The notes under the pieces: model-generated
What the model was told of the DNA's origin: nothing
The model's input: only the letters and a program-made list of their open reading frames with translations
Database searches by the model: none
In this document: piece after piece, positions 1 through 64,000 of the stretch
How positions within the stretch are numbered: the stretch's first letter is position 1
Layout of the letters: every line of letters begins with the position of its first letter
Translations under genes and position numbers: made by a program
IMG/VR virus record: IMGVR_UViG_3300031976_000907
Span: 7,351-71,350 of that record
DNA length: 64,000 nucleotides
Reading direction: 5' to 3' (one strand)
From: a virus

Positions 1-51
1 TGCTATGGTTTTACTCTTACTGGCATAATTCCACACCTTTCTGCGATGAAG

Positions 52-81
52 GACGTCAAAAGACGTCAAGTCGGACGTCAA
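52..81 (+). repeat. Three direct GACGTCAA repeats; candidate integrase arm-type binding sites (att arm)
   Basis: GACGTCAA at 52-59, 62-69 and 74-81, immediately upstream of the integrase RBS (GGAG 83-86). Confidence 0.7.
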
Positions 82-91
82 TGGAGTGGTT

Positions 92-1072
92 ATGGCGACA
101 TTTAGAAAAAGAGGATTACGTTGGTTTGCTGAGGTGAAGCTTAATGGTGTGCGTAGGGGTAAAACCTTTGACACTAAAGCTCAAGCAAAGAACTGGGCTG
201 CTGCCGAGGAAACTCGGATTAACAGCTTAGGGGCTGGTGTAAGCCAAACACATACACTGGGTGATGTGATGGAGCGTTACTTAAGTGAAGTGTCTCCGAC
301 AAAGCGAGGAGCTAAGTGGGAGAGTAATAGAATTATTGCTTACCTTCGCCATGAGATCTCTACAGTAAAGTTAATGGATCTGAAGCGAGAGCACTTTGAA
401 GATTTAATCGAAGAACGTCTCAAGTCTGTTAAGCCAAGTACAGTTAACCGTGATCTGAATCTCATCAGTAACTGTCTGACGTATGCACGTCGTTGGAGGT
501 TAATGGATCACAATCCATTTGATGACTTGAAGCGTCCAACCGATCCTAAGCACCGTGAGCGTCTTATCTCTGTTGAAGAAATCGAAGAGATATTAATTAG
601 CTTGGGTTACGTAGAAGGGGTTAAGCCAACTCTAAAACAGCATTATGCAGGATATGCATTTTTGTTTGCGATAGAGACAGCGATGCGTTTAGGTGAATTA
701 ACTGGCTTACGTCCTGAAGATGTCAATCTTACAAAGCGTGTAGCGCACTTACCATTAACTAAGAACGGCTCGGCTCGCTCCGTTCCACTCAGCTCCCGTG
801 CCGTTCAGCTATTAACTATGTTAAAGCCGTGGGAGCATGAGACTATCTTTCAGATGTCTTCAGAACAATGTGGTGCGTTGTTTCGTAAGGGGTTAGTGAG
901 AACCAGGATAGAAGATTTAACGTTTCACGATACTCGCCATGAAGCGATTACTCGTTTAGCACGTAAGGTAGAAGTATTAGATTTGGCTCGAATAGTGGGC
1001 CATAAAGACATCAAGATGTTGATGCGGTATTACAACCGAACAGCTGAGGATATTGCTGCTCAGTTGGATTAA
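92..1072 (+). CDS. int: Tyrosine recombinase/integrase (HP1/P2/Rci-like family)
   Basis: Catalytic residues R (TAMRLGEL), K (TKNG), HxxR (FHDTRH), H (VGHKD), Y (MRYYN); N-terminal arm-binding-like MATFRKRG..W; ATG 92 follows GGAG. Confidence 0.95.
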   Translation: MATFRKRGLRWFAEVKLNGVRRGKTFDTKAQAKNWAAAEETRINSLGAGVSQTHTLGDVMERYLSEVSPTKRGAKWESNRIIAYLRHEISTVKLMDLKREHFEDLIEERLKSVKPSTVNRDLNLISNCLTYARRWRLMDHNPFDDLKRPTDPKHRERLISVEEIEEILISLGYVEGVKPTLKQHYAGYAFLFAIETAMRLGELTGLRPEDVNLTKRVAHLPLTKNGSARSVPLSSRAVQLLTMLKPWEHETIFQMSSEQCGALFRKGLVRTRIEDLTFHDTRHEAITRLARKVEVLDLARIVGHKDIKMLMRYYNRTAEDIAAQLD

Positions 1073-1329
1073 TGTTTTACAGCCCACTTAATAACGTCCT
1101 GAGCACGCCACAGAGCGTTGCTACGCTGTCCTCTACCGTTTGGTAGGCGTATGGCTTGGGGAAAGCTTTCTTGCTTGCTAGTGTGGTCTCTGAACGTTGT
1201 AGGTGATTGGCGTAAGTAAAGTGCGCAATCCTTACCGTTCCAAAGAGTTGTTTCATCTGGATGGCTCACCGCCAACCGCTGCGCTATGGCGTTCGCCAAT
1301 AGATCATAATCAATTGATAAATCAGTCAT
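1069..1329 (-). CDS. Excisionase / AlpA-like recombination directionality factor
   Basis: Small winged-HTH with FPQAIRL...LWRAQDVIKW signature; convergent with int, stop codons share TTAA 1069-1072; ATG 1329 with GGAG RBS. Confidence 0.75.
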   Translation of the reverse strand: MTDLSIDYDLLANAIAQRLAVSHPDETTLWNGKDCALYLRQSPTTFRDHTSKQESFPQAIRLPNGRGQRSNALWRAQDVIKWAVKH

Positions 1330-1370
1330 TGTGTTCTCCAAAGGTAGTGCCTCTGTGCGAGGCACAAGCC

Positions 1371-1553
1371 TTAGTGAGTAGTTGAAGTTTCGTCTTCCAT
1401 TTGGGAGACATCAACGTACCAAGAGGTGCCAATTTTTTGAGCATTTGGTAACAGTCCGTTGTTTGCCCACCGTCTTACTGTTGCCGGTGAGGGCGGAGTC
1501 ACAAAATACTCTTTTCGCCACTCTTCAAGTGCCATCAGTTTAGGGTGATTCAT
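1371..1553 (-). CDS. Lambda Xis-like excisionase/HTH protein
   Basis: LEEW...PSPATVRRWANNG.L...KIG.SW resembles lambda Xis (LQEW...SLETVRRW...KDG). Confidence 0.7.
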   Translation of the reverse strand: MNHPKLMALEEWRKEYFVTPPSPATVRRWANNGLLPNAQKIGTSWYVDVSQMEDETSTTH

Positions 1554-1564
1554 GATTATTCAGC

Positions 1565-1906
1565 TTATTTTAGTAAGCTGCCTTTGTTAGTGGTTTTAGT
1601 CTCTTTAGACCAATGAACACCAATCATGTTGCCAAGCAGTTTGGTAAACCAAGATGGTGCTTTATTTTGTGTAACCTCACCTTTGAATACGGTTTCAGTT
1701 TCCGTAATAGGTGCAGGTAAAGGAGGTGGTGTACGTACAGCAGTGCCACGAACATATTTTTCGTTAAAACACTTTTTGTAAATTGCAGAGCGAGTGCGGT
1801 TAAACACTTTTTCTAGCTCATAGATTGATACGCCAGCGGCGTACATATCTTTAAGCAGTTTTAATTCTTTGCGTGACCAAGCACGACGTTTGATTTGTGT
1901 AGTCAT
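1565..1906 (-). CDS. HTH (Myb/GcrA-like N-terminus) protein
   Basis: RRAWSRKELKLLKDMYAAGVSIYELEKVFNRTRSAI pattern. Confidence 0.55.
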   Translation of the reverse strand: MTTQIKRRAWSRKELKLLKDMYAAGVSIYELEKVFNRTRSAIYKKCFNEKYVRGTAVRTPPPLPAPITETETVFKGEVTQNKAPSWFTKLLGNMIGVHWSKETKTTNKGSLLK

Positions 1907-1929
1907 AGTTTCTCCAAGAGTAAATATCC

Positions 1930-1950
1930 AAAAACCACCGGATGGTGGTT
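1930..1950 (-). terminator. Rho-independent terminator
   Basis: AACCACC/GGTGGTT stem with U-tract on the minus strand. Confidence 0.55.
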
Positions 1951-2095
1951 ATTTATAATGTTTACTTTGTAATTTATTTAGGGTGTTATAATCCTACTTT
2001 AGCGCTCATTTTAAACCTTCATCACCCTTCTCTCGCCATAATGTGCAGTAATCTGCTCACTAGCTTTGTTTTTTAGAGCTAATGAGCAGATATAG

Positions 2096-2734
2096 TTACA
2101 TCAACAGATCAGTAATGATGGCTTTTACTTGCTTAGCAATTTCGATGTGCTCAGCCTGTGTACCATTACCTTCACGTACATCAATGTAGTGAAGCCATGA
2201 ACGCAGTGTGCCTGCCATATACATGCGTGAGCGCGTATTGCCTTCAGGCAGTACAGCGCGAGCTTGTTCTTTAGCAATGCCATTTTGAAGTGCCCACTGG
2301 TACGCTGTTTCAGCGGCAGTAATGACACTGTCTTGACGGCGATCCCAAGCGTTTTGTAGATCCTGGTCTTTAACTGCAATTGAGTTCTGACGGTTCTTTT
2401 GATCCTGTAGGCGAGCTTCACGTAGATCAAAGCCTAGCTTTTCTGTAATGGGATCAGCGTAGCGTTGTGAGAACTCTTGGAAACTAAAGCTGCGATGGCG
2501 CAGTATCTGACGAGCGATGTCACGAGTTGTATTGATCTCCATAGTAAGAGAGACCATTTCAAACGGTGACCAGTGCTTTTCACGCATGAGATAGTTAAAC
2601 AACTTCTCAGCTGTATCAGTGTTGTCTTGGTTCTTTGGGTTTGAGACACGTGCGCAAAAAACCACCAACTCTTTAAGAGTGGTGGCTTCTGGGATACACG
2701 GCTCACTTTTACAAACAAGTGAAACAGTGTTCAT
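2096..2734 (-). CDS. thyX: Flavin-dependent thymidylate synthase
   Basis: ThyX motif RHRSFSFQEFSQRY, plus HWSPFE and AREQAR-like KEQARAVLP. Confidence 0.95.
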   Translation of the reverse strand: MNTVSLVCKSEPCIPEATTLKELVVFCARVSNPKNQDNTDTAEKLFNYLMREKHWSPFEMVSLTMEINTTRDIARQILRHRSFSFQEFSQRYADPITEKLGFDLREARLQDQKNRQNSIAVKDQDLQNAWDRRQDSVITAAETAYQWALQNGIAKEQARAVLPEGNTRSRMYMAGTLRSWLHYIDVREGNGTQAEHIEIAKQVKAIITDLLM

Positions 2735-2745
2735 TAAAGTTCCTT

Positions 2746-3903
2746 TTAAATTTGGCTTATATTGACTGTGTGGCGTTCGACTTCACCGTACTCGATGTGA
2801 ACCACGAGGGCTTTGGTGTCTTGTCCCGCTCTCCATCCACCGCTGTAGGCATAATTGTCTTTGGCGGCAAGGGTTCGAAAGCTCTCCACGGTACATCCCC
2901 CGTACTCTTTGCGAGAGTCGTGGTGAATGTGTCCCGTTAACCAATAACGATTGGCACAATCTCCCCAGTCAGTTGCTCTATCGGTAGCCATGACGAGAGG
3001 GAGTTTGTCAGCTTTGGCTTGGTGCCCGTGATGCACTCCAAAGAAATTATTTCCAAATCGGAAATATTGGAACGCGTCGTTTTTACAATGAATAACGACT
3101 CGAGGTTCGTTTTCGTACATGTGTTTCAGTGCAACCATTAAGAACATTGATGAAACATCATCGTGATTACCAATAGCGGTAATAACTTCGACGTGTTCAT
3201 GGTGTTCAAGTGCTGACTTAATCATGCGACGCATAATCTTTACACCTACATCGACCATGCTGAGATAGTCTTTGTCAGTATCAAGATGATGCCCGTTGCG
3301 GCTAGTAACGCCTGCTACGTTGTCGTAGTGGAAGTAGTCACCTAAGTTACAAATGACTGCACGTTTACAGCTAGGAGTGGTTTTAACAATGCGATCAAAC
3401 GCATTGAGAAAGACTTTTTCTGCAATCTCCAAGTCCCAATCGGTGCCTGAGATTTCTTTAAGCGCTGACATACCAATGTGTGGATCACCTAGTGGGTAGA
3501 TCGCCATTAGATTGTGATCAGCATAACCTGTGTAGGCTGAAGGCTCTAGCTGAGGCAACTCAGCAACGAGCGCTTCAGACATGTCACTCATAAGACGCGC
3601 TTGAGCTTCTTTAGCAACATCCGTTTTAACCCACTGACTTTTGACGTTACCGTCTTCGTCGTAAAGGGTAGAGACGCCTTTAACAATGTGAGATTTAGGT
3701 GCTGTGTGCGTCATGTCGTGCTCAGGTGCATAGCCCTGAATAGCTGCACGATCTTTCATGCGTTTTACAGCTTTACGAATATTTCGTTCTGATACACCTA
3801 ATGCTGTAGCAGCCGCTTTTTGCGTCTGATGTTCAACAAGGGCATCCAATACTTCGTGTTGTCGAATAGTTTCGGCGTACTCACGGTACTGTTCGTAGTT
3901 CAT
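2746..3903 (-). CDS. Calcineurin-like metallophosphoesterase with N-terminal HTH
   Basis: GDPH, LGDYFH, GNHD, HHGH and GHIHH motifs; N-terminal QKAAATALGVSERNIRK HTH. Confidence 0.8.
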   Translation of the reverse strand: MNYEQYREYAETIRQHEVLDALVEHQTQKAAATALGVSERNIRKAVKRMKDRAAIQGYAPEHDMTHTAPKSHIVKGVSTLYDEDGNVKSQWVKTDVAKEAQARLMSDMSEALVAELPQLEPSAYTGYADHNLMAIYPLGDPHIGMSALKEISGTDWDLEIAEKVFLNAFDRIVKTTPSCKRAVICNLGDYFHYDNVAGVTSRNGHHLDTDKDYLSMVDVGVKIMRRMIKSALEHHEHVEVITAIGNHDDVSSMFLMVALKHMYENEPRVVIHCKNDAFQYFRFGNNFFGVHHGHQAKADKLPLVMATDRATDWGDCANRYWLTGHIHHDSRKEYGGCTVESFRTLAAKDNYAYSGGWRAGQDTKALVVHIEYGEVERHTVNISQI

Positions 3904-3947
3904 GCTGACTCCAAGTTAATTGGTGTCGGCTTTGGTTCTTCTCAGGT

Positions 3948-4364
3948 TTATGCGCACTTATTAGCAGGTTTGCACATAGGGATCTCTTCAAGGAGAGCCG
4001 CTTGTGCTTTGAGCGCTTTGTTTTCAGTTTTAAGGTTTGCAATCTCTTCTTGCAGGATTTCAGTAATCACTGCCTGGTTAAGAGATTGCTGAGTTACTGG
4101 ACGTTGAAAGTTCTCAGGGATCGCTTCTAGATCTTCTAGAAGACGGTTGAGATACACGTTATCGTCGTCAGTTCCTTCAAGCAGGGAGGTGATGCGTTCA
4201 AGATAGATGCGAGTTACTTCAAACACTTCAATGGCGTTCTCAAAAGAACGTAAGACTTCTGGAGAGTAGTCTGAACCAATGTCAGTGTGTGAGCGGTAGA
4301 TCTCGCCATCAAGTTCTTCACCTAGTAGCTGAAGTTTGAGACGGATATCAGTTAGTGTGTCCAT
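3948..4364 (-). CDS. Hypothetical protein with C-terminal coiled coil
   Basis: ORF in the minus-strand operon; likely start MDTLTD at 4364. Confidence 0.6.
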   Translation of the reverse strand: MDTLTDIRLKLQLLGEELDGEIYRSHTDIGSDYSPEVLRSFENAIEVFEVTRIYLERITSLLEGTDDDNVYLNRLLEDLEAIPENFQRPVTQQSLNQAVITEILQEEIANLKTENKALKAQAALLEEIPMCKPANKCA

Positions 4365-4848
4365 GATTAAATTCCGCTTTACGTTCGATGTACTCGTCAA
4401 TGGGAACCAAGACAAACCGAGGTTGTTGACGGTACGTTATTAAAAGTTTTTCATCTTGCGTGGCATCTTCTGTGATCTCTCTGCCAAGCTCGCTGGTTGA
4501 GACTTCACGAATGTTCAGTCCAAGGCGAGGTACAGAGCGAATGTTGTGCTCACGCATTTTGAGATAAACAATGCAGGTACTAAGACCCAGCACGTTTGCA
4601 ATTTCTTCTGCGCTGTAACAGTTCTCCCAGAGAACGGTAATGTCGCTGATTAATTTGCTATTTCTCATTTCTGATCCTGATGGAAAGCCCCAACGTGCCC
4701 TACGACACCAGATTGTGTCTTTGGTTACGCCAAAGTGGTGGGCAATTTTAGAGTCCGACCAGCCTTGCTTGATCATGCTAAGCACGTCGTCACGGTCGGT
4801 ATCGAAAGGGGGTTTGTATAAAACCTTGTTCGGGCTTGTACGGGACAT
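4348..4848 (-). CDS. Tandem-HTH protein with C-terminal Phd/YefM-like domain
   Basis: Two HTHs (SDSKIAHHFGVTKDTI; SAEEIANVLGLSTCIV) then EVSTSEL...LLITYRQQPRFVLVPIDEY. Confidence 0.6.
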   Translation of the reverse strand: MSRTSPNKVLYKPPFDTDRDDVLSMIKQGWSDSKIAHHFGVTKDTIWCRRARWGFPSGSEMRNSKLISDITVLWENCYSAEEIANVLGLSTCIVYLKMREHNIRSVPRLGLNIREVSTSELGREITEDATQDEKLLITYRQQPRFVLVPIDEYIERKAEFNHGHTN

Positions 4849-4863
4849 TCAGATTCCTGCGTA

Positions 4864-5163
4864 TTAGTGATTGCTAAGTTGTTCTAGCATCAGCTCGTAC
4901 GCAAGAAGGAATCGTTCCTCGTCGCTTTCAGACATCAGTTTAGTAAGGGATTCGCTGTAGAGTTGGGTAACTGGATCCAGCAGTACACATTCAAATTCTG
5001 TGTAACTGGAATCCGCCTCTCTCCATGAAAACGATTGCTGCGTTGCGTAGTGCACAACAGCGACAATACATTTTCGCGCTTTAACAGTTCCTTCAAACGT
5101 GTCTCGATACTCACTGAGTAGATTGACAGGCTTACAAGGTTGTTGGTTCATCATGGTTGTCAT
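4864..5163 (-). CDS. Hypothetical protein
   Basis: 99-aa ORF packed in the operon. Confidence 0.55.
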   Translation of the reverse strand: MTTMMNQQPCKPVNLLSEYRDTFEGTVKARKCIVAVVHYATQQSFSWREADSSYTEFECVLLDPVTQLYSESLTKLMSESDEERFLLAYELMLEQLSNH

Positions 5164-5171
5164 ACTTCACC

Positions 5172-5372
5172 TCATTTACGGTGATATTTGTGGTAATCCT
5201 CACTGCAGTCAGCGTCACAAAAGATCTTCTGACTTGCGTGATCAAAGCGTTCGTCACACCAGTGACAATCGCCCTTTGGATTTAGTTCGCGTTGTTTGTT
5301 TCTAATTGCATTGATGCGTTGATCCAGAATGGCTTGTTCAATTGCATCAGTTGCGTCTAATAGATCACCCAT
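5172..5372 (-). CDS. TraR/DksA-like C4 zinc-finger protein
   Basis: N-terminal DLLDAT (DxxDxA-like) helix plus CHWC...CDADC. Confidence 0.65.
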   Translation of the reverse strand: MGDLLDATDAIEQAILDQRINAIRNKQRELNPKGDCHWCDERFDHASQKIFCDADCSEDYHKYHRK

Positions 5373-5665
5373 TACGGTTCCTCATGTTCCAGTTCTAGAA
5401 TGAATGCTAAACAGCACATAGCGTGTGATAGGTGAGGGAGGTTCGTTTCGGGATCTAGTAGCTCACCGGAACGGTAAGCATTTATGTGTCTTAGTGCAGC
5501 GGCTATGTAACGCTCTGAGGCGCTTTCTACGAGCCGCCAGTTGTTAGGGGCATACTTTGTTGCCCCAAAGGTTAAAACCTCTGCTAGAAGCTTCTCAGCC
5601 ACAGGAGGGATTAAATCAAAGCGTGGTTTCTGTTGATCGTGCTTTACGCCTACAGAATTGACCAT
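5372..5665 (-). CDS. dATP/dGTP diphosphohydrolase domain protein (DUF5664-like)
   Basis: GVKHDQQKPRFDLIPP...VLTFGATKYAPNNW...AALRH...DPETNLPHLSHA signature. Confidence 0.85.
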   Translation of the reverse strand: MVNSVGVKHDQQKPRFDLIPPVAEKLLAEVLTFGATKYAPNNWRLVESASERYIAAALRHINAYRSGELLDPETNLPHLSHAMCCLAFILELEHEEP

Positions 5666-5847
5666 TGTTTCACTCCTGATAGTGGAGTTCCGTCTTCAGC
5701 ACGCTTATAAGCGGGATCTGAGTTATAAGAACGTACATAATCAGGGCGAACAGCTTTTACTTCATCGCCATTTTGTAGACGTACGAGTAGTAACACTCCA
5801 GGGGAAGGGAAGTTACTTACGTCATGCCATAATCTTTCAACTGCCAT
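5650..5847 (-). CDS. Hypothetical protein
   Basis: 65-aa ORF coupled to neighbours. Confidence 0.5.
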   Translation of the reverse strand: MAVERLWHDVSNFPSPGVLLLVRLQNGDEVKAVRPDYVRSYNSDPAYKRAEDGTPLSGVKQWSIL

Positions 5848-5856
5848 AATGGTTCC

Positions 5857-6333
5857 TTAGATCTGAATAAAGTTGCCAGCTTCATCACGTTTATAATCAA
5901 AAGCGCGATTATCTTTAAACAGCTTAAATAAATCTTTTTCGTTCCAGTCGGTATTATCTGGAACAGCGAGCCAACCTAAACTAATAATTTGTTTTTGGTT
6001 TTGCTCATTAAATAATCGTTCGTGATGTACATTTAAAACATCAACGAGTTCATCGTTGTAATAAGGCTCTTTTGTCTGAATAACTTCAGACTTTATATAT
6101 TCTTGCCCATGCACGTCCTTACCAAATACTGCTATAAAAACTGACCAGTGATATTGGAATTTAGTGAAGGCGTTAAATAACACTTCATCAAATAATATCT
6201 GCTTGTTGGTTTTTAAATTTACAGGTACAGGACTTTCACCTAGAACGTAGAGCATGCCTTTGTTTTTAAGGACTGCTTTGGAAGTGCGGCGGGCAGAATT
6301 ATATGGGTTATACTTCTTAGTACGTTTCTTCAT
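5857..6333 (-). CDS. Hypothetical phage protein (AT-rich)
   Basis: MKKRTKKYNP start; ORF fills the gap after the DNA polymerase terminator. Confidence 0.6.
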   Translation of the reverse strand: MKKRTKKYNPYNSARRTSKAVLKNKGMLYVLGESPVPVNLKTNKQILFDEVLFNAFTKFQYHWSVFIAVFGKDVHGQEYIKSEVIQTKEPYYNDELVDVLNVHHERLFNEQNQKQIISLGWLAVPDNTDWNEKDLFKLFKDNRAFDYKRDEAGNFIQI

Positions 6334-6402
6334 ATAAAACCTTTTGCAAACCATAACTAAAATAAAATAAATTGCAATTTGTTTATGTTTTCTGCAACTA
6401 AT

Positions 6403-6426
6403 AAAAAAGCCCCTAAGAAGGGGCTT
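6403..6426 (-). terminator. Rho-independent terminator after DNA polymerase
   Basis: AAGCCCCT/AGGGGCTT stem plus U-tract. Confidence 0.75.
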
Positions 6427-6434
6427 AATTATTA

Positions 6435-8993
6435 TTAGGCGGATGCCGCTTGTTTTAATTCTTCTTGGGAGACGTAATTAGGTAATTTAATTTCGTCAGC
6501 CCAAGTTGGATAAAACGCAGATAATTGTCCACCTAAACCTACTTCTGGATGATATATGTCAGGCAAGTTTTGCCACTCCATACATTCAACCAAGTTATTA
6601 TTTAAATACTCGATAACGTCGATATTATCTCTGACCAGAAAATACTGAGCGTCATGGATATGCGCTACAGGTAATATGTCGTATCGGTATTTAGAGTTAA
6701 AAACACGTTCTTGCAGATCAACTGCAGCACGGTTGTTTAACAAGCCGTAGGATTGTCCCAAGGCATTACCAGCAGTACGCCCTTCTGCAAGGGCTTCTCT
6801 GGGTGCCGTATCTTCGTGCATGATGCACTTGGCAATAATGGGAGTACGCACGCGTAACCCAAATGCCACTTCAACGTAGCCAGTTTGTGAAGCTTTTTTG
6901 ATCTTTTCTGCCACCCACTGATCTGATACTTCATACAGTTTGTGGTAGTTAGTTTCGATCTGTTTGGCTTCGTCTTCTGGCATGTTCTCGTTTTTCATCA
7001 ACGTCATGTACGTGCCACCGTACGTGAGTGCAAAGGTAGGTGTCTTACTGCGCTGGCGCAGATCAGGGTACTTATCTTCGATTGAGTTGATGCTGCTTAC
7101 ACTGTTGGGATCTATGTCTGGCATTTCATCGCCAAAGTATCCATACGCACGTAGACAGTGACCATCGTAGCCATCGGTGTACACCTTAAGCTTGTTAGGG
7201 TCTTTAGTTGTCAGTGCTGAGATGCGATCCTCTAGTGAGGCAAAGTCTGCGCCCATAAAGAGCCACCCTGGTGGCGCTTCGAAGCATTTCTTAATGGGCT
7301 TGGCATAACTTGATCGAGTACTGGGGATGTTTTGCAGGTTTGGGCCTGAACTTGATAGGCGTCCAGAGACAGTCCCACCTAAGTTAAAGTTACCGTGCAA
7401 GTAATGCCATCCGGCTTTTTCGATGCTGTTATCTTCAAACGCTTTAACAAATGTGCCTAAGATTTTGTCAGCCTCAAAGAAACGAACCAACACAGTGATT
7501 AGCTCTTTAAGATGCTCGTCTTCGGTGTAGTTTGTTAGCTTCTTAAGCGTTTTGGCTCCTACAGCTGGCGCTCTTGAATCTGTCGTATCAACTACTGGAA
7601 AGTTTAGATACTCATAAAAAAGAGACTGAAGCTGGGGAGCAGAGTTAGGGTTAAACTGAATATGAGAGAAATCCTCAATCGGTTTAACCTTCTTTTTGAG
7701 TTTAGCATTGGCTTTAGTTTGCTCCTGTTCACGTAACATGTACGTGTACTCTTCGATGATTGGTGATTGATCAAAGAACTCTCGACAGCTTTGAATTTCT
7801 TGTTCAAGTTCTTGTCGGGTTTTTGCCACTGTACGGAGGTTAAGCGGCATGCCCGTCAGTTCCATTTGTAAAATGACTTTTACAGATGGCTTAAACAGTG
7901 ATTCGTAGATGTCGAGTTGATCGTCTTCAATCATATTGACGAAGTGTTTGTTAAATACGTACCACGTGCTGAGACAGTCAACGAGGTTATACTCAAGTAA
8001 CACATCTTCATCGATGAGTGAGATGTCATTAATGTCTGACTGGGCGTAGTTTCCGGCAAAAGCGTGAGCCTGATCTTTCAGGCTAAGCTTGTTGCCAGTA
8101 GTGGAATTCGTAGCCAAGTAGGTTATGAGCTTAGTGTCATGAAACCTTCTGGTTAGCTTTTGAATGCCATTTTGTTTGCCGTGTTCGTCAAGCATGTTGG
8201 ACATGTACAGAACGTAAACCAACACTTTCATATCAAAGTTGGCGTTGTGGAAGATCAACGTACCTTGATACTCATCAAAGAAGTCACGCAATAGTTTGCG
8301 TACTTCATGATTTGGGTCGTCCTTAGCAAAGTCCACACGAAACGCTGTTCCATTATGCTGATCCCAAGCAAATGCAATCGTACCAATACCTGCTTCATTA
8401 AATTGCAGTGCATAGGTTTCGATGTCACAAGTAAGCTGCGGGTATTCATGCAGTTTTAGAAGAGTGTTTTCGATGTCGAACAGTTTGGTAGGGTAATGTG
8501 CAGAATGCACAATACCCGTGCCAATCGCTTGATACTTACCCTTGATATAAGACGCTAGAGTGTCTAACGCTAAATCCAATTTAGATTGGTTTTCAGGGGA
8601 GTAGAACAGTGATTGGTAATTCGGTGCGAGGACAACGTTAAAATGTTCAAACCCGTCAACGGCACAAGGCACGACGTAGCCGTAATGTGGCTCAGCTTTG
8701 CGCTCTTTGGTAAGGGTTTTGAAGTAGTTACTATCGCAGACGAGGAGGGTAGTGATACCCAAGCTATCCAAGTCAGGTAATAGATTGGCAAGCCACTGCT
8801 TTTGAGTGGATGCTTTGACTTTCTTTGGATCATCATATTTTAGCCCTGCAGATAGCATGTGATCCGTGTCTACGTCTCGTAGTCCTAAAGGAGTGAAAAC
8901 ATACTGATCTAGATTTGGTTTACGCAATGCTGCGTCTTTAATAAGCACAGCAGTGGTAAACGATTGAGCGTTTGTATTAGTGATGTATCGCAT
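6435..8993 (-). CDS. Family A DNA polymerase (N4 gp39-like) with 3'-5' exonuclease
   Basis: Exo DIET, HNANFD, YNLVD; GRLSSSGPNLQNIP; motif A ADFASLEDR; motif B RSKTPTFALTYGG; motif C IHDA. Confidence 0.96.
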   Translation of the reverse strand: MRYITNTNAQSFTTAVLIKDAALRKPNLDQYVFTPLGLRDVDTDHMLSAGLKYDDPKKVKASTQKQWLANLLPDLDSLGITTLLVCDSNYFKTLTKERKAEPHYGYVVPCAVDGFEHFNVVLAPNYQSLFYSPENQSKLDLALDTLASYIKGKYQAIGTGIVHSAHYPTKLFDIENTLLKLHEYPQLTCDIETYALQFNEAGIGTIAFAWDQHNGTAFRVDFAKDDPNHEVRKLLRDFFDEYQGTLIFHNANFDMKVLVYVLYMSNMLDEHGKQNGIQKLTRRFHDTKLITYLATNSTTGNKLSLKDQAHAFAGNYAQSDINDISLIDEDVLLEYNLVDCLSTWYVFNKHFVNMIEDDQLDIYESLFKPSVKVILQMELTGMPLNLRTVAKTRQELEQEIQSCREFFDQSPIIEEYTYMLREQEQTKANAKLKKKVKPIEDFSHIQFNPNSAPQLQSLFYEYLNFPVVDTTDSRAPAVGAKTLKKLTNYTEDEHLKELITVLVRFFEADKILGTFVKAFEDNSIEKAGWHYLHGNFNLGGTVSGRLSSSGPNLQNIPSTRSSYAKPIKKCFEAPPGWLFMGADFASLEDRISALTTKDPNKLKVYTDGYDGHCLRAYGYFGDEMPDIDPNSVSSINSIEDKYPDLRQRSKTPTFALTYGGTYMTLMKNENMPEDEAKQIETNYHKLYEVSDQWVAEKIKKASQTGYVEVAFGLRVRTPIIAKCIMHEDTAPREALAEGRTAGNALGQSYGLLNNRAAVDLQERVFNSKYRYDILPVAHIHDAQYFLVRDNIDVIEYLNNNLVECMEWQNLPDIYHPEVGLGGQLSAFYPTWADEIKLPNYVSQEELKQAASA

Positions 8994-9517
8994 TAGATTT
9001 CCAGTGTGCGTCTGACAAGACTAGCACTGATCAGGCGAAGCGCTTGAGCGTAGGTTTGCTTGAATTCAGCGACTTGTTCTTCTGACAGTGCTTTTCTGTG
9101 CTGAGTGTCTTCTTTGGAAGAGACACCCCGTTTTTTAAGAGGTTGCAGTACCTGATGCGGTAATACGCGGAAGAAATCTTCAGTACGTTTACATTTAATC
9201 AAGGCTTGCGTGATGCAGTTATCAACCAGCATGTGTTCGTGGTGATAATCTTTTTGGGCTTGTAGGTAGTCGTTGGCAGACTCTACAAGATCAGGGTGCA
9301 AGCGATTATAGCGAAAGTCTGGAAGCCAATCATTAACTGCATAGGTTTCGCCTTTGTAGCGGAAGCCGTAGTTAAGATTGCGAGTCTTCTCGGTTTGCTG
9401 TTTACACAGTTCGGTAAGTTGTTTGAGTAGCTGCTGCTTACGCGGTTGGTACAGCCACTCCATAATATCCTGTTTAAATACGCGCCTAGCTTCAGGCGGA
9501 TAATAACTTAGGTTCAT
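8993..9517 (-). CDS. Conserved N4-like hypothetical (gp38 position)
   Basis: Lies between helicase and polymerase as in N4-like phages; likely start MNLSYY. Confidence 0.65.
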   Translation of the reverse strand: MNLSYYPPEARRVFKQDIMEWLYQPRKQQLLKQLTELCKQQTEKTRNLNYGFRYKGETYAVNDWLPDFRYNRLHPDLVESANDYLQAQKDYHHEHMLVDNCITQALIKCKRTEDFFRVLPHQVLQPLKKRGVSSKEDTQHRKALSEEQVAEFKQTYAQALRLISASLVRRTLEI

Positions 9518-10784
9518 ATTGGATACTCCCGTAATGTGGCGGCAAATTGCCGTACAGTACGACGCGCTTAGAGGCACGTGATATGGCAACGTATAGCATT
9601 CTTGCTACATCGCTACGCTCATAACACTTACCAATATCAGCAAGATCTATAAAGACTGTGTCGTATGTACTGCCTTGGCTCTTATGAACCGTACAGGCGT
9701 ACGGAGGACGCAGATCTAAAAAGTTATCTTTGATATCAAAGTATTTAGTCCACTCTTTCTTAGCCTTAAAAACTGCCAGTTTTTCTGACACTTTTTGTTG
9801 GTCATGTGGCAAGAAAGCCGTGATATCGTTGATCGTTACATACCGTCCTTCAATGTCGTAACCGCAGTCGCTGTGTGAGACGTGGCTAATGCGAACGATA
9901 GAGTCGGTTGGGATGTTCTTTTTATCAGCGATAATAGGTTTGTTGGTTTGGACGTATTCACCTTTTACGTAGTTTTCGCTCTGTCCAAATAGTTCTTCAC
10001 GAACGTATTTGTTGTAAGCGTGTACTCGTTGGTTTGTCCAAGCCAGGATGCGTACTTTGTTGGCGTCAAACTGTGGATCGGTGTATGCCTCATCAATAGC
10101 AGCTTTAAAGCTTGCGCCATCAAAGTGGCAGACGTCAGTGTTATTAACAATACAGTGTGGAAATTGATTGCTGATGACTGCCGCTTTGTAAGTGTGCGCC
10201 AGCTCTTCAATCAAACCACCATTGCGCATTACTGTAGTAAGTTGCGCAGTTTCTACGCCGTCATTAAAGACGGCTGAAGTACTGTCACTGGTGGGTAATA
10301 GTTGGTATGGATCTCCAACGTAAAGAATTTTTGCCCCTCTAGTTTTTGAGAGTATTTTTCCACGAAGTTCTTCGTTAACAAAACTGGCTTCATCGATGAT
10401 GATCAGTTCGTTAGTGTACTTCTCGGATTTAGGGGTTTGTTCTAAGCGTTGCTCTCCTGTCCTGTAGTCGTTTACAACACGTAAGCCAAGTAAGCTGTGG
10501 ATGGTTGTTGTCTCTTCACCTACTACGTCTTGCAGCACTTGCGCAGCTTTACGCGTGGTAGCAGTGAAACGAATGTCTTCTACATGAAACACATCATCAG
10601 ATAGGGATTTCACCATCATCTGTTTTACCCAGATCATCTGAAGTATGTGGCGTAGTAAAGTTGTTTTGCCTGTTCCAGCACTACCTTGTAATACAAACTC
10701 CCTACGAGAGGGGTTTGCATCAAATACAAATTCAAAGAATTTATCGGAAGCTGATTGCTGGCAGGCGTTCAGCGTGATTTCCAC
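9492..10784 (-). CDS. SF1B Dda/RecD-like DNA helicase
   Basis: GSAGTGKT, IIDEASF, GDPYQL, YACTVHKSQGST, LYVAISRA; likely GTG start after AAGGAG. Confidence 0.93.
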   Translation of the reverse strand: MEITLNACQQSASDKFFEFVFDANPSRREFVLQGSAGTGKTTLLRHILQMIWVKQMMVKSLSDDVFHVEDIRFTATTRKAAQVLQDVVGEETTTIHSLLGLRVVNDYRTGEQRLEQTPKSEKYTNELIIIDEASFVNEELRGKILSKTRGAKILYVGDPYQLLPTSDSTSAVFNDGVETAQLTTVMRNGGLIEELAHTYKAAVISNQFPHCIVNNTDVCHFDGASFKAAIDEAYTDPQFDANKVRILAWTNQRVHAYNKYVREELFGQSENYVKGEYVQTNKPIIADKKNIPTDSIVRISHVSHSDCGYDIEGRYVTINDITAFLPHDQQKVSEKLAVFKAKKEWTKYFDIKDNFLDLRPPYACTVHKSQGSTYDTVFIDLADIGKCYERSDVARMLYVAISRASKRVVLYGNLPPHYGSIQYEPKLLSA

Positions 10785-10794
10785 GATAAACTCC

Positions 10795-11940
10795 TTATAT
10801 TGGATATTCGATTTGGCTGCCAAAGGGTTCTTGCCACTGCACATCAGATTTACGAGAGTGCAATGCCCATATAACTGGCTTCTGAGGATCTTTTAGATGT
10901 TCTGTACCAAAGTATCCATCCGTGAAAATGATGGATATGTCTGGTTTACGTTGATCCAGAATTTCACACACTTCGGTTAAGTCTGTTCCTCCGCCACCTT
11001 TAAACTCAAAAGTAAGCAGTTCCTGAGCGGATTCGATTTCGACGATTTGATGTACGACGTAATCAAAGTCAATCAGCGTAAGCTTCTTTGGATTAAGGCG
11101 GGCAGCAATTTCATAGGTTTCTGATAGAAACGCCTGAAGTTGCTCATTACTAATGGATCCACTGGTATCAACGGCTATTACAATCTCGTCTAGTGACTCT
11201 GAGTAAAGCGTTGGTAAGTAGAAGTCAGGTAGAAAACGGCGGTTTACTTTTCGCAGGCTGTAATCATCGGGCGATGTCGCTTTTAAAAAGTTTTCGAGTA
11301 TCACGCCCCAAGGGAGTTTGGGATGTAATATGTCATCGATCCAGCGCTTTATCTCTTTAGGGATAGCGCCAGGATCATCAGATGTCATTTCTGCGCGAAC
11401 AGACGCTCGAATAATGATGTCTTTAATTTGCTCAGAGACGTCTTGAGACGTTTCACCTGCAGCATCGTTATTGGTTTCATCCGGTTCTTGTAAGTCAGGT
11501 ACAAAATCTGGATGTTCAGCATTTTGATCTGGATCTTGTTCAAGAGCTTCATACACTTCCTCCGATGACATTTCATCGTAGTTATAATCGAGTAGACCAC
11601 CTTCAGGCATTTTTAAGCCTTGCTTATCAAGGATCAGGTTAATGACGTAGTCACACGCCATGTTCCATAAACGGAAGTCACGTTCGTTAACGCGTAGCAT
11701 GTGCTCGAAAGCAACATGCCATGCTTCATGTAGCAGCAGAAAGATCTGCTCGTCTTTAGTGAGTGATTCCCAGAACTCTGGGTTGATTATGATATGTGTT
11801 CCATTGGTCGCAGCCGTCGGTACACTGTCACTCCACGAGAAGCGTAGAGAAAACAGTATGGTTGAGATGAACGTACTGTTCGCTTGGATCAGTACATTCA
11901 TTTTGGCTCGTTCAAGTGATTTCTCTAGCTCAGTATTCAT
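10795..11940 (-). CDS. Metallopeptidase plus vWA domain protein (DUF2201-like, N4 gp25-like)
   Basis: LLHEAWH (HExxH), MIDAS DTSGS, GGGTD, FTDG. Confidence 0.88.
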   Translation of the reverse strand: MNTELEKSLERAKMNVLIQANSTFISTILFSLRFSWSDSVPTAATNGTHIIINPEFWESLTKDEQIFLLLHEAWHVAFEHMLRVNERDFRLWNMACDYVINLILDKQGLKMPEGGLLDYNYDEMSSEEVYEALEQDPDQNAEHPDFVPDLQEPDETNNDAAGETSQDVSEQIKDIIIRASVRAEMTSDDPGAIPKEIKRWIDDILHPKLPWGVILENFLKATSPDDYSLRKVNRRFLPDFYLPTLYSESLDEIVIAVDTSGSISNEQLQAFLSETYEIAARLNPKKLTLIDFDYVVHQIVEIESAQELLTFEFKGGGGTDLTEVCEILDQRKPDISIIFTDGYFGTEHLKDPQKPVIWALHSRKSDVQWQEPFGSQIEYPI

Positions 11941-11949
11941 GGTTTACCT

Positions 11950-12972
11950 CTAGGCAAAGAACTCGACTGCCTTATCATCAATCCACTTCGATACTGAAGC
12001 GTGTGAGAATAGGGCAGGTGTGCGTTTAATCGCACCTCGTAGAGTGATGTGCTGGAATTCAGGAGGTAGTCGCTCAACATACTCCATTAGTTTCTCGGCG
12101 TTATCTGGGTTCATGTGTGCGCCTACCGCACCTGCTACTGCGTAGCGTGTGCTCGGCTCACTAGGCACAATTGTTCCAGTAGGGTTTGAGATGATGCTTG
12201 AGATTTTAGGTAGCTGTTCAAATTCTCGACAGAATGCTACGAACTCTCGCGCAACACCTTCAGACACTGTGCCTGCAATGAGTGCAATTTTGGATTGATC
12301 AATCTCTTTCCAGTTCTTGATCAAACGTGACACGAATTCCCATGTACGAGGACATGCGAAGGTTCTATCGTTGTGTGATGGGCTGAACTGATAAAGGTTG
12401 TTTGGTTTGAACTCGATGTAAGAGGTTACACGAGTATCTATGTGTGCTTTATGTGCCCACTCAAGCCATGCTTCAAAGTCAGTAGACAGTTCTAAGTGAA
12501 CAAGTCGTGACTGCATAGCAGTTGATAGACGGTTCACAATAGCGTTGTCGGTTTGCAAGTTACCTGCACACATGACAATGACGTTAGGGTGAAGCTTATG
12601 TAAGCCCACCATACGATCAAGTGTCAGTTTGTATGCGGCTGCTTGAACTGCCATTGGTGCTGAGTTGAACTCATCTAAAAACAGTAACCAACCATCTTTA
12701 CCATCAGGCAGACTATCTGTTTCTAGTGGGAAGGTGTTCATTGGCGCGTAAGACGCTTTATCACCTTCAACTCTTGGGAAGCCTAGTAGATCTGTTGGAT
12801 CACATTGGCTTAGACGCATATCAATGACGTCTAGGTTATATTCTTTGGCAATGTCGTAAACAATGCTCGATTTACCAATACCTGGTGAGCCTGTGAGCAT
12901 CGGTACAAGCCGTGCTTTGAGGCAATCAACAAGTAGCTCAGTGGCTTGTTTAGTGTTAACTGTGATGCTCAT
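11950..12972 (-). CDS. MoxR-like AAA+ ATPase (N4 gp24-like)
   Basis: GSPGIGKS, LFLDEFN, AGN, PRTW; paired with the vWA gene. Confidence 0.9.
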   Translation of the reverse strand: MSITVNTKQATELLVDCLKARLVPMLTGSPGIGKSSIVYDIAKEYNLDVIDMRLSQCDPTDLLGFPRVEGDKASYAPMNTFPLETDSLPDGKDGWLLFLDEFNSAPMAVQAAAYKLTLDRMVGLHKLHPNVIVMCAGNLQTDNAIVNRLSTAMQSRLVHLELSTDFEAWLEWAHKAHIDTRVTSYIEFKPNNLYQFSPSHNDRTFACPRTWEFVSRLIKNWKEIDQSKIALIAGTVSEGVAREFVAFCREFEQLPKISSIISNPTGTIVPSEPSTRYAVAGAVGAHMNPDNAEKLMEYVERLPPEFQHITLRGAIKRTPALFSHASVSKWIDDKAVEFFA

Positions 12973-12980
12973 AGTTCCTC

Positions 12981-13352
12981 CTACCACCAAGGGTGGTAAT
13001 AAATGGTTTTACCTTCGTTTAACAATCGCTCGATGTCGGGAATGATGTCGTTCACAAGCTCTCTGGCTTGATCAGATTCCCAATCATCGTCAGCGTAGGT
13101 AATAAAGTGATTCGCCCAGTTCTTCACATCGCTGATAGCATCAGGTGTGATGGGAATTAGGCTGCAATTTATATCGCTATCGACTTCATGGTCGTTATCC
13201 CAAAACGTTTGGGCTTCTGCGATGAAGTCATTAAGTGAGTGAAATTTACGGTGATACCCGACATCACCTAGTTCGTGCTCGTAGCCTGTCAGTGAGGCTT
13301 CAAGCTTCTCTTTAGGGGTTGGTCCAGATAACCAGTATTGGTCGAGTCCCAT
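12981..13352 (-). CDS. Hypothetical phage protein
   Basis: MGLDQY...YHRK...YYHPWW pattern; AAGGAG RBS. Confidence 0.65.
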   Translation of the reverse strand: MGLDQYWLSGPTPKEKLEASLTGYEHELGDVGYHRKFHSLNDFIAEAQTFWDNDHEVDSDINCSLIPITPDAISDVKNWANHFITYADDDWESDQARELVNDIIPDIERLLNEGKTIYYHPWW

Positions 13353-13370
13353 GTGAATCTCCTTAAAAGC

Positions 13371-13390
13371 AAAAACCCACCGGAGGTGGG
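13371..13390 (-). terminator. Terminator hairpin (UCCG-type loop)
   Basis: CCCACC/GGTGGG stem right after the stop at 13393, with U-tract. Confidence 0.65.
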
Positions 13391-13392
13391 CT

Positions 13393-13716
13393 TTACTGTT
13401 GTTTAATCCAAGGCTGTGTCAGTGCCAGTTTTCTAGCTGGGCTGAGCGTGTCCATAAAGGAAGGCGGATGCCGTGTATTATCTTTGGATTTACGCCCCCG
13501 TTTCTTGGGCTTGTAATGGCTTGGGCGATCTTCGGAAGTGGTATTAGGGTTAATACTGAGGTTGTACATAGTGGCGTACACGCAGACTGTCGATGCACTC
13601 ACACCGTAGATCTTAGCGATGTCTACGTATCGATAGTGCAAGTTTAAGTAGTTTTGGATGGTTCCGTCTTCGCATGCCATTTTAAATTTAGCAACGCGTT
13701 CTTTGCGTGTAGCCAT
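13393..13716 (-). CDS. HTH-containing hypothetical protein
   Basis: YVDIAKIYGVSASTV HTH; GGAGG RBS. Confidence 0.6.
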   Translation of the reverse strand: MATRKERVAKFKMACEDGTIQNYLNLHYRYVDIAKIYGVSASTVCVYATMYNLSINPNTTSEDRPSHYKPKKRGRKSKDNTRHPPSFMDTLSPARKLALTQPWIKQQ

Positions 13717-13724
13717 GTTACCTC

Positions 13725-14042
13725 CTAGTGTAACTCTTGCTCATCTAAGTCACCGTCAAGGTAGCTACCTAAGATGGCGGCTAATCGACTGGTGTCGTAG
13801 TTGGTTTCTTTGAGATGGTCGAAACATTCGTTGATCTCAGAGAGCAGAAGTGCTGCTAGGAATGGATCAGTTACGATTGAGTCGTCTCGGTGGTTGTAGC
13901 GCGTGCAGCTAATGATTTGATCAGCATCCAGAGTGTCTTGCTCCACCTCATAAATAGCTTCATGGATAGAGTTAGCGTTGATCTGATGCATGGTGTAAGT
14001 TTTGCGATCATCAGTGGTGTAGATCCTGTACATGTACTTCAT
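13725..14042 (-). CDS. Hypothetical protein
   Basis: 105-aa ORF with AGGAG RBS. Confidence 0.55.
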   Translation of the reverse strand: MKYMYRIYTTDDRKTYTMHQINANSIHEAIYEVEQDTLDADQIISCTRYNHRDDSIVTDPFLAALLLSEINECFDHLKETNYDTSRLAAILGSYLDGDLDEQELH

Positions 14043-14232
14043 GGTTTTTAATTAGCTCCTGTACGTGTTTGATAAGCGTGTTGTGATACACGTCGATGGC
14101 TTCATTGATGTCATGTCGGTGACTATCTGTGAGCACGGTGTGTGCCAGTTCTAGAGCCTCATCAAGGCTGCTTAGAGTAGGCGACAGGCGGAATTTCATT
14201 TGTTCGAGTTGGGTTTGTAGGTTCATAGGCAT
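14011..14232 (-). CDS. Hypothetical protein (N4-like small early/middle gene)
   Basis: 73 aa, with SLDEAL...VYHNTL pattern. Confidence 0.55.
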   Translation of the reverse strand: MPMNLQTQLEQMKFRLSPTLSSLDEALELAHTVLTDSHRHDINEAIDVYHNTLIKHVQELIKNHEVHVQDLHH

Positions 14233-14283
14233 TCATAGAGGTTAGTTATCAAGACAGCTGCCGGAGGCAGCCGTTTAGGGAAT

Positions 14284-14309
14284 AAAAAAAAAGCCACCCG
14301 AAGGTGGCT
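14284..14309 (-). terminator. Rho-independent terminator (UUCG loop)
   Basis: AGCCACC-TTCG-GGTGGCT followed by a long U-tract on the minus strand. Confidence 0.8.
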
Positions 14310-14314
14310 AATTG

Positions 14315-14776
14315 TTATGGTCGTTTATTCATTTTGGGCTTTTCGGTAAACCAGTAAGTGTTACCTTGGCTGTCGAAGCAAGCCCAAGTAGCATCTGGCG
14401 GTGCGTCATCCCAATTGGGTGCATAAGGTTTAACTCTTGCATTATCGATCCACTCAAGAATCTCATCGAGGGATTTGCGCCCTAAATTAGGGATTTCAGC
14501 AAAGTCATAGCCAGCATTAAATGCGTTAAGTACTTCCTCTTTTGTGTGGAAGTCATAACTACGTAAAGCGTTTGCAGCACGTGTAGATAGTTCAGCTTGT
14601 AATGGAGTTTGCGGGTAGCGTGACGGGCGTAAGTGGGATCGAACTAACTCTCCTACCCGTTGTGCTGTGATGCCAAAATGTGCGCCTATTTGCCCATAGG
14701 TAAACCCATTTTGATACATTTCAGCCATAGCTTCTCTACGTGCTAAGCTTTTTTGTTTAATCTCAAGCGCCTTCAT
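14315..14776 (-). CDS. Sigma-region-4-like HTH plus RNAP alpha-CTD-like domain protein
   Basis: TYGQIGAHFGITAQRVGEL; ELSTRAANAL...IPNLGRKSLDEI resembles alpha-CTD ELTVRSANCL...TPNLGKKSLTEI. Confidence 0.75.
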   Translation of the reverse strand: MKALEIKQKSLARREAMAEMYQNGFTYGQIGAHFGITAQRVGELVRSHLRPSRYPQTPLQAELSTRAANALRSYDFHTKEEVLNAFNAGYDFAEIPNLGRKSLDEILEWIDNARVKPYAPNWDDAPPDATWACFDSQGNTYWFTEKPKMNKRP

Positions 14777-14792
14777 AAAGTTCGGTTCCTCT

Positions 14793-14817
14793 AAAAAATA
14801 TGCCCTCCGAAGAGGGC
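14793..14817 (-). terminator. Terminator after RNAP2
   Basis: GCCCTC-TTCG-GAGGGC followed by ATATTTTTT on the minus strand. Confidence 0.6.
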
Positions 14818-14843
14818 GAAGTATATCAGCATTGCTGAGAGGC

Positions 14844-16040
14844 TTAACTCAATGCGTAATTGCTGTTAGCAATATACGTGGAGAGATTTGGTTCAAATTT
14901 GTTGATATGAACGTGGTAGCCACGTACTTGTGAGAGCAGATCAGAGAGTAATTCACTGTCAGCCAGTTCACAGAACATGTCACGGTACGTTTCACGCAGT
15001 CTTTGCATATTGTTAGGGTGGCATTTGAATTCATCATGTACACACACAACAGGGAAGGGCTTATGCGTTAGACACTTTTCAATCATTGCTTTTAAGCGAA
15101 TGAGCGTACTAAAGCTGTAAGCCACTAGGTTGGTATGATTGATCTCATCGACAAGCTTTAAGCTTACGAATTCAGACGTATCGACAACTGCAATCTCAAT
15201 ATCTTGTAGATACTCATCCAGTAGCTCGTGAACACGAGTCAATTGGGCTGGATTGTAGTTACAGCGACGATTCATCTCACGCACTAACATACCGTCAATT
15301 GAGTGGACAATGTTAGCGGCGATCGACAAGCCTGATTCAGTGCCTACGTTCTCATAGAAGCGGTGAGTGAACGTCATGTGATCGAGTTCATCGATCTCTA
15401 CTTTCACATCGACTGCGTCCATTACCTTACATTTGGCTTCAAAGCCATCAGGTAGAACCCATTCATGGCTCAATTCGAACGGTTGCCAAGATTCAAGCAG
15501 TTTATCCATGACATCGACTGCACCAGGAGCGATAGTCGCTTGTGCCTGGTAGAAGCATTCCAGTTCTACAGTATCTTCACCAAAGATCTCTTTTGGCTTC
15601 GCATTAGAGCCATAGAAGTGAGTCATTAGAGCTTGTTTAACGTCTTTACGTGCTGGCGCTACAGATACGCCATGCTGTTTAAGCAAGTCGTTCATTACAG
15701 CAGTGCAATGCGTGTAGATATCAGCACGAGTGGTAGGATCAATCAGTCCTGTATTGGTACATGTCTCTGGATCACCAATGAGCGTACCCATTATTTGTAA
15801 TCCGCTACTGCAAGCGTCCAGACCCACCATGTGTCCGGTTGGTTGTCCATTTTGAGCAGCACGAAGTGCCATCACACCGGCTAGAAACAGTGGAGCGTCA
15901 TCTGCTTTATCAATGAGTCCTTCTAGCTCATCAATGTGGGTATCAACCCAAGCAATACGGGCTTCAAACAGCTCTTTGTCCATACCAAAGGCGTTCGCAA
16001 TATCAATCTTGATGTATTCGAATCCAGTAAATGTTTGCAT
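14844..16040 (-). CDS. N4-like RNA polymerase II subunit 2 (gp16-like)
   Basis: MQTFTGFEYIKIDIAN start; LDACSSGLQ, RKDVKQALMTHFYG, ANIVHSIDG, VHDEF. Confidence 0.95.
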   Translation of the reverse strand: MQTFTGFEYIKIDIANAFGMDKELFEARIAWVDTHIDELEGLIDKADDAPLFLAGVMALRAAQNGQPTGHMVGLDACSSGLQIMGTLIGDPETCTNTGLIDPTTRADIYTHCTAVMNDLLKQHGVSVAPARKDVKQALMTHFYGSNAKPKEIFGEDTVELECFYQAQATIAPGAVDVMDKLLESWQPFELSHEWVLPDGFEAKCKVMDAVDVKVEIDELDHMTFTHRFYENVGTESGLSIAANIVHSIDGMLVREMNRRCNYNPAQLTRVHELLDEYLQDIEIAVVDTSEFVSLKLVDEINHTNLVAYSFSTLIRLKAMIEKCLTHKPFPVVCVHDEFKCHPNNMQRLRETYRDMFCELADSELLSDLLSQVRGYHVHINKFEPNLSTYIANSNYALS

Positions 16041-16054
16041 AGGTTTCTCCTCAC

Positions 16055-16074
16055 AAAAGGGCACGGAGGTGCCC
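16055..16074 (-). terminator. Terminator-like hairpin upstream of RNAP2
   Basis: GGGCAC/GTGCCC stem with short U-tract. Confidence 0.5.
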
Positions 16075-16092
16075 CTTGATTGTCCGGTTTAG

Positions 16093-16284
16093 TTATTCCA
16101 TGAAATGGTTGGTTTGTTTGCGTAGCGCAACGATTTCTTGATCGATTTGGGCGATCTTTCGCTTATCTTGGTAGTAAGCTTGCCCATCTGCGTAAGGCAG
16201 TACCTCTAAGATGCTTTTTCTCTGTTTTTCCAGACTGGAAATCTTGTTTGAGAGTTCAGTCAGTACTGCTTGGTAATTACTCAT
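16093..16284 (-). CDS. Small coiled-coil hypothetical protein
   Basis: 63 aa, ATGA overlap with the upstream gene. Confidence 0.55.
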   Translation of the reverse strand: MSNYQAVLTELSNKISSLEKQRKSILEVLPYADGQAYYQDKRKIAQIDQEIVALRKQTNHFME

Positions 16285-16472
16285 GCTTTGTTCTCCGTCG
16301 TTAATTCACGCAGTAGATGTTCATTGCCATCAGCATCGTAGTACTGAACGCACAATTGCTGGTTCCAATACAGTTCTTGCAGATATACAAAGACTGTTTT
16401 GTCACTCACAATGTCGCCTTCATCGAACTCCAGTTCGACAACGGCTCGAATATATTGTTTGGCTTGTTTCAT
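16281..16472 (-). CDS. Hypothetical protein
   Basis: 63 aa, GAGGGTGT-ATG start. Confidence 0.55.
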   Translation of the reverse strand: MKQAKQYIRAVVELEFDEGDIVSDKTVFVYLQELYWNQQLCVQYYDADGNEHLLRELTTENKA

Positions 16473-16660
16473 ACACCCTCTTCGTCGTCTTCAATCTCTA
16501 TTAATTTAGGTTTTGATAAGTTATTGATGGATGCACCTCGATAAGCACTAGAAGCCGCTTCGTACATCCGTAACAACTCATCATCAGCAACGGTAAGTGC
16601 ATGCCGTGGTGAATCAGCTTCCACAAACATCATTAGGTTTACTCGATAGATTTTCTTCAT
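16469..16660 (-). CDS. Hypothetical protein
   Basis: 63 aa, GGAGGGTGT-ATG start. Confidence 0.55.
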   Translation of the reverse strand: MKKIYRVNLMMFVEADSPRHALTVADDELLRMYEAASSAYRGASINNLSKPKLIEIEDDEEGV

Positions 16661-16668
16661 ACACCCTC

Positions 16669-17109
16669 CTACTTAATGGCAGTAAGGATTTTGTCGAGCT
16701 TGCCTGACTTTTCTAGCTCAGCCAGAGAAGACATTGCAGCTTCGGCACGCTCTAATAGAGCAACCATGCGTTCAAGACGCTCAAAGTTGGCAGTCTTTTC
16801 AATGCGCTGCACTCCATCTGAGATCCTTTGATAGGCGTCACGGACTTTGCCTGATACTTGCTTTACAGATTCAGTAATGGCTTTTTCTGATTGAGTGACG
16901 TCATCTGTACGTTGACGAATCACTTCTAAGTATTTATCTAGTTGCTCTGTTGCGTTGTTTAGATCATTGCTCATTTTTTTCACCCGTTTGGTTAAGTAGT
17001 TGCCAGCTTTGTCATCGTTTAGCATCGAAACGATAGCTTTAGTCACTGTTGTTTCTGCGAACAACGGTTCACCGCGTTCGATCTTCTCTATGCCGTTGTA
17101 TTCGTACAT
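16669..17109 (-). CDS. Coiled-coil hypothetical protein
   Basis: 146 aa helical heptads; GGAGGGTGT-ATG start. Confidence 0.6.
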   Translation of the reverse strand: MYEYNGIEKIERGEPLFAETTVTKAIVSMLNDDKAGNYLTKRVKKMSNDLNNATEQLDKYLEVIRQRTDDVTQSEKAITESVKQVSGKVRDAYQRISDGVQRIEKTANFERLERMVALLERAEAAMSSLAELEKSGKLDKILTAIK

Positions 17110-18002
17110 ACACCCTCCACTAGCTCTGGTTCAGCAAACTGAATCATCGCTTTTCTAAATGAATTACCTTGAGTGCTCACGTGATAGCCCTGAGCGTAGG
17201 TGCGACCACGTTTATCAACGCGGTGCGTTAGGTAAAACTCGTTACCTTGTTGGATTAGCTCCTTGTAGACTCGGTATGAGTCATTCACAAACTTCATCCA
17301 CTGCTCACGTTGCTTACCATCTTTGAAATCACGCTTAGGCGTCTCTGAAAGGGTAGTCAGCAACTCAACATTCAAGGTAAGCGGTACTTGATTGAACTTA
17401 TTGATACTGTCGAGGCAAATTTCACCTGTATGGAAGTTACCTTTACCCAGAATCATGCTTTCACGCTTGGTGAGATAGCCTGAGTCGTAATTACTGCGCA
17501 CTTTGTTAGGTGGACAGATCATTGGAGGAAGGTATTGAGCCTGCATCATGTAACGACGCAGTTCTTCAGACAGATCGTAGTTCGATACAATGTAAAGCGA
17601 GGCAAACTTATCCTCTTTGATAATGTCCCAGACATCTGCTTCACACAGTACAGCAAGTAGTTCACCCGCCATCTTTGCACCGTCACCTTTATCCGTCATA
17701 CCAATGACAGAGGCGACTTCACCTACAACAGAGGTGTAAAGCTCAGGTACTCTCTTTGGCACAACAACGTAGAAGATGTCATACACTAGCTCCAGCAAAT
17801 CTGTCTTACGCTCAACAAACTCAGCTATGCGCTGGTTCTTTGAGTCGTAATAGCTTTGGCTTACGTAATCTTGGATTAGATTGACGCACTCCAATGCCGA
17901 AGCGTGAAGCTCTGGGCACTCTGATATCTCCTGAATCAGTTTCTTCTTCACAGCACGTTTGCTGTACATGTTCTCGATCTCGCGTTGGTTCTCTATGTGC
18001 AT
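17088..18002 (-). CDS. N4-like RNA polymerase II subunit 1 (gp15-like)
   Basis: YLPPMICPP, SGYLT, THRVDKRGRTYAQGYHVSTQG (DxRGRxY). Confidence 0.93.
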   Translation of the reverse strand: MHIENQREIENMYSKRAVKKKLIQEISECPELHASALECVNLIQDYVSQSYYDSKNQRIAEFVERKTDLLELVYDIFYVVVPKRVPELYTSVVGEVASVIGMTDKGDGAKMAGELLAVLCEADVWDIIKEDKFASLYIVSNYDLSEELRRYMMQAQYLPPMICPPNKVRSNYDSGYLTKRESMILGKGNFHTGEICLDSINKFNQVPLTLNVELLTTLSETPKRDFKDGKQREQWMKFVNDSYRVYKELIQQGNEFYLTHRVDKRGRTYAQGYHVSTQGNSFRKAMIQFAEPELVEGVCTNTTA

Positions 18003-18111
18003 TGCGCCATTCCTCTCTTAGAAACTGTTCTTCTTGCAGTTCAATACGACCCCATTCGGCGTCTTCCCACTGCTCAATCAATGAATAAGGCATCTGTCTG
18101 TGCTCCAAAAC

Positions 18112-18134
18112 AAAAGGGAGCCGAAGCTCCCTTT
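18112..18134 (-). terminator. Terminator of early unit 3 (UUCG loop)
   Basis: AAAGGGAGC-TTCG-GCTCCCTTTT on the minus strand just after the 18140 stop. Confidence 0.7.
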
Positions 18135-18139
18135 ATGGT

Positions 18140-18406
18140 TTATGCGAATGCCAGCTTAGGCGCTTCACTCTCTTCGTTAAGAAGATTAAGACTGACTTCG
18201 AACTTAGCGTTCTCAATCTGGTCAGCGTGCTCAACTAAGAAACGCTGGGTTTCACCAATACGACCACGTTTGTCACCGTACAGCGGAATACCACCAACCT
18301 GACGAGAACCGTCAGAAAGAACTACGTTCACGTTCAAGTAACCTACAACCTCAGAACGCTCTGAAGTGATAGAAGAAAGCTGTGCAGAAGGTTTACGAAT
18401 AGCCAT
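18140..18406 (-). CDS. N4 gp2/Drc-like ssDNA-binding RNAPII cofactor
   Basis: GYLNV...GGIPL motif, size and early position; ATG 18406 with GGAG RBS. Confidence 0.65.
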   Translation of the reverse strand: MAIRKPSAQLSSITSERSEVVGYLNVNVVLSDGSRQVGGIPLYGDKRGRIGETQRFLVEHADQIENAKFEVSLNLLNEESEAPKLAFA

Positions 18407-18444
18407 GAGAATATCTCCGATAGTTAGAATAATTTGGGACGAAC

Positions 18445-18465
18445 CCACACCTGCGCGACAGCGCA
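18445..18465 (-). promoter_or_regulatory. Candidate vRNAP hairpin promoter P3 (template is the + strand)
   Basis: CC ACACC TGCGC GACA GCGCA; same motif at 19122 and 19549. Confidence 0.7.
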
Positions 18466-18601
18466 TTGCTTATAATTAAATCGAATTGATTGATCGAGAA
18501 AGGATCACTAAACTGCGGCGTTAGCTGCACCACCAGTGTTATGTTTAGTGAGTAGTGTTGTGTATGGTAGAACCCCTGTGTTCTACCGTATGTATATAGT
18601 T

Positions 18602-18621
18602 AAAAAGCTCCCGAAGGAGCT
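18602..18621 (-). terminator. Terminator of early unit 2
   Basis: AGCTCC-TTCG-GGAGCTTTTT on the minus strand. Confidence 0.75.
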
Positions 18622-18635
18622 AATTAATATATCGG

Positions 18636-18728
18636 TTAGGACCATGTAGATAGTTCTAACAATATAGCGATAGTCCACACACCAAGGGTGAAGATGGTCA
18701 GTGGAAGCATTCGGTAGTTACCCATCAT
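18636..18728 (-). CDS. 30-aa hydrophobic early peptide (not in ORF track)
   Basis: MMGNYRMLPLTIFTLGVWTIAILLELSTWS; AAGGAG RBS; ends just before the terminator. Confidence 0.55.
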   Translation of the reverse strand: MMGNYRMLPLTIFTLGVWTIAILLELSTWS

Positions 18729-18739
18729 AATGAGACTCC

Positions 18740-18958
18740 TTAAGCAGCTGTTTGGTAGGCTTTAGACCATTGTTCATGAAGCTGGTCATAACGATACTCT
18801 TCGTTAGAACCCCCGTAGTTATCCATCTCGTAGTTAAGGCACTCGATATCGAGCATGATCTGCATTTGCTCATACGTATTAGGATCGTATGCGTCATAAT
18901 GCTCACTGAGATGGAGATCGTTGTACATGTCTAAGATATGCGCTGGGTAATCACACAT
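18740..18958 (-). CDS. Acidic early protein
   Basis: MCDYPAH... start with GGAGGA RBS, overlapping the upstream stop. Confidence 0.6.
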   Translation of the reverse strand: MCDYPAHILDMYNDLHLSEHYDAYDPNTYEQMQIMLDIECLNYEMDNYGGSNEEYRYDQLHEQWSKAYQTAA

Positions 18959-19100
18959 TGTATAGATCCTCCCACTCGATAGAGTCACGGCTAAGTACCG
19001 TATCGATGTCGATGTTAATTAGTTCATCGTAATTAGAGACTTTAAATTCAATTGAATTTTCATCAATGAATTCAGGTAATTGAACAGTTAATTCAAGCAT
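18951..19100 (-). CDS. 49-aa acidic early protein (not in ORF track)
   Basis: MLELTVQLPEFIDENSIEFKVSNYDELINIDIDTVLSRDSIEWEDLYNV; GGAGGA RBS. Confidence 0.65.
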   Translation of the reverse strand: MLELTVQLPEFIDENSIEFKVSNYDELINIDIDTVLSRDSIEWEDLYNV

Positions 19101-19121
19101 GGTAATTCCTCCGATTAGTTA

Positions 19122-19141
19122 CCTCACCTGAGCGACAGCTC
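19122..19141 (-). promoter_or_regulatory. Candidate vRNAP hairpin promoter P2
   Basis: CC TCACCT GAGC GACA GCTC. Confidence 0.7.
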
Positions 19142-19192
19142 TCTTACTTATTAGAATGATCTATCTCTGATTGGTTGTGTTGTGTGAGCTTT

Positions 19193-19212
19193 AAACCCAC
19201 CGAAGGTGGGTT
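19193..19212 (-). terminator. Terminator of early unit 1
   Basis: AACCCACC/GGTGGGTT stem at the stop of the 19211-19303 peptide; short U-tract. Confidence 0.6.
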
Positions 19213-19303
19213 AGATGTAGCCTAGCGTTGCTGCTACTACAAGGGTAATGCCTGTGATGAGAGTGAGGACGTATGGTACGTCCTCCAGGAGAAGCTTAGT
19301 CAT
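19211..19303 (-). CDS. 30-aa single-TM early peptide (not in ORF track)
   Basis: MTKLLLEDVPYVLTLITGITLVVAATLGYI; AAGGAG RBS; overlaps the upstream stop. Confidence 0.55.
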   Translation of the reverse strand: MTKLLLEDVPYVLTLITGITLVVAATLGYI

Positions 19304-19508
19304 CAAGACCAAGCTCCTTTGATAGATCGATGAGACGCTTACGAGTGCGTAGCTCATGCTCTTGATTCTCAGCACCTGCTTCACGCTCTACGATAGAGAC
19401 GCCGTGATCAGTGGCTATTACCAATTTCTCTGTGGTATCCACAGCAAGATTGAAAAGGTTTAGAAGCTTAAGAGTAGAAGACCAGAAAGCTGATAGTACT
19501 TCACGCAT
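19296..19508 (-). CDS. First early gene (N4 gp1 position)
   Basis: 70 aa, GGAGGA RBS, directly after P1. Confidence 0.65.
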   Translation of the reverse strand: MREVLSAFWSSTLKLLNLFNLAVDTTEKLVIATDHGVSIVEREAGAENQEHELRTRKRLIDLSKELGLDD

Positions 19509-19548
19509 TGTTAATTCCTCCGAGGTTTGAATGCATTCGGCGAGATCG

Positions 19549-19567
19549 CCATACCTAAGCGACAGCT
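19549..19567 (-). promoter_or_regulatory. Candidate vRNAP hairpin promoter P1
   Basis: CC ATACCT AAGC GACA GCT (shortest stem of the three). Confidence 0.62.
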
Positions 19568-19873
19568 AACGGTGGGTAGGGTAGTTGGAAATATTTCCAG
19601 ATAAACGTATAGGGGGGGTAGTTCACCTGAAGTTGCTCTAAACACTACAGTAATGAACTCATCCTAATTTTTTAAAATCTGTAAAAAGTTGGTGTATAAA
19701 TTTTGCACAAAAAAAATCCCCGAACTTTCGAACGGGGATAATCAACCATGAGAGTGAACCTACAAATATGTAAGCCAACGAGAGTTATATTACGTTGTGA
19801 TCTAATAAAAACAATATTTATTTATATCGGTGCACTGGTATATTAAGCGCATTACTTTGTTATTGGTTTTATT

Positions 19874-20581
19874 ATGTCTGACTTTACTGTCGATCAAATT
19901 CAAGCAGCCCTTCCTCCTTCTGTTAAAAAATCTGTGAATCAAGAAGTTATAGATAATATAAATGCCTTGGTTCAAGATCCTGAGATGCGTGAAATATATC
20001 GTGAGAACTTAGTTTCTTATGTTCATGTATTACAGAACGGTAAGTTTAAATTAACTAATTATTTAGACGCTGTGCGTTATGTTAGTTATAAATTGATGGG
20101 TGATACTAATATTGGGGCTTATACAAAAGCGTTCCCCGATAAAATACAGAGATTTGAGAAGCAGGGTGTAGCGAGTAAAGATATTGCGAGTTATGTCAGT
20201 GCTTATAATAAATCTAAGTTGGTTAATTTAATTTATGAGCAAACACTGGTTCCTTCTTGGGTATTAAACCAAGACTTATATCAGAAGGCGCTTAATGTGC
20301 AGGCAGAGTTAATGCTGACAGCTAAGAGTGAGAAGGTGCGCAGTGATGCTGCTAACTCGCTGCTGACGCAGCTCAAGCAGCCTGAGACACAGAAGGTGCA
20401 GTTGGATGTAGGTATTAAAGAGGACAAGACCATTGATGCTCTTAGAGCTTCTACGATGGAGCTAGTGGCACAGCAAAGGGCTATGTTACAGAGTGGTGCT
20501 ATGCATGCCCAAGAGGTTGCTCATACGAAGTTAGTTGTTGATGCCGAGTATGAGGATGTAAGTGATGCCAGTGGTTCTTGA
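19874..20581 (+). CDS. N4 gp69-like protein (putative terminase small subunit)
   Basis: YLDAVRYVSYKLMG...AYNKSKLVNLIYEQ...KSEKVRSDAANSLL; upstream of terL. Confidence 0.8.
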   Translation: MSDFTVDQIQAALPPSVKKSVNQEVIDNINALVQDPEMREIYRENLVSYVHVLQNGKFKLTNYLDAVRYVSYKLMGDTNIGAYTKAFPDKIQRFEKQGVASKDIASYVSAYNKSKLVNLIYEQTLVPSWVLNQDLYQKALNVQAELMLTAKSEKVRSDAANSLLTQLKQPETQKVQLDVGIKEDKTIDALRASTMELVAQQRAMLQSGAMHAQEVAHTKLVVDAEYEDVSDASGS

Positions 20582-20711
20582 GTACCAAGCTATATTGTTG
20601 ATGAGCTTGTTGATTGTAGCTGCCACACTAAGTGTGCTGGGCATGATGGGCATATTTATTGGGGTATTCCCTAGCTTTGATGACGAAGAGGATGACGATG
20701 AGCCTCAATGA
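20565..20711 (+). CDS. 48-aa membrane peptide with acidic tail (not in ORF track)
   Basis: MPVVLEYQAILLMSLLIVAATLSVLGMMGIFIGVFPSFDDEEDDDEPQ; GAGGA RBS; bridges terS-like and terL. Confidence 0.5.
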   Translation: MPVVLEYQAILLMSLLIVAATLSVLGMMGIFIGVFPSFDDEEDDDEPQ

Positions 20712-22290
20712 AGCCATGAAGGTTGAGGAATATCTCAATCAGACAGACTACGGTGTTGATAAAGATTACGTTCCAAGTGACTTTGCACTGGAGTTTGTGA
20801 CGTTTATTAAGCTGGTTAATGGTGCTGATGGTGAGGAGAACCTTACACCGTTAGTGCATTACAAGATGCTCGATACGATTACCAAGAATGGGACGAGGAT
20901 TGCCAACCTGTGTCACCGTGGTATTGCTAAGACGACAGTAATGGGTGAGTACTTGTTCTTGTATCTGGCAACGTACGGTGCGATTCCTGGTTTTGGTGGT
21001 GTAGATCTAGCGTTATACGTATCGGATTCTATCGAGAACGGTGTAAAGAACATGCGTAAGAACCTTGAGTTCCGTTGGGAGAACTCAGAGTTTCTGAAAC
21101 AGTACGTACCCTCCGCACGATTTACTGATATTCGCTGGGAATTTACGAATGCTGATGGGCATACGTTTATTGTTAAGGGATATGGTGCAAAAACAGGTGT
21201 TCGTGGTGCCAAAGAGATGGGGCAACGTCCTACATTGGCGGTACTCGATGACTTGATTAGCGATGAAGACGCACGAAGTGCGACTGTAATCGCTGCTATT
21301 GAAGATACTGTCTACAAAGCGGTGAACTTTGCACTACATCCACGTAAAAATATGATTATTTGGAGTGGTACGCCGTTTAATGCGAAGGATCCACTGTATA
21401 AAGCGGTGGAATCTGGGGCTTGGGAGGTTAACGTCTTCCCGGTGTGTGAACGATTCCCCTGTGAGCCGTCTGATTTCCGTGGATCATGGGCAGATCGCTT
21501 TACTTATGACTATGTTAAGGCGCAATACGACAGTGCCGTGAAGCTAGGTAAGGTTGATACGTTTAACCAAGAGCTTATGTTGCGGATTATGTCAGATGAA
21601 GATCGTCTGATTATGGATCACGACATCAGTTGGTATAAACGAGGTAGCGTTGTAAACAACAAAAACCTGTTCAACTTCTATATCACGACTGACTTTGCTA
21701 CATCAGAGAAGACCAGTGCTGACTTTAGCGTAATAAGCGTATGGGCGTACAACAACAACGGCGATTGGTTGTGGGTAGACGGTGTATGTAAGCGTCAGTT
21801 AATGGATGCCAACATCAACGATCTATTTAGATTGGCTCAAGAGTACCGACCACAGCAAGTGGGTATCGAAGTCACTGGTCAGCAAGGTGGTTTTATACAA
21901 TGGGTACAAGATCAAATGTTGCAGCGTAATATTTATTTTCCGTTGGCTTCAGAAGGTAATAACTCCCGCCCTGGTATTCGTCCGAATACTAATAAAATGG
22001 TTCGATTTAATACAATGGTTCCATTATTTAAAGCCAATAAAATATTTTTCCCGCAAGAATATAAAGAGAACCCAGTTATTATCGAAGCGCTCGATGAATT
22101 AACTTTGGCATCTCCTGCTGGTTTTAAATCTAAGCACGATGATTTTATCGATACTATTTCAATGTTGAGTTCATTAATGCCTTGGAAACCTACTCAACAC
22201 GGTAATTTAAAAAATAGTAGCGATGGCGATATTTGGGATGTGGATATTGATACACAAGATGAAAACCGTATTACATCGTATATAGTTTAG
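20698..22290 (+). CDS. terL: Terminase large subunit (N4 gp68-like)
   Basis: CHRGIAKTT Walker A variant, AVLDD Walker B, GTP, nuclease TTDFA...DFS and HDDFID. Confidence 0.93.
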   Translation: MSLNEAMKVEEYLNQTDYGVDKDYVPSDFALEFVTFIKLVNGADGEENLTPLVHYKMLDTITKNGTRIANLCHRGIAKTTVMGEYLFLYLATYGAIPGFGGVDLALYVSDSIENGVKNMRKNLEFRWENSEFLKQYVPSARFTDIRWEFTNADGHTFIVKGYGAKTGVRGAKEMGQRPTLAVLDDLISDEDARSATVIAAIEDTVYKAVNFALHPRKNMIIWSGTPFNAKDPLYKAVESGAWEVNVFPVCERFPCEPSDFRGSWADRFTYDYVKAQYDSAVKLGKVDTFNQELMLRIMSDEDRLIMDHDISWYKRGSVVNNKNLFNFYITTDFATSEKTSADFSVISVWAYNNNGDWLWVDGVCKRQLMDANINDLFRLAQEYRPQQVGIEVTGQQGGFIQWVQDQMLQRNIYFPLASEGNNSRPGIRPNTNKMVRFNTMVPLFKANKIFFPQEYKENPVIIEALDELTLASPAGFKSKHDDFIDTISMLSSLMPWKPTQHGNLKNSSDGDIWDVDIDTQDENRITSYIV

Positions 22291-22340
22291 CAACGTAATC
22301 TATACAATGAACCTCATATATTAACGCGTTGAGGTTCATT

Positions 22341-22973
22341 ATGTTTTTGGCTGACATCTTTCAGTATTTATCACGAGGAGAACTCTCGCAGTTTGCCTTG
22401 GGTACTGAAAATAGTGGACGTGTTTCTGAAGATGATTATGAGCAGATTATTACTCATATTAATCTTGGTCTAACAAACTTATTTTCTCGTCTGCCAATTA
22501 AACAAAAGCAGCAGATATTTACGCTTAAAGCAGCCCAAACTGAATATACAGTCGATTCAGATGTTTTACGTATCGAAGAAGTTTACTCAGAAGCCGGTAA
22601 TAAATTCGCATTGAACGACTCATCAAACGATGAATCTCTGTTCACTCCAGCATTCAACACACTACAGGTTCCAAATCCAGTTGACGGTACACGTATCGCA
22701 GTTCTCTATCGCGCTAACCACGAGCGTATTCCCGCTAAACGAGGAATCGATCCAAAGAGTGTGGTTGTCGATATGCCTGACATTCTGATTGAACCTTTAC
22801 TAGCGTACGTCGTGAGCCGAGTGATGCAGAGCCGTGGAACGGCGGAAAGCATCGGTGAGGCGAGCGCGTACATGCAGAAATACGAAATGCTTCTACAGCA
22901 GATTCAGTCTACTGGGCTGTACACCGCTGATATGCAAACCAATACCAAATTGAGGGATAACGGATGGGTATAA
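22341..22973 (+). CDS. Head-tail adaptor (N4 gp67-like)
   Basis: LSRGELSQ...INLGLTNLFSRL...NTKLRDNGWV; position after terL. Confidence 0.75.
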   Translation: MFLADIFQYLSRGELSQFALGTENSGRVSEDDYEQIITHINLGLTNLFSRLPIKQKQQIFTLKAAQTEYTVDSDVLRIEEVYSEAGNKFALNDSSNDESLFTPAFNTLQVPNPVDGTRIAVLYRANHERIPAKRGIDPKSVVVDMPDILIEPLLAYVVSRVMQSRGTAESIGEASAYMQKYEMLLQQIQSTGLYTADMQTNTKLRDNGWV

Positions 22974-23368
22974 CAAGTACCTTTACGTCTGCTGATAGCA
23001 CCGCTACAGAGGCTACCGAATCTGCGTACGAAGCCATTGCTACCTACAAATATGTACAAGGTGACACTGGCCCACAGATTCGTTTGACGTTTACAGATGA
23101 AGACACAGGCACAGTTACTGATCTGACTAATGCGACTGTAACGCTTCACTTCCGTGCACAGGGAACAACTACTGCATTGTTCTCACGTGAGCTATTTGTA
23201 AACGCTGATACTGCTACCAATGGTCAAGCCATCCTTGCATGGGATGCAGGTGATCTAGACCAACCAGCTGGTGTTTACGAAGGTGAGATCGAAGTTGTTC
23301 GTGCTTCAGGCATTCGTGAAACGTTGTACAACGTCTTGAAGTTCGAGATCCGAGCTGAATTCGCATGA
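22964..23368 (+). CDS. BppU-N-like fibre attachment protein
   Basis: VQGDTGP...DLTNATV...GVYEGEIEV pattern. Confidence 0.6.
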   Translation: MGITSTFTSADSTATEATESAYEAIATYKYVQGDTGPQIRLTFTDEDTGTVTDLTNATVTLHFRAQGTTTALFSRELFVNADTATNGQAILAWDAGDLDQPAGVYEGEIEVVRASGIRETLYNVLKFEIRAEFA

Positions 23369-24918
23369 AAATCAAATCAGAACTCATAAGCAAAACGCAG
23401 CTTAAAGCGCTAGAGCGCTTAGGTACTGACGTTGAAGCTAAGGTTATTAATGCCCTCGACGTTGCCGTGCAACGTCTTGGCTTAAAAGCTGCGAGTTCTG
23501 AAATTGCTCGACTATCTGTTGCTACAGAGTTGGGTCACTTCCTGATTGAACGTGTCATCGACGGTAAGTTGAATGTCAGCGATATGACTACCAACGTTGA
23601 TGAATTCATCATGGAATTCTTCAAGTCGCTTACTGATGAGAGTGGTGTTGCAGAAGCTATTTCAAACCACTTAAACAAGGTGCTTGTAGATACTGGTTTA
23701 ACTACTGACATCCAGAAGATGGCGTTCTTCAAAGCTGCCATTGATAGCGTTGGATCAACTGACTCACACTTTACTGAGTTCTCTAAAGCACTGCGCGATG
23801 CGTCAAGCGCCAGCGATACGCAGAGCGTGCATCTGCTTAAACCATTACTAGATGCTGGCGCAATGAACGATGTTCAAACGTTCCACAGCATCAAGGTATT
23901 AAAAGAGATTTCAGAGCTGTCAGAGCACTACGCTATGGCGCTCTCTAAGCCTCTCACAGATGAGTCGAGTGCTACCGATACAAACACTCTAGCGTTCACC
24001 AAACAGCGTTCAGATGAGAGCGTATTAAGCGACACAGACTACCTAAGCGTAGGTAAAGCTCTTGTTGATGGATCGTCGTTTGGTGAGCGTTTAGTTAGCG
24101 ATATAACTAAGCCTCTAACTGAAGGTACAAGCACAGATGATGTGCACACTCTGTTTACCGTTAAGCCTCTTGGGGACGTGGTAAACAGTGTAGAGGATCA
24201 CGCGTTTATCTTGACTCGTAAACTGCGTGAAAGCTTTACAAGCACGTTAGATACCCAAGTACTTCATACCAACAAAGCCAGACACGATGACGCTGGCTTA
24301 ACTGATGTTGAGTACTTAAGTGTCGGTAAAATTCTGGAAGAAGCCAGCACACTATCAGACAAGCAATACCGCGTTGTATTCAAAGCACTGACAGACGCTC
24401 TTGGCGTAACTGATGACTGGGATGGTGAAGCATCAATCCTGGACGACCAGGAGATGATCTTTCACAAGCAGCGTAAAGAGATTGCGACAGTTAATGATGA
24501 GATCTATATACGTGCCCAGTTCTTCCGTCAGTTCTTAGACAGTGCGCAGCTAACTGACGTTGCAGCACTGGCAACAAATAAATTGCTTCAAGACACTGGG
24601 CTTATCAGTGAAAGCCGCTACACCGCTACAAACAAGGGCTTATCAGAGGTTTCAGCAGTACAAGACGCTACAGCCCATGCAACACATAAGTTTACTGCCG
24701 ACACTTCAACACTTACTGAGACGCACAGCTTTACCTTACTTAAGCGCATCTCTGATGAAGTGTCAGTGGCTCAAGAATTCGGCATGGTGCGCAATCGCGC
24801 TCAACAGCCAGCCGAAACCGCTTCGTTTTCCGACACGGGGCGTCTAATTAGTCAGGGGTATGTCTCTGATGCAACTTACTTTGCGGATGACTATGTCGGA
24901 GCGTCCAGAACTTTCTAA
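23365..24918 (+). CDS. 18-aa-repeat structural (fibre/stalk) protein
   Basis: K-x-L-x-D/E periodicity every 18 residues. Confidence 0.65.
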   Translation: MKIKSELISKTQLKALERLGTDVEAKVINALDVAVQRLGLKAASSEIARLSVATELGHFLIERVIDGKLNVSDMTTNVDEFIMEFFKSLTDESGVAEAISNHLNKVLVDTGLTTDIQKMAFFKAAIDSVGSTDSHFTEFSKALRDASSASDTQSVHLLKPLLDAGAMNDVQTFHSIKVLKEISELSEHYAMALSKPLTDESSATDTNTLAFTKQRSDESVLSDTDYLSVGKALVDGSSFGERLVSDITKPLTEGTSTDDVHTLFTVKPLGDVVNSVEDHAFILTRKLRESFTSTLDTQVLHTNKARHDDAGLTDVEYLSVGKILEEASTLSDKQYRVVFKALTDALGVTDDWDGEASILDDQEMIFHKQRKEIATVNDEIYIRAQFFRQFLDSAQLTDVAALATNKLLQDTGLISESRYTATNKGLSEVSAVQDATAHATHKFTADTSTLTETHSFTLLKRISDEVSVAQEFGMVRNRAQQPAETASFSDTGRLISQGYVSDATYFADDYVGASRTF

Positions 24919-24933
24919 CAGAGGAAAATCTCG

Positions 24934-25389
24934 ATGATTAACGAAAAATTGAAGCTTGCTGGTCACGTAAGCATTGAACTGAAAAAGGCAGATGGTTCTG
25001 TCGAAAACACTGAGATCCGTAACCTTGTGGTTGATGCTGGTCTTGCTTACATCGCAAGCCGCATGGTTGGCACTGGTAAAGGTGTAATGACTCACATGGC
25101 GTTGGGTTCATCTACTACTCCAGCAGCAGCGGGTGATACTGATCTTGGTTCACTACTGGGTGTACGTGAAGCGATCGACACTACAACTATTACTGGCTCA
25201 CTTGATGAGAAAGTTGAATACGTTTGTACGTTTGAAGCTGGCGATGCTACTGGTGCAGTAACTGAAGCAGGCATCTTTAACGATGGTACTTCTGGCGACA
25301 TGCTTTGCCGCACTGTATTCCCAGTAGTTAACAAAGCAGCTGACGACATCATGACTGTCACTTGGACAATCACTCTGTCTGCAGCGTAA
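24934..25389 (+). CDS. Tail/fibre structural protein
   Basis: NLVVDAG...HMALGS...AVTEAGIFN...MLCRTVF...VTWTIT pattern. Confidence 0.7.
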   Translation: MINEKLKLAGHVSIELKKADGSVENTEIRNLVVDAGLAYIASRMVGTGKGVMTHMALGSSTTPAAAGDTDLGSLLGVREAIDTTTITGSLDEKVEYVCTFEAGDATGAVTEAGIFNDGTSGDMLCRTVFPVVNKAADDIMTVTWTITLSAA

Positions 25390-25410
25390 TCAGTGAGTGA
25401 GGGGTAAACC

Positions 25411-25629
25411 ATGTCAACAATAGTTACTCGTTCGGGTAAGGGTGCACCCCTCACTAACACTGAGGTAGATGCAAACTTCACCAACCTTAACACCGACAAA
25501 CTGGAAACCAGTGTTTGGACGTCTTCTGAAGCAGCAAGTATTACTGCAACTGATACGGCTAAGTGGGACTCAGTAGAAAATAAAGCATCAGTTGATGATG
25601 CAACAGCTTTAGCAATTGCGTTGGGGTAA
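25411..25629 (+). CDS. Small fibre-module protein
   Basis: KGAPLTNTEVDANFTNLN anchor motif; C-terminal ALAIALG. Confidence 0.6.
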   Translation: MSTIVTRSGKGAPLTNTEVDANFTNLNTDKLETSVWTSSEAASITATDTAKWDSVENKASVDDATALAIALG

Positions 25630-25632
25630 AAG

Positions 25633-25938
25633 ATGGCAAACGTATTTAAGAATTACACAGGCAGTGCTACCACAGCGGGCGCAGGTATATACACCGTGCC
25701 TACGGGTACTACGTCTATATTGCTTGGCTTATCGCTAGCAAACACTACAAATACAGGTACATACGTGTCAGTTCAGCTTGGCTCAACTTACATTGTAAAA
25801 GATGCGCCTGTCCCTACTGGTTCTTCTCTTAGCGCAATTGACGGCAAAATTATTGCAGAAGCTGGCGAGGTTATTACTGTGACTGCATCTACAGATTCTG
25901 CCATTGATGCAATCATTTCAGTAATGGAGCAGAGCTAA
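25633..25938 (+). CDS. Small beta-rich fibre-module protein
   Basis: MANVFKN...IYTVP...LAN...SVME pattern. Confidence 0.6.
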   Translation: MANVFKNYTGSATTAGAGIYTVPTGTTSILLGLSLANTTNTGTYVSVQLGSTYIVKDAPVPTGSSLSAIDGKIIAEAGEVITVTASTDSAIDAIISVMEQS

Positions 25939-27692
25939 TGGCGTCATATATTGGTAATACTCCAACACCGCGAGCAACACAACGTCGTCAATCTATAACG
26001 GCAGTTGCAGGGCAGACATCATTTATGACTTCTGGCTATACGCCAGGATTTTTGGATATTTACCTCAATGGTGTCCATTTAGAACCAATCGACTTTACAG
26101 CTACAGACGGCGTACACATTGAACTAAGCGCTGAATGTGAAGCGGATGACATTCTAACCTATGTTTCGTTTACAACATTTGAAGTAGGCGATATTACAGG
26201 CTTTGCAACAGAGTCTTATGTAGATGCAGCTGTATCTAATGCAGATGTAACAGACGAGCTAGCTACGTTATCCGCAAATTACCAAAGCGGTGACAGCTCC
26301 ACACTAGCTTCTGCAAAAGAATACACAGACTCAGCTAAGACTGCAGCGATTAATACAGCAGCTGCTGACGCGACAGCAAAAGCAGATGCGGCTGAAAGTT
26401 CGGCTAACTTGTACACAGACCAATCTGTAGCAGATCTAATTGATTCATCACCTGCCACACTAGACACACTTAATGAGCTTGCAGCAGCGCTGGGAGACGA
26501 CCCTAACTTTGCTACCACAGTCAGTGCGCAGATAGGGACTAAAGCAGACGCTGTACATGGTCACACAATTAGCCAAGTCACTGGATTGCAGGCAGCTTTA
26601 AATTCTAAACAAGCTAGTGGCAATTACGCTAATGCAGTACATGGACATGCAATTAGTGATGTTAATGGTTTACAGACTGCATTAAACGGTAAGGTTGATG
26701 ACTCTCAAGTATTAACTAACGTACCTGCCGGTGCTGTGTTTACTGATACTGTGTACACGCACCCTACGTACGCAGGCGATGACATAAACCTAGATACTGG
26801 TGCAATGTCAGGTGCGAAAGTCATTAGTGATTTGGATTTCAACGTAACGACAGACACAAAGGGTCACGTTACTGATGCTAACGCTACGTACTCTATACGT
26901 AACCTTACGTCTTCTGATATAGGTGCGGCTCCTGTTAGCCATACACATGATGATCGTTACTATACTGAAAGTGAAATCCAAACATTTATAAATCGCAGTT
27001 ATGTTACTAACCACTCAGCACGTAACTTAGCTGTGGGTTGGTATACCATTGCAACTAACTCAGGCGACAGAGCCAGCGCAAGGTTTGGTATTTGGGACAC
27101 TAACAGTAGTGATCACCAATCTGTAACTTTTTACGCTGCACACCACTTCGGTACTGATTCATCTAACACACTAACTGTCTTAGATAACTCTTATTATAAC
27201 GGTACCCCATTTAGACACATCCGTATAAAAGATGCAGGTACGTATGACGGTGCGGCACTTCAAATTTATATCGATGATTCCTCGAATACGGTTAATTGTG
27301 CAATCCTCGGTGATAACTTCCAAGGATCTGGTTGGCGGTTATGTGATTGGATACCTGATGCGACTACACCTCCAAATGTAAGTAATTACGGAAACTTTGG
27401 TGAGCGTAGTAAGGTCGACTTAAACACTATTGTTCAAGGCGGTTTTGCTACTACAGGTGAAATCTTTGCGGGTGGCGATACTTCACAACACAGAGTATGG
27501 CACGCAGGTAACGATGGATCAGGATCAGGTCTAGATGCTGACAAACTAGATGGCTACCAGGCTTCTTCATTCACTCAAGTCTCAACATTTAACGCAGCAG
27601 TAAATGATTTGGAAAACCAAATTACAACTGTAGCGGAAAGTGTTAGCAGCAGTGGAGACGGTAAATCACTTGCGCTTGCGCTCTTGTTCTAA
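25938..27692 (+). CDS. Tail fibre protein
   Basis: LIDSSPATLDTLNELAAALGDDPNFATT, HGH repeats, HDDRYYTESE, WHAGNDGSGSGLDADKLDG. Confidence 0.85.
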   Translation: MASYIGNTPTPRATQRRQSITAVAGQTSFMTSGYTPGFLDIYLNGVHLEPIDFTATDGVHIELSAECEADDILTYVSFTTFEVGDITGFATESYVDAAVSNADVTDELATLSANYQSGDSSTLASAKEYTDSAKTAAINTAAADATAKADAAESSANLYTDQSVADLIDSSPATLDTLNELAAALGDDPNFATTVSAQIGTKADAVHGHTISQVTGLQAALNSKQASGNYANAVHGHAISDVNGLQTALNGKVDDSQVLTNVPAGAVFTDTVYTHPTYAGDDINLDTGAMSGAKVISDLDFNVTTDTKGHVTDANATYSIRNLTSSDIGAAPVSHTHDDRYYTESEIQTFINRSYVTNHSARNLAVGWYTIATNSGDRASARFGIWDTNSSDHQSVTFYAAHHFGTDSSNTLTVLDNSYYNGTPFRHIRIKDAGTYDGAALQIYIDDSSNTVNCAILGDNFQGSGWRLCDWIPDATTPPNVSNYGNFGERSKVDLNTIVQGGFATTGEIFAGGDTSQHRVWHAGNDGSGSGLDADKLDGYQASSFTQVSTFNAAVNDLENQITTVAESVSSSGDGKSLALALLF

Positions 27693-27711
27693 CCCAAATT
27701 AAGGAATAGCT

Positions 27712-28749
27712 ATGACTATCAATATCACATCATTTGAGAGCGCATTGCAGACAAGGTTAAACAACCTTGGTGCAACCGCAGAAACATCTGATTTTGCATT
27801 ACTAGCTAAAGCAGTTGAGCAACTAGAAACTAACGTCACGTCTTCGTACGCAACGTTTAATGATCTACCAACTGCGGCAAGCTATGAAGGACGTGTAGTT
27901 CACGTTCGCATTACTAACCGTATTTACTACTCAGACGGTAATGAGTGGGTAATGTTGGCTACTTCACAGAATCCAGACTTCACACGTGCACGTCTAGAAA
28001 ATGAAGTAGTTCCAACTCAAGACTTTGGTTTGATTACTCAGTCTGTCACTTCAAGTGCAGATTTCTCTGGCCTTACAACTTCAGCTACAGCTACACAAGA
28101 CAAAGGTTACTTGCGTATTGGTAACAAAGGTATTGCGGCTGAAATTTATATTGATCCATTAGATTGGGCCTTTACAATCTATGATGGTGAGACACGCAAT
28201 GGTATCAAGCACATGCGTGCCGATCGCAACAACCAGAACTTTGAGACAATGAGTGCCCATAACCAAGGCGTTGCTCATTTGATCAAGAGCAATAACACAA
28301 CAGCTCCATCAGGCACACCTACTCCAATTCCTTTCAACATAACGCAAATCAATGACACTCGAATGGGTTACCTAAGCTCAAACGGGTTCTACAAAACCAA
28401 TGTAGAAGGTTGGTACGAAGTAACAGTTGACGGTTATGTAAGCGGTAACTGTTGGATAGGTTTGGGTACTGCAGGTGACTGGAACGATGGCTACGGTACA
28501 ACAGCCCAAGGTCCAGACATGTACACACAAATGTACCTTAACCGTGATGGTGCGTTCGAGATCAAGCGTATGGTTTACGCTCCGATCAATACCGAGGTTG
28601 TGCTTTACCTGACAGGACCAGATGCAGCGACTAGCCGTGTTATGTATGGCGATACTGCAACAAATCCTAACGAATCATTTAAGTACTTCACGCAGATGAA
28701 CCTACGATTTTTGGGTTCTGATACTGCAACAAACTCATACCAAGTGTAA
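27712..28749 (+). CDS. Putative tail appendage / receptor-binding protein
   Basis: N-terminal anchor-like segment; C-terminal beta-rich, C1q-like region. Confidence 0.55.
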   Translation: MTINITSFESALQTRLNNLGATAETSDFALLAKAVEQLETNVTSSYATFNDLPTAASYEGRVVHVRITNRIYYSDGNEWVMLATSQNPDFTRARLENEVVPTQDFGLITQSVTSSADFSGLTTSATATQDKGYLRIGNKGIAAEIYIDPLDWAFTIYDGETRNGIKHMRADRNNQNFETMSAHNQGVAHLIKSNNTTAPSGTPTPIPFNITQINDTRMGYLSSNGFYKTNVEGWYEVTVDGYVSGNCWIGLGTAGDWNDGYGTTAQGPDMYTQMYLNRDGAFEIKRMVYAPINTEVVLYLTGPDAATSRVMYGDTATNPNESFKYFTQMNLRFLGSDTATNSYQV

Positions 28750-28768
28750 ACCCAGGAGAGACTAAACT

Positions 28769-29482
28769 ATGTCTACACAAACTCGCCTCCGTCGAGGCAC
28801 TACTACCCAACACCAGTCTTTCACTGGTGCTGAGGGTGAAGTAACAGTCGATACTACTAAAGATGTCGTTGTTGTCCACGATGGCTCAACAGCTGGCGGC
28901 GTACCAATGGCTCGTCAAGATCGCCCACGCGGTTGGACAAAACTAGAGCACTTCACTAGCTCAGGTACTTGGACTAAAGCAGGTAAAACTGATCTTAAGC
29001 GTATTCGTGTAACCATCTGGGGTGGCGGCGGTGGCGGCGGCTCAAATAACTCAGGCGGCGGCGGCGGTGGTCAAGGCGGCTACGGCTATATCATGCTTGA
29101 AGCATCACAGCTTTCTACTAACGTGTCAGTTACTGTAGGTGGTGCAGGTAGTAACGGTGGTGGCGCAGGTGGACAATCAGCGTTTGGTTCATACATCTAC
29201 GCAAATGGTGGCGTGGGTGGTTCAAACTCAAACGCGGGTAACGGCGGTAACCCTGGCACAATCTCTGGATCAGGTGCTATTGAGCTAGGCGGTGAAGCTG
29301 GTTCTTCAGGTAGCTACTCTGCAACAGCAAACGCAAACTACGGTTGGGTAGGCGGTGCAGGTGGTGGTCCAGGCGCAGGTCGTGGTCAATCTGCTCGCGG
29401 TGTTTGTGGTGGTGGTGGCGGCTGTGCCGGTGCTGGTGCGCAAGGTTCAGTAATGATTGAAGAAATTTACGGAGACGTATAA
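28769..29482 (+). CDS. Mtd-N-like anchor plus glycine-rich fibre protein
   Basis: LRRGTT...GAEGEVTVDT...HDGSTAGG then poly-Gly tracts. Confidence 0.75.
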   Translation: MSTQTRLRRGTTTQHQSFTGAEGEVTVDTTKDVVVVHDGSTAGGVPMARQDRPRGWTKLEHFTSSGTWTKAGKTDLKRIRVTIWGGGGGGGSNNSGGGGGGQGGYGYIMLEASQLSTNVSVTVGGAGSNGGGAGGQSAFGSYIYANGGVGGSNSNAGNGGNPGTISGSGAIELGGEAGSSGSYSATANANYGWVGGAGGGPGAGRGQSARGVCGGGGGCAGAGAQGSVMIEEIYGDV

Positions 29483-29739
29483 TGCAAGTGTATGTAATTA
29501 AAGATGGCGTCGTTGTTAACAACGAGCTTTGGGAAGAGCTACCTCAAAATACAGACGAGCTAACTTACATTGAAGTTGCTCCAGGACACCCAGCACAAAT
29601 AGGTTACCTTTTTGACGGTGAAACATTTACTTGGGCAGGTGACCACGATCAAGCAGATCCTGGGCGTGCTCTAGTAGTTACTTTATCAGGTGAAGTAACT
29701 TCGAGTGCACCACCGGCTGAAGAGGTCGAATCAGACTAA
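29482..29739 (+). CDS. Fibre-associated small protein / chaperone
   Basis: VIKDGVVVN...IGYLFDGETF pattern following a Gly-rich fibre. Confidence 0.55.
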   Translation: MQVYVIKDGVVVNNELWEELPQNTDELTYIEVAPGHPAQIGYLFDGETFTWAGDHDQADPGRALVVTLSGEVTSSAPPAEEVESD

Positions 29740-29754
29740 TCAGCAATTCCTTCC

Positions 29755-29777
29755 AAGGGGCACATTCAGTGCCCCTT
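29755..29777 (+). terminator. Terminator-like hairpin
   Basis: AAGGGGCAC/GTGCCCCTT stem. Confidence 0.55.
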
Positions 29778-29798
29778 ACTTAATAAAGAGATACAAAT

Positions 29799-30380
29799 AT
29801 GACCCCACGTTTTGAAGATTTTGTAGGCATTTACGATAACTTTATGTCAGCAGAGTTCTGCCAAGCAATTATTGATCGCTTTGCGTATGCAGAAGCTAAC
29901 GGGTATACGCAAACTCGTAAAGTTGCAGAAAAAGCATCAAGCGTAGAAAAACAAGATACGGCCCTATTCACAGCAGACTCAATTGACGGTGATTTAGTTC
30001 ATCAACAAAACAGGACATTTTTACAAGAGTTTTGGGCTGAAGCGTATCCAGCGTATGTAGACAAATACGGGATTTTAAATAACTTTGAAACACACCGTGT
30101 GTACCACACTAAAGTGCAGCGTACGCGTCCTTCAGAGGGCTATCATGTGTGGCATTGTGAAGATAGTTCACGCGAATACAATTCACGCATTATGGCTTAC
30201 ATTCTCTATTTAAACGACATTGCAGAAGGCGGTGAAACAGAGTTCTTGTATTACGGGAAACGTATTAAGCCTGAGACAGGCAAATTAGTTCTATTCCCGG
30301 CAGGATACACACATGCTCATCGAGGAAACCCTCCACTTAACGAGACCAAATACATACTGACAGGGTGGGTTGAGCTGTAA
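29799..30380 (+). CDS. 2OG-Fe(II) oxygenase (prolyl-hydroxylase-like)
   Basis: YHVWHCE, YLND..EGGETEF, LFPAGYTHAHRG, KYILTGW. Confidence 0.9.
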   Translation: MTPRFEDFVGIYDNFMSAEFCQAIIDRFAYAEANGYTQTRKVAEKASSVEKQDTALFTADSIDGDLVHQQNRTFLQEFWAEAYPAYVDKYGILNNFETHRVYHTKVQRTRPSEGYHVWHCEDSSREYNSRIMAYILYLNDIAEGGETEFLYYGKRIKPETGKLVLFPAGYTHAHRGNPPLNETKYILTGWVEL

Positions 30381-30964
30381 TGGTGAAGTTTATATTCCCA
30401 ACGCCTATCTACACAGACAGTCTCTCGGAACAAGAGTTAAGTAATGTCAGTACAGATATTCAAACTTATTTGGATTCAGGCGAAGGATTTAAACCATCAC
30501 TATTTGAAGATGGTGGGGATCACTTATTAAGTGATCCAACCTTCTCTGAAAATGTCATAGCGCAGTACAAAATGCAGCATCTAAGTGATGTGATTATGCA
30601 GCACACTGCAAGGTATCTGCGGCATTTAAACCCCCATTTTCTAGCGTACAACTCGCTGAATATTAGTACGTCTTGGATTACTTATACGCCAGCAAACAAA
30701 CACACGTTACCGCACGCACATAACCCACATGAAATATCGGGCGTGTATTACCACAAAGTTCCTGTTGGTTCGGGTGATTTGGCTCTACATTCACCAAACA
30801 ACTGTCACACAACAACGCCCTCAATAGGCGGTGGTGATCGATACATAGTTAAAGCGGAGCAAGGAACACTTGTTCTATTCCCCAGTTGGCTTGTCCATCA
30901 CGTCAAAACCAATATGAGTGATTCAGAACGAATATCTGTCTCATTTAATTTAGATATTGCGTAA
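30380..30964 (+). CDS. Putative 2OG-Fe(II) oxygenase (TIGR02466-like)
   Basis: FPTPIY, PHAH...ISGVYY, LFPSWLVHHV, RISVSFN. Confidence 0.88.
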   Translation: MVKFIFPTPIYTDSLSEQELSNVSTDIQTYLDSGEGFKPSLFEDGGDHLLSDPTFSENVIAQYKMQHLSDVIMQHTARYLRHLNPHFLAYNSLNISTSWITYTPANKHTLPHAHNPHEISGVYYHKVPVGSGDLALHSPNNCHTTTPSIGGGDRYIVKAEQGTLVLFPSWLVHHVKTNMSDSERISVSFNLDIA

Positions 30965-31051
30965 CCAACGCAGTAATAAATACGCCTCATGAAGTTATAT
31001 AAACCGACTCATATAATGGGCAATAGGTATTAATTAACGTAGGAGCGTTAC

Positions 31052-32752
31052 ATGAGATATTCAAAAGCGTGGCTTGCTGCACGCTGGATGGCTCGTCTTC
31101 GCCAAGCTGCAAACAACGTTATCGAACATGCTGAGGAAGCAGATCGCGTTACACAGCTTGAAGAAGAGAAAGCAGCACTAGAAGCCAAAGCAGCAGCCGA
31201 TAAAGCCGCTCTTGAAGCTCAACTGGCAGCTGAAGCTCAAGCTCGTGCAGATGCACTGGCAGCAGCGGAGGCGCAGCGTCTAGCGGATGCCGCAGCGACT
31301 GCAGCAGCATTACAGGCAGAGAAAGAAGCTTTAGCAGCTGAAACGGCTCGTCTAGCAGCAGAAGCAGAAGCTAAACGTATTGCAGACGCAGAGGCAGCAG
31401 CAGCTGCCTTGGAAGCTCAACGTGTTGCGGCGGAAGCAGCACTAGAGGCACAGCGTATTGCAGCGGCTGAAGAAGCAGCTCGAATTGAAGCGGAAGCTCA
31501 AGCAGAGTTGGCAGCTGAAAAAGCCGCACTAGAAGCTAAGATTGCAGCGGAGAAGGCAGCTCAGGAAGCTGCTCTTGAAGCACAAAGAATCGCAGCAGCG
31601 CAAGAGGCTGCACGTATCGAAGCTGAAGCAGCTGCAAGACTGGCTGCAGAAAAACTGGCTCTTGAACAAGCTATGGCACAAAAGGCTGCAGAACAGGCAG
31701 CTGCTATGGCACAACAAGAAGCCGAAGCAGCCGCAGCACTAGCTGCTGAGAAAGCTGCATTAGAAAGCCAAATGGCTCAAGCAGCTACAGATGCAGCCGC
31801 AACATACTTACCCAAAACAGGTAAGTCGGTTGATTCAGATAAACTAGATGGTATTGATTCATCAGGCTTCTTACGTAGCACGGCTAAAGCGGCTGACTCT
31901 AATTTATTAGACGGCATTGATTCAAGTGGATTCCTACGTTCTACAGGTAAAGCTGTAGACGCAGACAAGCTTGATGGTTACGACTGGATGCAGTCAGGTA
32001 AGAATATTCGTGGTTCGGATATTTACGCTGATAACTGGTTCCGTAACTACAATTCAGGAGAAGGTCTGTACAACGAAGGTACAGGTGCTCACTGGGTATC
32101 TGACGCAAATGCGTCTTGGACAATGCGTGATAGTGCTAGCTCTATCCGTATGCGTATGAAAACCAATGGAACAAGTGAGCGTGGATCTGTTTATGCAGAC
32201 AATGCTAATGCTATTGGTTTTTTAGATGCAGGCGGTAGCTGGGCTGTTAAACACGTAAACGATAACGGTACTTACTTTTACACTGACGGCACAACTGAAG
32301 AGTTTAAAGTAGGGCGTGATGCTGTATCAGGCAACTACGGTACTGTCCAAACAAGCACAAACAGAGGTGGTTGGGGCGGATACAGTATTGCTGGTAAATA
32401 CGTTTTCATGTCTGATCACAGCAGTACTGCAGGTGTCTACAACGATGTTGATAACGAGTGGATGCAACGTTGGATTCGTAATGGTGCAACCCACCTTTAC
32501 TATAATGGCTCAGATAAATTTCAGACGACGAGTACTGGTGCAAACATTAATGGTGAGTTGACCATTAACGGTTCTCCCTTGAAAGTATCGTCTAGCAGCT
32601 TTACTGGCTTACGTACGACTTCTAATGGAACGCTTGAACTGTTTAAAGCAGCTGATGGCGACTCTGTTGATGCAGAAGACTGGGGACAATGGTACTCCCA
32701 GGATCTCGATCTTTCCGTTGATTCAAACGGACACTTAATTCTAACTGTATAA
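31052..32752 (+). CDS. Fibre protein with long Ala/Glu coiled coil and tail-fibre-like C-terminus
   Basis: About 230 aa of AALEAQRIAAAEEAARIEAE-like repeats; D(S/A)DKLDG repeats; DNWFR..., HLYYNGSDKFQTTSTG. Confidence 0.75.
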   Translation: MRYSKAWLAARWMARLRQAANNVIEHAEEADRVTQLEEEKAALEAKAAADKAALEAQLAAEAQARADALAAAEAQRLADAAATAAALQAEKEALAAETARLAAEAEAKRIADAEAAAAALEAQRVAAEAALEAQRIAAAEEAARIEAEAQAELAAEKAALEAKIAAEKAAQEAALEAQRIAAAQEAARIEAEAAARLAAEKLALEQAMAQKAAEQAAAMAQQEAEAAAALAAEKAALESQMAQAATDAAATYLPKTGKSVDSDKLDGIDSSGFLRSTAKAADSNLLDGIDSSGFLRSTGKAVDADKLDGYDWMQSGKNIRGSDIYADNWFRNYNSGEGLYNEGTGAHWVSDANASWTMRDSASSIRMRMKTNGTSERGSVYADNANAIGFLDAGGSWAVKHVNDNGTYFYTDGTTEEFKVGRDAVSGNYGTVQTSTNRGGWGGYSIAGKYVFMSDHSSTAGVYNDVDNEWMQRWIRNGATHLYYNGSDKFQTTSTGANINGELTINGSPLKVSSSSFTGLRTTSNGTLELFKAADGDSVDAEDWGQWYSQDLDLSVDSNGHLILTV

Positions 32753-32763
32753 GGAGGCTCTTC

Positions 32764-34098
32764 ATGGGCATCAGCGTTGATCTCGGTAAGATCAAATTTA
32801 ACTGGCGTGGTGACTGGTCTCCCAGCACTGCGTACACAAAAGATGATGTTGTTAACTACAATGGCGCATCCCTAGTTTGTGTTGCTGACAACACAGGACA
32901 GACACCTAACATCGGCGGTAATACATCTTACTGGCACGTAATGCTTAAAGGTGATGGTTCATTTGCATCGTCTGACATGGGTAACCCACAGAAAGTGTTC
33001 CGCTCTCGTCAAAACCAACGCAGACGTTACTACGATTACTCAGAAGAGGCTCGTACAGACTCTGGTGTTGTTAACCCGTACTCACTAGAGCAGATGTGGA
33101 ACGATGGACGTTTCACTAATGAGGGTATTTCTAACTCTACTTCTCACAGAACATCTAACCCTTGGAACGGGCGTCAAATGGTTGAGATAGGTTGGTCACA
33201 GAATAACTTTAACTACGGTCCTTTGATTACTGTTCCAGCAGGTACAGACGTTGTTCAGTTCTACGGTTACGGTAACTCTAACGACCGTGGTGAGATTATG
33301 TCACTAACTGATCCATCAACTGGTAAAGGTGTTTGCTATAACAACTGTGGTTACGACAATCGTCATTATGCTATGGGTGGATGGCACACAGGTGGTTCAG
33401 CACTTGCTGAGTTTGGTAGAGAAAATGGCAACAACTATTACGGCTCTATTATGTTGATGGTTCCTCGCCTAAGCTACGATAAACAATATCGTCTTGTTCG
33501 CGGACATCATGCGCGTAACATGAGCTGGTATGGTTGGGTTGGTGGATTCTCTTTCCAAGATAACCCATCTGGTTTTGTCTTCCACCACAGCGGCACACAG
33601 TATGAACGCTTCAATGGTGGTGATGATATTTGGCATAGCTCTTGGAATACCCATGAGATGGGGCAGATGTACATTCATTACGATCACACTCGTACTATTA
33701 AAGTCCCTGTTGCTCCACGTAACAACGCGCCTAGCGATGATCGTGTATTGTGGTTCTACGTTCATGGTAACGGACACGACCAAAGCAATATGCGCTTAAT
33801 CATTAATGGTAAAGACTACACATTATCTACTGATTTGCGCCATCCAGTGGTTGAGTACTTGCATAACTCTAAAAACGACAGAGATCACTACCGCGTAGTG
33901 GCTTGTGTTGTAGCAGCAGAAGACATCCCAGCTAATGTACGAAGCGGTGGCGGTGTAATGGATGTAACCATTGATAACCACGGTGCTTCTGATAATGGTC
34001 ACGGCAGCCATCACTGGTATTTTGGTACTAACGGTACTTGTTACCTTGAGCCAGAATCAACGTCTATTGATAACGGACGCATCGGCGTAAGCGCGTAA
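32764..34098 (+). CDS. Putative receptor-binding protein with N-terminal carbohydrate-binding-like module
   Basis: DLGKIKFNWRGDWSPSTAYTKDDVVNYNG...W module; aromatic/His/Asn-rich C-terminal domain. Confidence 0.65.
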   Translation: MGISVDLGKIKFNWRGDWSPSTAYTKDDVVNYNGASLVCVADNTGQTPNIGGNTSYWHVMLKGDGSFASSDMGNPQKVFRSRQNQRRRYYDYSEEARTDSGVVNPYSLEQMWNDGRFTNEGISNSTSHRTSNPWNGRQMVEIGWSQNNFNYGPLITVPAGTDVVQFYGYGNSNDRGEIMSLTDPSTGKGVCYNNCGYDNRHYAMGGWHTGGSALAEFGRENGNNYYGSIMLMVPRLSYDKQYRLVRGHHARNMSWYGWVGGFSFQDNPSGFVFHHSGTQYERFNGGDDIWHSSWNTHEMGQMYIHYDHTRTIKVPVAPRNNAPSDDRVLWFYVHGNGHDQSNMRLIINGKDYTLSTDLRHPVVEYLHNSKNDRDHYRVVACVVAAEDIPANVRSGGGVMDVTIDNHGASDNGHGSHHWYFGTNGTCYLEPESTSIDNGRIGVSA

Positions 34099-34109
34099 GG
34101 AGATAGCTA

Positions 34110-34553
34110 ATGTTTTACCGAGTAACTAACACAGACATGTCTCCTAAGTTTGACAAGCTAATGTCAGCAGAAGAGGTAGCTAACTTCTTTAACGCTGTAA
34201 TGCGCGTCAACGAAGAAGGCACATGGCTTATTGACGGTGATGTAGTCGAAGAAGGTACTGTAGAAGCTATTGAAGCAACCTTCAAAGCTCCTGAAGCAGC
34301 ACCACTTCACACTGTATACCGCAAATACCCATCTATTGGTGAACAGCTAGACATGATCTACAAAGACATTATGGCTGGCACTTTAGACGCAACAGGTGAG
34401 TTTGCTACAGCAATTACTGCAATTAAAGAAGCTGTCGCTAAGACAGAAGAAACAATTGTAGTTGAGACTGTATTTGAATCTCCTGAAGCGCCTGAACCTA
34501 ACACCGACTCAGAGTACGTTCCTCCCCCAGCGGAAGAACCTGAAGAAGCTTAA
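34110..34553 (+). CDS. Tail fibre assembly / chaperone-like protein
   Basis: YPSIGEQLDMIYKD...AITAIK motif. Confidence 0.65.
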   Translation: MFYRVTNTDMSPKFDKLMSAEEVANFFNAVMRVNEEGTWLIDGDVVEEGTVEAIEATFKAPEAAPLHTVYRKYPSIGEQLDMIYKDIMAGTLDATGEFATAITAIKEAVAKTEETIVVETVFESPEAPEPNTDSEYVPPPAEEPEEA

Positions 34554-34559
34554 ATAAAT

Positions 34560-34581
34560 AAACCCTCTTCGGAGGGTTTTT
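34560..34581 (+). terminator. Rho-independent terminator (UUCG loop)
   Basis: AAACCCTC-TTCG-GAGGGTTTTT. Confidence 0.8.
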
Positions 34582-34680
34582 ATTATCTGATAAATCTACA
34601 AGTTGGTTTAAAGCTATTTGAGTATTGGCTCAATATAATCAGATTTTATTACTAAACTTTTATTTATCTTGGGATCCAAT

Positions 34681-34962
34681 ATGTCAGAACAAATCGAACA
34701 TCACGATATTAATCGTCGTTTGACGCGTCTTGAAGATGCGGATTCTGAGATGAATACTACGCTTACTAAGCTCCTCATTAATACTGAAACCATGAACAAC
34801 ACATTACAGCAGCTTGTCGATATTGAGCCGCGTGTACGTAAGCTAGAGCTAACCAGTGTTAATAACTCTTTAGTAGTTAATGCGGTTAAGTGGCTTGCTA
34901 TAACGGCAGGTGGAAGCGCTGTTGTAATGTCGATGACGTATTTATTTTCGAGGTTGAATTAA
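34681..34962 (+). CDS. Coiled-coil plus C-terminal TM protein (XhlA/holin-associated-like)
   Basis: RRLTRLE heptads then hydrophobic C-terminus. Confidence 0.55.
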   Translation: MSEQIEHHDINRRLTRLEDADSEMNTTLTKLLINTETMNNTLQQLVDIEPRVRKLELTSVNNSLVVNAVKWLAITAGGSAVVMSMTYLFSRLN

Positions 34963-35324
34963 TGCTAGACGTATTTCAATGGCTCATTTTGGCGTTATTC
35001 GCCAGCGTTATTTACTGTGCGTTAAACAATCTACTCTACGCACACAAAGCACATAACGTACCAACGCTTGTTAAATGGATTGGGATTACTAACAGTATTA
35101 TGATCTTACAGGCAGCAAGTTACATACTGCTGCAGGTAGAATGGATTGTTGAAGACCACGGAAATGACGTCGGTGATACGACGGATGTACTGTGGCTTTT
35201 TTATGACTACTTCACAGGCTTTTGTTTATTAGCTTACGCCAAGACATTAAGCGTCTACCTACGCTGGCAAAGTGAAGCGACAGGGCAAGACTATCATGGA
35301 CGTAGACGAGTAACAGACGCATAA
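34962..35324 (+). CDS. Three-TM membrane protein
   Basis: MLDVFQWLILALF start overlapping the upstream TAA; three hydrophobic stretches. Confidence 0.6.
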   Translation: MLDVFQWLILALFASVIYCALNNLLYAHKAHNVPTLVKWIGITNSIMILQAASYILLQVEWIVEDHGNDVGDTTDVLWLFYDYFTGFCLLAYAKTLSVYLRWQSEATGQDYHGRRRVTDA

Positions 35325-35328
35325 AAGA

Positions 35329-35350
35329 ACGGGAGCATTAGCTCCCGTAT
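35329..35350. terminator. Probable bidirectional terminator
   Basis: ACGGGAGC/GCTCCCGT stem between convergent genes. Confidence 0.6.
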
Positions 35351-35562
35351 TTAGTTTTACGCAGTACCCGTTTCTCAATCCAACCCTGAATGGAATCTTC
35401 ACTTAATAAGCCATGGCTTAAAAGATCATTGATTGATTCACACGTTGCATCGATAGTCCATTTACCTTGGGTAAATACAGCAAGCTGTGTTTCACCTTCT
35501 ATAGTTACTAGGCTATATCGGCGGATGTCTACTACGGTTGCAGTCATTAGGTTCACTCTCAT
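35338..35562 (-). CDS. Hypothetical protein
   Basis: 74-aa ORF ending in the terminator. Confidence 0.4.
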   Translation of the reverse strand: MRVNLMTATVVDIRRYSLVTIEGETQLAVFTQGKWTIDATCESINDLLSHGLLSEDSIQGWIEKRVLRKTKYGS

Positions 35563-35660
35563 ACTAAATTTTGGTTGTATATGTCTCTCTCTGGAGACGT
35601 ATTACCAATATAGTTGAAAAGTAAATTAAACCTAATGAAACATCTTCATCACGATTTGTA

Positions 35661-36155
35661 TCAATTTGAGCGAATTAGTTTGGTTTTGTCGCTAGATGAG
35701 CGAGTTGTACCGACCCAATATGAAATTGATGCAGCCCAAAGTGCAGATGCTTGACCAAATAGCATGTAAGCCACTTCTTTATTTGATTCAGGAATCTCAA
35801 AACTAAAGAGTGTGTACAGTAACCCACCTAAGATAAGCGTCATTGCAACGGTTATAAACGCAGGCATGTTACTGTCTTTATGGTTCTTACGAGCATCAGC
35901 AGTATCTGCAAGCTCCGCACGAAGCGTCTCAAGGCGAATAGACTCTAAACGTTCTTGGTGTTCGTACGCCCAACGTTGCAGCTCAGCAGCCTTGTCTGGA
36001 TCTCCTAGAGCACGCATAACGGCAGCAGGTGATTCTTCAACACCTAGTGCACCAGCAACCAACGAACCAACTGCAGAACCAGCAGGCCCGCCAAGCAGCG
36101 TACCGACCAGGGGAGCTGCGCTGGCAACTGTCTCTTTAATGTCAGACCAGTTCAT
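35661..36155 (-). CDS. Putative holin (3TM-like)
   Basis: APLVGTLLGGPAG N-terminus, two C-terminal TMs, YWVGTTRSSSDK; follows the endolysin. Confidence 0.7.
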   Translation of the reverse strand: MNWSDIKETVASAAPLVGTLLGGPAGSAVGSLVAGALGVEESPAAVMRALGDPDKAAELQRWAYEHQERLESIRLETLRAELADTADARKNHKDSNMPAFITVAMTLILGGLLYTLFSFEIPESNKEVAYMLFGQASALWAASISYWVGTTRSSSDKTKLIRSN

Positions 36156-36514
36156 TACTTTCCCTCCCAACGAGCCTTATTCGAGCGCGTATCGACGTGA
36201 GTAAATGTGTTGTAGCTTCCTAAACCATATTGGTTAGGGAACTTAGCGTTGAGGTAATCAAAAACGATTGCAGGTGAAACACCGTTTACAACAATGTCAG
36301 CTGCTCGACCAAACTGGTGTTGAGATCGAGGAGATCCACCAATCTTAGTGTTATGGTTTGGGCATCGACACCCAGAGTTGATGGTGACAGAGTGCGCGAA
36401 GTGCTCACGAACAATCGTAAGCACCTCCAACAGTTCTGCATCAACGGTGTTATACCCACAGCCACATTCACACTCGAATTCGCTACGGTTAAAGTACTCG
36501 TTGAACTGTGTCAT
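36155..36514 (-). CDS. Peptidase M15A endolysin
   Basis: EFECECGCG, INSGCRCPNHN, SQHQFGRAADI, FTHVDTR. Confidence 0.9.
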   Translation of the reverse strand: MTQFNEYFNRSEFECECGCGYNTVDAELLEVLTIVREHFAHSVTINSGCRCPNHNTKIGGSPRSQHQFGRAADIVVNGVSPAIVFDYLNAKFPNQYGLGSYNTFTHVDTRSNKARWEGK

Positions 36515-36981
36515 GAGAAGACTGGCTCCTTAAAGTTTACGGATTTAAGAAGCTTGCCTGCAGGGTAGTTTTTACCGTCAAAGCCTGTTTGATCGGCTGC
36601 AGATACAACTGCAGTAATTCCACTGGCTGGCGTACGGTAACTACATTGCACACCTAACTTCTCATATTTATGAGCTGTCTGTACCGCTTCAAAGCGATCA
36701 CTACAGAACTTACTCATATTCGATTGATGGACTTCATCCATATCTGCATCGGCGTTAACACCAGCACGGTATGCCAACCCATAAGTAGTAACGAGGACGT
36801 CAGCAATTGCGTCGCGTACTTCGGTGAAGTTATGCTCTTTGATTGCATCAACTAGCTCCTGAAACTCTTCTTGGATTAGTTCTAGCTGAGACGCGAGTGC
36901 GTCCCAGTCTGGAGATGTAGGGTTACCTTGCGTATTACCAATGAGGTGGTTTAATTCACACACGTCAGTAAAGTTGCTCAT
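36511..36981 (-). CDS. MazG-like NTP pyrophosphohydrolase
   Basis: LIQEEFQEL...EVRDAIAD...EVHQSNMSK...GKLLK. Confidence 0.88.
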   Translation of the reverse strand: MSNFTDVCELNHLIGNTQGNPTSPDWDALASQLELIQEEFQELVDAIKEHNFTEVRDAIADVLVTTYGLAYRAGVNADADMDEVHQSNMSKFCSDRFEAVQTAHKYEKLGVQCSYRTPASGITAVVSAADQTGFDGKNYPAGKLLKSVNFKEPVFS

Positions 36982-37211
36982 TAAACGCCTCCCAGTTCTT
37001 TGTGAAGTTCCTGGAAGCCGCCAATGTGACGTTCACCCTCAAAGATCTGAGGGACAGTACTAAAGCCTTTGGCTTTAAAATCTTGCAACAGCTGTTCGTT
37101 ACCTTCTGCCGTTAGATCGACATATTCGTACGAGACGAATGTACGGTTACACAACTGTTTAGCTTGTTCGCACCATGTGCAGGTTTTTGATCCGTAGATT
37201 GTTACTTCCAT
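36981..37211 (-). CDS. Glutaredoxin
   Basis: CTWC active site, TVPQIF, IGGF. Confidence 0.92.
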   Translation of the reverse strand: MEVTIYGSKTCTWCEQAKQLCNRTFVSYEYVDLTAEGNEQLLQDFKAKGFSTVPQIFEGERHIGGFQELHKELGGV

Positions 37212-37927
37212 TAAATAAGTCCTACCTCTGAGAAGCCCATTACCAACTCTTTACACACATCACTGCGAACAATGTCATCGAAAGAGTTGAAGTCTATGTG
37301 TTGAATGCAACGCTTAAGGCGAGGCGATTCTTCACGAATTGTTAAGAACTGGCGTAAACCAGATCCGCTTGAAAGATCACACTGAGCGACGTCGCCACAC
37401 AGTACGAGTGTTGAATTTTTACCGACACGGGTAACGATGGATTTGAGTTCAGCCATCGTGCAGTCTTCTGCTTCATCCACAATGATGAAGGCGTTATCCC
37501 AGCTATTACCTTTCACGTTTTCTAAGGGTACGAAATCCAGCATCTGAATCTCTTCTTTAAGCATGTAGCTCAATTGACCATGTGAAAACTCTTGCTGCAG
37601 CGCGCCTAATACTGGACGAAGCCAGTGACGCATTTTTTCTTCGTGGGAACCTTTAGCGAAACCAACTGATTTAGATGCTGAGACAGCAGGGCGCATTAAT
37701 ATAATGTTGGTGATCGCACTTTGTTTTAACCATAAAGATGCAATTCGTGTGGGAATATAAGTTTTAGATGTTCCGGGATAGCCTGTGGCAAATGTGATGG
37801 GAGAAGATTTAATACACTCAATATATTCAGACTGTATTTGATTTAATGGTTCAAGTGGAGCAGCTGGTTGCCAAGCACTCTCTGCCTTTTCGTGGCGAGT
37901 TGGTGCTTTCCTTGAGTTTTTACCCAT
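37211..37927 (-). CDS. phoH: PhoH-family ATPase
   Basis: GYPGTSKT, MRPAV, KGNSWDNAFIIVDEAE, GDVAQCD, DIVRS. Confidence 0.9.
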   Translation of the reverse strand: MGKNSRKAPTRHEKAESAWQPAAPLEPLNQIQSEYIECIKSSPITFATGYPGTSKTYIPTRIASLWLKQSAITNIILMRPAVSASKSVGFAKGSHEEKMRHWLRPVLGALQQEFSHGQLSYMLKEEIQMLDFVPLENVKGNSWDNAFIIVDEAEDCTMAELKSIVTRVGKNSTLVLCGDVAQCDLSSGSGLRQFLTIREESPRLKRCIQHIDFNSFDDIVRSDVCKELVMGFSEVGLI

Positions 37928-38020
37928 ACGGAAAAGATCCTTAAATAAATAATAAAATAGAAATAGTTAGATTGCATTTATATACTGACCCATATTCTGT
38001 TATTTAAAGGTATTTCTCTC

Positions 38021-38356
38021 ATGAGTAGATTAACTATTACGGCAGATAACCATTACATTCTCAAGCTCGTTTATAAAGATGGTGATGGCTTTCCCGTAGA
38101 TTTATCAGGTGCAAGTGCTAAATTTGTTTTAAGACGAAGCATGTACTCGCCAATATTAATTGAACGCAGTGCCGTTATAACTGAGGCGGAAGGTGTTATT
38201 AAAATAGCACTGGTTCCGGCTGATACGGTAGATTTATTAGATAATGTTTTAGAAGAAACATTTATTTACGGCGTACAGCTTACTCAAGCCGATGGTATTA
38301 AAACTAATATCGTTGATGGTGAAGCTGTTATTCAACAAAACATCGTTCGAGGTTAA
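38021..38356 (+). CDS. BppU-N-like attachment protein
   Basis: DGFPVDLSGASAKF...YGVQL pattern; analogous to 22964-23368. Confidence 0.55.
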   Translation: MSRLTITADNHYILKLVYKDGDGFPVDLSGASAKFVLRRSMYSPILIERSAVITEAEGVIKIALVPADTVDLLDNVLEETFIYGVQLTQADGIKTNIVDGEAVIQQNIVRG

Positions 38357-38358
38357 TA

Positions 38359-39960
38359 ATGGCTGACAACACTATTGAGTTGGTTCAAAAAGAGAATGAC
38401 GTAGTTCATATCTACGATCCGACAATGGGGATGAAGTACTCAGCAAGTGCTTCTAACCCGTTTACTAAAGCAGAAGCGACTGAAGCAACTATCAATAGTA
38501 TTGCAGTCCTTGAAGGCATGTCGCAGATCCAGCTTCTCTGGACGCAGTCCGACGAAGCTGATCACGACTACACAGAGATTTACCGATCAGAAACAGATGA
38601 CCCAAATACAGCACTGTTAGTTGGGACATCAAAAGCGACAGCCTACAACGACTCAGTTGATGCGGGCGTAACTTATTACTACTGGTTACGTCCTGTTAGC
38701 TATAACGGTGAGTACGGTGCACTGTCTGATGGTGTTACAGCGACAAGCGGTAACAACCCATCTCGTTTTGCACAAGCATTGGGAACAGCACTGACAGACG
38801 ATAACTTATCGCCGTCTATGATATCGGCAATTGAAGATCTTATTGCTGATGCGACAGACTCAACTTTGTTATCACTGCAAGCCAGTATTGAAACGTTGAA
38901 CGTAGACTTAGCAGGTTTGAGTAACCTTGCTAGCCTAGTTACATCGATCAATACACTACGTGCTGAGTTAGAAGCTGAAGACGTTGCCATTCGTGCTGAG
39001 ATGACTGAGAAGTTCACAGCATTGGCTACAAACGAGACAGCGTTTCTAAACCAAATTGAATCACTGGAAACTGCACTTTCTAACGAAGAGCGTTCTCGTA
39101 TAGCAGCAATCGAGCAGGAGCAGACACTGCGTGCCAACGCATTGGCTGTGACGGCTGAGAACATTACGTCAGTCAGTGCAGACTTGGTAACAGAAGCTCA
39201 GGAACGCGCTGCAGCGATTGAAGCAGAAGCCCTGGCTCGTACAACAGATATTGCATCGGTATCCAGTGACATTACGGCACTTACCGCATCACTATCTACA
39301 ACAGCACAAGAACTGAACTCAGCGATTAGCTCTGAGGCTCAACTACGTGTTAGCGAAGATACGTCGTTAGCCTCGTTGATTAACTCGTTGTCATCAACAT
39401 TAGATAACGCAATCAGCGATGTACAGGCAGCCATCTCAACAGAGTCTGCTACACGAGTGTCTACAGTTAATGCATTGGCTCAAACTGTTAGTAACTACAC
39501 CACAACGTTAAACGGCAACACATCGTCTATATCAACGCTAACAGCCTCTGTAGATGGCTTACAGGCTGAGTACGCTGTGAAGACAGATGTGAATGGTCGT
39601 GTTGCTGGTATTGGCTTAATGAATGACGGAACAACGTCTACTTTTGCTATCGAAGCAGATAACTTTGAAGTCTACGATCCAGATAGTGCTGATCTAGTAT
39701 TTGGTACATCTAATGGCGTCACCATGATTGATGGTGCGTACATTAAAGATGCATCTATTGGCTCAGCGTCTATTGAATCTCTCGATGCTGCCAAGATCTC
39801 TGCAGACACGCTCTCAGCGATTCGAGCAGACATGGGTACGATTACAGCAGGGTACATGGCAAACAACACAGGACGCTTTGTTATTGATTTAAACAACAAT
39901 TCTCTAAAAGTATTTGATGCCAGTGGTGTTCTTCGAGTACAGCTTGGAGATCTTGGCTAA
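38359..39960 (+). CDS. Lambda-J-like central fibre fragment (FN3 plus coiled coil plus DUF1983-like C-terminus)
   Basis: LLW...EIYRS...YYYWLRPV FN3; YAVKTDVNGRVAGIGL...FAIEAD.F...AYIKDASI...LRVQLG. Confidence 0.8.
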   Translation: MADNTIELVQKENDVVHIYDPTMGMKYSASASNPFTKAEATEATINSIAVLEGMSQIQLLWTQSDEADHDYTEIYRSETDDPNTALLVGTSKATAYNDSVDAGVTYYYWLRPVSYNGEYGALSDGVTATSGNNPSRFAQALGTALTDDNLSPSMISAIEDLIADATDSTLLSLQASIETLNVDLAGLSNLASLVTSINTLRAELEAEDVAIRAEMTEKFTALATNETAFLNQIESLETALSNEERSRIAAIEQEQTLRANALAVTAENITSVSADLVTEAQERAAAIEAEALARTTDIASVSSDITALTASLSTTAQELNSAISSEAQLRVSEDTSLASLINSLSSTLDNAISDVQAAISTESATRVSTVNALAQTVSNYTTTLNGNTSSISTLTASVDGLQAEYAVKTDVNGRVAGIGLMNDGTTSTFAIEADNFEVYDPDSADLVFGTSNGVTMIDGAYIKDASIGSASIESLDAAKISADTLSAIRADMGTITAGYMANNTGRFVIDLNNNSLKVFDASGVLRVQLGDLG

Positions 39961-40244
39961 TGGCTCAGGGTCTTCGTTTACTCAACGATAATGGGGTGTC
40001 GTACTTCGACACCTCTAAAACCACATGGAACTTTGTAAAGTATCTGGTTGCGCCGGAAGGTACAGATATCAGTTGGGAAGTTCCTGAGATGAATAACTTT
40101 ACTGACATTATTATCAGTACGCAGTTACTTGATGCTCTTTGGGGTGGTCAAGAAAACTACGTTCACACGGTGTCTCGTTCTGGTGACACTATTACCGCGA
40201 CAGGCGGTGCTATTGCTACGGCTATTCTTATTTTAGGACGCTAA
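39960..40244 (+). CDS. Small tail-tip protein
   Basis: MAQGLRLLNDNG..FD motif typical of genes following J-like proteins. Confidence 0.6.
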   Translation: MAQGLRLLNDNGVSYFDTSKTTWNFVKYLVAPEGTDISWEVPEMNNFTDIIISTQLLDALWGGQENYVHTVSRSGDTITATGGAIATAILILGR

Positions 40245-40245
40245 T

Positions 40246-41205
40246 ATGTACGGTATCTCGGTACGTAATGAAGACAACCATATACTGGTTAGTTCAGACA
40301 TACGTTCGTTTCACTTCATGGGTGAAGCAGCTCTCTTCTCTAATGACGACTCAGGCTTAACAACCTTCACAGGTTACGGTGGTGATGGATTACTGTCTGG
40401 ACGGTGTACTTATACTTTTCGTATAGCTGCAATTAACGATCAGTCTCCGCTCGTCTTTATTCGTCCGGGGGCGCACGATACGCGTTACGGCGTATTACGT
40501 ACCTGGTACGAAACTGGTTACTGGTACTTTAAGATCTTACAGCATGGCCCAACGTTTCAGCACCCACGAGTGTATGCGTTTACACAGTTAAGCGGTGTGA
40601 CTGAACCTGTGGCTGACACTGGGCTTGTAACCTATCTGGATAACGGTGAAGTAGCGTTTGATTCTGGACGACGCCCTATGGCAATCCACGACGTTGCTAT
40701 GGCTATACCGCCAAACATGCCTTGTGATACGACACCTACAAATTACAGTTACGGTAACTGGAACCAAAGCAGTTGGTTAAGTAGCTACGGCGATTACCAC
40801 TGTGACACGACTTTTAATACGTATGATGTAGCTCCTGCAGCACGTGAAGACATCGCTTTTCTGGCGCCTTCTATTGCAGAGTCTGTCATTGATAACGTGT
40901 ACTCAGGTTATTACAAATCATGTGGTTACGGTGGCTCATGTCAGGAACACCGCGCTTACACATGGTGGTGGGCTATGTACCACGCTGCTTATGGATTGCA
41001 GGGAGGCGACTCTGGTCTCCAACTGACAGCGGGTTGGTCAACAATTCGTGCTGGTTACTCTTTTAACCAGAATGCAGAAGGTGGCGGTTGGTTTGGTGGT
41101 AGTGGTAAATCTTACTCATCAGGTGCACGTCCTTACTCTGAAAAGACCATTAACCTTGTGACTAACCCAATAATCTTAATTAACGCGAGTCATTACGATG
41201 CCTAA
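40246..41205 (+). CDS. Putative receptor-binding tail-tip protein
   Basis: MYGISVRN and GLVTYLDNGEVAFDS repeats; Trp/Tyr/Gly-rich C-terminus. Confidence 0.6.
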   Translation: MYGISVRNEDNHILVSSDIRSFHFMGEAALFSNDDSGLTTFTGYGGDGLLSGRCTYTFRIAAINDQSPLVFIRPGAHDTRYGVLRTWYETGYWYFKILQHGPTFQHPRVYAFTQLSGVTEPVADTGLVTYLDNGEVAFDSGRRPMAIHDVAMAIPPNMPCDTTPTNYSYGNWNQSSWLSSYGDYHCDTTFNTYDVAPAAREDIAFLAPSIAESVIDNVYSGYYKSCGYGGSCQEHRAYTWWWAMYHAAYGLQGGDSGLQLTAGWSTIRAGYSFNQNAEGGGWFGGSGKSYSSGARPYSEKTINLVTNPIILINASHYDA

Positions 41206-42382
41206 GTTCCATGAAGTCGTCTATTACAACGAAGGTGCTGTCTACAAAGAAAAGACTCACCATCAGTTAATGCAAGAATATACATTCAGCCAAGATGCTG
41301 ACCCTATCTTTAACCAAGTGAAAAACGACAATAAGCGTTATTGGGTAACTGAACAGTTCAAAGCGTTTTTCCCACCTAGTGACGTAGCGCCAGCTGAACT
41401 AGAGCATTACCCACTAGCACCTGCAGTAACACTTTGGCTTTGTGTAGCGGTTAAAGAGAAGTGGGATCAAGATAACTTTGATCTCTTTTTTGCTATTGAT
41501 AGTGCTGAAGCGCTTAGTGATATTGCTGATTTCTATGGTTTACCTAATCCAAGTACAGACGAACTGAACCAAGTCATCGATGGAGCACCTGAAACCATAG
41601 CCATGTACAACGTAGAAGGGCGTCCCGTTGTAGTCGGTGCGGTTAAATATGTTGATGGCTCACCAACATTCTTAAAGCTCTACACTTACCCTAAAGACAT
41701 TGGTGCTTGGGATTTGTGGATGAAGGGTACGGCTTACTACAACCAAGGTAAGGTGTGGGAAGAGGGCGGTTACTTTAAACGTTTATGTGGTGGTGTAACG
41801 ACGCCTGGTAGTGATCACAATGGTCGTATGTCTGATATGACTGAAGTTAAAATCCGCTCACGTCGTGCAGATGGCATACGTACACAATACCGATTCTTTG
41901 ATGCCGAAGCAGATAATCCATTTATTGCTTGGGCTGGTTTTGAATCAGACGGAAGTAAACGAGTGTTTGAACCGTCTAAGTATATTTATTCAGTATTGGG
42001 TTCATTTGCTGATAAAGGTATTAACTTTGAAGACGAGCATGATTTATCAGAAGCGTCAGCACTTTGGTTTGCAAGATCCCATTACGGGAACCCAGAAGAG
42101 TTTGCTGAAGTATATTTTGCTGCAACAAGTTCTGATCAAGTTAAACAAGTTTCTGACTACTATGGTTTACAAACACCATTAAATGAAACACTGGCAGCAG
42201 AATTAGATTCAGGTAACGGGCGCTTTCGAGTAAGGCATTATAATTTTGGTGATTCGTTAATATGTATTAACGCAGGCTCTGTAATATTTAAGCAGGGTGT
42301 ACCTATCAAAATATTATTTTATGCGTTCCAACGTCCTTGGGAATATGAGGATGAACTTATAGCACCCACACATTTAATTTAA
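41198..42382 (+). CDS. Hypothetical protein with internal duplication
   Basis: LW...FFA..S.EAL..IADFYGLPNP and LW...YFA..S.DQV..VSDYYGLQTP halves. Confidence 0.6.
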   Translation: MPKFHEVVYYNEGAVYKEKTHHQLMQEYTFSQDADPIFNQVKNDNKRYWVTEQFKAFFPPSDVAPAELEHYPLAPAVTLWLCVAVKEKWDQDNFDLFFAIDSAEALSDIADFYGLPNPSTDELNQVIDGAPETIAMYNVEGRPVVVGAVKYVDGSPTFLKLYTYPKDIGAWDLWMKGTAYYNQGKVWEEGGYFKRLCGGVTTPGSDHNGRMSDMTEVKIRSRRADGIRTQYRFFDAEADNPFIAWAGFESDGSKRVFEPSKYIYSVLGSFADKGINFEDEHDLSEASALWFARSHYGNPEEFAEVYFAATSSDQVKQVSDYYGLQTPLNETLAAELDSGNGRFRVRHYNFGDSLICINAGSVIFKQGVPIKILFYAFQRPWEYEDELIAPTHLI

Positions 42383-42386
42383 ATAG

Positions 42387-42409
42387 AAACCCGCTTAGGC
42401 GGGTTTTTT
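42387..42409 (+). terminator. Rho-independent terminator
   Basis: AAACCCGC-TTAG-GCGGGTTTTTT. Confidence 0.8.
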
Positions 42410-42567
42410 ATTACTTAAAACACAACATGTAGTGGTATTTATGTAAATAAATTTGTTTATATTGTGTTTAAGTCGTTAGAATGCCTGTCAAAGACTGATA
42501 TTTAATATCAAGCCGACAAGGGGCTTTTATAATAGCTCTTTTATTTAATTACAGGTACGGACGTAAT

Positions 42568-44706
42568 ATGAAAGACGCTGATATGCAATATACGGCGCTG
42601 AGTATTCAAAAGCTTACTGAGTGGTCAAATGAACCCTCAGTTGCAGAGCTTAAACAAGATTACTCAGATGCCAAAAACGAAACAGATTCTCACGTATCTG
42701 ATGTAAACCGTTGGCTTGATAATCTACACGTAAAAGGATCTGCGAAGCAGGCTTATTCAAAAGGTAAGTCCAGCATCCAACCAAAACTAATTCGCAAACA
42801 AGCTGAGTGGCGCTACTCAGCACTGAGTGAACCGTTTTTATCGACACCTGATGTATTTAATATCTCTCCAGTTAGTTGGGAAGATAAAAAGTCTGCACAG
42901 CAGAATCAGATGGTATTGAACAACCAGTTCAACACTAAGATTGAAAAGACTAAGTTCATTGATGAGTACATCCGTACTGCAGTGGACGAAGGCACCGTCA
43001 TTGTACGAGTGGGTTGGGATTATGAAGAGCGTGAAGAGACGCGCACTGAAATCCTTTACGACTTTGTGCCTGCAAATGATCCCTCCATCGCTAACCAGTA
43101 TCAGCAACTGGCTCAGTTACTTCAGAGCAATCCTGAAGCTTTTGCACAGCAAGTTCCATCCGAAATCCAGGAAGCTCTCCAGCTTTCAATCGAGAATGGG
43201 CAAGTGCTTGTACCTGTAGAGTCTGGCGAAGAACAGGTTACTGAAACAGTGCCTGTTCGGAACCAACCTACTCTAGAGATTTGTGATTACCGCAACGTTG
43301 TTATTGATCCGTCATGCGGCGGTGATATGGAAAAAGCACGGTTTGTGGTTTACACCTTTGAAACGTCACTTGATGAACTACGTCGTGACGGCAAGTACAA
43401 AAACCTAGATGCGATTCGTGTTACCAACAGTTCAATACTGGGTAACCCTGATCATGTCTCTGAAGACAACAGTGCCTTTAACTTCAATGATGAGCCACGT
43501 AAGAAATTCATGGTTCATGAGTATTGGGGTTACTGGGACATCGATGGCGAAGGTTTGGTTAAACCAATTGTTGCAGCTTGGGCAGGTGATGTACTGATCC
43601 GTTTGGATGAGAACCCATTCCCAGACGGTAAGCTGCCGTTCGTTGTCGTACCTTATCTCCCAGTCCGTAAAAGCCTCTACGGACAGCCTGACGGGGAACT
43701 ACTGGAAGATAACCAGAAGATTCTCGGAGCCGTTACCCGTGGCATGATTGATATCATGGGTAAAAGTGCAAATGGTCAGACTGGTGTACGTAAAGACGCC
43801 CTCGACCTGACCAACAAGCGCCGCTTCGATCAAGGCATGGATTACGAGTTCAATACGAACGTAGATCCTCGCCAAGCAATCTTCATGCACACCTATCCAG
43901 AGATCCCTAACTCAGCTCAGATCATGCTTCAACTCCAGAATGCTGAAGCTGAATCACTGACTGGTGTCAAAGCGTTCAATAATGGTATCAGTGGTCAGGC
44001 GCTGGGAGATACCGCAACAGGCGTACGAGGTGCATTGGATGCAGCCTCTAAACGTGAGTTGGGTATCCTACGTCGTCTAGCTGACGGCATCATTCAGATT
44101 GGTCGTAAGTTCATTGCGATGAACGCAGAGTTCCTTTCTGAAGAAGAGGTGATTCGAGTTACTAATGATGAGTTTGTAACGATTCGTCGTGACGACCTTG
44201 CGGGTAACTTTGATCTACGCCTCTCAATCTCAACTGCTGAAGAAGATAACGCTAAAGCTCAAGAGTTGGCATTCATGCTACAGACGATGGGTAACAACAT
44301 GGATCCATCTATGTCGAAGATGATCCTGTCTGACATTGCACGTCTACGTAAGATGCCAGAGTTAGCGAAACGTATTGAAGAGTATCAGCCACAACCTGAT
44401 CCAATGGCTCAGAAGAAAGCTGAACTTGAGATCATGAAGCTGCAAGCAGAGATCCAAGAACTACAGAGCCGTGCTGCTGAGAACCAAGCAAGTGCTATGT
44501 TGGATCAAGCTAAAGCAGGCATGGAACAAGTTAAAGCTGGTAACGTCCAAGCTGATACTGATCTGAAGAATCTTAACTTTGTAGAGCAAGAAGCTGGCGT
44601 TAAGCAAGAGCGTGATCTGCAAAAGCTAGGAGAACAAGCCAAAGCAAACGCTAAGCTTGAAGTTGTTAAGGCGAGCCTAAACGACAAAACCGCAACACCA
44701 CAATAA
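42568..44706 (+). CDS. Portal protein (N4 gp59-like)
   Basis: PKLIRKQAEWRYSALSEPFL, ESLTGVKAF, GALDAASKRELGILRRLA; 712 aa, upstream of capsid genes. Confidence 0.92.
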   Translation: MKDADMQYTALSIQKLTEWSNEPSVAELKQDYSDAKNETDSHVSDVNRWLDNLHVKGSAKQAYSKGKSSIQPKLIRKQAEWRYSALSEPFLSTPDVFNISPVSWEDKKSAQQNQMVLNNQFNTKIEKTKFIDEYIRTAVDEGTVIVRVGWDYEEREETRTEILYDFVPANDPSIANQYQQLAQLLQSNPEAFAQQVPSEIQEALQLSIENGQVLVPVESGEEQVTETVPVRNQPTLEICDYRNVVIDPSCGGDMEKARFVVYTFETSLDELRRDGKYKNLDAIRVTNSSILGNPDHVSEDNSAFNFNDEPRKKFMVHEYWGYWDIDGEGLVKPIVAAWAGDVLIRLDENPFPDGKLPFVVVPYLPVRKSLYGQPDGELLEDNQKILGAVTRGMIDIMGKSANGQTGVRKDALDLTNKRRFDQGMDYEFNTNVDPRQAIFMHTYPEIPNSAQIMLQLQNAEAESLTGVKAFNNGISGQALGDTATGVRGALDAASKRELGILRRLADGIIQIGRKFIAMNAEFLSEEEVIRVTNDEFVTIRRDDLAGNFDLRLSISTAEEDNAKAQELAFMLQTMGNNMDPSMSKMILSDIARLRKMPELAKRIEEYQPQPDPMAQKKAELEIMKLQAEIQELQSRAAENQASAMLDQAKAGMEQVKAGNVQADTDLKNLNFVEQEAGVKQERDLQKLGEQAKANAKLEVVKASLNDKTATPQ

Positions 44707-44772
44707 CCCCCCCACATAGCACCCCTTCGGGGGTGCATCTTTTACTACCTATCTCTCACGAGGACACAAGTA

Positions 44773-45114
44773 ATGTCACAAGATCTTGAAACGATCGAAC
44801 TATCTATCAAGCACGCTAAAAAGTCTGTTGATCTAATGAAGTCTTTGGATCGCCTAACACGTAATCGTGACTTTAAAGCGCTATTCCTGGAAGGCTACTT
44901 TGAGAAAGAGCCTGTTCGCCTGGTGACTCTTAAAGCTGATCCGAACATGCAAGATGCTGAGAGCCAAGAAGCCATCATTAAACAGATGGATGCAATTGGC
45001 ACAGTACGTCAGTACCTATCTGGCATTCTGCAGATGGGACGTATGGCTGAGAAAGCCATTGCTGATGACGAAGCAACTCGTGAAGAGATGCTAGCAGAGG
45101 AGCTTGATGCATGA
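44773..45114 (+). CDS. N4 gp58-like protein
   Basis: RLTRNRDFKALFLEGYF; synteny. Confidence 0.75.
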   Translation: MSQDLETIELSIKHAKKSVDLMKSLDRLTRNRDFKALFLEGYFEKEPVRLVTLKADPNMQDAESQEAIIKQMDAIGTVRQYLSGILQMGRMAEKAIADDEATREEMLAEELDA

Positions 45115-46301
45115 GTGATGAGCTGCTGAAGAATGATGATAGCTTTTTAGAGCTATCAGATGACGAAATCATGAACATGGATTTCGATAGTATTCCCAGC
45201 GGCACTGAAGCAGAAGAGGGCGATCAGCCCTCGGAAGCTGAAAGTGACGATGCGGTAGAAGCTGAAGAACCAACTGAAGAGGCACCTGAAGATGATGTGC
45301 CAGAAGATACTGATGATTCAGATACTGCTGCTGATGACAGCAGTGATACCGATGATGATTCTGCGGAAGATAAAGTAGATACGCAGGATGTATTTGACGG
45401 TACAGATGAGCCTGCAGAGTCGGTAGACGACGCTGAGGACGATGCACAAGACGAACCAGAGTCAGACAAGACTGATGACGGTATCGACTATAAAGCTGAG
45501 TACATGAAGGTATTGGCTCCATTCAAAGCCAATGGTAAAGAGATCAAAGTAGACTCCGTCGATGAAGCGATTCAGCTCATGCAGATGGGCGCCAACTATA
45601 CAAAAAAGATGTCTGGCTTAAAACCACACATGAAATTGTTAAAGATGTTGGAGAACAATAGTTTACTTGAAGAATCTAAGCTAAATTACCTCATAGATCT
45701 GGACAAGAAAAATCCAGATGCTATTCGTAATCTTATCAAGGAAAGCGGAATTGACCCACTTGATATAGATACTTCTGATAAGACGAGCTACAAACCCCAG
45801 TCTTACACTGTGGATGAGCGGGAGATTGAGTTAGATTCGGTACTTGAAGGCATTCAGCACACCGACTCTTACGGCAAGACTGTCGATCTCATCAGCAATA
45901 AGTGGGATGAAGCAAGTCGCAAAATCATCGTGCAAAACCCCCAAGTTATTCAGGTTATCAACGAGCACATGTCTAACGGCATTTATGCTCAGATCGACGC
46001 TGTAATGACGAAGGAGCGAGCACTTGGTCGGCTAAACGGTAAATCTGATATTGAGGCTTATCGTGAAATTGGTGACAGGATATTTGCGCAAGGTGGATTC
46101 GCACAGCAACCCGCAGTGAAAGAACCTGCCAAACCCACTCCTAAACCTAAGAAGCAAGCTGATCCTAAAGTCGTTAATCGCAAGAAAGCGGCAGCCCCTA
46201 CTAAGACGGCACCAACCTCTCAAGCGAAAGATTCAGACTTTAACCCATTAAGCATGTCGGATGATGAATTCGACAAATTAGTTGCAAGCAAGTTTCTCTA
46301 A
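45111..46301 (+). CDS. N4 gp57-like protein (acidic; scaffold-like)
   Basis: Asp/Glu-rich N-terminus, PFKANG...LMQMGANYTKKM, NPLSMSDDEF. Confidence 0.8.
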   Translation: MSDELLKNDDSFLELSDDEIMNMDFDSIPSGTEAEEGDQPSEAESDDAVEAEEPTEEAPEDDVPEDTDDSDTAADDSSDTDDDSAEDKVDTQDVFDGTDEPAESVDDAEDDAQDEPESDKTDDGIDYKAEYMKVLAPFKANGKEIKVDSVDEAIQLMQMGANYTKKMSGLKPHMKLLKMLENNSLLEESKLNYLIDLDKKNPDAIRNLIKESGIDPLDIDTSDKTSYKPQSYTVDEREIELDSVLEGIQHTDSYGKTVDLISNKWDEASRKIIVQNPQVIQVINEHMSNGIYAQIDAVMTKERALGRLNGKSDIEAYREIGDRIFAQGGFAQQPAVKEPAKPTPKPKKQADPKVVNRKKAAAPTKTAPTSQAKDSDFNPLSMSDDEFDKLVASKFL

Positions 46302-46319
46302 ATATTAAGGAGCGAGAAA

Positions 46320-47486
46320 ATGGCACAGTCATACAACGATCCAATTGGTGGATCTAACTCATCTGTAGGTACTCAGCTACGTACTGATTACTTCTACAAG
46401 AAAGCACTTATCGAAGCTAAAAAAGAGCAGTACTTCTCTCAGCTAGCTGACGTAACTGCAATGCCTAAGCACATGGGTAAAACCATCAAGCTTTTCCACT
46501 ACATGCCTCTACTTGACGATCGCAACGTCAACGACCAGGGTATCGATGCTAACGGTGTAGCGATTGCTGACGGTAACCTTTACGGTTCATCTAAAGACAT
46601 CGGTACTATCTCAGGCAAAATGCCAGCTCTTTCTGAGAACGGTGGTCGTGTTAACCGCGTTGGCTTCAAGCGTCTTGAACTTGAAGGTTCTATCGAGAAA
46701 TTCGGTTTCTTCGATGAGTACACTCAAGAGTCTCTAGACTTCGATTCTGATGCAGAACTTGAAATGCACGTTGCTCGTGAGATGGTTAACGGCGCATCTG
46801 AAATCACTGAAGATGCTCTACAGATCGACCTTCTAAACGGTGCAGGTGTTGTTCGTTACGCTGGTGCAGCTACTGCTAACGCTGGTATCGACGAAACTGC
46901 TGTTGTTACTTACGACGACCTTATGCGTCTAGCGATCGACCTAGATAACAACCGTACTCCTAAAGGTACTAAAGTTATCACTGGTACTCGTCTAGTTGAC
47001 ACTAAGACTATCGCAGCTGCTCGTATCATCTACGTTGGTTCAGAACTTCTTCCAACTCTACGTGCAATGACTGATCTACACGGCAACCCAGCATTCGTTC
47101 CAGTACAGCAGTACGCTGCAGCTGGTAACACTGTGACTGGTGAAGTTGGTTCTATCGACCAGTTCCGCATCGTTGTAGTTCCAGAAATGCTTAAGTGGGC
47201 TGGTGAAGGTGCTGCTGACGTAAACGGTACTGCTTACGAAACTGGCGGTAACGTTGACGTATTCCCAATGCTTGTTGTTGGTGATGGTTCATTCACTACT
47301 ATCGGTTTCCAGACTGATGGTAAATCAGTGAAGTTCAAGATCACTCACAAGAAACCAGGTGAAGCGACTGCAGATCGTAACGATCCATACGGCGAAACTG
47401 GCTTCATGAGCATCAAGTGGTACTACGGTTCACTTATCCTACGTCCAGAGCGTCTGGCTGTAGTTAAAACTGCTGCAGTACTTTAA
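46320..47486 (+). CDS. Major capsid protein (N4 gp56-like)
   Basis: [47 protein letters not shown]; strongly biased codons. Confidence 0.95.
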
Positions 47487-47497
47487 GTACTAGCATA

Positions 47498-47522
47498 AAG
47501 CCCCATCCCAGTGATGGGGCTT
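47498..47522 (+). terminator. Terminator after the capsid gene
   Basis: AAGCCCCATC/GATGGGGCTT stem. Confidence 0.65.
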
Positions 47523-47561
47523 CCTTCCTTCTAATCCACGCTAAACAAGAGACTATCCCCT

Positions 47562-48110
47562 ATGTCTGATATTTCCCTCGATGATTTGAAAACACTAGCT
47601 GATGAGATGGGCTTGAAATACCACCCAGCTATTGGACGCGACAAACTAATCGCAAAGATTGAAGAAGCTCGTTCTGAGAATGCTATTGCTGATGCAGTAG
47701 CTGAAGTTGTTCCTGAGAAGCCAGAAGTTAAAAAAGAGACTCCTGGGCAGAAGCGTCAACGCCTTCAGAAAGAAGCCGCTAAATTGGTTCGCCTACGCGT
47801 AACCAACATGAACCCAAACAAGAAAGAGTGGGAAGGTGAGATCTTCACTGTATCTAACTCTGTTGTGGGTACATTCAAGAAGTACGTTCCATTTGGTGTT
47901 GAGTGGCATGTACCACACATCATCTATGAAGCGATTGTTGCTCGCCAGTGTCAGGTATTCACAACTGTGAACGGGCCACGTGGTAACAAGATGCGCAAAG
48001 GCAAAATGATTAAAGAGTTCAGTATTGAAGTATTGCCACCTCTGACTGAAGCAGAAATTAAAGATTTGGCTCAGCAACAGGCAATGTCTGGCGCAATCGA
48101 TCAGGAGTAA
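47562..48110 (+). CDS. N4 gp55-like protein
   Basis: KLVRLRVTNMNPNKK..EGEIFTVSN...KYVPF; synteny. Confidence 0.8.
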   Translation: MSDISLDDLKTLADEMGLKYHPAIGRDKLIAKIEEARSENAIADAVAEVVPEKPEVKKETPGQKRQRLQKEAAKLVRLRVTNMNPNKKEWEGEIFTVSNSVVGTFKKYVPFGVEWHVPHIIYEAIVARQCQVFTTVNGPRGNKMRKGKMIKEFSIEVLPPLTEAEIKDLAQQQAMSGAIDQE

Positions 48111-48113
48111 CAC

Positions 48114-49112
48114 ATGGCGATTACTGCAGTAACTGAAGGTACTCTCAACGGTAAAGGTGTATTTGATGTCCTTATGCGGGCAGCAAAAGAGCACCTAAAT
48201 GAAGAGTTCAAAAAGAACCGCTTCTCCGGTGAAGACTACGCAAACCTTTACTTGGGTACGATGAATGCAGTTCTGCAGCAATCGATCCAATACGCACTGA
48301 CAGCCGATCAATCGGCTGCTCAGGCGTCTCTATTAGCAGCTCAAACTGATAAGACTCGCCGTGAAGAAGCTGTGGTTGCACAGCAACTGGCTAACCTTGC
48401 AACAGAAGGTAAGAACCTTATCAAAGTTGGTTTGAAGCTAGATGAAGAAGTTCAGCTAACCGCAGAGCAGATTAAAAAGCTGGCTGCTGATATTGCACTG
48501 ACTGAACAGCAAGAAGATAACTTGAAGCTTGAAGGTACGATCATTCCTCTGCAGGGCATCAAGGTACAAGCTGATATCAACATGTCTCAGTATGCTCAAG
48601 AGAAGTTACAGGAAGAGACTCTACTCGTTGAACAGCAGCGTCAAAACGCTTCCGCAGAGGGCTTAAACATTCCTAAGCAGGGTTTGTTGATTGATGCACA
48701 AACGGCTAAGACGAATGCAGATGCAGCAGCTTCAACCGCTAATGTAAACGTATTGACGGCTACAGCTGGAAAAGTCACAGCAGACGAAGCTCAGATCCAA
48801 GCAGCAATTGCCAAGATCAACAAAGAAGTTGAAGTGCTGGATCAACGTCGTAAGACAGAGATTGCACAGACAGCAGATATGGTTGATGGCATCACAGTAG
48901 GCGGTGTACTTGGTAAGCAGAAAGCATTGTATGCAGCTCAGACAGATGGTTTCCAACGTGACGCTGAGCAGAAGCTTGCGAAGCTTATGGTGGATGTCTG
49001 GTCTGTACAGCGTACTACCGACGAAGGTATTTCACCTGCAGGTGCTGGTCTATCAGACGCTGAGATTCAGCGTGTGGTTCAAAAAGCTAAAACAGGCATT
49101 GGCGTAGTCTAA
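48114..49112 (+). CDS. N4 gp54-like virion structural protein
   Basis: GKGVFDVLMRA, GVLGKQKALY..Q.DGF.RDAEQK. Confidence 0.8.
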   Translation: MAITAVTEGTLNGKGVFDVLMRAAKEHLNEEFKKNRFSGEDYANLYLGTMNAVLQQSIQYALTADQSAAQASLLAAQTDKTRREEAVVAQQLANLATEGKNLIKVGLKLDEEVQLTAEQIKKLAADIALTEQQEDNLKLEGTIIPLQGIKVQADINMSQYAQEKLQEETLLVEQQRQNASAEGLNIPKQGLLIDAQTAKTNADAAASTANVNVLTATAGKVTADEAQIQAAIAKINKEVEVLDQRRKTEIAQTADMVDGITVGGVLGKQKALYAAQTDGFQRDAEQKLAKLMVDVWSVQRTTDEGISPAGAGLSDAEIQRVVQKAKTGIGVV

Positions 49113-49140
49113 TGCTTAAACGAGTTAGCGTGAGGGGGTT

Positions 49141-49166
49141 GGGGGGCGTTTAGCCCCCCTTTTTTT
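49141..49166 (+). terminator. Rho-independent terminator
   Basis: GGGGGC/GCCCCC stem plus T-tract. Confidence 0.65.
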
Positions 49167-49169
49167 ACT

Positions 49170-51479
49170 ATGGGATTATTCAGTTCAAAAAAGAAGATCA
49201 GCGTATCTTCAACTTCAGCGCCACTGATTGGTATTGAGCCACAGCTTATTACTAAAGCTGTACTTAATGTTATCCGTAATGGTGACAACCTTACTGAGCG
49301 TTTGATCCAAGATATGTTGGATGGGGCAGGGCCAAAGGTACGCCGTGCCTATCGCTATGCGCGTGATAACTACACCTTGGGATTGCCGCAAGGTTACTCA
49401 GAAAGCCTGAACTATGATGACACTCAGATAGAAGGTGTCATTGAAGCATCGATTGGTGAGCCAATCACACTACGAGATTCTATATTGGATTATGGAGATC
49501 CTGGTTTTCAGTTCATGAAGTACGTGAACGAAAACTATGATTGGGACTTTGAAACCAATGATGTAACGACTACTGAAAAAGGGTCGGCTGATGGTATTGC
49601 TCGTTTAATCGAATTCCGTGATGCACTAAGTGACGCCTCTGTTGCGGCATTGCCTGAAGCTGAAGCGCCTACGACAGGAACATACGAGAACGGTATTCAG
49701 TGGAAACGTACGGTTACGTACAATCGTAACGTAGATTTTGTACTGGGCGCAGACAGCGCAGTATTTACCAGTAAGCTTGATAACGTTGTATTTAGCGAGT
49801 ACGACGCTGAGTTAGAACAGGTCGATGTTAGCTACGACTTTGTGTACACATTAGCTACATCTTTCTCAGGCGGATATGTAATTACTCGTATTGAGAAACT
49901 TGAAACGTGGGCAGTTGGATTGGATCCAACAGTCGATGATCCATCGTTAACTACCTTTACTAAAACCTACACTGAAGACTCTTTATTTGAATCGTACTTT
50001 GATGAGTGGAGTACTACTCAGTCTCTGAGCATCACAGATTATACGCTTCAAGATTACTATTACTTTGCGACGTACCGTTTAGCAGATGGCTCACCTAAAG
50101 TGTGGCTATACAAAGTTGAAGACGGGACTTACCCAGAATTAGCGTTTACAACCTACACAGGAAACAGCTCGCCGTTTTACCCAATTGTTCCTATTCGTAG
50201 ACACAATGTAGATCTATGCGCAGAAGGGTACTGGGAAACAGAACTGTACAAGACGAGTAAAAAGTTACTCGACAAGATTGAAATTGATATCCAAGACATC
50301 CGTACAGCAATCAATGAAAACCCTGATGTGGGTGAGATTGATCACGCCATACTGATGTTTGGCACACGTCTGAATACTGACAACAAAGCAGCTATTGAAT
50401 ACTTGGCTCGATTCTGGGATCGCATGTACGGACAGTACGTGAGTGATACTGGCAGCAGTGCTAATGGCTCGTTTAAAGTACAAGACTCTGTACTCGATCT
50501 TCGCATTTCTTGGAGCGATATCGACGTTGAGACAGTAACGGGTAGAGCACATCCTACTGAAGAAGCGGCACGTGACTTTGAAGAAGGTTACGTAGAGTTT
50601 CGTTTACAGACAGGAGACAATCGCTATAAGCGTATTAAGGTGTACAACCCTGTACTGACTAACTACGTTTATTCAGGGCACACAGTAGTTACCAACCTTA
50701 GTGATGCTCAGTCAGAAGATAACAATAACTTTGTTATTCCCCTGCATTACGACATTGTCGATTCAATGGGCGCATTGAAGCGCAACTCATTGTATTACGA
50801 CTCACTTCAAATGGTGTTCAACTCTTACAAAGTTACCAAAGTGAAGTGGTATCAAAGGAGCTTCTTTCAAACTCTTCTCAAGATAGCGGCTATTGCCCTT
50901 ACTATCTACACGATGGGTTCTGGATCGTTCGCAGCAGCGATTGTCGCAGGCGACTACGCTGCCGCTGCCATGATATTGATTGAAGCCATTGTCGTCTCAT
51001 ACGCTATATCTGTTGGTTTTAAATACCTTGTTAAAGCGCTTGGTATTGAGAACTCATTTATTGTTGCAGTCATTGCAGCAGCGATTGCGGTATATCAGCT
51101 ATCAGTTTCTGGTTGGAATATAGATCAGGCTGCTTGGGCAGATGTTTTATTACAGGCTGCTTCAGGATTAAGTTCTGGAATATCAGCAAACCTTGGTGAA
51201 GCATTTAAAGATTTACAAAATGACTTCGATGTTTTCGAGGAGGAATATAAAGAAAGCCTCGATGCATTAAAAGAAGCACAGGAATTATTATCAGTTGACG
51301 GATTAATAGACCCAATGGAGTTTGTTTATTCAGAACCAATGATAAACTTTAATGAATATCCGTCTGACTATTATGAACGAACTATTCATTCAGGAAATAC
51401 AGGCACTTTAGGTTTTAAAATAATGTCGAATTACCACGACCTTATGCTTGATTTGCCAAAACCTAATTACGGTTTATAA
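49170..51479 (+). CDS. N4 gp53-like protein with C-terminal TM segments
   Basis: MGLFSSKKKISVSS start; KVKWYQ followed by hydrophobic helices. Confidence 0.8.
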   Translation: MGLFSSKKKISVSSTSAPLIGIEPQLITKAVLNVIRNGDNLTERLIQDMLDGAGPKVRRAYRYARDNYTLGLPQGYSESLNYDDTQIEGVIEASIGEPITLRDSILDYGDPGFQFMKYVNENYDWDFETNDVTTTEKGSADGIARLIEFRDALSDASVAALPEAEAPTTGTYENGIQWKRTVTYNRNVDFVLGADSAVFTSKLDNVVFSEYDAELEQVDVSYDFVYTLATSFSGGYVITRIEKLETWAVGLDPTVDDPSLTTFTKTYTEDSLFESYFDEWSTTQSLSITDYTLQDYYYFATYRLADGSPKVWLYKVEDGTYPELAFTTYTGNSSPFYPIVPIRRHNVDLCAEGYWETELYKTSKKLLDKIEIDIQDIRTAINENPDVGEIDHAILMFGTRLNTDNKAAIEYLARFWDRMYGQYVSDTGSSANGSFKVQDSVLDLRISWSDIDVETVTGRAHPTEEAARDFEEGYVEFRLQTGDNRYKRIKVYNPVLTNYVYSGHTVVTNLSDAQSEDNNNFVIPLHYDIVDSMGALKRNSLYYDSLQMVFNSYKVTKVKWYQRSFFQTLLKIAAIALTIYTMGSGSFAAAIVAGDYAAAAMILIEAIVVSYAISVGFKYLVKALGIENSFIVAVIAAAIAVYQLSVSGWNIDQAAWADVLLQAASGLSSGISANLGEAFKDLQNDFDVFEEEYKESLDALKEAQELLSVDGLIDPMEFVYSEPMINFNEYPSDYYERTIHSGNTGTLGFKIMSNYHDLMLDLPKPNYGL

Positions 51480-51493
51480 GAGGTTTATATTAA

Positions 51494-52030
51494 ATGAATT
51501 ACACATCACCAGATTTTGGTTTGCAGAGCATGCAGAACTGGGGTAACTGGCAAGCACCAACGACACCAGCAATGGGCATGGACATGTCAGGCTGGAGTGC
51601 AGGTAACGTACCTGCGTATTTGTTAGCTGAGAACGGTTACCAAATGTCACCACAGACATCATGGAACAGCTTTACTTCAGGGCTAAGCAATACACTAGGT
51701 GATTTTGGCTCAGGCGTATCTGAATTCATGAACGGTGACTTTATGAAAGGCGCTTTGGGTTACAAGGATGCAAACGGTGTACAGCAGCAGGGTTGGGGTG
51801 CTCCTCTACTAGGCGCTATCAGCGGCATTGGTCAATCTTGGTTGGGTATGCAGCAGCTAGATCTTGCACGTGATCAGTTTGCATTGAAAAAGGATTTGGC
51901 TATGACAAACCTTGCAAACCAACAGAAGCTAACGAATGCGTCACTTGAAGATCGCCAGCGTGCACGTCTCGGTGCAAACCCAACAGGTTACCAGTCAGTT
52001 GGTGACTACATGAAGAAAAACGGAGTTTAA
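51494..52030 (+). CDS. N4 gp52-like ejection protein
   Basis: NLANQQKLTNASLEDRQRAR motif; no Cys. Confidence 0.78.
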   Translation: MNYTSPDFGLQSMQNWGNWQAPTTPAMGMDMSGWSAGNVPAYLLAENGYQMSPQTSWNSFTSGLSNTLGDFGSGVSEFMNGDFMKGALGYKDANGVQQQGWGAPLLGAISGIGQSWLGMQQLDLARDQFALKKDLAMTNLANQQKLTNASLEDRQRARLGANPTGYQSVGDYMKKNGV

Positions 52031-52032
52031 TT

Positions 52033-53370
52033 ATGCCGATCACCTGGAAGAACATTAATGCTCCAAGCTTCACTGATGTGAACAGCTCAGCCGCAGCCGC
52101 AGCTAAGATGATTACAGGTGGTCTGGGTAAACTCGCAAGTACTGCTGAAGACTATTCTCAAGGGCAACAAGAAGCATGGGAGCAGACTAAAGCAGCTAAC
52201 ACGCAAAACGTTCTTAATGAGGTTGCAGGACTGAATGATCTAGCAGGGTACGACGCACTACAGCAGCGTCTTAACCCACAAGCTCTTCAGCAGCAGTACG
52301 GTGCACAGGTTGATACTTCTAAGATCTTGAGTGCATTGGGTCAGCGCGATAATCAGTTAATGCAGGATGAGACTGATGCATACAACTACCAAAACACTTT
52401 GGCTGAGCGTACTGCCGCACCTTTGCGTAACCAGTTCAACGCACTATTGGGTGCTAACGACTACAAGGGCGCTCAAGCGTTCCTAGACGCTAACAAAGAC
52501 ATCATTCCGAACGCAGGCGAGTTGTATAACACACTTGAAACAAACCAGCGTGAAGACAGCGATTACAACTACACAACTGGTCAGCGCAATATGAAGGACT
52601 CTGCTGCGACGATCATTCAAGATGTAGCGCGTAATGTAGACGATGAATCCAAAGTGATGGGTGAGTTGGCTAGTCGTTTGAAAGAAGCAGGCGTTAGTGG
52701 TGCTGCTTACAATGCTGCATTGAACGAAGGTCGTCAGACTTGGGGCAGTTGGAACCAGTTAACTGAACAGCAACGACAAGAACAGTCAGCGCTTCAAGCA
52801 TCAGGTGAACAGAACCTAGAAGTTCTTGGACGTGCCTTAGATCGTCAACGCGAAAACCTTAACATTCGCTTCAGTGAAGACGAGATCCAAGGTTGGATGA
52901 ACGATGAAAATATTCAGCAAGCGGATGCCTATAGATACGTTGGTGAGAATGCAGGTGAGTCGAGTCTGTTTACTCCCGATGATTGGTTTGCTGACGGTAA
53001 GCAAGGTGCTGAAAATGTGGTACCTGCCATGCAAGACCTTGTCAGCGAGCTAGAAACTAAACTGATTCGTAGTAAAAACCCACTTATTGAACAAACAGGT
53101 AATAGTATTCCCGGTGCGGTTATCAAACGTGCGTTTGATATGATCGGTAAAGACAAAGATGGGCAGACTTACATGTCTCAGTTTAAACGCAACCTTAAAA
53201 AGGTATGGGATCAATATTCATTGGCTCGTGCTGATATTGAAACGTTACGTGCATTTAATTATAACGCCGATCAAGCACGCACAGCTGCTGAATCTAAATT
53301 AGCGGGTGACTTAAGTGCATTAAAACAATTGCAGCGACAAACGATTATCGATAATAAACGAACTAGGTAA
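52033..53370 (+). CDS. N4 gp51-like ejection protein
   Basis: MPITWKNI start; no Cys; immediately upstream of vRNAP. Confidence 0.75.
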   Translation: MPITWKNINAPSFTDVNSSAAAAAKMITGGLGKLASTAEDYSQGQQEAWEQTKAANTQNVLNEVAGLNDLAGYDALQQRLNPQALQQQYGAQVDTSKILSALGQRDNQLMQDETDAYNYQNTLAERTAAPLRNQFNALLGANDYKGAQAFLDANKDIIPNAGELYNTLETNQREDSDYNYTTGQRNMKDSAATIIQDVARNVDDESKVMGELASRLKEAGVSGAAYNAALNEGRQTWGSWNQLTEQQRQEQSALQASGEQNLEVLGRALDRQRENLNIRFSEDEIQGWMNDENIQQADAYRYVGENAGESSLFTPDDWFADGKQGAENVVPAMQDLVSELETKLIRSKNPLIEQTGNSIPGAVIKRAFDMIGKDKDGQTYMSQFKRNLKKVWDQYSLARADIETLRAFNYNADQARTAAESKLAGDLSALKQLQRQTIIDNKRTR

Positions 53371-53393
53371 TTAAAAATTAAATAGTTCATAAT

Positions 53394-53419
53394 AGCCCGT
53401 ATATTTTACGGGCTTTTTT
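53394..53419 (+). terminator. Terminator between gp51-like and vRNAP
   Basis: AGCCCGTA/TACGGGCT stem plus TTTTT. Confidence 0.7.
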
Positions 53420-53442
53420 ATTTATTCGAGGATTAATATTAA

Positions 53443-56400
53443 ATGAGCAGCAACAATCCTTATTCCCCTTTAATAACTCCCCCTACAAAAGAAGACGCAG
53501 TTAATAATGCATCCGTTGAAAAACAGAATATATTAACGCAGCGCGTTAACCCTTTATCTCAACAAGAATTAATCCAGCAAAACGCTGACTCTATTCGTGC
53601 CCGTCAATATGAACAAGCGGTACGTGAATCAGATTCTTGGGTTACTGATGAAGGTTTGGATAGTTTTGGGGGAACGGTTGCTAACTCAGTTGCTGCTGCT
53701 GTTGAAATAGGGGTTCCTCGACTATTAAGCCAAACACTTGGTTTACTGCCTAATGCTGTCAGCGCCATGCAAATTCGTGGCGTGCCTGATGCTGCTATTG
53801 AAAGCTACAACAAGCAGATGGGCATTGATGGTATGACTCGTGAGCTTGATCGTCAGCGCCGTTTGGCAATGGCAGACAGCATCATGGGCACACTGTCAGC
53901 AGATGATTACCAGAACCGTATGGCATTCTTGGATCAGAAAGCTGCAGAGATCCCTACACTGCGTCCTGAAGAGAATGCTCTACTTGATCAAGTACTTCAG
54001 CAAGATGAAGGCCCATCGATTGATGAGTTCTCTCAAGAAGACACTTCAGCGCCAGCAGGTAACCCTGTTACGTATCGCTCTAAATTGAACGCTGCTCTTC
54101 GTTCAAGCAATGCGGCAGCTGAGATTGATAAGTTCTTTATGGAAGATACGATTGTATCTGGCATCTTCAACGACTCAAGCCGTAAAGATTTAATCTCTGA
54201 AATAGAGACTGCATGGAATATTAACAGTACTGGCTTTGATAAAGCTGATGCTGCTGAAGCCAAAGGTAACTACGGAGAAGCTACTTGGGAAGGTGTTAAA
54301 ACCTTAGCAGGTTTAATTGCAGACGGTGGTTCAGCTATTGCAAGCAATCCTGGTGCATCTGTTGAATACGCAATGGAGAATGCTCCACGGTTATTAACGG
54401 GCTTGTTTGGTAAGAGTGCGCTGGCGCTAACGAATACTGGTTACGCGATGGATACTTACCGTCGTGGTCTTGAAGCTTACCAATCTGAAAATAACGGCAA
54501 CCTTCCTGATAAAGATACTCAGGGCAAAATGCTGATGTCAGCGCTTGCAGCTGGCGGTGTTGAAATGGTGGCAGACTCGGCGCTATTGAAAGCAGCGGGT
54601 CTAGGTAAAGCAGCACCTAATCCAACACAAACATTGAAAGGCGCGTTACTAAGCAGGGCTACAACACCGGTTACATCAGGTATTGGTGAAGGTGTTACTG
54701 AAGGTATTCAGACTGGCTTAGAACAACTTGCTGAAGGTAAGTCACTGGACGAAATTGATGGTGGTGAAGTCTATGCTGGTGCAGTTATTGGTACAGCTGC
54801 AGGTGGTGCTACAACAGTTCCAGGATCTGCATTAGGCGCAGTTGGTGACACAGTTCGTAAGACAGCGATAGAGCCGCTACAAAAGCGTGCAATTAAAGCT
54901 GCAGCTGAACAGCAAGTCGAAGATGCTAAGAACGCTGAGATCGATGAAGCCATTAATACAGCAATTGGTACTAAAGTACCAAGTCCAGTTATTAAATCTA
55001 CTTCTGAAGGCGAAAATCAGTCTGATTTTGCAATATCAGATGTGCTCTCTAGAATTGCCGCCCGTCATAAATCTGTCACACAGCCTTCGGAAGAGGGTAG
55101 TGAGCCAAATCTAGAGGAGGGTAAAAAACTTGTTACAGCAGCACGTCAAACGATGGTGGCTGCACGTAACAAAGCAGAGCAAGTCTCTGATCAAATTGAT
55201 GCCCTCGATAAGCAGTACGAAGGTACTGAACTACCTGCCGACGTTGCCGAACAACGTGAATCGCTTATTAGGGAAGAAGAAAGCCTTCAGGCTGAAGTCT
55301 CTGATAACGCGCAAGCCTTTAAAGATCTTGTTGCTGCACAGAACAGCCTGACCAGCACAGAAGAAGATGTGAATACTGTAGTCAACGCAACGGAGCAGAC
55401 TCAGCAGTTCAAGATCGCAAAACAACAAATAATTGACAAGACACTGAGTTCTATGGAGTCGGTTACGGTTGAGCAAGTAAGGAATGTACTTGATAAAGCC
55501 TCAACACTTCTATCAGAAGAAGAGCGTAACCAGTTAGAAAACTATGCAGAAACAAAGGAGCGATTAGACGCTGCTAAATCAGTTGATGAAGTAAACCAAC
55601 TAATCATTGAAGGCGGAACAGATACAAACGGGCGAGTGTACAAAGGTGCTGAAGAGTACCGAGATGAAATTACACTGGCAGTCCAGACAGGCGATACGCG
55701 CAAAGCGCAGATGAGCCTGATCAAACTAAGAGAATTTACTGAACGACATCGTGCGAAAGCCAATGCGTTTAAGAAAGCGTTTGCCCCGTATGCAAGAGCA
55801 CGTACTCAAGCAAGCAAGCTAGCCCCGACCAAGGAAGAGCTTGATGCAAAACAATACGTAGAAGAGAACTTCCAAACGCAATCTGGCAAGGCTTACGATG
55901 TAGGATTTAATTTTGGATCAATTGCACAAGCTACTGTGTACGAAGCGTCAGCCTTAGAAGCAACGTTACGTGAAGCAGAAGCATTGGTTCAAACTAAGAA
56001 AATAGATGATGTAACAACTGAAACAGAGACAGCCGCTGATCCATTAGTGACTGAGGATACTTCAACGACACCCGACGCCAATCAAGTAGTCGAAGAAGCA
56101 TCCCAGTCTCCTCAGCAAACTGAGGAACTTATTCCAGAAGAACAAGCGGCTGAAACTTTACAGGAACCGACAAGTAGTCAACAAGAGACTAATTCTCAAG
56201 AAGGTACTGTAGATGAAAATATTAGTCAGACCAGTAATGAAAGTGCTGTTAGTGGGTTAGTACGTCCAATTTCTGACGAAAGCATTGAACTATCTGCTGA
56301 TCAAAAAGTTGAACAAATCAACATCATAGATCGCAGTTTTAAAGTCAAAAATATTGTAGGCAGTGTGCTACATGGTATGCAGAACTTAGCTGAAACATTA

Positions 56401-59400
56401 GCTAAGTCTCCCCAAGAAGCACTTAAGTACCTTGAAATAGATTCACTTACAACCAAGCAAGAAGCGGCAGTTGCGCATTTTGCGGCATTTGTACCACAAG
56501 TGAGTGAGGCATTAAGTTCTATATTTGAGCCTAGCAAGTTCACTGTACGTAACTACATGAACAATCTTGTAAACGAAGATGGTTCATTACGTGACGGTGT
56601 CACTGAAGCGATTGCAGCAACGGTGTACAACTGGGCAGCTACTCGTTCAACGGATACGTACTACAACGACAAGCAAGCTATTGCAAATATGTTGAGCCTA
56701 CCGGAAAGCAAAGTTACTGAAGCAATGATTGATTTGCTGGGTGACAAAGGCGTTTCTCGTGCTGAACTTGTTCGACAGTTAGGTGCTGAAGTTCGTAAGA
56801 CTCTAGGACTAGATGTTAAAGATGGCAGCGTTCCGCTGAATCATAAAGATAATCTGGAACAGGCACTGGGCACTTACGCTTACGGTGTGTTGTTTGAGAT
56901 GGGTATGATTGAAGAATCAGCTGTTCCTCGTATTTGGGACGTTGGTTCTAACAAGCGCAAAGTACTTCCGATGACACGTACTAAAGCCAAAATGGTAGAT
57001 GGCGTGTTGACTGAAACAGAATCTGTTAAAGAGATTGTTGATGTTAACCGTGGTACGTCTAGCATCATCGGCAAGATGTTTAAATCTGAGATGGTTCGTA
57101 CTGAGCCACGCCTGGTTGCTCCAGAAGATCAGCCTGGTCGTCAGAAAGGAACATTTAAGTCTGTAACTGCAGCTGCTCGTCGTATCCTGACACGTCATGC
57201 AAATCGTGCACATCAGATTGCTTCTGAAGTAGACGGCGTATTCAACTTATTTAACCGCGAACAGCAAGAAGCTCTTGTCGGTGTAGTTGATTCTGATGGC
57301 TTAGAAAATACGCACAAAGCTAATCGCAAAGGTGTGGAAGGTAAGAACGCTTCACTACGTCGTGAGTTAGACGATTACAGTGAGTGGCGTGGACGCATGG
57401 AAGAAGAAGGCAGTGTTGATACTGAATTCTATCTAGAACATGAGATCTGGCGTAACCAGCGTATTGGTATGTCCACTGGCTTAATTAACCCGCAGGCTTC
57501 TAAAGTACAGCGTGGCTTGGTTCGTATGTCGAACTGGGTAAAAACGATCAAGCTGGATAACAAGAAGCACATGGATATGTTCAAACTTGGCTTTGGTCAA
57601 GGTATGGGCATAGACGTGGATAAGCTTACTATCCCTGAAAGTATTGCTGAGGTAAGCCAAGTTCTAGAAAGTGAAACGGTACAGAAAGCACTGGCTGCAC
57701 TGAACCTTCACTTGAATGGTGGTGAGCTAACCGTTGAGATGCGTGATGACATTGTTGCAGCGGTACGTATGGGTGGTGAGGGAACTCATTCACTCAATGC
57801 GTTGGTCAACTATGCACGCTACCAAGACGCAGTCGGCAAAGGTATGTCTGGATTTAAATCCGATATGGTGCTGGAAGTCGATGGTATTACCAACGGTGTC
57901 ATGATTGGTGTGATGCAATTTATGCCAGGATCTGAAAAAGCCAAAGAACTACTGGCGGCAGGCGGCATCTTTACAGATGGTACAACTTCATACGGTGAGT
58001 GGCGCTCTAAAGGTAACATCGATAACTATGAGAATCTTGCTACAGCTTGGCTTGAAAAGATGCGTGAGCGCTTTGTAGCCACTGAAGATCTTCAAGAGAA
58101 GAAGCAGTTTGCTGTTATTGCGAATATCCTGCAGATCACTAAGAACGGTAAACCTAACCGTAAACTGGCTAAAGCACCTCTAATGACGAACGTCTACGGT
58201 GCTAGTGCTGATTCAATCAAAGCATTGGTAGGTGATGAGTTTATTGATGCAATCTACAAGCGCATCGAAGACATCGTTAACGATCCAGAGCTTTGGGAAG
58301 ATGAGCGTCGTGATCAGTTAATGGCTTTACAGAATGAGCTAAACCAGCTGACATCAGAGCCACTACTTAACTTTGGTAAGTTTGCAGATACACGTTCAGC
58401 ATTGGATGCACTGGTTAATCCAGTAGCTGAGGCTGAGATTCGTGACATGCTGAGCAACAGCTTTGGTGAAGAGTTGCTTAATGCAGTTGAAGAGAAATTT
58501 GGTGACTTCATGGAGCGCCGTTCAAAATTCAACTCGCTAATCGAAAAACAGAACAAAGTCTTTACCCAGCTGTTTGATAAATTAGTTGAGATCAGAACTC
58601 AAGAACTGATTGAGCAAGGTGTTATCTCAGGTAAGTACGAAACATTGCCACAGAACGAGATCGATCTAATCATCGATAAACTGATGCCGATCATGCCAAG
58701 CTTGGATACGGTATACGCTCAAAACGAATACCAAAACATGCAGCTGACTTCGATGGAGAAAGGCTCAGCAAGCAGTGATCCAAAAGCCAAAGTAGAAGTC
58801 ACACTGGCAAACGGCAAGAAGATTACGACTTACGCACGTAAACGTGGCTTTAGAGAGAAGCTAGGTGTGGGTTCTGCAATCTTAGGTATTCACTCAATGG
58901 ATGCGGCTGTAGCGCTATCAACAATGCGTGAACTCGATATTTTGAACGTCCACGATGGTTTCTCTACATCTGTTGTGGATGCACAAAAGCTAGCTAAGTT
59001 GTTGAATAACCGTTTTGTTGAAGCGATGAAGCGTTACTCTATTGTTGAAGCAGGTAACGCCAGTGCAATACGTGCTGAAGAAGCCATAATGGAAATAATG
59101 ACTGAGTACGATTTAACTACTCGTGACATTCCTGCTTCTAAAGATTTTTACTCACAAGAATTTACTGAGCTGTCTCAAGTAACTCAAACAGAGAAAGCTA
59201 AGCTTCTTGATGAGATTACGTACGTAACTCAGTACAACTTGGAAGAGTCTGGTCAGACAAACGAAGCGCCGAAGGCAGCGGATGTGACGGCTGACAGAAG
59301 TGAATGGGGTTCTGTCTACACAGGTAAGAAGTCTGCTCGTAAACGTCCAATGACAGCGGCAGAAGATTACCTACGTAACAACGACAACCCAACAGTAGGT

Positions 59401-62400
59401 GGTTTGGTTGATTTGGTGATGCCATTCATTGATAAGCGTTCAGCGATTGCACGTGTACTAGGTACACTGGGTGCAGCACTGGACACTAATTTAAACTTTG
59501 CCCTGGTTGAGCCAAACACTAACCTGGATAGCGCGTCAGAAGAAGTACGTAAAGCGATTAAAGATTCACACGCGCTGTATGACGGTAACACGCATACGGT
59601 GTACTTAAAGAGCAGTGCATTCTCCCATCATGGGATGAACGCTGAAACTATTGCACACGAATTGATGCACGCACTGGCTTCTCGCTACATTCAAGATAAC
59701 CCTGACGCAGAAGCGGTACAGGAGCTTGAAGAACTGCGCCAGCAAGTTCTGAAAGATCTGGACTCTAAGCCAAACCTATTTGGTGAAAAACCACCACAGA
59801 TCAGCAACGTTGATGAGTTGTTGGCTTGGGGTATGACCAATGAAACGTTCCAAAGCTACCTGAAGTCTCTACGTGTTAAACCACGTGAAGGTAAAGTAGT
59901 AACTGGCTTTAAACGTTTTGTGAATCTTCTACAGAAGATCATGTTTGGTAAGGAAGTTGAAGGTGCAACTAACACAGCAATGTACCAGTTGATTGAAAGC
60001 GGTGCTCAAATTATGAGCGATGCGCGTCAGTACAAACCTGCTGAGTTGGATTACAGCGTAGCACCACAAAAAGCCCAGACAATGTCGTCTATTCAAATGC
60101 TTGAGCAACTTGGATTACGCGATACTTTAAACACCCGTACACAAGCGCATAAATCACATCTGGCTAAGATTCAAGCAAGCGTGCTAGACATTTTGGCTGG
60201 CCCATTCCATAGCACACTGCGTGATGTGGAAGACAGCTTAGGTGATGACGTTGATCAGATGATTCGACACTTACAAAATAAGACCACACCGTTTGTGTCT
60301 GGCTTAGTAGGTAAGTTTAATCTATCGGCACAAGAAGCGTATGTGAGTGAGCAAGTTGAAGCGGTACTAGGTGAACTACTTAATACAGATAGTCGTGAAC
60401 GCAAACAGCTTACACGCTTATGGCAGTTGGCTAAAAACAGTGAAGAAGTTCGTAATGCGTTAACAGAAGAGCAGTGGAATTACATTTTTAATCCACGCAC
60501 AACATCTGTGATTACGTCTTATAACTCGCTGGCAGGTAAGTCGGTAACTCGTCAACAGTCTGACTATTTGCAACGCTTTGCGGCGCTTTCGCTAACGCAC
60601 GCACCGCTACGCGATGCTATGTCAGGTATGAACGTAAATGCTCAGAGCTTACCTGTTAAAGGTAAGTCATTTGGTAAACAGATCGAAGCAATCTGGCATA
60701 ACCTACTTGAGTATGTTCGTAAGCTTATGGATCGTGCGTCTAATGTCGATGGCCCTGCGCAAGAACGTATTGATCGCATCTTGCAAAACCTTGCTGTTAT
60801 TGAGCATCGTAAACGTCAACGCATCGAAGCTGACATTAAGAAAGCAGAAGCTGCTCAAGATAACCCGCTAAACAAAGCGATCCATTCAGCGACTGCTACT
60901 ATCAAACGTAAGATGCGCAACACCCGTAAAGGTACGATCAGTCGTGCAGCAGACGTTGCTTCTCGTATGACGGAAGAGGGTGTGGCTGACGGGTTTGCTG
61001 ATGTAATGCAAAAAGTCCGTAACCGTATTACCTCTAAGCGTAATGGTTTGGTAATGAGTCTGGTTCAAGAACTGCGTGGTGAGACGGAAGGTAACTCCCG
61101 TTTCATGAAACTACTGCGCTGGTCTAACCGTGATATCGACCAGGCACGCCGCCAGGTTAAAGAGGCAATGACAAGCTTGGTACTGGAAGGCTTTGAACAA
61201 GAGCTGACCAAAGAAGAATCAAGTGCACTGACTAAAGCCATCATTATGACGGACATGGTTAGCTTATTTGATAACCCTAAAGATATCTCGAAAGCGATGG
61301 CTATGCTGGAAGACCCATCAGCACGTAGCGCAATGATTGAAGAGCTTGAGTCACAACTAGCACAAACCGAATACGGCATGTTCTACGTGAACCAAGCTGA
61401 TGCATTGGGCATGTACATGGCACAGGGTCGAGCTACCAACACGATGTTGATTAAGAACGCTCACGGTATTGCCCGTTTGTTTGGTCGCCCTGAAACAGCA
61501 AGCGATGCTGACATTAAAATGGCTGAGCCATTGATTGACCAATTGGCAACTTTGTACGCAATCAATTACACCAACGCAGATCAGCGTAATGCAGCAATTA
61601 ACATGCTGAATAAAGATCGAGCAGGTGTATACCATGCAATGTTCTTACACAAGCAACTTAAGAAAGAAGCACTTGAGAGCGCATTTGATGGTGATCCTGC
61701 ATTGATGGCAAAAGGTTACACCTACGAAATCACCAACCCACATAAAACAGTGGCATGGGCAGAGAAGGGTAGTGATGAAGCTGCCTTGCTAGAAGCTCAA
61801 GGTTATGTGTTGGATCACGAAACAGTATTTGCATACGATCGTCGTCAACCTAACCCAGTTGGTGTGTACGTATTGCACGATGGCGGTACAGCTCGTTACA
61901 TGGCATCAATCATGTCGAACACAAACCTTTCGGCAAAAGGTTCGTCATTAGCTAATGTATTGGCCCAAGGTGACGGTAAGATCTACCACACTGTCAAAGA
62001 ACAGCAAGATGGTATTGCTGCACAACGTGCTAACGATTCACGTCTGTTACTGAGTCAACGTGTGAAGCCAAATCCTGATGTGGTTTATGGTATTCCGGTG
62101 TTTAACCCTGACGGTAAAGCAGTCGATTTCCGATTGGAGATGCTACAGCACTACCGCGAACAAACACTTGAAAAAGATTACCGTCTAGAGCATGTACTTG
62201 GTGGTGAAGCAGGTAACCTTGTTGATAAGCAATCTTCTGAAGCGGTAAACAGTGACACGATTGTGGCATTGGCAGAAGCTTACAAAGCAGATAGCGACAA
62301 GGGTGAGTACATTACTATCTCGAAAAATCCTGGTGATGCGCGTCTTAAAGAGATTTGGGACATGCTGCCTGAAGCAGCTAAGCAAAGGGCGCAGGATGAA

Positions 62401-63507
62401 TTCGGTGCACCAATGATTAAAGTGCGTCGTGAGATGTTGGATCTGGTATTTGGTTACCGTAAATTCTCAGTATTGGATTCGTTAAAAGTTCCTGCAAATG
62501 AACGTACCCGCATGCAACGCATGATGGCTACGGCATTGGAATTGGCGATGAAGTATTTTGGGATTAAAGCTGCCACGAGGATTCAGCAAGCTGAGCAAGT
62601 GTGGCAAGAGATTATCCGAGCAGTTAAAGATATTTTGGTTGTGAAAAACCTATTCACACTGGTCGGTAACATTGTGAGCAACATCGCTTTACTATCCCTA
62701 AGTGGTGTACCTATAAGGGACATCATTCGGAACAAAGCGATTGCTTGGAAGGGCGTACAAGATTACCAGCGTGATAAAAACCGTCTATTTAAGTTGGAGC
62801 AAACAATTGCTGCTCAACCATTAACGGCTGAACAGTTAGATGAGTTCCAAGCTGAGATTGCGATTATTAACCAGCGCATGGCGATAAATCCTGTAGCAGA
62901 GTTGGTCGAGGCTGGGATATTCCAGACCATCGTAGAAGATATTGATACTGCGGATGATCCATACAGCTACAAGTCAAAGCTTGTAACAAAAATGGATGAG
63001 TACACTAAGCATGTACCGCAAGGTATTAAAGAAGCGGCGAAGGTAATGACCATGAGTCATGACACTTCTGTGTACAAGTTCATGAACCAATCAACTCAGA
63101 TCTCTGACTTTGCAGCGCGATACGTACAGTACAAGTACTTCACTGAGCGAGCTAAGAATCCGTTGACTAAAGAAGAAGCTCTGAAGCGCGTGGTTGAGAA
63201 CTTTGTAAACTACGACATCCCAACGCACAAAGGTGTGCAATATCTCAATGATATGGGTGTGGTCATGTTCACCAAGTACTACATGCGCATACAGAAACCT
63301 TTGGTTCGTATGGTGGGTGAGAACCCAGCAAGATTCATGATGATGCTAATGGCACAGAGCTTCTTAGGATTCTCTGCACCGTCTGACTCAAGTTTCTTGA
63401 CGAACAATCCACTCAGTCGGTTTGTAAACCCATTGAATACGATTGTTGGAGCGCCAGACGAGATCATGCTTATTAACGGTGTACTGCATGGTACAGGCAT
63501 TAAGTAA
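53443..63507 (+). CDS. Virion-encapsidated RNA polymerase (N4 gp50-like)
   Basis: 3354 aa, no Cys seen; motif A EVDGITNG, motif B RKLAKAPLMTNVYG, motif C NVHDG; zincin-like AHELMH. Confidence 0.96.
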   Translation: MSSNNPYSPLITPPTKEDAVNNASVEKQNILTQRVNPLSQQELIQQNADSIRARQYEQAVRESDSWVTDEGLDSFGGTVANSVAAAVEIGVPRLLSQTLGLLPNAVSAMQIRGVPDAAIESYNKQMGIDGMTRELDRQRRLAMADSIMGTLSADDYQNRMAFLDQKAAEIPTLRPEENALLDQVLQQDEGPSIDEFSQEDTSAPAGNPVTYRSKLNAALRSSNAAAEIDKFFMEDTIVSGIFNDSSRKDLISEIETAWNINSTGFDKADAAEAKGNYGEATWEGVKTLAGLIADGGSAIASNPGASVEYAMENAPRLLTGLFGKSALALTNTGYAMDTYRRGLEAYQSENNGNLPDKDTQGKMLMSALAAGGVEMVADSALLKAAGLGKAAPNPTQTLKGALLSRATTPVTSGIGEGVTEGIQTGLEQLAEGKSLDEIDGGEVYAGAVIGTAAGGATTVPGSALGAVGDTVRKTAIEPLQKRAIKAAAEQQVEDAKNAEIDEAINTAIGTKVPSPVIKSTSEGENQSDFAISDVLSRIAARHKSVTQPSEEGSEPNLEEGKKLVTAARQTMVAARNKAEQVSDQIDALDKQYEGTELPADVAEQRESLIREEESLQAEVSDNAQAFKDLVAAQNSLTSTEEDVNTVVNATEQTQQFKIAKQQIIDKTLSSMESVTVEQVRNVLDKASTLLSEEERNQLENYAETKERLDAAKSVDEVNQLIIEGGTDTNGRVYKGAEEYRDEITLAVQTGDTRKAQMSLIKLREFTERHRAKANAFKKAFAPYARARTQASKLAPTKEELDAKQYVEENFQTQSGKAYDVGFNFGSIAQATVYEASALEATLREAEALVQTKKIDDVTTETETAADPLVTEDTSTTPDANQVVEEASQSPQQTEELIPEEQAAETLQEPTSSQQETNSQEGTVDENISQTSNESAVSGLVRPISDESIELSADQKVEQINIIDRSFKVKNIVGSVLHGMQNLAETLAKSPQEALKYLEIDSLTTKQEAAVAHFAAFVPQVSEALSSIFEPSKFTVRNYMNNLVNEDGSLRDGVTEAIAATVYNWAATRSTDTYYNDKQAIANMLSLPESKVTEAMIDLLGDKGVSRAELVRQLGAEVRKTLGLDVKDGSVPLNHKDNLEQALGTYAYGVLFEMGMIEESAVPRIWDVGSNKRKVLPMTRTKAKMVDGVLTETESVKEIVDVNRGTSSIIGKMFKSEMVRTEPRLVAPEDQPGRQKGTFKSVTAAARRILTRHANRAHQIASEVDGVFNLFNREQQEALVGVVDSDGLENTHKANRKGVEGKNASLRRELDDYSEWRGRMEEEGSVDTEFYLEHEIWRNQRIGMSTGLINPQASKVQRGLVRMSNWVKTIKLDNKKHMDMFKLGFGQGMGIDVDKLTIPESIAEVSQVLESETVQKALAALNLHLNGGELTVEMRDDIVAAVRMGGEGTHSLNALVNYARYQDAVGKGMSGFKSDMVLEVDGITNGVMIGVMQFMPGSEKAKELLAAGGIFTDGTTSYGEWRSKGNIDNYENLATAWLEKMRERFVATEDLQEKKQFAVIANILQITKNGKPNRKLAKAPLMTNVYGASADSIKALVGDEFIDAIYKRIEDIVNDPELWEDERRDQLMALQNELNQLTSEPLLNFGKFADTRSALDALVNPVAEAEIRDMLSNSFGEELLNAVEEKFGDFMERRSKFNSLIEKQNKVFTQLFDKLVEIRTQELIEQGVISGKYETLPQNEIDLIIDKLMPIMPSLDTVYAQNEYQNMQLTSMEKGSASSDPKAKVEVTLANGKKITTYARKRGFREKLGVGSAILGIHSMDAAVALSTMRELDILNVHDGFSTSVVDAQKLAKLLNNRFVEAMKRYSIVEAGNASAIRAEEAIMEIMTEYDLTTRDIPASKDFYSQEFTELSQVTQTEKAKLLDEITYVTQYNLEESGQTNEAPKAADVTADRSEWGSVYTGKKSARKRPMTAAEDYLRNNDNPTVGGLVDLVMPFIDKRSAIARVLGTLGAALDTNLNFALVEPNTNLDSASEEVRKAIKDSHALYDGNTHTVYLKSSAFSHHGMNAETIAHELMHALASRYIQDNPDAEAVQELEELRQQVLKDLDSKPNLFGEKPPQISNVDELLAWGMTNETFQSYLKSLRVKPREGKVVTGFKRFVNLLQKIMFGKEVEGATNTAMYQLIESGAQIMSDARQYKPAELDYSVAPQKAQTMSSIQMLEQLGLRDTLNTRTQAHKSHLAKIQASVLDILAGPFHSTLRDVEDSLGDDVDQMIRHLQNKTTPFVSGLVGKFNLSAQEAYVSEQVEAVLGELLNTDSRERKQLTRLWQLAKNSEEVRNALTEEQWNYIFNPRTTSVITSYNSLAGKSVTRQQSDYLQRFAALSLTHAPLRDAMSGMNVNAQSLPVKGKSFGKQIEAIWHNLLEYVRKLMDRASNVDGPAQERIDRILQNLAVIEHRKRQRIEADIKKAEAAQDNPLNKAIHSATATIKRKMRNTRKGTISRAADVASRMTEEGVADGFADVMQKVRNRITSKRNGLVMSLVQELRGETEGNSRFMKLLRWSNRDIDQARRQVKEAMTSLVLEGFEQELTKEESSALTKAIIMTDMVSLFDNPKDISKAMAMLEDPSARSAMIEELESQLAQTEYGMFYVNQADALGMYMAQGRATNTMLIKNAHGIARLFGRPETASDADIKMAEPLIDQLATLYAINYTNADQRNAAINMLNKDRAGVYHAMFLHKQLKKEALESAFDGDPALMAKGYTYEITNPHKTVAWAEKGSDEAALLEAQGYVLDHETVFAYDRRQPNPVGVYVLHDGGTARYMASIMSNTNLSAKGSSLANVLAQGDGKIYHTVKEQQDGIAAQRANDSRLLLSQRVKPNPDVVYGIPVFNPDGKAVDFRLEMLQHYREQTLEKDYRLEHVLGGEAGNLVDKQSSEAVNSDTIVALAEAYKADSDKGEYITISKNPGDARLKEIWDMLPEAAKQRAQDEFGAPMIKVRREMLDLVFGYRKFSVLDSLKVPANERTRMQRMMATALELAMKYFGIKAATRIQQAEQVWQEIIRAVKDILVVKNLFTLVGNIVSNIALLSLSGVPIRDIIRNKAIAWKGVQDYQRDKNRLFKLEQTIAAQPLTAEQLDEFQAEIAIINQRMAINPVAELVEAGIFQTIVEDIDTADDPYSYKSKLVTKMDEYTKHVPQGIKEAAKVMTMSHDTSVYKFMNQSTQISDFAARYVQYKYFTERAKNPLTKEEALKRVVENFVNYDIPTHKGVQYLNDMGVVMFTKYYMRIQKPLVRMVGENPARFMMMLMAQSFLGFSAPSDSSFLTNNPLSRFVNPLNTIVGAPDEIMLINGVLHGTGIK

Positions 63508-63513
63508 GCAAAA

Positions 63514-63542
63514 TAAAAAGCAGGGGGTGAAGACGCCCCCTG
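63514..63542 (-). terminator. Terminator between convergent genes
   Basis: CAGGGGG/CCCCCTG stem with an A-tract on its 5' side. Confidence 0.6.
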
Positions 63543-63669
63543 AACACGCCGGAGATTGCGTGATGGCTAAAAATACTACAAGTAAGATGCCCTGCATCGG
63601 AGGAGTGCAGTGAGCGATTTGCTGCTACAGAGCATCTTACTTTTAGAATCTATGGGAGAGAAAGAGGGC

Positions 63670-63852
63670 TTAATCGCCCTCCTTCTTTTCGGGTTCACGG
63701 TAGTACTCGCTTATCACGATGAAAACCAATAGCCCAAGGATCGCAATCCCACCAAAGATGGTGAGAAAGTAAGTCAGACCCACGGCTACGGCTATTGCTA
63801 CCAGGATTAAAAGCGTCTGTGCTAGACGCTTTAGAACCCTTAGAAAACTCAT
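63670..63852 (-). CDS. Small membrane protein
   Basis: 60 aa with a long hydrophobic hairpin; ATGA overlap with the upstream gene. Confidence 0.65.
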   Translation of the reverse strand: MSFLRVLKRLAQTLLILVAIAVAVGLTYFLTIFGGIAILGLLVFIVISEYYREPEKKEGD

Positions 63853-64000
63853 TGTGAAAACAACGACTTAGCTGGCGAAGATGTTGTATCTTCTAAGCCA
63901 AATGGAACCGTTGCCTCCGTAGGCTCGTCTACTGAAATGGTTTCAGCGACTACCTCTACAGGTTCAGACGCTTCAATCGTCTCTACCACAGTGTCTTCTT
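63849..64000 (-). CDS. 3' end of an acidic protein (truncated by the window edge)
   Basis: ...EDTVVETIEASEPVEVVAETISVDEPTEATVPFGLEDTTSSPAKSLFSQ*; SLF-type tail as in N4-like middle genes. Confidence 0.6.
   Translation of the reverse strand, partial: EDTVVETIEASEPVEVVAETISVDEPTEATVPFGLEDTTSSPAKSLFSQ

Follow-up and report, generated by a model that had tools for sequence, protein, structure and literature searches.

Phage N4 and most characterised members of the Schitoviridae are lytic and depend on an injected virion RNA polymerase (vRNAP). The early genes of N4-like phages are read only by this virion-injected enzyme, and expression of the middle and late genes requires what the cascade begun by it produces. 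N4-like phages are treated as strictly lytic, which is part of the reason they have been chosen for phage therapy. N4 itself is not known to have an integrase, an excisionase gene (xis) or an attP in its replication region, and there is no known route by which an N4-type cascade begun by injected vRNAP could be silenced and later set going again.

Zheng et al. (2023, mSystems, PMC10654107) have reported lysogeny hallmark genes in 54 N4-like genomes, of which 14 are marine, as well as 40 integrated proviruses; BK028931 is an integrase-bearing Humphriesvirinae genome named there. Like the phage described here, those genomes combine the N4-like hallmark set with an integrase, marine metagenomes are their largest source (14), and lysogeny was proposed in that survey too from sequence alone. 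In contrast, the term ‘attP’ does not occur in the main text of that paper and ‘tRNA’ occurs once, and the hosts named are mostly Moraxella. An earlier note on the present DNA had left the novelty of an integrase-bearing N4-like phage to be checked; the combination is already in print, and the surprise is limited because N4-like lysogeny has been published at survey level. The very record analysed here may be among the 54 genomes. In comparison with that survey, the present analysis adds the anatomy of attP, its tRNA-Leu(TAA) core, a layout found family-wide and the Alteromonas relatives.

A similar case is provided by the T7-like pelagiphages (bioRxiv 10.1101/410191) and LUZ100 (PMC10134795), in which an integrase and temperate features occur within a group held to be strictly lytic. 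These phages differ in virus family and in transcription strategy, and the injected polymerase of N4-like phages poses a separate problem of how a prophage is turned off and on.

The record and its N4-like backbone

The window, that is, the whole stretch of 64,000 nt that was analysed, belongs to an N4-like virus record of 71,350 bp that was assembled as a circle (IMG/VR IMGVR_UViG_3300031976_000907), with a completeness of 100 % by CheckV and the IMG/VR class direct terminal repeats. The terminal 91-base repeat is the assembly overlap of a circular map, and an ORF runs across the circular join. Because this overlap closes the map, the sequences flanking the window are phage DNA, and the host flanks that the earlier note had proposed to examine do not exist. 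Near-identical DNA was absent from 50,697 phage records, and no RNA datasets are among the sequencing runs listed with the phage. The features needed below are as follows, in window coordinates.

1..29, starting one base left of the window, plus strand: sigma-70-like promoter match (TTGCTA, 18 nt, TG-CATAAT), upstream of the P′ repeats and int
52–59, 62–69 and 74–81, plus strand: putative P′ arm repeats, three direct copies of GACGTCAA, 10–12 nt apart
92..1072, plus strand: int, tyrosine integrase, 326 aa from its likely start; PF00589 and phrog_1; predicted arm-binding N-domain, core-binding and catalytic domains
1069..1365, minus strand: ORF98, AlpA/Xis-like HTH protein, 98 aa; phrog_4996 (function unknown), with Atlas leads to HTH_17, MerR and AlpA
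1371..1553, minus strand: xis, excisionase-like, 60 aa; PF07825 Exc, HTH_17 and phrog_629 excisionase
1565..1906, minus strand: ORF113, small protein with a weak phrog_323 match only; last gene of the ThyX–exonuclease block
2096..2734, minus strand: ThyX, right-hand backbone gene beside the inserted block; PF02511 (E 2e-39), synteny with Salmonella phage FSL SP-058
53443..63507, plus strand: virion RNA polymerase, 3354 aa; phrog_2206 over residues 107–3345
63910..64000, no strand: terminal overlap, the last 91 bases duplicating the first 91 of the full record (71,350 bp)

The backbone is that of an N4-like phage, and the full gene set claimed for it in the earlier note is present. The vRNAP is full length, covering profile positions 51–3403 of 3406 in phrog_2206 with no stops within the match. 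Both RNAPII subunits, SSB, portal, major head protein and TerL were identified (phrog_2166, 2051, 743, 1216, 1357 and 38), together with a DNA polymerase that is 54 % identical to those of the Humphriesvirinae. The order DNA polymerase, ThyX, exonuclease, primase, Sak4-like protein and SSB is shared with N4 and the Humphriesvirinae (FSL SP-058). Unlike FSL SP-058, where integrase, xis and attP are all missing from the part of the replication region that was examined, this phage has about 3.5 kb added within the replication region, flanked by the conserved genes for ThyX and the gp42-like exonuclease; this block is the integration module. Homologues of ORF113 were not found in the loci compared.

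Integrase, excisionase-like genes and predicted attachment site

The int ORF is listed at 86–1072 (plus strand, 328 aa) from a GTG; the likely start, judged from the GGAG upstream, is the ATG at 92. The earlier note described an intact tyrosine integrase, and this holds: Int matches PF00589 (E 8e-21, 75 bits against a cut-off of 27.1) and phrog_1 (E 7e-61), and its catalytic set R199, K224, H279, R282, H304 and Y313 is invariant across 36 aligned sequences. In the AF2 model (pLDDT 90.8) the N-terminus is folded as strands 2–7, 10–17 and 20–26 followed by a helix at 29–47, and Foldseek matched the model to full-length lambda Int (1z1g_A; E 4e-9, 352 aligned columns) and to Tn1549 Int (E 2e-10). 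A three-domain, lambda-type (heterobivalent) integrase with an N-terminal arm-binding domain is therefore predicted. Lambda Int (PDB 1z1g) and Tn1549 Int (6emy) share with this system the three-domain architecture, the RKHRH-Y set, repeated arm sites on both sides of the core and a small Xis-type gene next to int, although sequence identity is only 14–19 %. In contrast to those systems, the six arm sites of this phage run in one direction, the core copies a tRNA 3′ end, and attP is located upstream of int, overlapping its translation start region. The 40 integrase matches listed from phage records include no phage of N4 size.

Two Xis-like genes lie on the minus strand, convergent with int, as had been noted earlier. 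The product of the 60-aa ORF passes the PF07825 Exc cut-off (E 7.5e-9, 35.9 bits; cut-off 23) and matches the phrog_629 excisionase family (E 1.6e-13). ORF98 converges on int with a 4-nt overlap; its translation probably starts at the ATG at 1329, which would give 86 aa. Neither Pfam nor NCBIfam yields a match for it; apart from the AlpA/HTH leads its adjacency to the integrase is conserved, a homologue (48 % identity), likewise convergent, being found after the closest chromosomal Int homologue (L130). ORF98 may be the directionality factor that goes with this integrase, or a regulator.

The three GACGTCAA copies end 2 nt upstream of the GGAG ribosome site of int. Their number in the window is not above chance (after shuffling the mean was 2.17, and three or more copies occurred in 37 of 100 trials); the signal is in the clustering, as 5 of the 9 plus-strand occurrences of GACGTCA in the whole genome fall within 355 bp around the int start. 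The upstream direct repeats of the earlier note are thus retained, as a cluster at 52–81 just before int, and are putative P′ arm-type integrase-binding sites of an attP. Occurrences of GRCGTCA at genome positions 7070, 7195 and 7206 would make up the left arm and those at 7402, 7412 and 7424 the right arm, all six in the same orientation, with the core between them at 7248–7266. The core, AGTCCGGTCCGGGGCACCA, is 19 nt long, is present in single copy in the genome even with 4 mismatches allowed and is separated from int by 175 nt. The predicted attP extends over approximately genome positions 7068–7431, and the window contains only its final 81 bases. Bases 1–1553 therefore do not hold a complete module, contrary to what had been claimed; the core of attP and the other cluster of arm sites are located 84–282 bases to the left of base 1 (genome 7068–7266). 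The promoter call upstream of the repeats is weak because sigma-70-like matches in the region, 4 against 6.7 expected, are not above chance.

The core reproduces the 19 nt with which a tRNA-Leu(TAA) gene ends. The sole exact match in IMG/VR, at locus L139, is the 3′ end of such a gene; there, a 39 %-identical integrase begins 166 nt downstream of the tRNA end, and L139, with 62 % GC, is not likely to represent the host. None of the 401 sampled gammaproteobacterial genomes has an exact match, nor does any of them contain an exact 18-mer, and tRNA-Leu(TAA) 3′ ends in sampled genomes agree with the core at 18 of the 19 positions. In the phage the core is a fragment of a tRNA and not a gene, since ARAGORN predicts tRNA genes neither in the window nor in L001.

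Homologous integrases have the same surroundings. Homologues at E ≤1e-50 occur in 8 of the 401 sampled genomes, and 7 of these 8 sit 157–204 bp downstream of a same-strand tRNA gene (Leu-TAA in five cases, Leu-CAG in one and Phe in one); among 12 other loci, L004 and L006 likewise have an integrase downstream of a tRNA. Three direct repeats about 11 nt apart precede the integrase start in L130 and L132–L136, while the series in L131 is less regular. The repeat triplets of the homologues, including that of L139, have the layout seen in this phage with other sequences. The integrases associated with tRNA-Leu(TAA) (L130, L131, L134–L136 and L139) are 39–54 % identical to Int over the full length, have the tRNA 3′ end 157–204 nt before int and direct repeats before the start codon, and in L130 are accompanied by the ORF98 homologue mentioned above. 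They are, however, integrated, as attL, in bacterial chromosomes or other proviruses, whereas this phage has the unintegrated attP form, an N4-like backbone and a repeat sequence of its own. The attP layout is typical of its integrase family, and the integration/excision reading of the genes is well supported.

N4-like relatives and proposed lysogeny

Taken together, the block is read as a module for integration and excision in an uncultured marine phage that is N4-like and probably temperate, with a probability of roughly 0.7; the likely host is an Alteromonadaceae-like gammaproteobacterium. This reading is built on gene identities, catalytic residues, fold, repeats, the core–tRNA match and the homologue layout, which are seen in the sequence and models, and from there it would extend to binding, crossover site, regulation, host and lysogeny of this phage.

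Int would bridge the arm and core sites, and recombination between the core and the 3′ terminus of the host's tRNA-Leu(TAA) gene would leave the tRNA restored. It would probably limit its own synthesis, because the P′ sites lie between the possible promoter and the start codon. Both Xis-like genes are oriented in the same direction as the surrounding middle genes; production of the Xis-like proteins would thus coincide with transcription of the replication genes, and excision would be favoured in lytic growth.

Three of the four nearest long N4-like records have an integrase at the same place as this phage, and these belong to three unrelated types, none of which is the type found here. The vRNAP is intact in all four records compared. 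IMG/VR has 279 relatives. Beyond these, an integrase was detected in 3 of 80 other N4-like loci, by a search of limited sensitivity, and no N4-like primase was present in 400 sampled genomes. One relative, G404, is an IMG/VR provirus of 75 kb, N4-like throughout, with int at one end and the exonuclease and primase at the other, and is thus permuted at the site equivalent to the module of this phage. Its primase is identical to P0017, a protein that a source assigns to Alteromonas sp. RKMC-009, on a 4.93-Mb contig. Candidate N4-like regions are those on the chromosomes of Alteromonas sp. RKMC-009 (protein WP_119501211) and Salinimonas marina (WP_195812060). The G404 record is trimmed at gene ends and has no terminal repeat longer than 10 nt, and no att sites were found in it; in another relative (G405) a tRNA-Leu-like core is located 26 nt after int. 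This related, complete N4-like provirus, located in an Alteromonas chromosome and permuted at the equivalent site, provides good, if indirect, support for a temperate phage.

No integrated copy of this phage itself was found. Among 185,579 species genomes the closest Int was 47 % identical over its full length; the best identities elsewhere were 48 % in metagenome contigs, 47 % in IMG/VR and 54 % in the 401 sampled genomes. A CI/LexA-type repressor is likewise lacking, with HTH_3 (PF01381) and S24 (PF00717) absent from this genome and from three relatives (four of four records). Because of these two absences, lysogeny is something that we infer; the earlier description of a temperate N4-like phage is thus upheld in its integration/excision part and goes forward as a proposal in the rest. 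Other HTH proteins in the genome are ORF152, ORF166, ORF107 and ORF153, none assigned as a repressor. ORF152 is a winged-helix protein, and paired palindromes lie beside attP; it has no match in Pfam, PHROGs, NCBIfam or the phage collection, and its single-sequence AF2 model has a pLDDT of 38.9.

The absence of an integrated copy and of a repressor, along with the detection of the phage in virus-fraction metagenomes, would also suit a lytic phage whose module, though intact, was acquired recently or is a remnant in decay, and which lacks an immunity system suited to the N4 cascade. This is unlikely. The catalytic residues are all kept, and a strain variant retains a full-length Int (P0122) of 84 % identity, for which there was no match among the viral contigs searched. 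In composition the module does not stand apart from the backbone, its GC and GC3 being inside the backbone range. Additionally, a relative of the same layout is a complete provirus in an Alteromonas chromosome and has an intact vRNAP; its primase is identical to an Alteromonas chromosomal protein.

Within the temperate reading, lysogeny could also do without a classical repressor. An integrated N4-like copy might be silent by default because its early genes need a polymerase injected by the virion, and decision and induction would not then pass through a CI/Cro switch; the switch might be, for example, the winged-helix ORF152 with the palindromes, or leakage of host polymerase into the vRNAP gene. 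The proposal is speculative and on the whole doubtful. It is compatible with the data in that HTH_3 and S24 are missing from the genome and from three relatives, one of them a complete provirus with intact vRNAP.

The variable nature of the site raises the question of whether the block is a passenger, either a small integrative element or a cargo cassette, that serves its own spread and not phage lysogeny. The site is a hot spot, occupied by a single hypothetical gene in FSL SP-058 and by the three unrelated integrase types in the relatives, and the closest relatives of Int are chromosomal (Thalassolituus, Marinobacterium and Cellvibrio). Such a passenger is nevertheless quite improbable: a search tolerating as many as 4 mismatches gives a single copy of the core in the genome, so that no attL/attR pair brackets the block, and what is integrated in G404 is the whole 75-kb N4-like genome, permuted at this site, and not a small island.

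It is more improbable still that the integrase acts for another purpose, such as dimer resolution or genome circularisation in the manner of Xer or Cre, and not in chromosomal integration. XerD is the best match of the Int sequence to a solved structure, and there are weak NCBIfam matches to XerC and XerD; these scores, however, fall well short of the thresholds (for TIGR02225, 47 bits where 329.6 are required; for TIGR02224, 40 where 335 are required), and Int was not assigned to either family. The predicted arm-binding N-domain, the arm repeats on both sides, the tRNA-end core, the excisionase genes and the tRNA genes adjoining the Int homologues all argue against such a role.

That the assembler joined a temperate-phage fragment to an N4-like genome is hardly credible, even though the record is a metagenome assembly with low and variable depth over genome positions 9001–9400 in four runs, since contigs of other studies bridge both junctions, relatives carry an integrase at the same place and composition is uniform. 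One contig spans the primase, attP and the int start (X3), another spans ORF113 and ThyX (X5), and a third is identical to the phage across the core and int (X2); the bridging sequences are contigs and not raw reads, come from four studies other than the possible source and are among the 32 of 237 contig pieces covered. In addition, a primase at least 90 % like P0001, which is itself 95 % like that of the phage, and the 84 %-identical Int are both on 19,299-bp contigs. The chimeric join near 1900 that the earlier note had considered is thus unlikely.

Implications for N4-like phages

If the preferred temperate reading is true, an N4-like subclade with working integration modules would qualify the assumption that these phages are strictly lytic. 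It also raises the question of how a prophage is silenced, and how it is restarted, when its first transcription needs an injected enzyme. The record offers a precise and testable attP, made up of the predicted arm sites and the tRNA-Leu(TAA) core, and points to cultured Alteromonas strains with related proviruses as a setting in which to study that question.

The circular genome and its N4-like gene set

The sequence analysed occupies positions 7351–71350 of a single 71,350-bp contig. The last 91 bases of this contig repeat the first 91, an ORF crosses the join, and the record is classed in IMG/VR as having direct terminal repeats, with a CheckV completeness of 100%; the map is thus circular. 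Beyond window bases 1 and 64000 lies phage DNA encoding RuvC-like, SSB, gp44-like, primase and gp42-like exonuclease proteins and two small ORFs. Since the record is the unintegrated form, the search for host flanks proposed in the earlier note cannot succeed on it.

The N4-like identity of the genome is firm. A full N4-like gene set, as noted earlier, was recovered; it includes both RNAPII subunits, portal, TerL, SSB, major head protein and a vRNAP of 3354 aa with an end-to-end match to phrog_2206. Salmonella and Klebsiella Humphriesvirinae have DNA polymerases 54% identical to the one encoded here, and no close DNA-level relative was present among the phage records searched. At least 20 runs from 11 studies contain the stretch in part or whole. 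All are metagenomes from seawater, marine or aquatic settings; 7 of those listed contain half or more of its sampled words, and one may be the source. Further features of the backbone are as follows.

Backbone features (window coordinates)
18445–18462, 19122–19139, 19549–19566: 18-nt motif, three copies, minus-strand GCTGTCGC..AGGT..GG, vRNAP early-promoter candidates
14315–14776, minus strand: 153-aa protein with PF03118 (RNA polymerase alpha C-terminal domain; E 1.3e-8, above cut-off) and an N-terminal HTH
5372–5665, minus strand: 97-aa protein of the PF18909 dATP/dGTP diphosphohydrolase N-terminal family (E 5.8e-33)
2746–3903, minus strand: 385-aa metallophosphatase-type exonuclease (phrog_704, E 5e-110) with an N-terminal HTH

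N4 has three early (vRNAP) promoters, and the 18-nt motif copies may be their counterparts. In Salmonella phage FSL SP-058 a small gene at the place equivalent to that of the 97-aa protein is annotated as a phosphofructokinase. For the 385-aa exonuclease, comparison with 80 N4-like loci (best 80 of 279 relatives) gave no homologue. As to gene order, each motif copy sits shortly upstream of an early-region ORF, and the gene of the 153-aa protein is placed between both RNAPII subunit genes.

Integrase, convergent genes and attP

Module features
Window 92–1072, plus strand: int, 326 aa; ORF listed from GTG 86, the likelier start being ATG 92, six bases after GGAG, from which homologues align
Window 1069–1365, minus strand: ORF98, convergent on int with a four-base overlap; 98 aa, probably 86 aa (Atlas entry begins at residue 13)
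Window 1371–1553, minus strand: Xis60, 60 aa; passes the Pfam excisionase model and matches phrog_629
Window 52–59, 62–69, 74–81: GACGTCAA, putative right (P′) arm repeats
Genome 7248–7266: putative attP core, between both repeat clusters, AGTCCGGTCCGGGGCACCA
Genome 7070, 7195, 7206, plus strand: left-cluster GRCGTCA, same word as the P′ repeats

The tyrosine integrase is intact, as had been noted from the sequence. It matches PF00589 and phrog_1, and an alignment of 36 homologues shows no variation at R199, K224, H279, R282, H304 and Y313. A model built from this alignment (mean pLDDT 90.8) predicts three N-terminal strands and a helix, a flexible linker, a helical core-binding domain and a catalytic domain. 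The predicted fold resembles full-length lambda Int across its whole length (Foldseek, 1z1g_A, E 4e-9, 352 columns) and likewise the Tn1549 integrase (E 2e-10). Assignment to XerC/XerD is ruled out, since the score is 47 bits and the cut-off 330. The Xis-like genes are convergent on int, also as described. ORF98 belongs to no curated family in Pfam or NCBIfam, and its Atlas leads are HTH_17, MerR and AlpA. At L130, the closest chromosomal Int homologue (54%), an ORF98 homologue of 48% identity lies convergent directly behind int; thus Int and ORF98 travel together.

The upstream direct repeats reported earlier are present, and all three copies of GACGTCAA in the 64-kb window lie inside 52–81. 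This copy number is as in shuffles (mean 2.17); the non-random part is the confinement to 30 bases in a single orientation. In the whole genome, 5 of 9 plus-strand GACGTCA copies, and 6 of 17 of GRCGTCA, fall within one stretch of 355 bp, compared with 0 of 5 reverse-strand copies of the repeat word. The gap between ORF152 and int, which contains the left cluster, measures 662 bp (genome 6774–7435). The earlier note had placed a complete module in 1–1553; attP extends leftward beyond the window, and the module is complete once 370 bases there are included.

The core reads as the T-stem 3′ half, acceptor 3′ strand, discriminator A and CCA of a tRNA. It is a fragment only, as ARAGORN calls no tRNA at 7248–7266. 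Even with four mismatches allowed, the phage genome contains a single copy of the 19-mer, so the module has no bracketing attL/attR pair of its own. An 18-mer of the core had no exact match in 401 genomes sampled from one class; with one mismatch there were 9 matches, versus 2 for the reversed control. ARAGORN, run on six of these nine loci and on a two-mismatch match (L034), called tRNA-Leu(TAA) 3′ ends at three, tRNA-Arg(CCT) at one, tRNA-Leu(GAG) at L034 and no tRNA at two. IMG/VR contains a single exact core match, in record L139, where the sequence forms the 3′ end of a tRNA-Leu(TAA) gene belonging to a Gly-Cys-Leu cluster. A downstream integrase that shares 39% identity with Int (E 1e-57) begins 166 nt from that tRNA end; the CCA-to-ATG distance in the phage genome is 175 bp. 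Given its GC content of 62%, L139 is not the host of this phage.

The same layout recurs in the integrase family. Searching Int against a 401-genome sample of the order to which a Cellvibrionaceae MAG belongs gave eight homologues (E<=1e-50, 39–54% identity). In seven, int starts 157–204 bp past the 3′ end of a same-strand tRNA (Leu-TAA five times, Leu-CAG and Phe once each); the eighth has no tRNA neighbour. Among more distant loci from other collections, 2 of 12 share the layout, with tRNA-Leu 162 bp upstream at L004 and tRNA-Arg 95 bp upstream at L006. The attL junctions of the homologues carry three direct repeats about 11 nt apart right before the integrase ribosome site, in a word that varies by locus.

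Putative P′-type repeat words at homologues in bacterial genomes (L130–L136) and in IMG/VR record L139
L134: TTGCACC
L135, L136: CTGCACC/TTGCACC
L130: CTTCATCA
L132, L133: TACGAACGA-like
L139: CTCAC[CG]
L131: less regular GCGCA/GCGTA series

Judging by these sequence comparisons, the direct repeats upstream of int are this family element, and the triple repeat is read as the P′ arm sites, with a word of its own for each integrase.

Relatives, contigs and strain variation

Full-length primase homologues of 61–62% identity are attributed by their source records to Salinimonas marina (3.77-Mb contig), Alteromonas sp. RKMC-009 (4.93-Mb contig) and Alteromonas alvinellae (92-kb contig; a member of the P0018 primase cluster). 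A sample of 400 gammaproteobacterial genomes contained no N4-like primase. From an alignment of 18 primases, 279 IMG/VR relatives were retrieved. In the best 80 of these, the gp42-like exonuclease is present in 78 loci, Int homologues in none (tblastn) and integrase cassettes in 3 (four-query search), the cassettes being rare farther out.

Of the four nearest long records, all of which keep a full vRNAP, three carry an integrase (Pfam integrase search). G404 is an IMG/VR provirus (75,038 bp, 100% complete) whose 422-aa integrase occupies the extreme left end, with exonuclease and primase at the extreme right, the permutation expected if a circle opened between int and exonuclease. Its primase is letter for letter P0017, the homologue attributed to Alteromonas sp. 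RKMC-009. The record is trimmed at gene ends, and att sites are beyond its reach. A 344-aa transposase ORF (L128 4328–5362, minus strand), which from its N-terminus we take to be IS110-like, is inserted in the hot-spot region of G404. G405 (73,480 bp) has a G404-type integrase in an unpermuted layout; the reverse complement of GGTTCAAGTCCGGCCCCGGGCACCA, a tRNA-Leu-like 3′ end, lies 26 bases past the integrase stop (L049 7825–7849). G407 begins within a tRNA-Cys-like 3′ part (L129 1–48); a P4-type integrase and an AlpA-like gene come next. The predicted tRNA targets across the subclade fall in the same Gly-Cys-Leu tRNA gene cluster. Among short fragment records, one of five (G810) has an integrase, at a contig end adjoining an ORF152-like gene. 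In FSL SP-058 the ThyX–exonuclease interval holds one hypothetical gene, whereas here it holds the integration module. Together with the integrases of the relatives, this marks the interval as a hot spot for interchangeable tRNA-directed integration cassettes in the marine subclade.

Metagenome contigs from four runs, each of a different study and none of them the possible source, were aligned to genome 3001–15000 (32 of 237 pieces listed). The chimeric join considered in the earlier note was not borne out, as contigs from these studies span the primase-to-int join and that between ORF113, the gene next to Xis60, and ThyX. A 3042-nt contig of run X3 passes from primase through exonuclease, ORF152 and attP to the first 56 bases of int, followed by 48 unlike bases resembling a diverged integrase. 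A contig of run X2 contains the core and 600 bases of int with 0 differences, and one of run X5 joins ORF113 to ThyX, with 83 spacer bases absent. The GC and GC3 of the module genes are inside the backbone-gene range. Additionally, JGI contigs of a P0001-cluster primase (P0001 is 95% identical to the primase here) and of an 84%-identical Int share the size of 19,299 bp, from which the two probably lie on one contig.

In X2, a contig of depth 17.2 ends on the last A of the core CCA, and the next, of depth 8.05, begins 30 bases earlier (genome 7237–7266). The overlap is the k-1 overlap of an assembly-graph branch, with about half of the depth going elsewhere. That the depths are unequal argues against reading this break as an attR junction left by phage integration. 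Of the 16 left-side differences tabulated for the X2 contig, 15 are also present in the X3 contig, which has 64 differences in all versus 16, most of them unlisted, over a stretch only 231 bases longer. In X3, sequence right of the core is apparently far more diverged than that to the left. Co-occurring strains thus appear to have a common left arm and a different P′ arm and int, switching at or near the core. The pattern points to mosaic strains whose boundary is the att core, as would follow from recombination at attP.

Proposed lysogeny and possible prophage silence

In the survey of Zheng et al. 2023 (PMC10654107), integrase, transposase or DGR is reported for 54 N4-like genomes; the survey also describes 14 ‘lysogenic’ marine UViGs and 40 integrated proviruses (28 in Moraxella), and states that lysogeny had not been shown earlier; the words attP and tRNA occur zero times and once, respectively, in its main text. 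The novelty implied by the earlier note was therefore overstated. Neither an experimental demonstration of lysogeny nor an att-site analysis was found in the literature searched on N4-like phages. The finding is thus a known phenomenon, now with a sharper, testable description. The observation behind the proposed temperate phage is confirmed overall, the integration/excision module being real; its interpretation is partly supported, as lysogeny itself is inferred.

From its parts, we infer that the module works as follows. Once the genome has circularised, a promoter belonging to int would drive its expression; genome 7350–7379 contains a sigma-70-like match, such matches being not above chance. 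The Int N-domain would bind the arm sites and the other domains the core. Strands would be exchanged inside the 19-nt stretch common to the phage core and the host tRNA-Leu(TAA) gene, and the tRNA would be restored by the phage copy. The location of P′ sites between promoter and start codon suggests that Int may limit itself. ORF98 and Xis60 are convergent on int and in the same orientation as the flanking replication genes. Middle-gene transcription would yield both and continue antisense into int, which would bias the system to excision once lytic development is under way.

Adjoining attP, left of the window, are two further features.

Genome 6315–6773 (L001, a stretch of this genome), minus strand: ORF152
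Genome 6785–6845: palindromes before ORF152, two 19-bp copies (ATCTACC-TCTAA-GGTAGAT) 32 nt apart

No HTH_3 or S24 protein was found in this genome, G404, G405 or G407. ORF152 had 0 matches in Pfam, PHROG, NCBIfam and 50,697 phage records; its Atlas leads are RepL, MarR and HTH_36 winged helix. Homologues occur in 5 of the 80 N4-like loci (best 80 of 279), all among the closest relatives. ORF152 is a candidate regulator or origin-binding protein and, with several HTH proteins, a candidate for silencing the prophage. On the boldest reading, the N4 cascade, being started by an injected enzyme, would be off by default in the prophage.

Follow-up and report, generated by a model that had tools for sequence, protein, structure and literature searches.

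The textbook example of a DNA hairpin recognised by a polymerase is the promoter of phage N4. The N4 early promoters, P1–P3, are read by the virion RNA polymerase (vRNAP) (Glucksmann 1992, Gleghorn 2008, summarised in PMC4496689). Promoters of this type are bound and used by the vRNAP on ssDNA or on supercoiled DNA with SSB. In the solved N4 complexes a single loop base flips out and stacks against a tryptophan. The early hairpin promoters of phage LUZ7 were mapped by ONT-cappable-seq, with nine early starts reported, and the same source describes middle promoters of LUZ7, read by RNAPII, as GC-rich hairpins, with stems of at least 6 bp and loops of 3–4 nt, that precede a G start by about 15 bp (PMC9163698). 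Descriptions of N4-like early promoters in the literature, supplementary tables aside, give a 3-nt loop throughout, and our search of the literature outside the supplementary hairpin tables of PMC3715699 and PMC6027278 returned no vRNAP early promoter with a tetraloop (4-nt loop). A further point of reference is the mini-hairpin DNA d(GCGNNAGC)/d(GCGNAGC) of Hirao and colleagues, which is a structural class and not a functional family. For these molecules a Tm of 76.5 °C is listed for GCGAAGC versus 72.0 °C for d(GCGACAGC) (PMC13037366, Table 1), with GCGCAAGC also at 72.0 °C, and NMR work on related octamers has shown a sheared G:A pair (PMC13037366). The N4 core GCGGAGC is already given there as a natural mini-hairpin, and no natural tetraloop promoter is named in the portions of that source available to us.

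Three template-strand hairpins in the early region

The window analysed here is a stretch of 64,000 nt (positions 7,351 to 71,350 of IMG/VR record IMGVR_UViG_3300031976_000907) from the 71,350-bp genome of a phage known from metagenome alone. The three hairpin copies that a first-pass annotation had noticed at 18445, 19122 and 19549 were confirmed to the letter, all on the + strand (Table 1). They span 1.1 kb on this one strand, the template for the leftward, minus-strand early ORFs, and stand 51, 34 and 53 nt, respectively, ahead of Shine-Dalgarno/ATG starts of those ORFs. Judged by the Shine-Dalgarno-supported starts at 18406 and 19508, the sites do lie between minus-strand ORFs and are intergenic, as had been proposed; mechanically called ORFs at 18140–18466 and 19511–19645 overlap two of them.

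Table 1. Coordinates of the hairpins, early units, landmarks and polymerase genes in the window
Feature	Position	Strand	Details
Hairpin promoter candidate 1 (nearest RNAPII)	18445..18465	+ (template strand)	CC-ACACCT-GCGC-GACA-GCGC; CC 18445-18446, spacer ACACC, stem TGCGC 18452-18456 / GCGCA 18461-18465, loop GACA 18457-18460; predicted RNA start opposite C18446; ATG at 18406
Hairpin promoter candidate 2	19122..19141	+ (template strand)	CC-TCACCT-GAGC-GACA-GCTC; CC 19122-19123, spacer TCACCT, stem GAGC 19130-19133 / GCTC 19138-19141, loop GACA 19134-19137; predicted RNA start opposite C19123; ATG at 19100
Hairpin promoter candidate 3 (outermost)	19549..19567	+ (template strand)	CC-ATACCT-AAGC-GACA-GCT; CC 19549-19550, spacer ATACCTA, stem AGC 19558-19560 / GCT 19565-19567, loop GACA 19561-19564; predicted RNA start opposite C19550, leftward; ATG at 19508
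Early unit 1	19211..19508	-	ORF 19296-19508 (70 aa) and small overlapping ORF about 19211-19303
Terminator-like end of unit 1	19194..19212	-	stem-loop AACCCACC-TTC-GGTGGGTT, then TTTAAAG
Early unit 2	18636..19100	-	ORFs 18951-19100 (49 aa), 18740-18961 (73 aa), 18636-18728 (30 aa)
Intrinsic terminator, end of unit 2	18606..18621	-	AGCTCC-TTCG-GGAGCT, then TTTTT (scan)
Early unit 3	18140..18406	-	88-aa protein
Intrinsic terminator, 3' of 88-aa gene	18113..18134	-	9-bp stem (scan)
Left-end landmarks	19571..19618	+ (template strand)	GGTGGGTAGGG box 19571-19581, G7 run 19612-19618
RNAPII small subunit (N4 RNAP1-like)	17088..18002	-	PHROG 2166, E 8.5e-96
RNAPII large subunit	14844..16064	-	PHROG 2051, E 1.3e-146
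Virion RNA polymerase (vRNAP), 3354 aa	53443..63507	+	phmmer vs N4 vRNAP chains, E 4.9e-63

In all three copies the distance from the CC to the loop is exactly 10 nt, again as first noted. Each copy (3/3) carries the core octamer GCGACAGC with a 4-nt GACA loop, and none the 3-nt-loop heptamer GCGNAGC; by sequence, the loop is closed by a C-G pair, begins with G and ends with A in 3/3 copies, all of which fit the mini-hairpin sequence GC-G-N-N-A-GC. The stability that had been attributed to GC-GNNA-GC as a DNA mini-hairpin is borne out by the Tm quoted above, the window octamer being one of the measured variants. The stems comprise 5, 4 and 3 perfect pairs in copies 1, 2 and 3. Of the compensatory stem change that had been suggested, one position stands as two-sided, being C-G in copy 1 and A-T in the other two, and copy 3 has an A.A mismatch at its outermost position. 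DNA folding calculations reproduce the drawn structure for copy 1 (−6.0 kcal/mol) and copy 2 (−3.3 kcal/mol), and for copy 3, with its 3-bp stem, they give a different structure as the one of minimum energy.

The pattern CC-N2-ACCT-N2-GCGACAGC occurs three times in the 71,350-bp genome. Searches with CCNNACCTNNGCGACAGC gave three matches in the window with up to two mismatches allowed and three in the whole genome with one mismatch allowed, and the reversed control gave none. No further copy was found in the replication gene region by pattern search or covariance model, and no GCGNAGC triloop hairpin recurs between the early genes. Rfam returned no match at the hairpins, with one sub-threshold NsiR1 match at 19709–19765, and a scan of positions 15800–20000 for sigma-70-like promoters yielded none on the minus strand and a single site, on the + strand, against 8.3 expected.

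With three copies only and a single covarying stem position, the likeness of the sites might be due to chance or to a recent local duplication without function. Because the pattern itself came from these sites, we used a chance test in the style of motif discovery, in which the best three-copy ungapped motif in window positions 15000–19900 was compared with that in 40 dinucleotide shuffles. The best 18-nt motif had 14/18 identical columns, a value reached by 0 of 40 shuffles (maximum 13). The hairpin motif has this score of 14/18; the triple actually returned was an unrelated ribosome-site/ATG motif with an equal one. A cruder count of hairpins with a common closing pair and loop had no power, 91 of 100 shuffles reaching three, and since such triples are common in shuffles the statistical case rests on the 18-nt motif and on the relatives. 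The flanks beyond the motif differ, the same build recurs at RNAP1 identities of 38–62%, and the sites are the top three matches of an out-of-sample model (below), all of which argue against chance and duplication, an explanation that we regard as extremely improbable.

Comparison with the early regions of N4 and LUZ7

The genome resembles that of N4 in having three sites at the left end with the hairpin on the template strand, and in encoding a giant vRNAP. The sites share with those of N4 the invariant GC closing pairs, a loop with G first and A last (a potential sheared pair) and a CC on the 5' side as the presumed start; outer stem pairs that vary and need only to pair may be a further likeness, given one two-sided change and one mismatch among the three copies. 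Like the early promoters of both N4 and LUZ7, they precede the first ORFs as well as the genes for RNAPII. The window sites differ from those of N4 in a 4-nt loop (GACA) as opposed to a 3-nt one with a central purine at −11 (GGA, GAA), so that the core is the octamer GCGACAGC and not the heptamer GCGNAGC. They also differ in the CC-to-loop distance (10 nt versus 9 nt in all three N4 hairpins; it is 10–11 nt in LUZ7 and other relatives), in stem length (3–5 bp versus 5–7 bp) and in the spacer, which is N-N-ACCT in the window and AAAA or ATAA in N4. The first-pass annotation had given CC-AAAA for the N4 promoters in general, which is correct for two of the three hairpins; the left-end one has CC-ATAA with a GAA loop.

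The likeness extends to the left-end landmarks. In N4 the left-end hairpin CC-ATAA-GTTGC[GAA]GCAAC (108–90) is followed by GGTGGGGTAGG (74–64) and G9 (40–32), and the outermost hairpin of the window, at 19549, is followed in the same order by the GGTGGGTAGGG box and the G7 run, so that a GGTGGG(G)TAGG box and a poly-G run are common to the two left ends. The order of hairpin, box and poly-G is also seen in the relatives L133, L125 and L131. The poly-G run lies 32–40 nt from the physical left end in N4 and about 29–35 nt from it in LUZ7.

The early promoters of LUZ7, with stems of at least 4 bp and a G start, are likewise similar, and the distance from start to hairpin centre, mapped at 13–14 nt in LUZ7, would be 12.5–13.5 nt in the window if the CC is the start. 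They differ from the window sites in their conserved 3-nt loops (GTA in the copies found) and in number, nine early starts being reported versus three sites here. LUZ7 has its own promoter or promoters directly before the gene for Drc, its ssDNA-binding RNAPII cofactor, and the 88-aa protein encoded directly after the innermost window hairpin is likely Drc-like: it matches its 81-aa orthologue in L123 (BLASTP E 5e-16), and a 3-sequence profile aligns to LUZ7 ORF14 over 54 columns (hhalign probability 87.5%, E 3.6e-6). None of the four small early ORFs compared with PHROGs matched a family; the 70-aa ORF and two of unit 2 were among them.

The GC-rich hairpin, a permitted loop of 3–4 nt and a G start about 15 bp downstream are features of the LUZ7 middle promoters too (PMC9163698), and the hairpins might be RNAPII promoters of this kind, the vRNAP promoters then being something else as yet unseen. 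However, the LUZ7 middle promoters have stems of at least 6 bp, occupy the middle region and are used by RNAPII together with Drc, whereas the window stems are of 3–5 bp, the sites precede the RNAPII genes themselves, at the far left end beside N4-type landmarks, and the replication gene region is devoid of copies. The only other repeated motif upstream of RNAPII is the ribosome-site/ATG repeat. We therefore consider an RNAPII promoter quite unlikely.

Of the terminators in the promoter-genes-terminator units that had been proposed, the terminator scan flagged two, and it missed the hairpin at 19194–19212 because its T tail is weak. The scan also flagged copy 1 as terminator-like on the + strand, and mini-hairpin sequences are known at priming and replication origins (PMC13037366), both of which would suit a cis element other than a promoter, such as an operator, a 5'-leader pause or attenuation signal, or a recombination or replication signal. 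Against this, no + strand genes run into the sites, their strand, fixed CC and distance of 34–53 nt to the ATG match N4, LUZ7 and 10 triloop-using relatives, and these gaps must hold some promoter. A role of this kind appears unlikely to us, and vRNAP promoters remain the preferred reading.

Polymerases and hairpins of related genomes

By the match of its vRNAP to N4 vRNAP structures and by the presence of both subunits of a split RNAPII, the genome is N4-like. Residues 1039–1613 of the vRNAP align to N4 1131–1703, and the polymerase domain covers about residues 915–2010 (about 56.2–59.5 kb). We aligned this domain from N4, LUZ7, the window and three relatives, with the N4 numbering offset of 997 verified. 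The residues with which the N4 enzyme reads loop and stem (K114, R119, W129, D901 and R904) aligned neither to the window vRNAP nor to that of LUZ7. Even N4 and LUZ7, both of which use triloops, did not align with each other at the −11 recognition element, in the intercalating hairpin or in the specificity loop. Because the N4 recognition residues do not align, the vRNAP protein supports neither side.

The hairpin search applied to relatives recovered, as method controls, N4 GC[GGA]GC at 566 and 4555 and the LUZ7 tandem hairpins 32 nt apart before ORF14, the mapped early starts before Drc being 33 nt apart. G-N-A triloops were found in 10 of the 13 cultured Schitoviridae sampled and in 10 of 20 uncultured relatives, and the tetraloop is for this reason best seen as a variant of a known promoter type. 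The closest relative, L123 (RNAP1 62% identical, sister at SH-aLRT 99), has three template-strand hairpins, all with a GCCA loop, 438, 1244 and 1585 nt before RNAP1, compared with 455, 1132 and 1559 nt for the window hairpins, and its innermost hairpin precedes the 81-aa gene that is the orthologue of the 88-aa gene. In L125 (43% identical) the octamer GCGACAGC itself occurs four times within 2.6 kb on the template strand of the early region, out of six occurrences in the whole genome (73,935 bp). The stems of its hairpins differ in a compensating manner (GGC/GCC, TGGC/GCCA and CGC/GCG), and despite the same octamer the spacer reads ATTG-N-T-N-T in place of ACCT. L133 has four copies of GC[GCAA]GC, the measured octamer GCGCAAGC, each with a CC 10 nt away and with spacers CCCT/TCCT/TCCC, and L122 has GGCC[GGTA]GGCC and TGGCC[GCTA]GGCCA, with a CC 10 nt away, 47 and 36 nt ahead of ATG ORFs. 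Stems of 3 bp occur in relatives too.

The tetraloop build thus recurs where RNAP1 is only 38–62% identical. In related genomes, for which the first-pass annotation had put forward motif discovery, the hairpin search turned up this build (GCCA, GCAA and GACA loops) but not the exact motif, which with three mismatches allowed showed no enrichment in L121, L122 and L123; the relatives therefore share the build only, and not the exact sequence. We built a covariance model, R1, from 13 sites of the relatives L122, L123, L125 and L133 and none from the window; these hairpins were chosen for being hairpins, so that the 96% pairing in their alignment is there by construction. When R1 was scanned against the window (128 kb, both strands), the three window sites were the top three of nine matches, with 22.7 bits for the site at 18445, 21.1 bits for that at 19122 and 16.4 bits for that at 19549; the next best scored 12.9 bits. 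On 10 other loci R1 found no more tetraloop sets, giving three matches, all with E above 0.2, and clustering of the tetraloop label on the RNAP1 tree was not significant (equally low in 67 of 500 shuffles). Scans of viral contigs with the full motif and with GCGACAGC-N(0-14)-GGTGGG gave chance matches only among the at least 237 loci listed, and in none of the viral-contig matches listed did a run of at least seven G follow the octamer within 80 nt.

Proposed mechanism and implications

The left-end landmarks, the hairpins of the relatives, the R1 ranking and the measured stability of the octamer together suggest that the three hairpins are likely vRNAP early promoters of an N4-like phage. The injected vRNAP would read, and presumably bind, the hairpins on the extruded template strand. 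Each site would offer two invariant G-C pairs and a GACA loop, whose first G and last A could form a sheared pair, together with one to three more variable stem pairs and a pyrimidine-rich 5' spacer N-N-A-C-C-T, of which the ACCT may be read by the enzyme. RNA synthesis would begin opposite the CC, 10 nt from the loop, to give transcripts starting with GG; this start is predicted from the fixed CC and from the start distance in LUZ7, at which the CC falls. Each promoter would then drive a short unit of small early genes with a terminator at its end, the innermost unit yielding the Drc-like protein, with read-through to the RNAPII genes. Relative to N4, the loop would be one base longer and the start site one base further from it, and the specificity may be different from, and perhaps orthogonal to, that of N4.

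A natural class with 4-nt loops, in at least four uncultured genomes, would suggest greater plasticity of the loop pocket than the N4 structures imply. The tetraloop sites provide concrete sequences with which to ask how the start site depends on loop size and spacing, and stable, small ssDNA promoters with differing loops and their own polymerase domains would serve orthogonal in vitro transcription. The survey itself, with RNAP1 as anchor, template-strand hairpins and the poly-G landmark, locates the physical left end of permuted metagenomic assemblies as well as their early promoters. We put forward only tentatively, at less than even confidence, that Schitoviruses have switched repeatedly between three- and four-base loops, each time jointly with the virion polymerase, and that the use of GACA, GCCA and GCAA loops and of G-N-A loops is mutually exclusive. 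If this is true, the stacking of the N4 pocket on one flipped −11 base would not be fixed across the family, and loop switching would have produced a natural set of mutually orthogonal pairs of ssDNA promoter and polymerase.

Three tetraloop hairpins at the left genome end

The first-pass annotation had described three hairpins with a GACA loop at 18445, 19122 and 19549 (copies 1, 2 and 3), and all three were read from the sequence exactly as written. With two mismatches tolerated, the pattern CCNNACCTNNGCGACAGC matched three window sites; with one tolerated, it matched three in the whole 71,350-bp genome, where its reversed control gave none, and the observation is confirmed by sequence, pattern counts and control together. 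All sites lie on the plus strand, the template of the minus-strand ORFs, and share the octamer GCGACAGC. The 10-nt distance between CC and the loop holds in all three copies, and the compensatory stem change was likewise seen, copies 2 and 3 having A-T at a position where copy 1 has C-G. The stems have five, four and three perfect pairs, respectively; by nearest-neighbor energies, the drawn hairpin is the predicted single-stranded DNA fold of copies 1 and 2 but not of copy 3. From loop start to ATG (18406, 19100 and 19508) the distances are 51, 34 and 53 nt, with GGAG before each ATG.

Because the pattern was drawn from the sites themselves, the region was tested without it. The top three-way ungapped motif in window 15000-19900 had 14 of 18 identical columns, a score equaled by the hairpin motif and reached by none of 40 dinucleotide shuffles; a cruder count, reached in 91 of 100 shuffles, had no power. 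Tied at 14/18 was GAGGGTGTATGA, a ribosome site plus ATG at 16463, 16651 and 17100 (+); in minus-strand orientation, these copies form the start regions of three ORFs (16281-16472, 16469-16660 and 16669-17109).

On sequence grounds the genome is that of an N4-like phage (Schitoviridae) with a virion RNA polymerase (vRNAP) and a two-subunit second polymerase (RNAPII). No close cultured phage was found among 50,697 phage records, the top identity of the RNAPII small subunit (RNAP1 in N4) being 41%. Genes run leftwards left of ~19.5 kb and rightwards right of 19.87 kb, and the gap from which they diverge therefore represents the ends of the linear genome, joined by assembly; the record (window, bases 7351-71350) has terminal repeats of assembly type. 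Just past the outermost hairpin, the template strand has 6-10 consecutive G in the window (19612-19618) and in 12 of the relatives compared. The distance from this run to the physical left end is ~30-40 nt in N4 (40-32) and LUZ7 (about 35-29). A box separates the hairpin from the poly-G in both the window and N4, and similar boxes are present in three relatives (L133, L125 and L131). The order of box and poly-G is as in N4, and thus hairpin 19549 corresponds in position to the leftmost N4 hairpin. Comparison of the landmarks at 19571-19660 with N4 (L168, 1-110) therefore places the true left end probably near 19650-19660. The GGTGGG(G)TAGG box and G6-G10 run mark the left end on the template strand across N4-like phages, and ACTACAGTAATGAA, ~30 nt past the G run, is common to the window and its closest relative, L123. 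In the gap between the genome ends sits a hairpin, TCCCCG...CGGGGA (19709-19738), followed by ~8 T on the minus strand, that is probably a terminator; an Rfam NsiR1 match over it stayed below threshold (25.4 bits; gathering score 39).

Coordinates of features in the window, N4 and the mixed-loop relative L122
Feature	Genome	Position	Strand	Remarks
vRNAP, 3354 aa	Window	53443-63507	+	Matches N4 virion RNA polymerase of known structure, E 4.9e-63; aligned residues 1039-1613 (window) and 1131-1703 (N4)
RNAPII subunit	Window	17088-18002	-	PHROG 2166, E 8.5e-96
RNAPII subunit	Window	14844-16064	-	PHROG 2051, E 1.3e-146
88-aa early protein	Window	18140-18406	-	Own candidate hairpin promoter, strong terminator
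Putative unit 1	Window	19508 to stem-loop 19194-19212	-
Putative unit 2	Window	19100 to terminator 18606-18621	-
Putative unit 3	Window	18406 to terminator 18113-18134	-
Box GGTGGGTAGGG	Window	19571-19581	Template	Between hairpin and poly-G
Box GGTGGGGTAGG	N4	74-64	Template	Between hairpin and poly-G
CC-AA-AAGAAGC[GGA]GCTTCTT	N4	566		Hairpin search of N4 record
CC-AA-AAGCTGC[GGA]GCAGCTT	N4	4555		Hairpin search of N4 record
CC-ATAA-GTTGC[GAA]GCAAC	N4	108-90		Hairpin search of N4 record
GGCC[GGTA]GGCC	L122	2892
ATGTCC[GTA]GGACAT	L122	3446
TGGCC[GCTA]GGCCA	L122	4935

Loop classes among relatives

The motif search in related genomes that had been proposed as a check was run, and the tetraloop build recurs in L123, L125 and L133 and partly in L122. 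RNAP1-anchored searches returned 12 IMG/VR and 33 metagenome loci, several being one and the same contig, and 20 distinct uncultured loci were sorted into classes by the template-strand hairpins that recur ahead of RNAP1. Ten carried G-N-A triloops (L124 GGA x5, L126 GAA x4, L127 GGA x3, L128 GGA x5, L129 GCA, L130 GTA x5, L131 GCA x4, L136 GTA x3, L150 GGA and L152 GGA), three tetraloops (L123, L125 and L133), one mixed loops (L122/L134) and one a GC[TAT]GC loop (L157). The other five were not assignable, four of them having <2.7 kb of upstream sequence, and shorter contigs gave nothing clear. Among 13 cultured phages sampled, repeated G-N-A triloops were found in 10 (N4, LUZ7, TEMp-D1, pYD6-A, Vibrio 1.026.O, Vibrio 1.097.O, JA-1, VBP32, Alteromonas A5 and K477), GC[TAT]GC in one (SABI) and a repeated tetraloop in none; D285 and 1.224.A had no assignable class.

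In L123, whose RNAP1 is 62% identical, three C[GCCA]G hairpins lie before RNAP1 at distances of 438, 1244 and 1585 nt (455, 1132 and 1559 nt in the window); each is followed, after 61, 38 and 54 nt, respectively, by an ATG ORF with GGAG. The innermost L123 hairpin precedes an orthologue of the window 88-aa gene (E 5e-16). L125 (43% identical) carries GCGACAGC four times within 2.6 kb and six times in its 73,935-bp genome, with outer stems GGC/GCC, TGGC/GCCA and CGC/GCG. In L133, the GC[GCAA]GC core occurs four times; at every copy CC stands 10 nt from the loop, and the spacer, CCCT/TCCT/TCCC, resembles the ACCT of the window. The loop is uniform inside each tetraloop genome and differs between genomes, as expected if it must match the genome's own polymerase. 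The L122 hairpins are otherwise alike and CC-closed; for each, CC is 10 nt away and an ATG ORF follows at 36-51 nt. This mixture suggests a single polymerase that accepts loops of 3 as well as 4 nt.

In a quick maximum-likelihood tree of RNAP1 (31 rows), a proxy from which a vRNAP tree could differ, the window and L123 are sisters (SH-aLRT 99), and L125 and L133 are placed among triloop users in other parts of the tree. Three changes of the tetraloop label are required, at least two forced by well supported branches, and the label is not significantly clustered on this tree (67 of 500 shuffles as low).

Two more GC[GGA]GC hairpins with 6-7-bp stems in L124 (11329 and 11484), ~4.4 kb downstream of the RNAP1 start and outside the early cluster, may be additional promoters. 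Upstream of RNAP1, SABI (an Enterobacter phage, L175; 485-5001) and L157 (970-5972) have four to five hairpins on the template strand with a GC[TAT]GC core, long stems such as AACGCGC[TAT]GCGCGTT and a loop that is not G-N-A; these may represent a further class of promoter or a different element.

Evidence for a promoter role

Some enzyme is needed to transcribe the RNAPII genes before any RNAPII has been made. Window 15800-20000 contains no sigma-70-like promoter on the early-region coding strand and is depleted of sigma-70-like matches (one, on the other strand, versus a shuffle mean of 8.3, S.D. 2.8); no repeated triloop hairpin was found in its early-region gaps. We built a covariance model with a 4-bp stem from 24 ungapped columns of 13 tetraloop sites of L133, L125, L123 and L122, in which pairing is 96% by construction because sites were chosen as hairpins. 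Scanned over the whole window with filters off, it ranked the three window sites top of nine matches (22.7, 21.1 and 16.4 bits; next 12.9). The promoter reading of the first-pass annotation is well supported by this comparative evidence of left-end position, relatives' sites and out-of-sample scan, and the hairpins are most likely vRNAP promoters.

N4 early promoters are template-strand hairpins with a GC-rich heptamer centered at -11, a start at +1, a 3-nt loop with a sheared -10G:-12A pair and variable outer stem pairs (PMC4496689). From order and the contacts in that review, we read the N4 hairpins at 566, 4555 and 108-90 as P2, P3 and P1. In LUZ7 the same search yielded hairpins of the form C[GTA]G at three positions (798, 3670 and 3702), of which the last two precede ORF14 and are separated by 32 nt. 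Transcript mapping in that phage detected a pair of strong early starts, 33 nt from each other, ahead of Drc (gp14), and put starts at 13-14 nt from the hairpin center (PMC9163698). CC occurs at this distance; therefore, the search finds promoters already known from experiment, and CC probably marks the start. The loop- and stem-contacting residues of N4 could not be aligned to the window vRNAP or to that of LUZ7. In contrast to the heptamer of N4, with CC 9 nt from the loop in all three hairpins, the window sites have a 4-nt loop in an octamer with CC at 10 nt.

A review of mini-hairpin DNA (PMC13037366) names the N4 core GCGGAGC a natural mini-hairpin, and its Table 1 lists a melting temperature of 76.5 °C for both d(GCGAAGC) and d(GCGAAAGC); d(GCGACAGC), the octamer of the window, and d(GCGCAAGC), that of L133, both melt at 72.0 °C. 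Such stability explains how stems of 3-5 pairs could extrude and persist.

Proposed early transcription and relation to known promoters

After injection, supercoiling would extrude the mini-hairpins, the template-strand form with its G...A loop being the stable one. The vRNAP would bind the GC-closed loop and stem and start opposite CC, one base further than in N4; a role for ACCT and orthogonality to N4 are conceivable. Three short units would follow, and read-through of the last would reach RNAPII. The 88-aa protein had no PHROG match; profile comparison (hhalign) with LUZ7 Drc gave a probability of 87.5% (E 3.6e-6) over the N-terminal 54 columns, and orthologues lie directly before RNAP1 in L123 and L122. 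It is likely a homologue of Drc, a single-stranded DNA-binding RNAPII cofactor. Early hairpin promoters drive Drc in LUZ7; likewise, the innermost window hairpin precedes the putative Drc-like unit.

Early promoters are described with 3-nt loops in the available texts of PMC4496689, PMC3715699, PMC9163698, PMC6027278 and PMC13492108; no report of a 4-nt-loop vRNAP promoter was found in the literature, where supplementary promoter tables could hold one. The window sites would work like an N4 early promoter but miss one defining trait, the 3-nt loop in a heptamer. The tetraloop variant, present in at least four uncultured genomes, appears new relative to the described 3-nt-loop promoters.

Follow-up and report, generated by a model that had tools for sequence, protein, structure and literature searches.

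A complete N4-like phage genome with a predicted lysogeny module and a candidate winged-helix regulator beside attP

N4-like phages have long been assumed to be strictly lytic, and their use in phage therapy rests on that assumption. The virion RNA polymerase (vRNAP) locus examined here belongs to an N4-like phage that also encodes an integrase, which raises the question of how such a phage could be kept quiet after integration; no published account of how an integrase-bearing N4-like phage stays quiet was found in the literature. According to the text available from PMC4496689, early transcription in N4 needs the injected vRNAP, middle transcription the phage RNAPII and late transcription the phage SSB, and genome entry is completed only once the middle transcription machinery is made. 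A preliminary description of this DNA had built on the dependence of early transcription on capsid-delivered vRNAP, a sound premise by the same source, and proposed that the supply of vRNAP is itself the lysogeny switch. That interpretation is partly supported by the analysis below.

The window, the whole stretch of DNA that was analysed, comprises 64 kb of a 71,350-bp viral contig (G000:C1:7351-71350). The contig has a 91-bp terminal repeat and an estimated completeness of 100%; the record is a free, complete N4-like (Schitoviridae) genome, not an integrated copy. Features are listed in Table 1. The 3354-aa vRNAP ORF, which matches phrog_2206 over residues 107-3345 (E=0, 1659 bits), corresponds to the giant vRNAP (~3,500 aa) that is a hallmark of Schitoviridae. 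A further hallmark, the heterodimeric RNAPII (gp15/gp16-like) together with a gp45-like SSB, is also present: the large and small RNAPII subunits match their N4-type PHROGs families at 1.3e-146 and 8.5e-96, respectively, and the SSB gene (record 913-1725) matches phrog_743 at 5.9e-57. These proteins are shared with the lytic N4-like phages N4, LUZ7 and VBP47, as is the N4 order of portal, major capsid protein (MCP) and terminase, and the MCP is 66-68% identical to those of LUZ7 and VBP47. The flagged stretch is a vRNAP gene of the ordinary N4-like type. Two smaller ORFs also have domain matches. The 153-aa ORF adjoining the RNAPII large subunit matches Pfam RNA_pol_A_CTD (1.3e-8, 34.9 bits vs a cut-off of 23.8) and NCBIfam rpoA models at 1.7e-6, far under their cut-offs. 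The 166-aa helix-turn-helix protein matches HTH_23 just below the cut-off (3.3e-5, 24.0 bits vs 24.6) and phrog_323 at 1.5e-7; its Marinobacterium litorale homologue is 39% identical and matches HTH_38 at 7.7e-14.

Table 1. Features of the genome discussed in the text (window positions unless marked as record positions).
Feature	Position	Strand	Remarks
P0001, 152-aa stand-alone winged-helix-like gene	record 6315-6773	-	divergent from int across attP
P' arm of attP and integrase promoter-like site	1..85	+	sigma70-like match, repeats
Tyrosine integrase (int), 328 aa	86..1072	+	phrog_1, Phage_integrase
98-aa ORF, convergent with int	1069..1365	-	phrog_4996 at 3e-12
166-aa helix-turn-helix protein, middle-gene block	4348..4848	-	HTH_23, phrog_323
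153-aa ORF with RNA polymerase alpha-CTD-like domain, adjoining RNAPII large subunit	14315..14776	-	RNA_pol_A_CTD
RNAPII large subunit, N4-type	14844..16064	-	phrog_2051
RNAPII small subunit, N4-type	17088..18002	-	phrog_2166
Early promoter-like motif Pc, GCTGTCGCGCAGGT	18449..18462	-	5-bp stem, 4-nt loop
Terminator-like hairpin closing early transcription unit	18592..18626	-	dG -11.3, z -5.1, 0/200 shuffles as good
Early promoter-like motif Pb, GCTGTCGCTCAGGT	19126..19139	-	4-bp stem
Terminator-like hairpin closing early transcription unit	19183..19216	-	dG -11.9, z -3.75, 1/200 shuffles as good
Early promoter-like motif Pa, GCTGTCGCTTAGGT	19553..19566	-	3-bp stem
Intrinsic-terminator-like hairpin, then T run, between gp51-like ORF and vRNAP	53394..53414	+	folding
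vRNAP gene, 3354 aa, single ORF	53443..63507	+	phrog_2206
GC-rich hairpin between convergent vRNAP and RuvC/SSB operons	63521..63542	.	T run after on - strand

The terminator said to insulate the vRNAP gene from the structural genes upstream holds up as a predicted structure. It is located in the 72-bp gap after a 445-aa ORF ending at 53370, and its 8-bp stem (5 GC pairs), 5-nt loop and TTTTTT run, with TTTTTTATTTA directly after the hairpin, are those of a predicted Rho-independent terminator (dG -13.5 kcal/mol, z -5.4, 0/200 shuffles as good). The stem lies only 28-29 nt from the vRNAP ATG, which leaves no room for a separate promoter downstream of it. The suggested connection to lysogeny does not stand. 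Strictly lytic N4 has an equivalent hairpin, AAAAGCCCTTCGGGGCTTTTTT, at the same junction within its 100-bp gp51-gp50 gap, so a terminator at this position is uninformative about lysogeny; at this junction VBP47 has a weak hairpin and no T run, and in LUZ7 the gp51-like and vRNAP genes abut. Judged from these comparisons, the predicted terminator is an ancestral N4-type feature and is not lysogeny-specific; recognizing it as generic to N4 removes a misleading clue. It would most likely act on dosage, holding vRNAP output far under that of the upstream capsid genes. The hairpin at the other end of the vRNAP gene is also stable (dG -18.1, z -6.1).

The early units are headed by hairpin-type promoter motifs, as had been described. 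The motif GCTGTCGCnnAGGT occurs in exactly 3 copies in 71 kb, all on the - strand, and each copy (Pa, Pb and Pc) precedes the SD and ATG of a small early ORF by 30-50 nt; the other 5 matches have 2 mismatches each and are located elsewhere. With stems of 3-5 bp, a 4-nt loop and DNA folding energies of -1.0, -3.0 and -5.9, these are short-stemmed, hairpin-type candidate vRNAP promoters. In number and in lying toward the terminase-proximal end, these motifs resemble the hairpin-type early promoters of N4, whereas the N4 promoter is described as a GC-rich heptamer between inverted repeats (PMC4496689, in the part available). Sigma70-like promoters are scarce: 6 were observed in 52-64 kb versus 17.4 +/- 4.0 expected, and genome-wide only 2 matches (>=9/12) are intergenic. 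The genome also lacks a LexA box (CTGT-N8-ACAG).

What distinguishes this phage from N4 and LUZ7 is a compact lysogeny module, consisting of the integrase, attP and the gene P0001, which straddles the left edge of the window within the replication-gene block. It sits where the exonuclease block meets the ThyX block, a place that N4 and LUZ7 fill with small, unrelated ORFs. The integrase (phrog_1 at 7.2e-61; Pfam Phage_integrase at 8.1e-21) looks intact, and its translation contains ETAMRLGE, TKNGSARSVPL, FHDTRHEA and VGHKD...RYY, which we take to be the catalytic R-K-H-R-H-Y set. It is preceded by one of the two intergenic sigma70-like matches, TTGCTA-18-CATAAT with a TG (record 7350-7379, about window 1-29). 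Between this promoter-like site and the int ATG lie three direct repeats, [G/A]GACGTCAA, at window 51-59, 61-69 and 73-81; two more are at record 7069 and 7194, so that the attP core (record 7248-7268, outside the window) is flanked by five GGACGTCAA-type arm-type repeats. The core is identical at 21/21 positions to the 3' end of the tRNA-Leu(TAA) of M. litorale, and a search of about 186,000 species genomes gave exact copies in only 6 stretches, each with an Oceanospirillaceae label. The attP core thus equals the 3' end of an Oceanospirillaceae tRNA-Leu(UAA), and Marinobacterium/Neptunomonas is the likely host group. The 98-aa ORF beside int is 46% identical to an ORF at the equivalent place in the M. 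litorale prophage and has no Pfam or NCBIfam match; a search of this genome for excisionases (Pfam, NCBIfam) gave no Xis- or AlpA-type match.

Integrated, att-flanked copies are observed for relatives only, not for this exact phage. A syntenic prophage of M. litorale, whose integrase is 61% identical to the one described here, is bounded by tRNA-Leu on one side and, on the other, by a 26-nt repeat with 25/26 identity. Another syntenic prophage, in a Neptuniibacter MAG, has a 16-nt tRNA-Cys repeat on both flanks, a different, P4-type Int plus AlpA (AlpA at 2.7e-19), and an intact 3514-aa vRNAP ORF. Two members of the clade therefore have unrelated integrases. The M. litorale prophage carries two insertion elements: one of the IS3 family breaks vRNAP, and one of the IS630 family lies at the exonuclease/primase junction; since this sole isolate-borne prophage is defective, no inducible N4-like lysogen is documented here for the clade. 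Together, the integrase, the attP/tRNA identity and the att-flanked relatives mean that the capacity for lysogeny assumed earlier is well supported, and the phage is probably able to insert itself into a host tRNA gene.

The reported lack of a CI-like repressor in the window extends to the entire genome. A six-frame search of the 71,350-bp record for Peptidase_S24 and HTH_3 returned nothing at E<=1 (the control genomes were positive in 12/14 and 14/14), and no S24/XRE match was obtained with PHROGs (61+22 ORFs), Pfam (51 ORFs) or NCBIfam (21 ORFs), nor in the integrated M. litorale prophage (75 ORFs). The reservation that a repressor could lie outside the window applies, in weak form: the unseen 7.35 kb contains P0001 and its palindromes, just beyond the window edge, but no S24/HTH_3 protein. 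P0001 is modelled confidently (pLDDT 90.6), and in a wide fold search all 9 chains at Z>=5 were, by their titles, winged-helix domains or proteins containing one. The matches include CodY-C, ORC/Cdc6, RepA, ArsR and CooA at modest Z of 5-6, a level that, by the tool's own warning, may reflect a common arrangement. P0001 itself has no match in Pfam, PHROG or NCBIfam; its family has at least 149 cluster representatives, the MarR Pfam model matches 1/71 members (at 0.0088), and a PDB profile search found a SlyA-like MarR protein at E=0.07.

P0001 is equipped with an SD and a terminator-like hairpin of its own. The hairpin between it and the downstream operon is only weakly significant (z -1.5, 19/200 shuffles as good), and no sigma70-like promoter precedes it at the scan threshold. 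Two 17-bp palindromes, TCTAC-N7-GTAGA, are located 17-65 nt upstream of its ATG, and the pair is unique in the genome. The homologue in the Neptuniibacter prophage has TTAAC-N7-GTTAA twice, with the same 31-32 bp spacing as here, while the corresponding slot in M. litorale is occupied by a non-homologous 161-aa ORF with ACACT-N2-AGTGT twice; within each prophage, exact copies occur at that slot only. An att-proximal gene with palindromes is therefore found in 3/3 integrase-bearing clade members examined. A P0001-family gene was not found in three integrase-less members (LUZ7 and a Larsenimonas region by profile search, N4 by BLAST only). Another N4-like fragment, which covers just the late half of a genome and shows no integrase, carries a distant family member (27% identical) on its early side. 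Across the whole genome, the early promoters, RNAPII genes and vRNAP have no exact palindrome near them; copies with 1 mismatch occur inside the vRNAP ORF, inside a gp25-like gene and in attP, none at the promoter of vRNAP or RNAPII. Because exact operators are present solely at its own promoter, P0001 would not repress the lytic promoters directly, either in the manner of CI or in that proposed for the MarR-type repressors of T7-like prophages. Based on these models and motifs, P0001 is a candidate regulator with operator-like palindromes, not a conventional repressor.

It could be argued that no repressor is needed at all, that silence follows from absent vRNAP alone and P0001 is irrelevant to lysogeny; induction would then depend solely on new vRNAP, whether expressed de novo, obtained through a host-RNAP bypass or injected by a superinfecting relative. 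The missing S24/XRE repressor in this genome and the M. litorale prophage, the missing LexA box, the scarcity of sigma70-like promoters, the dependence of all three N4 tiers on phage factors (PMC4496689, as far as its available text goes) and the absence of P0001 operators from lytic promoters all agree with this scheme. We nevertheless consider it unlikely. An att-proximal DNA-binding gene with palindromes accompanies the integrase in 3/3 members examined and was found in 0/3 integrase-less ones searched, and the terminator cited in its favor occurs in lytic N4 and leaves no space for a separate promoter. Moreover, in the N4 model int and attP enter after early and middle transcription have started, so that establishing lysogeny needs an active shut-off beyond default silence. 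At the opposite extreme, the integrase module may be a recent or non-functional passenger of a lytic phage and the integrated relatives dead ends. The contig is indeed a free complete genome, the M. litorale prophage is disrupted by insertion elements, the integrases of two clade members are unrelated, a hint of repeated acquisition, and horizontal transfer of such genes is raised in the accessible part of PMC10654107. The intact integrase ORF with its catalytic motifs, the five arm-type repeats around a 21-nt core that equals the end of a host tRNA, five matching tRNA-Leu sites in related bacteria that look empty, and the Neptuniibacter prophage with its att repeats and intact vRNAP ORF make this quite improbable.

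P0001 and its M. litorale slot-mate might instead be replication initiators or origin binders of the RepL/HTH_36/RepA kind that autoregulate at inverted repeats, serving phage or episomal replication and not lysogeny. Both are the leading genes of the replication operon, the ESM Atlas neighbours include RepL (32% of one cluster), HTH_36, DnaD_N and Phage_P1_RepL clusters, and the fold matches of P0001 include RepA WH1 (Z 5.2), RepE (4.8) and ORC/Cdc6 winged-helix domains. However, RepA and RepE have two winged-helix domains, whereas P0001 (152 aa) has one; Pfam RepL was not detected in P0001 (E<=5) or in 71 family members (E<=0.01); and hhalign of the 71-sequence profile against P1 RepL gave a probability of 0.3%, a weak test with a single-sequence template. 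No iteron-like direct repeats of the half-site were seen near P0001, and N4 and LUZ7 replicate without a P0001-like gene. We regard an initiator function as improbable.

Our preferred explanation, to which we give an even chance, combines an ordinary vRNAP gene, an ancestral terminator and a lysogeny module in which P0001 gates its own promoter region. In a lysogen, with vRNAP, RNAPII and phage SSB missing, most of the three-tier cascade would stay off, and thus far the earlier reading would hold. A P0001 dimer would bind its palindromes and control a promoter region that, on one side, faces attP/int and, on the other, heads the exonuclease-primase-Sak4-SSB-RuvC operon. Loss of this control would be the most likely entry point for induction: SSB would be made, host RNAP would fire the late promoters, and the vRNAP produced would then activate the early promoters. 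Host RNAP would produce Int from the int promoter, which Int would probably shut off through the P' arm sites. A more speculative variant, for which we see a slim chance, is a "kick-start" lysogeny of N4-like prophages. As each tier needs a phage-made factor, the first normally supplied only by the virion, an integrated copy would be inert by default, and the winged-helix protein would gate merely the att/int and SSB-operon promoter region. The choice at infection would hinge on host supercoiling, which may or may not allow the hairpin early promoters to extrude; in low-energy cells no cascade would start and host RNAP would make Int from the one good sigma70-type promoter of the genome. Awakening would take vRNAP in trans, supplied for instance by a superinfecting relative, or else leaky expression of SSB.

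Integrase-bearing N4-like phages are not new. A survey (PMC10654107, mSystems 2023) reports, in the text available, 54 such genomes and 40 proviral regions, mostly in Moraxella, with marine habitats common, and treats the integrase as a "lysogenic hallmark"; the genome here fits that description and may already be among the 54. That text gives no att sites or regulator, and "repressor" occurs in it 0 times. To this the present analysis adds an anatomy of attP, tRNA-Leu as its target, a likely group of hosts and a candidate regulator with operators. The genome and its two integrated relatives thereby offer a concrete module: a tRNA-Leu-targeting attP, arm-type repeats and a winged-helix family with paired operators.

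The idea of vRNAP supply as a switch is only partly novel. From what is available of PMC10134795, temperate T7-like phages such as LUZ100 also run their lytic programme on their own RNA polymerase, and control of its supply as the decision between lysis and lysogeny is a published hypothesis for them. The same text places a MarR-like regulator beside the LUZ100-type integrase, where the present phage has winged-helix-like P0001 across attP, and proposes MarR sites flanking the RNAP gene promoter, in contrast to the lack of P0001 sites near vRNAP or RNAPII. The N4-type vRNAP is delivered by the virion, whereas the T7-type RNAP is made after infection. In the integration-dependent immunity of mycobacteriophages, attP lies inside the repressor gene, which is truncated by integration. 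In those phages and in this one attP is directly beside or within a regulatory gene, although here it is intergenic; because attP adjoins the regulatory gene, integration would rearrange what the promoter region of the regulator faces.

A candidate regulator, P0001, lies beside the attachment site of this N4-like virus, outside the window. The 71,350-bp viral contig shares 91 identical bases between its two ends and has a completeness rating of 100%; it does not represent a prophage. A complete N4-like gene set emerged when 61 ORFs of the window and 22 others were scanned against PHROGs, and the capsid protein is 66–68% identical to its counterparts in Vibrio phage VBP47 and Pseudomonas phage LUZ7. 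The gene layout is a circular permutation of the N4 order. Early and middle genes are read leftward from ~19.7 kb and late genes rightward from 19.9 kb, ending with the gene for the virion RNA polymerase (vRNAP), and the SSB operon and vRNAP are convergent across the contig junction. The vRNAP locus is in itself ordinary. Between the subunit genes of RNAPII, the N4-type two-subunit RNA polymerase, three successive 63-aa ORFs whose stop and start codons overlap (16093–16660, minus strand) have no family matches. Two neighbouring 2OG-Fe(II) oxygenase genes lie within the tail-fibre block (29799–30964, plus strand; phrog_61, 1.3e-49; phrog_81, 1.9e-36).

Positions of the main features (window coordinates unless marked as record, the full contig, or by a prophage locus)
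Feature	Position	Strand	Basis or remark
vRNAP, 3354 aa	53443-63507	+	phrog_2206, E=0
RNAPII subunits, both	14844-16064 and 17088-18002	-	PHROG scans
DNA polymerase, helicase, gp24/gp25-like proteins, terminase, portal, major capsid protein	window		PHROG scans
RuvC, SSB, Sak4, primase, exonuclease	record 329-5912, outside window	-	PHROG scans
P0001, 152-aa ORF	record 6315-6773	opposite to int, across attP	AAGGA Shine-Dalgarno
HTH_23-like ORF, 166 aa	4348-4848 (window)		domain scan
ORF with RNA polymerase alpha-CTD-like domain, 153 aa, beside RNAPII large subunit	14315-14776	-	Pfam 1.3e-8, above cut-off
Insertion sequences, M. litorale DSM 23545 prophage	L035:13900-14275, L036:14996-15348, L036:1-307, L038:~15050-15385

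The integrase gene, int (86–1072), encodes a full-length tyrosine recombinase in which the catalytic motifs are present. The 662-bp intergenic region upstream of int (record 6774–7435) contains five direct repeats of GGACGTCAA, three exact and two with one mismatch, which flank the attP core AGTCCGGTCCGGGGCACCATT; elsewhere in the genome this repeat has seven scattered one-mismatch matches. In Marinobacterium litorale DSM 23545, the 3' end of tRNA-Leu(TAA) is identical to the core at 21 of 21 positions. Among ~186,000 species, each represented by one genome, the exact 21-mer occurs in only six stretches, four in Marinobacterium records and one each in Neptunomonas and an Oceanospirillaceae MAG. 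At five of them the fetched locus contains no phage genes, which makes these stretches candidate empty attB sites.

Probing for integrated copies with the integrase gave only matches of at most 54% identity. The capsid protein, used as a probe, located 18 N4-like loci in bacterial assemblies (5 of them on contigs >100 kb), and two of these, in M. litorale and in a Neptuniibacter MAG, were analysed in detail. The M. litorale prophage is fully syntenic, with an integrase 61% identical to that of the present phage. It starts immediately after a tRNA-Gly/Cys/Leu cluster and is bounded at its other end by a repeat (26 nt, 25/26 identical) of the end of tRNA-Leu, followed by a 1233-aa ORF without a phage match; the 18 kb upstream of its integrase contain no other ORF matching the present phage. 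An IS3-family element inside its vRNAP gene (OrfA- and OrfB-like frames at two contig ends) and an IS630/DDE_3-family element at the exonuclease/primase junction interrupt this prophage, which is consequently split over three contigs and defective. The Neptuniibacter prophage is syntenic as well, encodes an intact 3514-aa vRNAP together with a P4-type integrase and AlpA, and is flanked by a 16-nt repeat of a tRNA-Cys end in a tRNA cluster of the M. litorale kind. On its attR side, a short tandem run of GTCTCGCT units (L039:~16450-16490) and a 98-aa GIY-YIG ORF (L039:16593-16889; Pfam 5e-9) separate the att repeat from a P0001 homologue. Given these att-flanked prophages, integration is real in this clade. 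Both the presence of integrases in N4-like viruses and their occurrence as proviruses have been published (PMC10654107). That the integrase of the present phage is a passenger seems quite unlikely, set beside its intact motifs and the repeat-flanked core.

Other bacterial assemblies contain related loci. A Burkholderiaceae MAG contig begins with tRNA-Gly and tRNA-Cys; an integrase-like ORF and then N4-like genes come next. In Xenophilus sp. (G002:C6:75114-85159, on a 914-kb contig), the N4-like vRNAP is present solely as a 1696-aa ORF covering profile positions 27–1597, and an integrase 37% identical to that of the present phage lies ~4 kb from it; this locus may be an N4-like prophage, truncated or rearranged, within the genome of an isolate. 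A 74,886-bp contig of Larsenimonas suaedae DSM 22428 (G005:C6) holds an apparently whole N4-like genome, with vRNAP running off both ends. A protein query found no relative of the present phage's integrase on this contig, which may represent a lytic or episomal phage carried in a culture-collection strain.

The preliminary description reported no CI-like repressor gene, and this holds for the whole record. Neither S24 nor XRE matches were obtained in Pfam (51 ORFs), PHROGs (83 ORFs) or NCBIfam (21 ORFs), and six-frame searches of the entire record returned nothing for Peptidase_S24 or HTH_3 at E≤1, while the positive-control genomes matched in 12/14 and 14/14 cases, respectively. Two window ORFs do carry domains related to DNA binding or to polymerases, namely the 166-aa HTH_23-like ORF and the 153-aa ORF with the alpha-CTD-like segment; a phage-borne alpha-CTD could interfere with host transcription factors or recruit them. 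The same description cautioned that a repressor might lie outside the window and named annotation of the remainder of the element as a check. Among the 22 further ORFs annotated there by PHROG, no conventional repressor of the CI/S24 type was found, but a candidate regulator, P0001, is present beside attP.

Two 17-bp palindromes, TCTAC(C/T)TCTAAGGTAGA, are located 17–33 and 49–65 nt upstream of the P0001 ATG, and 32 bp separate their centres. The genome contains no further exact copies, and the three one-mismatch copies compare with ~2 expected by chance. One of these, TCCACGCGCAGTGTAGA (record 7078–7094, ~270 bp left of the window start), lies inside attP directly after the first arm-type repeat; its position within the 662-bp att region is suggestive only. 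A terminator-like hairpin 3' of the P0001 stop codon was called by the scan and folds only weakly better than shuffles.

P0001 has no match in Pfam, PHROG or NCBIfam and none by tblastn in 50,697 phage records, and a sample of 400 genomes from the class of M. litorale gave no match to its family; the family nevertheless comprises at least 149 cluster representatives (E≤1e-3). An AlphaFold model based on a 71-sequence alignment reached a pLDDT of 90.6, and an earlier model from 4 sequences (pLDDT 66) was discarded. Foldseek found no match in the PDB at E≤0.001 for either model. The list returned by an exhaustive structural aligner consists almost entirely of winged-helix DNA-binding domains, including the CodY C-terminal domain (Z=5.9), ORC/Cdc6 (5.3–5.5), RepA WH1 (5.2), ArsR (5.1), CooA (5.1) and MarR (4.6), values that are modest and whose size carries the aligner's own warning. 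A profile search of PDB sequences gave a SlyA-like MarR protein at E=0.07.

The place of P0001 next to the attachment site is conserved in the relatives. The Neptuniibacter prophage carries a P0001 homologue (30% identical, E 9e-14) in the equal att-proximal place, despite its unrelated integrase, and the upstream region contains two copies of TTAAC-N7-GTTAA 31 bp apart, which resemble the P0001 palindromes in half-site length, spacer and spacing but differ in their letters. In the M. litorale prophage this slot is occupied by a 161-aa ORF preceded by two copies of ACACT-N2-AGTGT. This ORF has no detectable homology to P0001 (hhalign gave a probability of 2%, with an alignment confined to the putative recognition helix); its ESM Atlas neighbours are HTH_36, DnaD_N, MarR and P1-RepL clusters. 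Within each prophage, the exact palindromes are restricted to the slot promoter, one extra Neptuniibacter match being in host DNA. LUZ7, N4 and the integrase-less Larsenimonas contig have different, unrelated small ORFs before the exonuclease. Thus, an att-proximal small gene with paired palindromes is present in 3/3 integrase-bearing members, and a detectable relative in 0/3 integrase-less ones, although the numbers are small. A search with a 4-sequence alignment of the P0001 family found one viral contig. As a counter-example, a distant family member (27% identical) occurs in another N4-like fragment (G406), on its early side and ~50 nt downstream of a near-perfect 26-bp palindrome, AAAACGTCAATATATATTGACGTTTT (L046:4909-4934); no integrase was seen on this fragment, which covers only the late half of the genome and is 44% complete. 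The ESM Atlas and fold leads would also suit a replication initiator, but the RepL lead is unsupported by hhalign (probability 0.3%), and we consider such a role for P0001 improbable.

The hairpin promoters that the preliminary description placed at the head of the early units are confirmed as promoter-like sequence motifs. The motif GCTGTCGCnnAGGT has exactly three copies in 71 kb, all on the minus strand ahead of small early ORFs, each with a 3–5 bp inverted repeat around a TGTC loop; the five other matches, with two mismatches each, are located elsewhere. The hairpins that close two of the early units are far more stable than shuffled sequences. These predicted promoters fit the pattern of N4, whose three early promoters share a conserved sequence and contain inverted repeats (PMC4496689). 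The motif of the present phage is absent from the early regions of both integrated prophages, allowing up to two mismatches. Sigma70-like promoters are scarce (6 observed versus 17.4 expected in 52–64 kb), with only two intergenic matches genome-wide, one of them immediately 5' of int. No LexA box was found in the genome. This scarcity and the lack of a LexA box fit the idea that an integrated copy is silent by default.

The terminator described upstream of vRNAP is also present, as a hairpin at 53394–53414 followed by a T run in the 72-bp gap 5' of the vRNAP ATG (dG −13.5, z −5.4; 0/200 shuffles fold equally well). Its value as a clue to lysogeny is not sustained, since the strictly lytic N4 has an equivalent terminator, AAAAGCCCTTCGGGGCTTTTTT, in the 100 bp that separate gp51 from vRNAP. 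An equivalent hairpin also occurs in both integrated relatives, whereas VBP47 has merely a weak one and in LUZ7 the upstream gene and vRNAP abut. vRNAP is needed in few copies and the genes upstream of it in hundreds; control of vRNAP dosage is the simplest reading of the terminator. A separate vRNAP promoter 3' of the terminator was rejected, because the distance from stem to ATG is only 28 nt. A CATAAT just 5' of the stem, which could start a transcript inside the hairpin, has no −35 element and was not called by the promoter scan. The two integrated prophages have 530–720 bp between the terminator of the gp51-like gene and vRNAP (L035:9554-10164; L040:~17600-18100), a stretch with one or two small ORFs whose C-termini look SHOCT-like by eye (GVFTEEEYNEK, GVLSESEYNQK), possibly morons expressed from the prophage; the present phage has no such ORF insert.

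How lysogeny may work can be considered against the N4 cascade, in which injected vRNAP, gyrase-driven hairpin extrusion and host SSB are required at the early promoters, middle transcription depends on RNAPII, and late transcription depends on phage SSB, which acts on host RNAP (PMC4496689). By analogy, an integrated copy would have no self-starting tier, and default silence is therefore a reasonable account of maintenance. It cannot be the whole story. N4 DNA entry is completed only after the middle machinery is made (PMC4496689); on this model int and attP, which lie ~19 kb from the early end, enter a cell in which the cascade is already under way, so something must stop it. Because of this late entry, and because every lysogenic member examined has a dedicated att-side DNA-binding gene, pure default silence with no role for a repressor is unlikely.

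We favour a role for P0001 in local control. Its operators are purely local, and our proposal is accordingly that P0001 regulates the promoter region on which it sits. On one side this region faces attP and int; on the other, it heads the operon whose last gene is that of SSB, the activator of the late genes. A promoter-like site, TTAAAA-16-GATAAT, on the plus strand overlaps P0001 operator 1. Derepression at the head of the SSB operon would be a plausible way into induction.

Temperate-capable N4-like viruses are already known. Our literature search, limited to article text, yielded no account of their att sites, of regulators or of a mechanism of maintenance, and the word 'repressor' is absent from the main text of PMC10654107. 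The proposal that vRNAP supply acts as the switch is testable and only partly new, and its sequence support is weaker than the preliminary description stated. In temperate T7-like phages, MarR-type sites have been proposed to flank the promoter of the RNAP gene (PMC10134795); the scheme proposed here differs in that the P0001 operators are local to its own promoter region.
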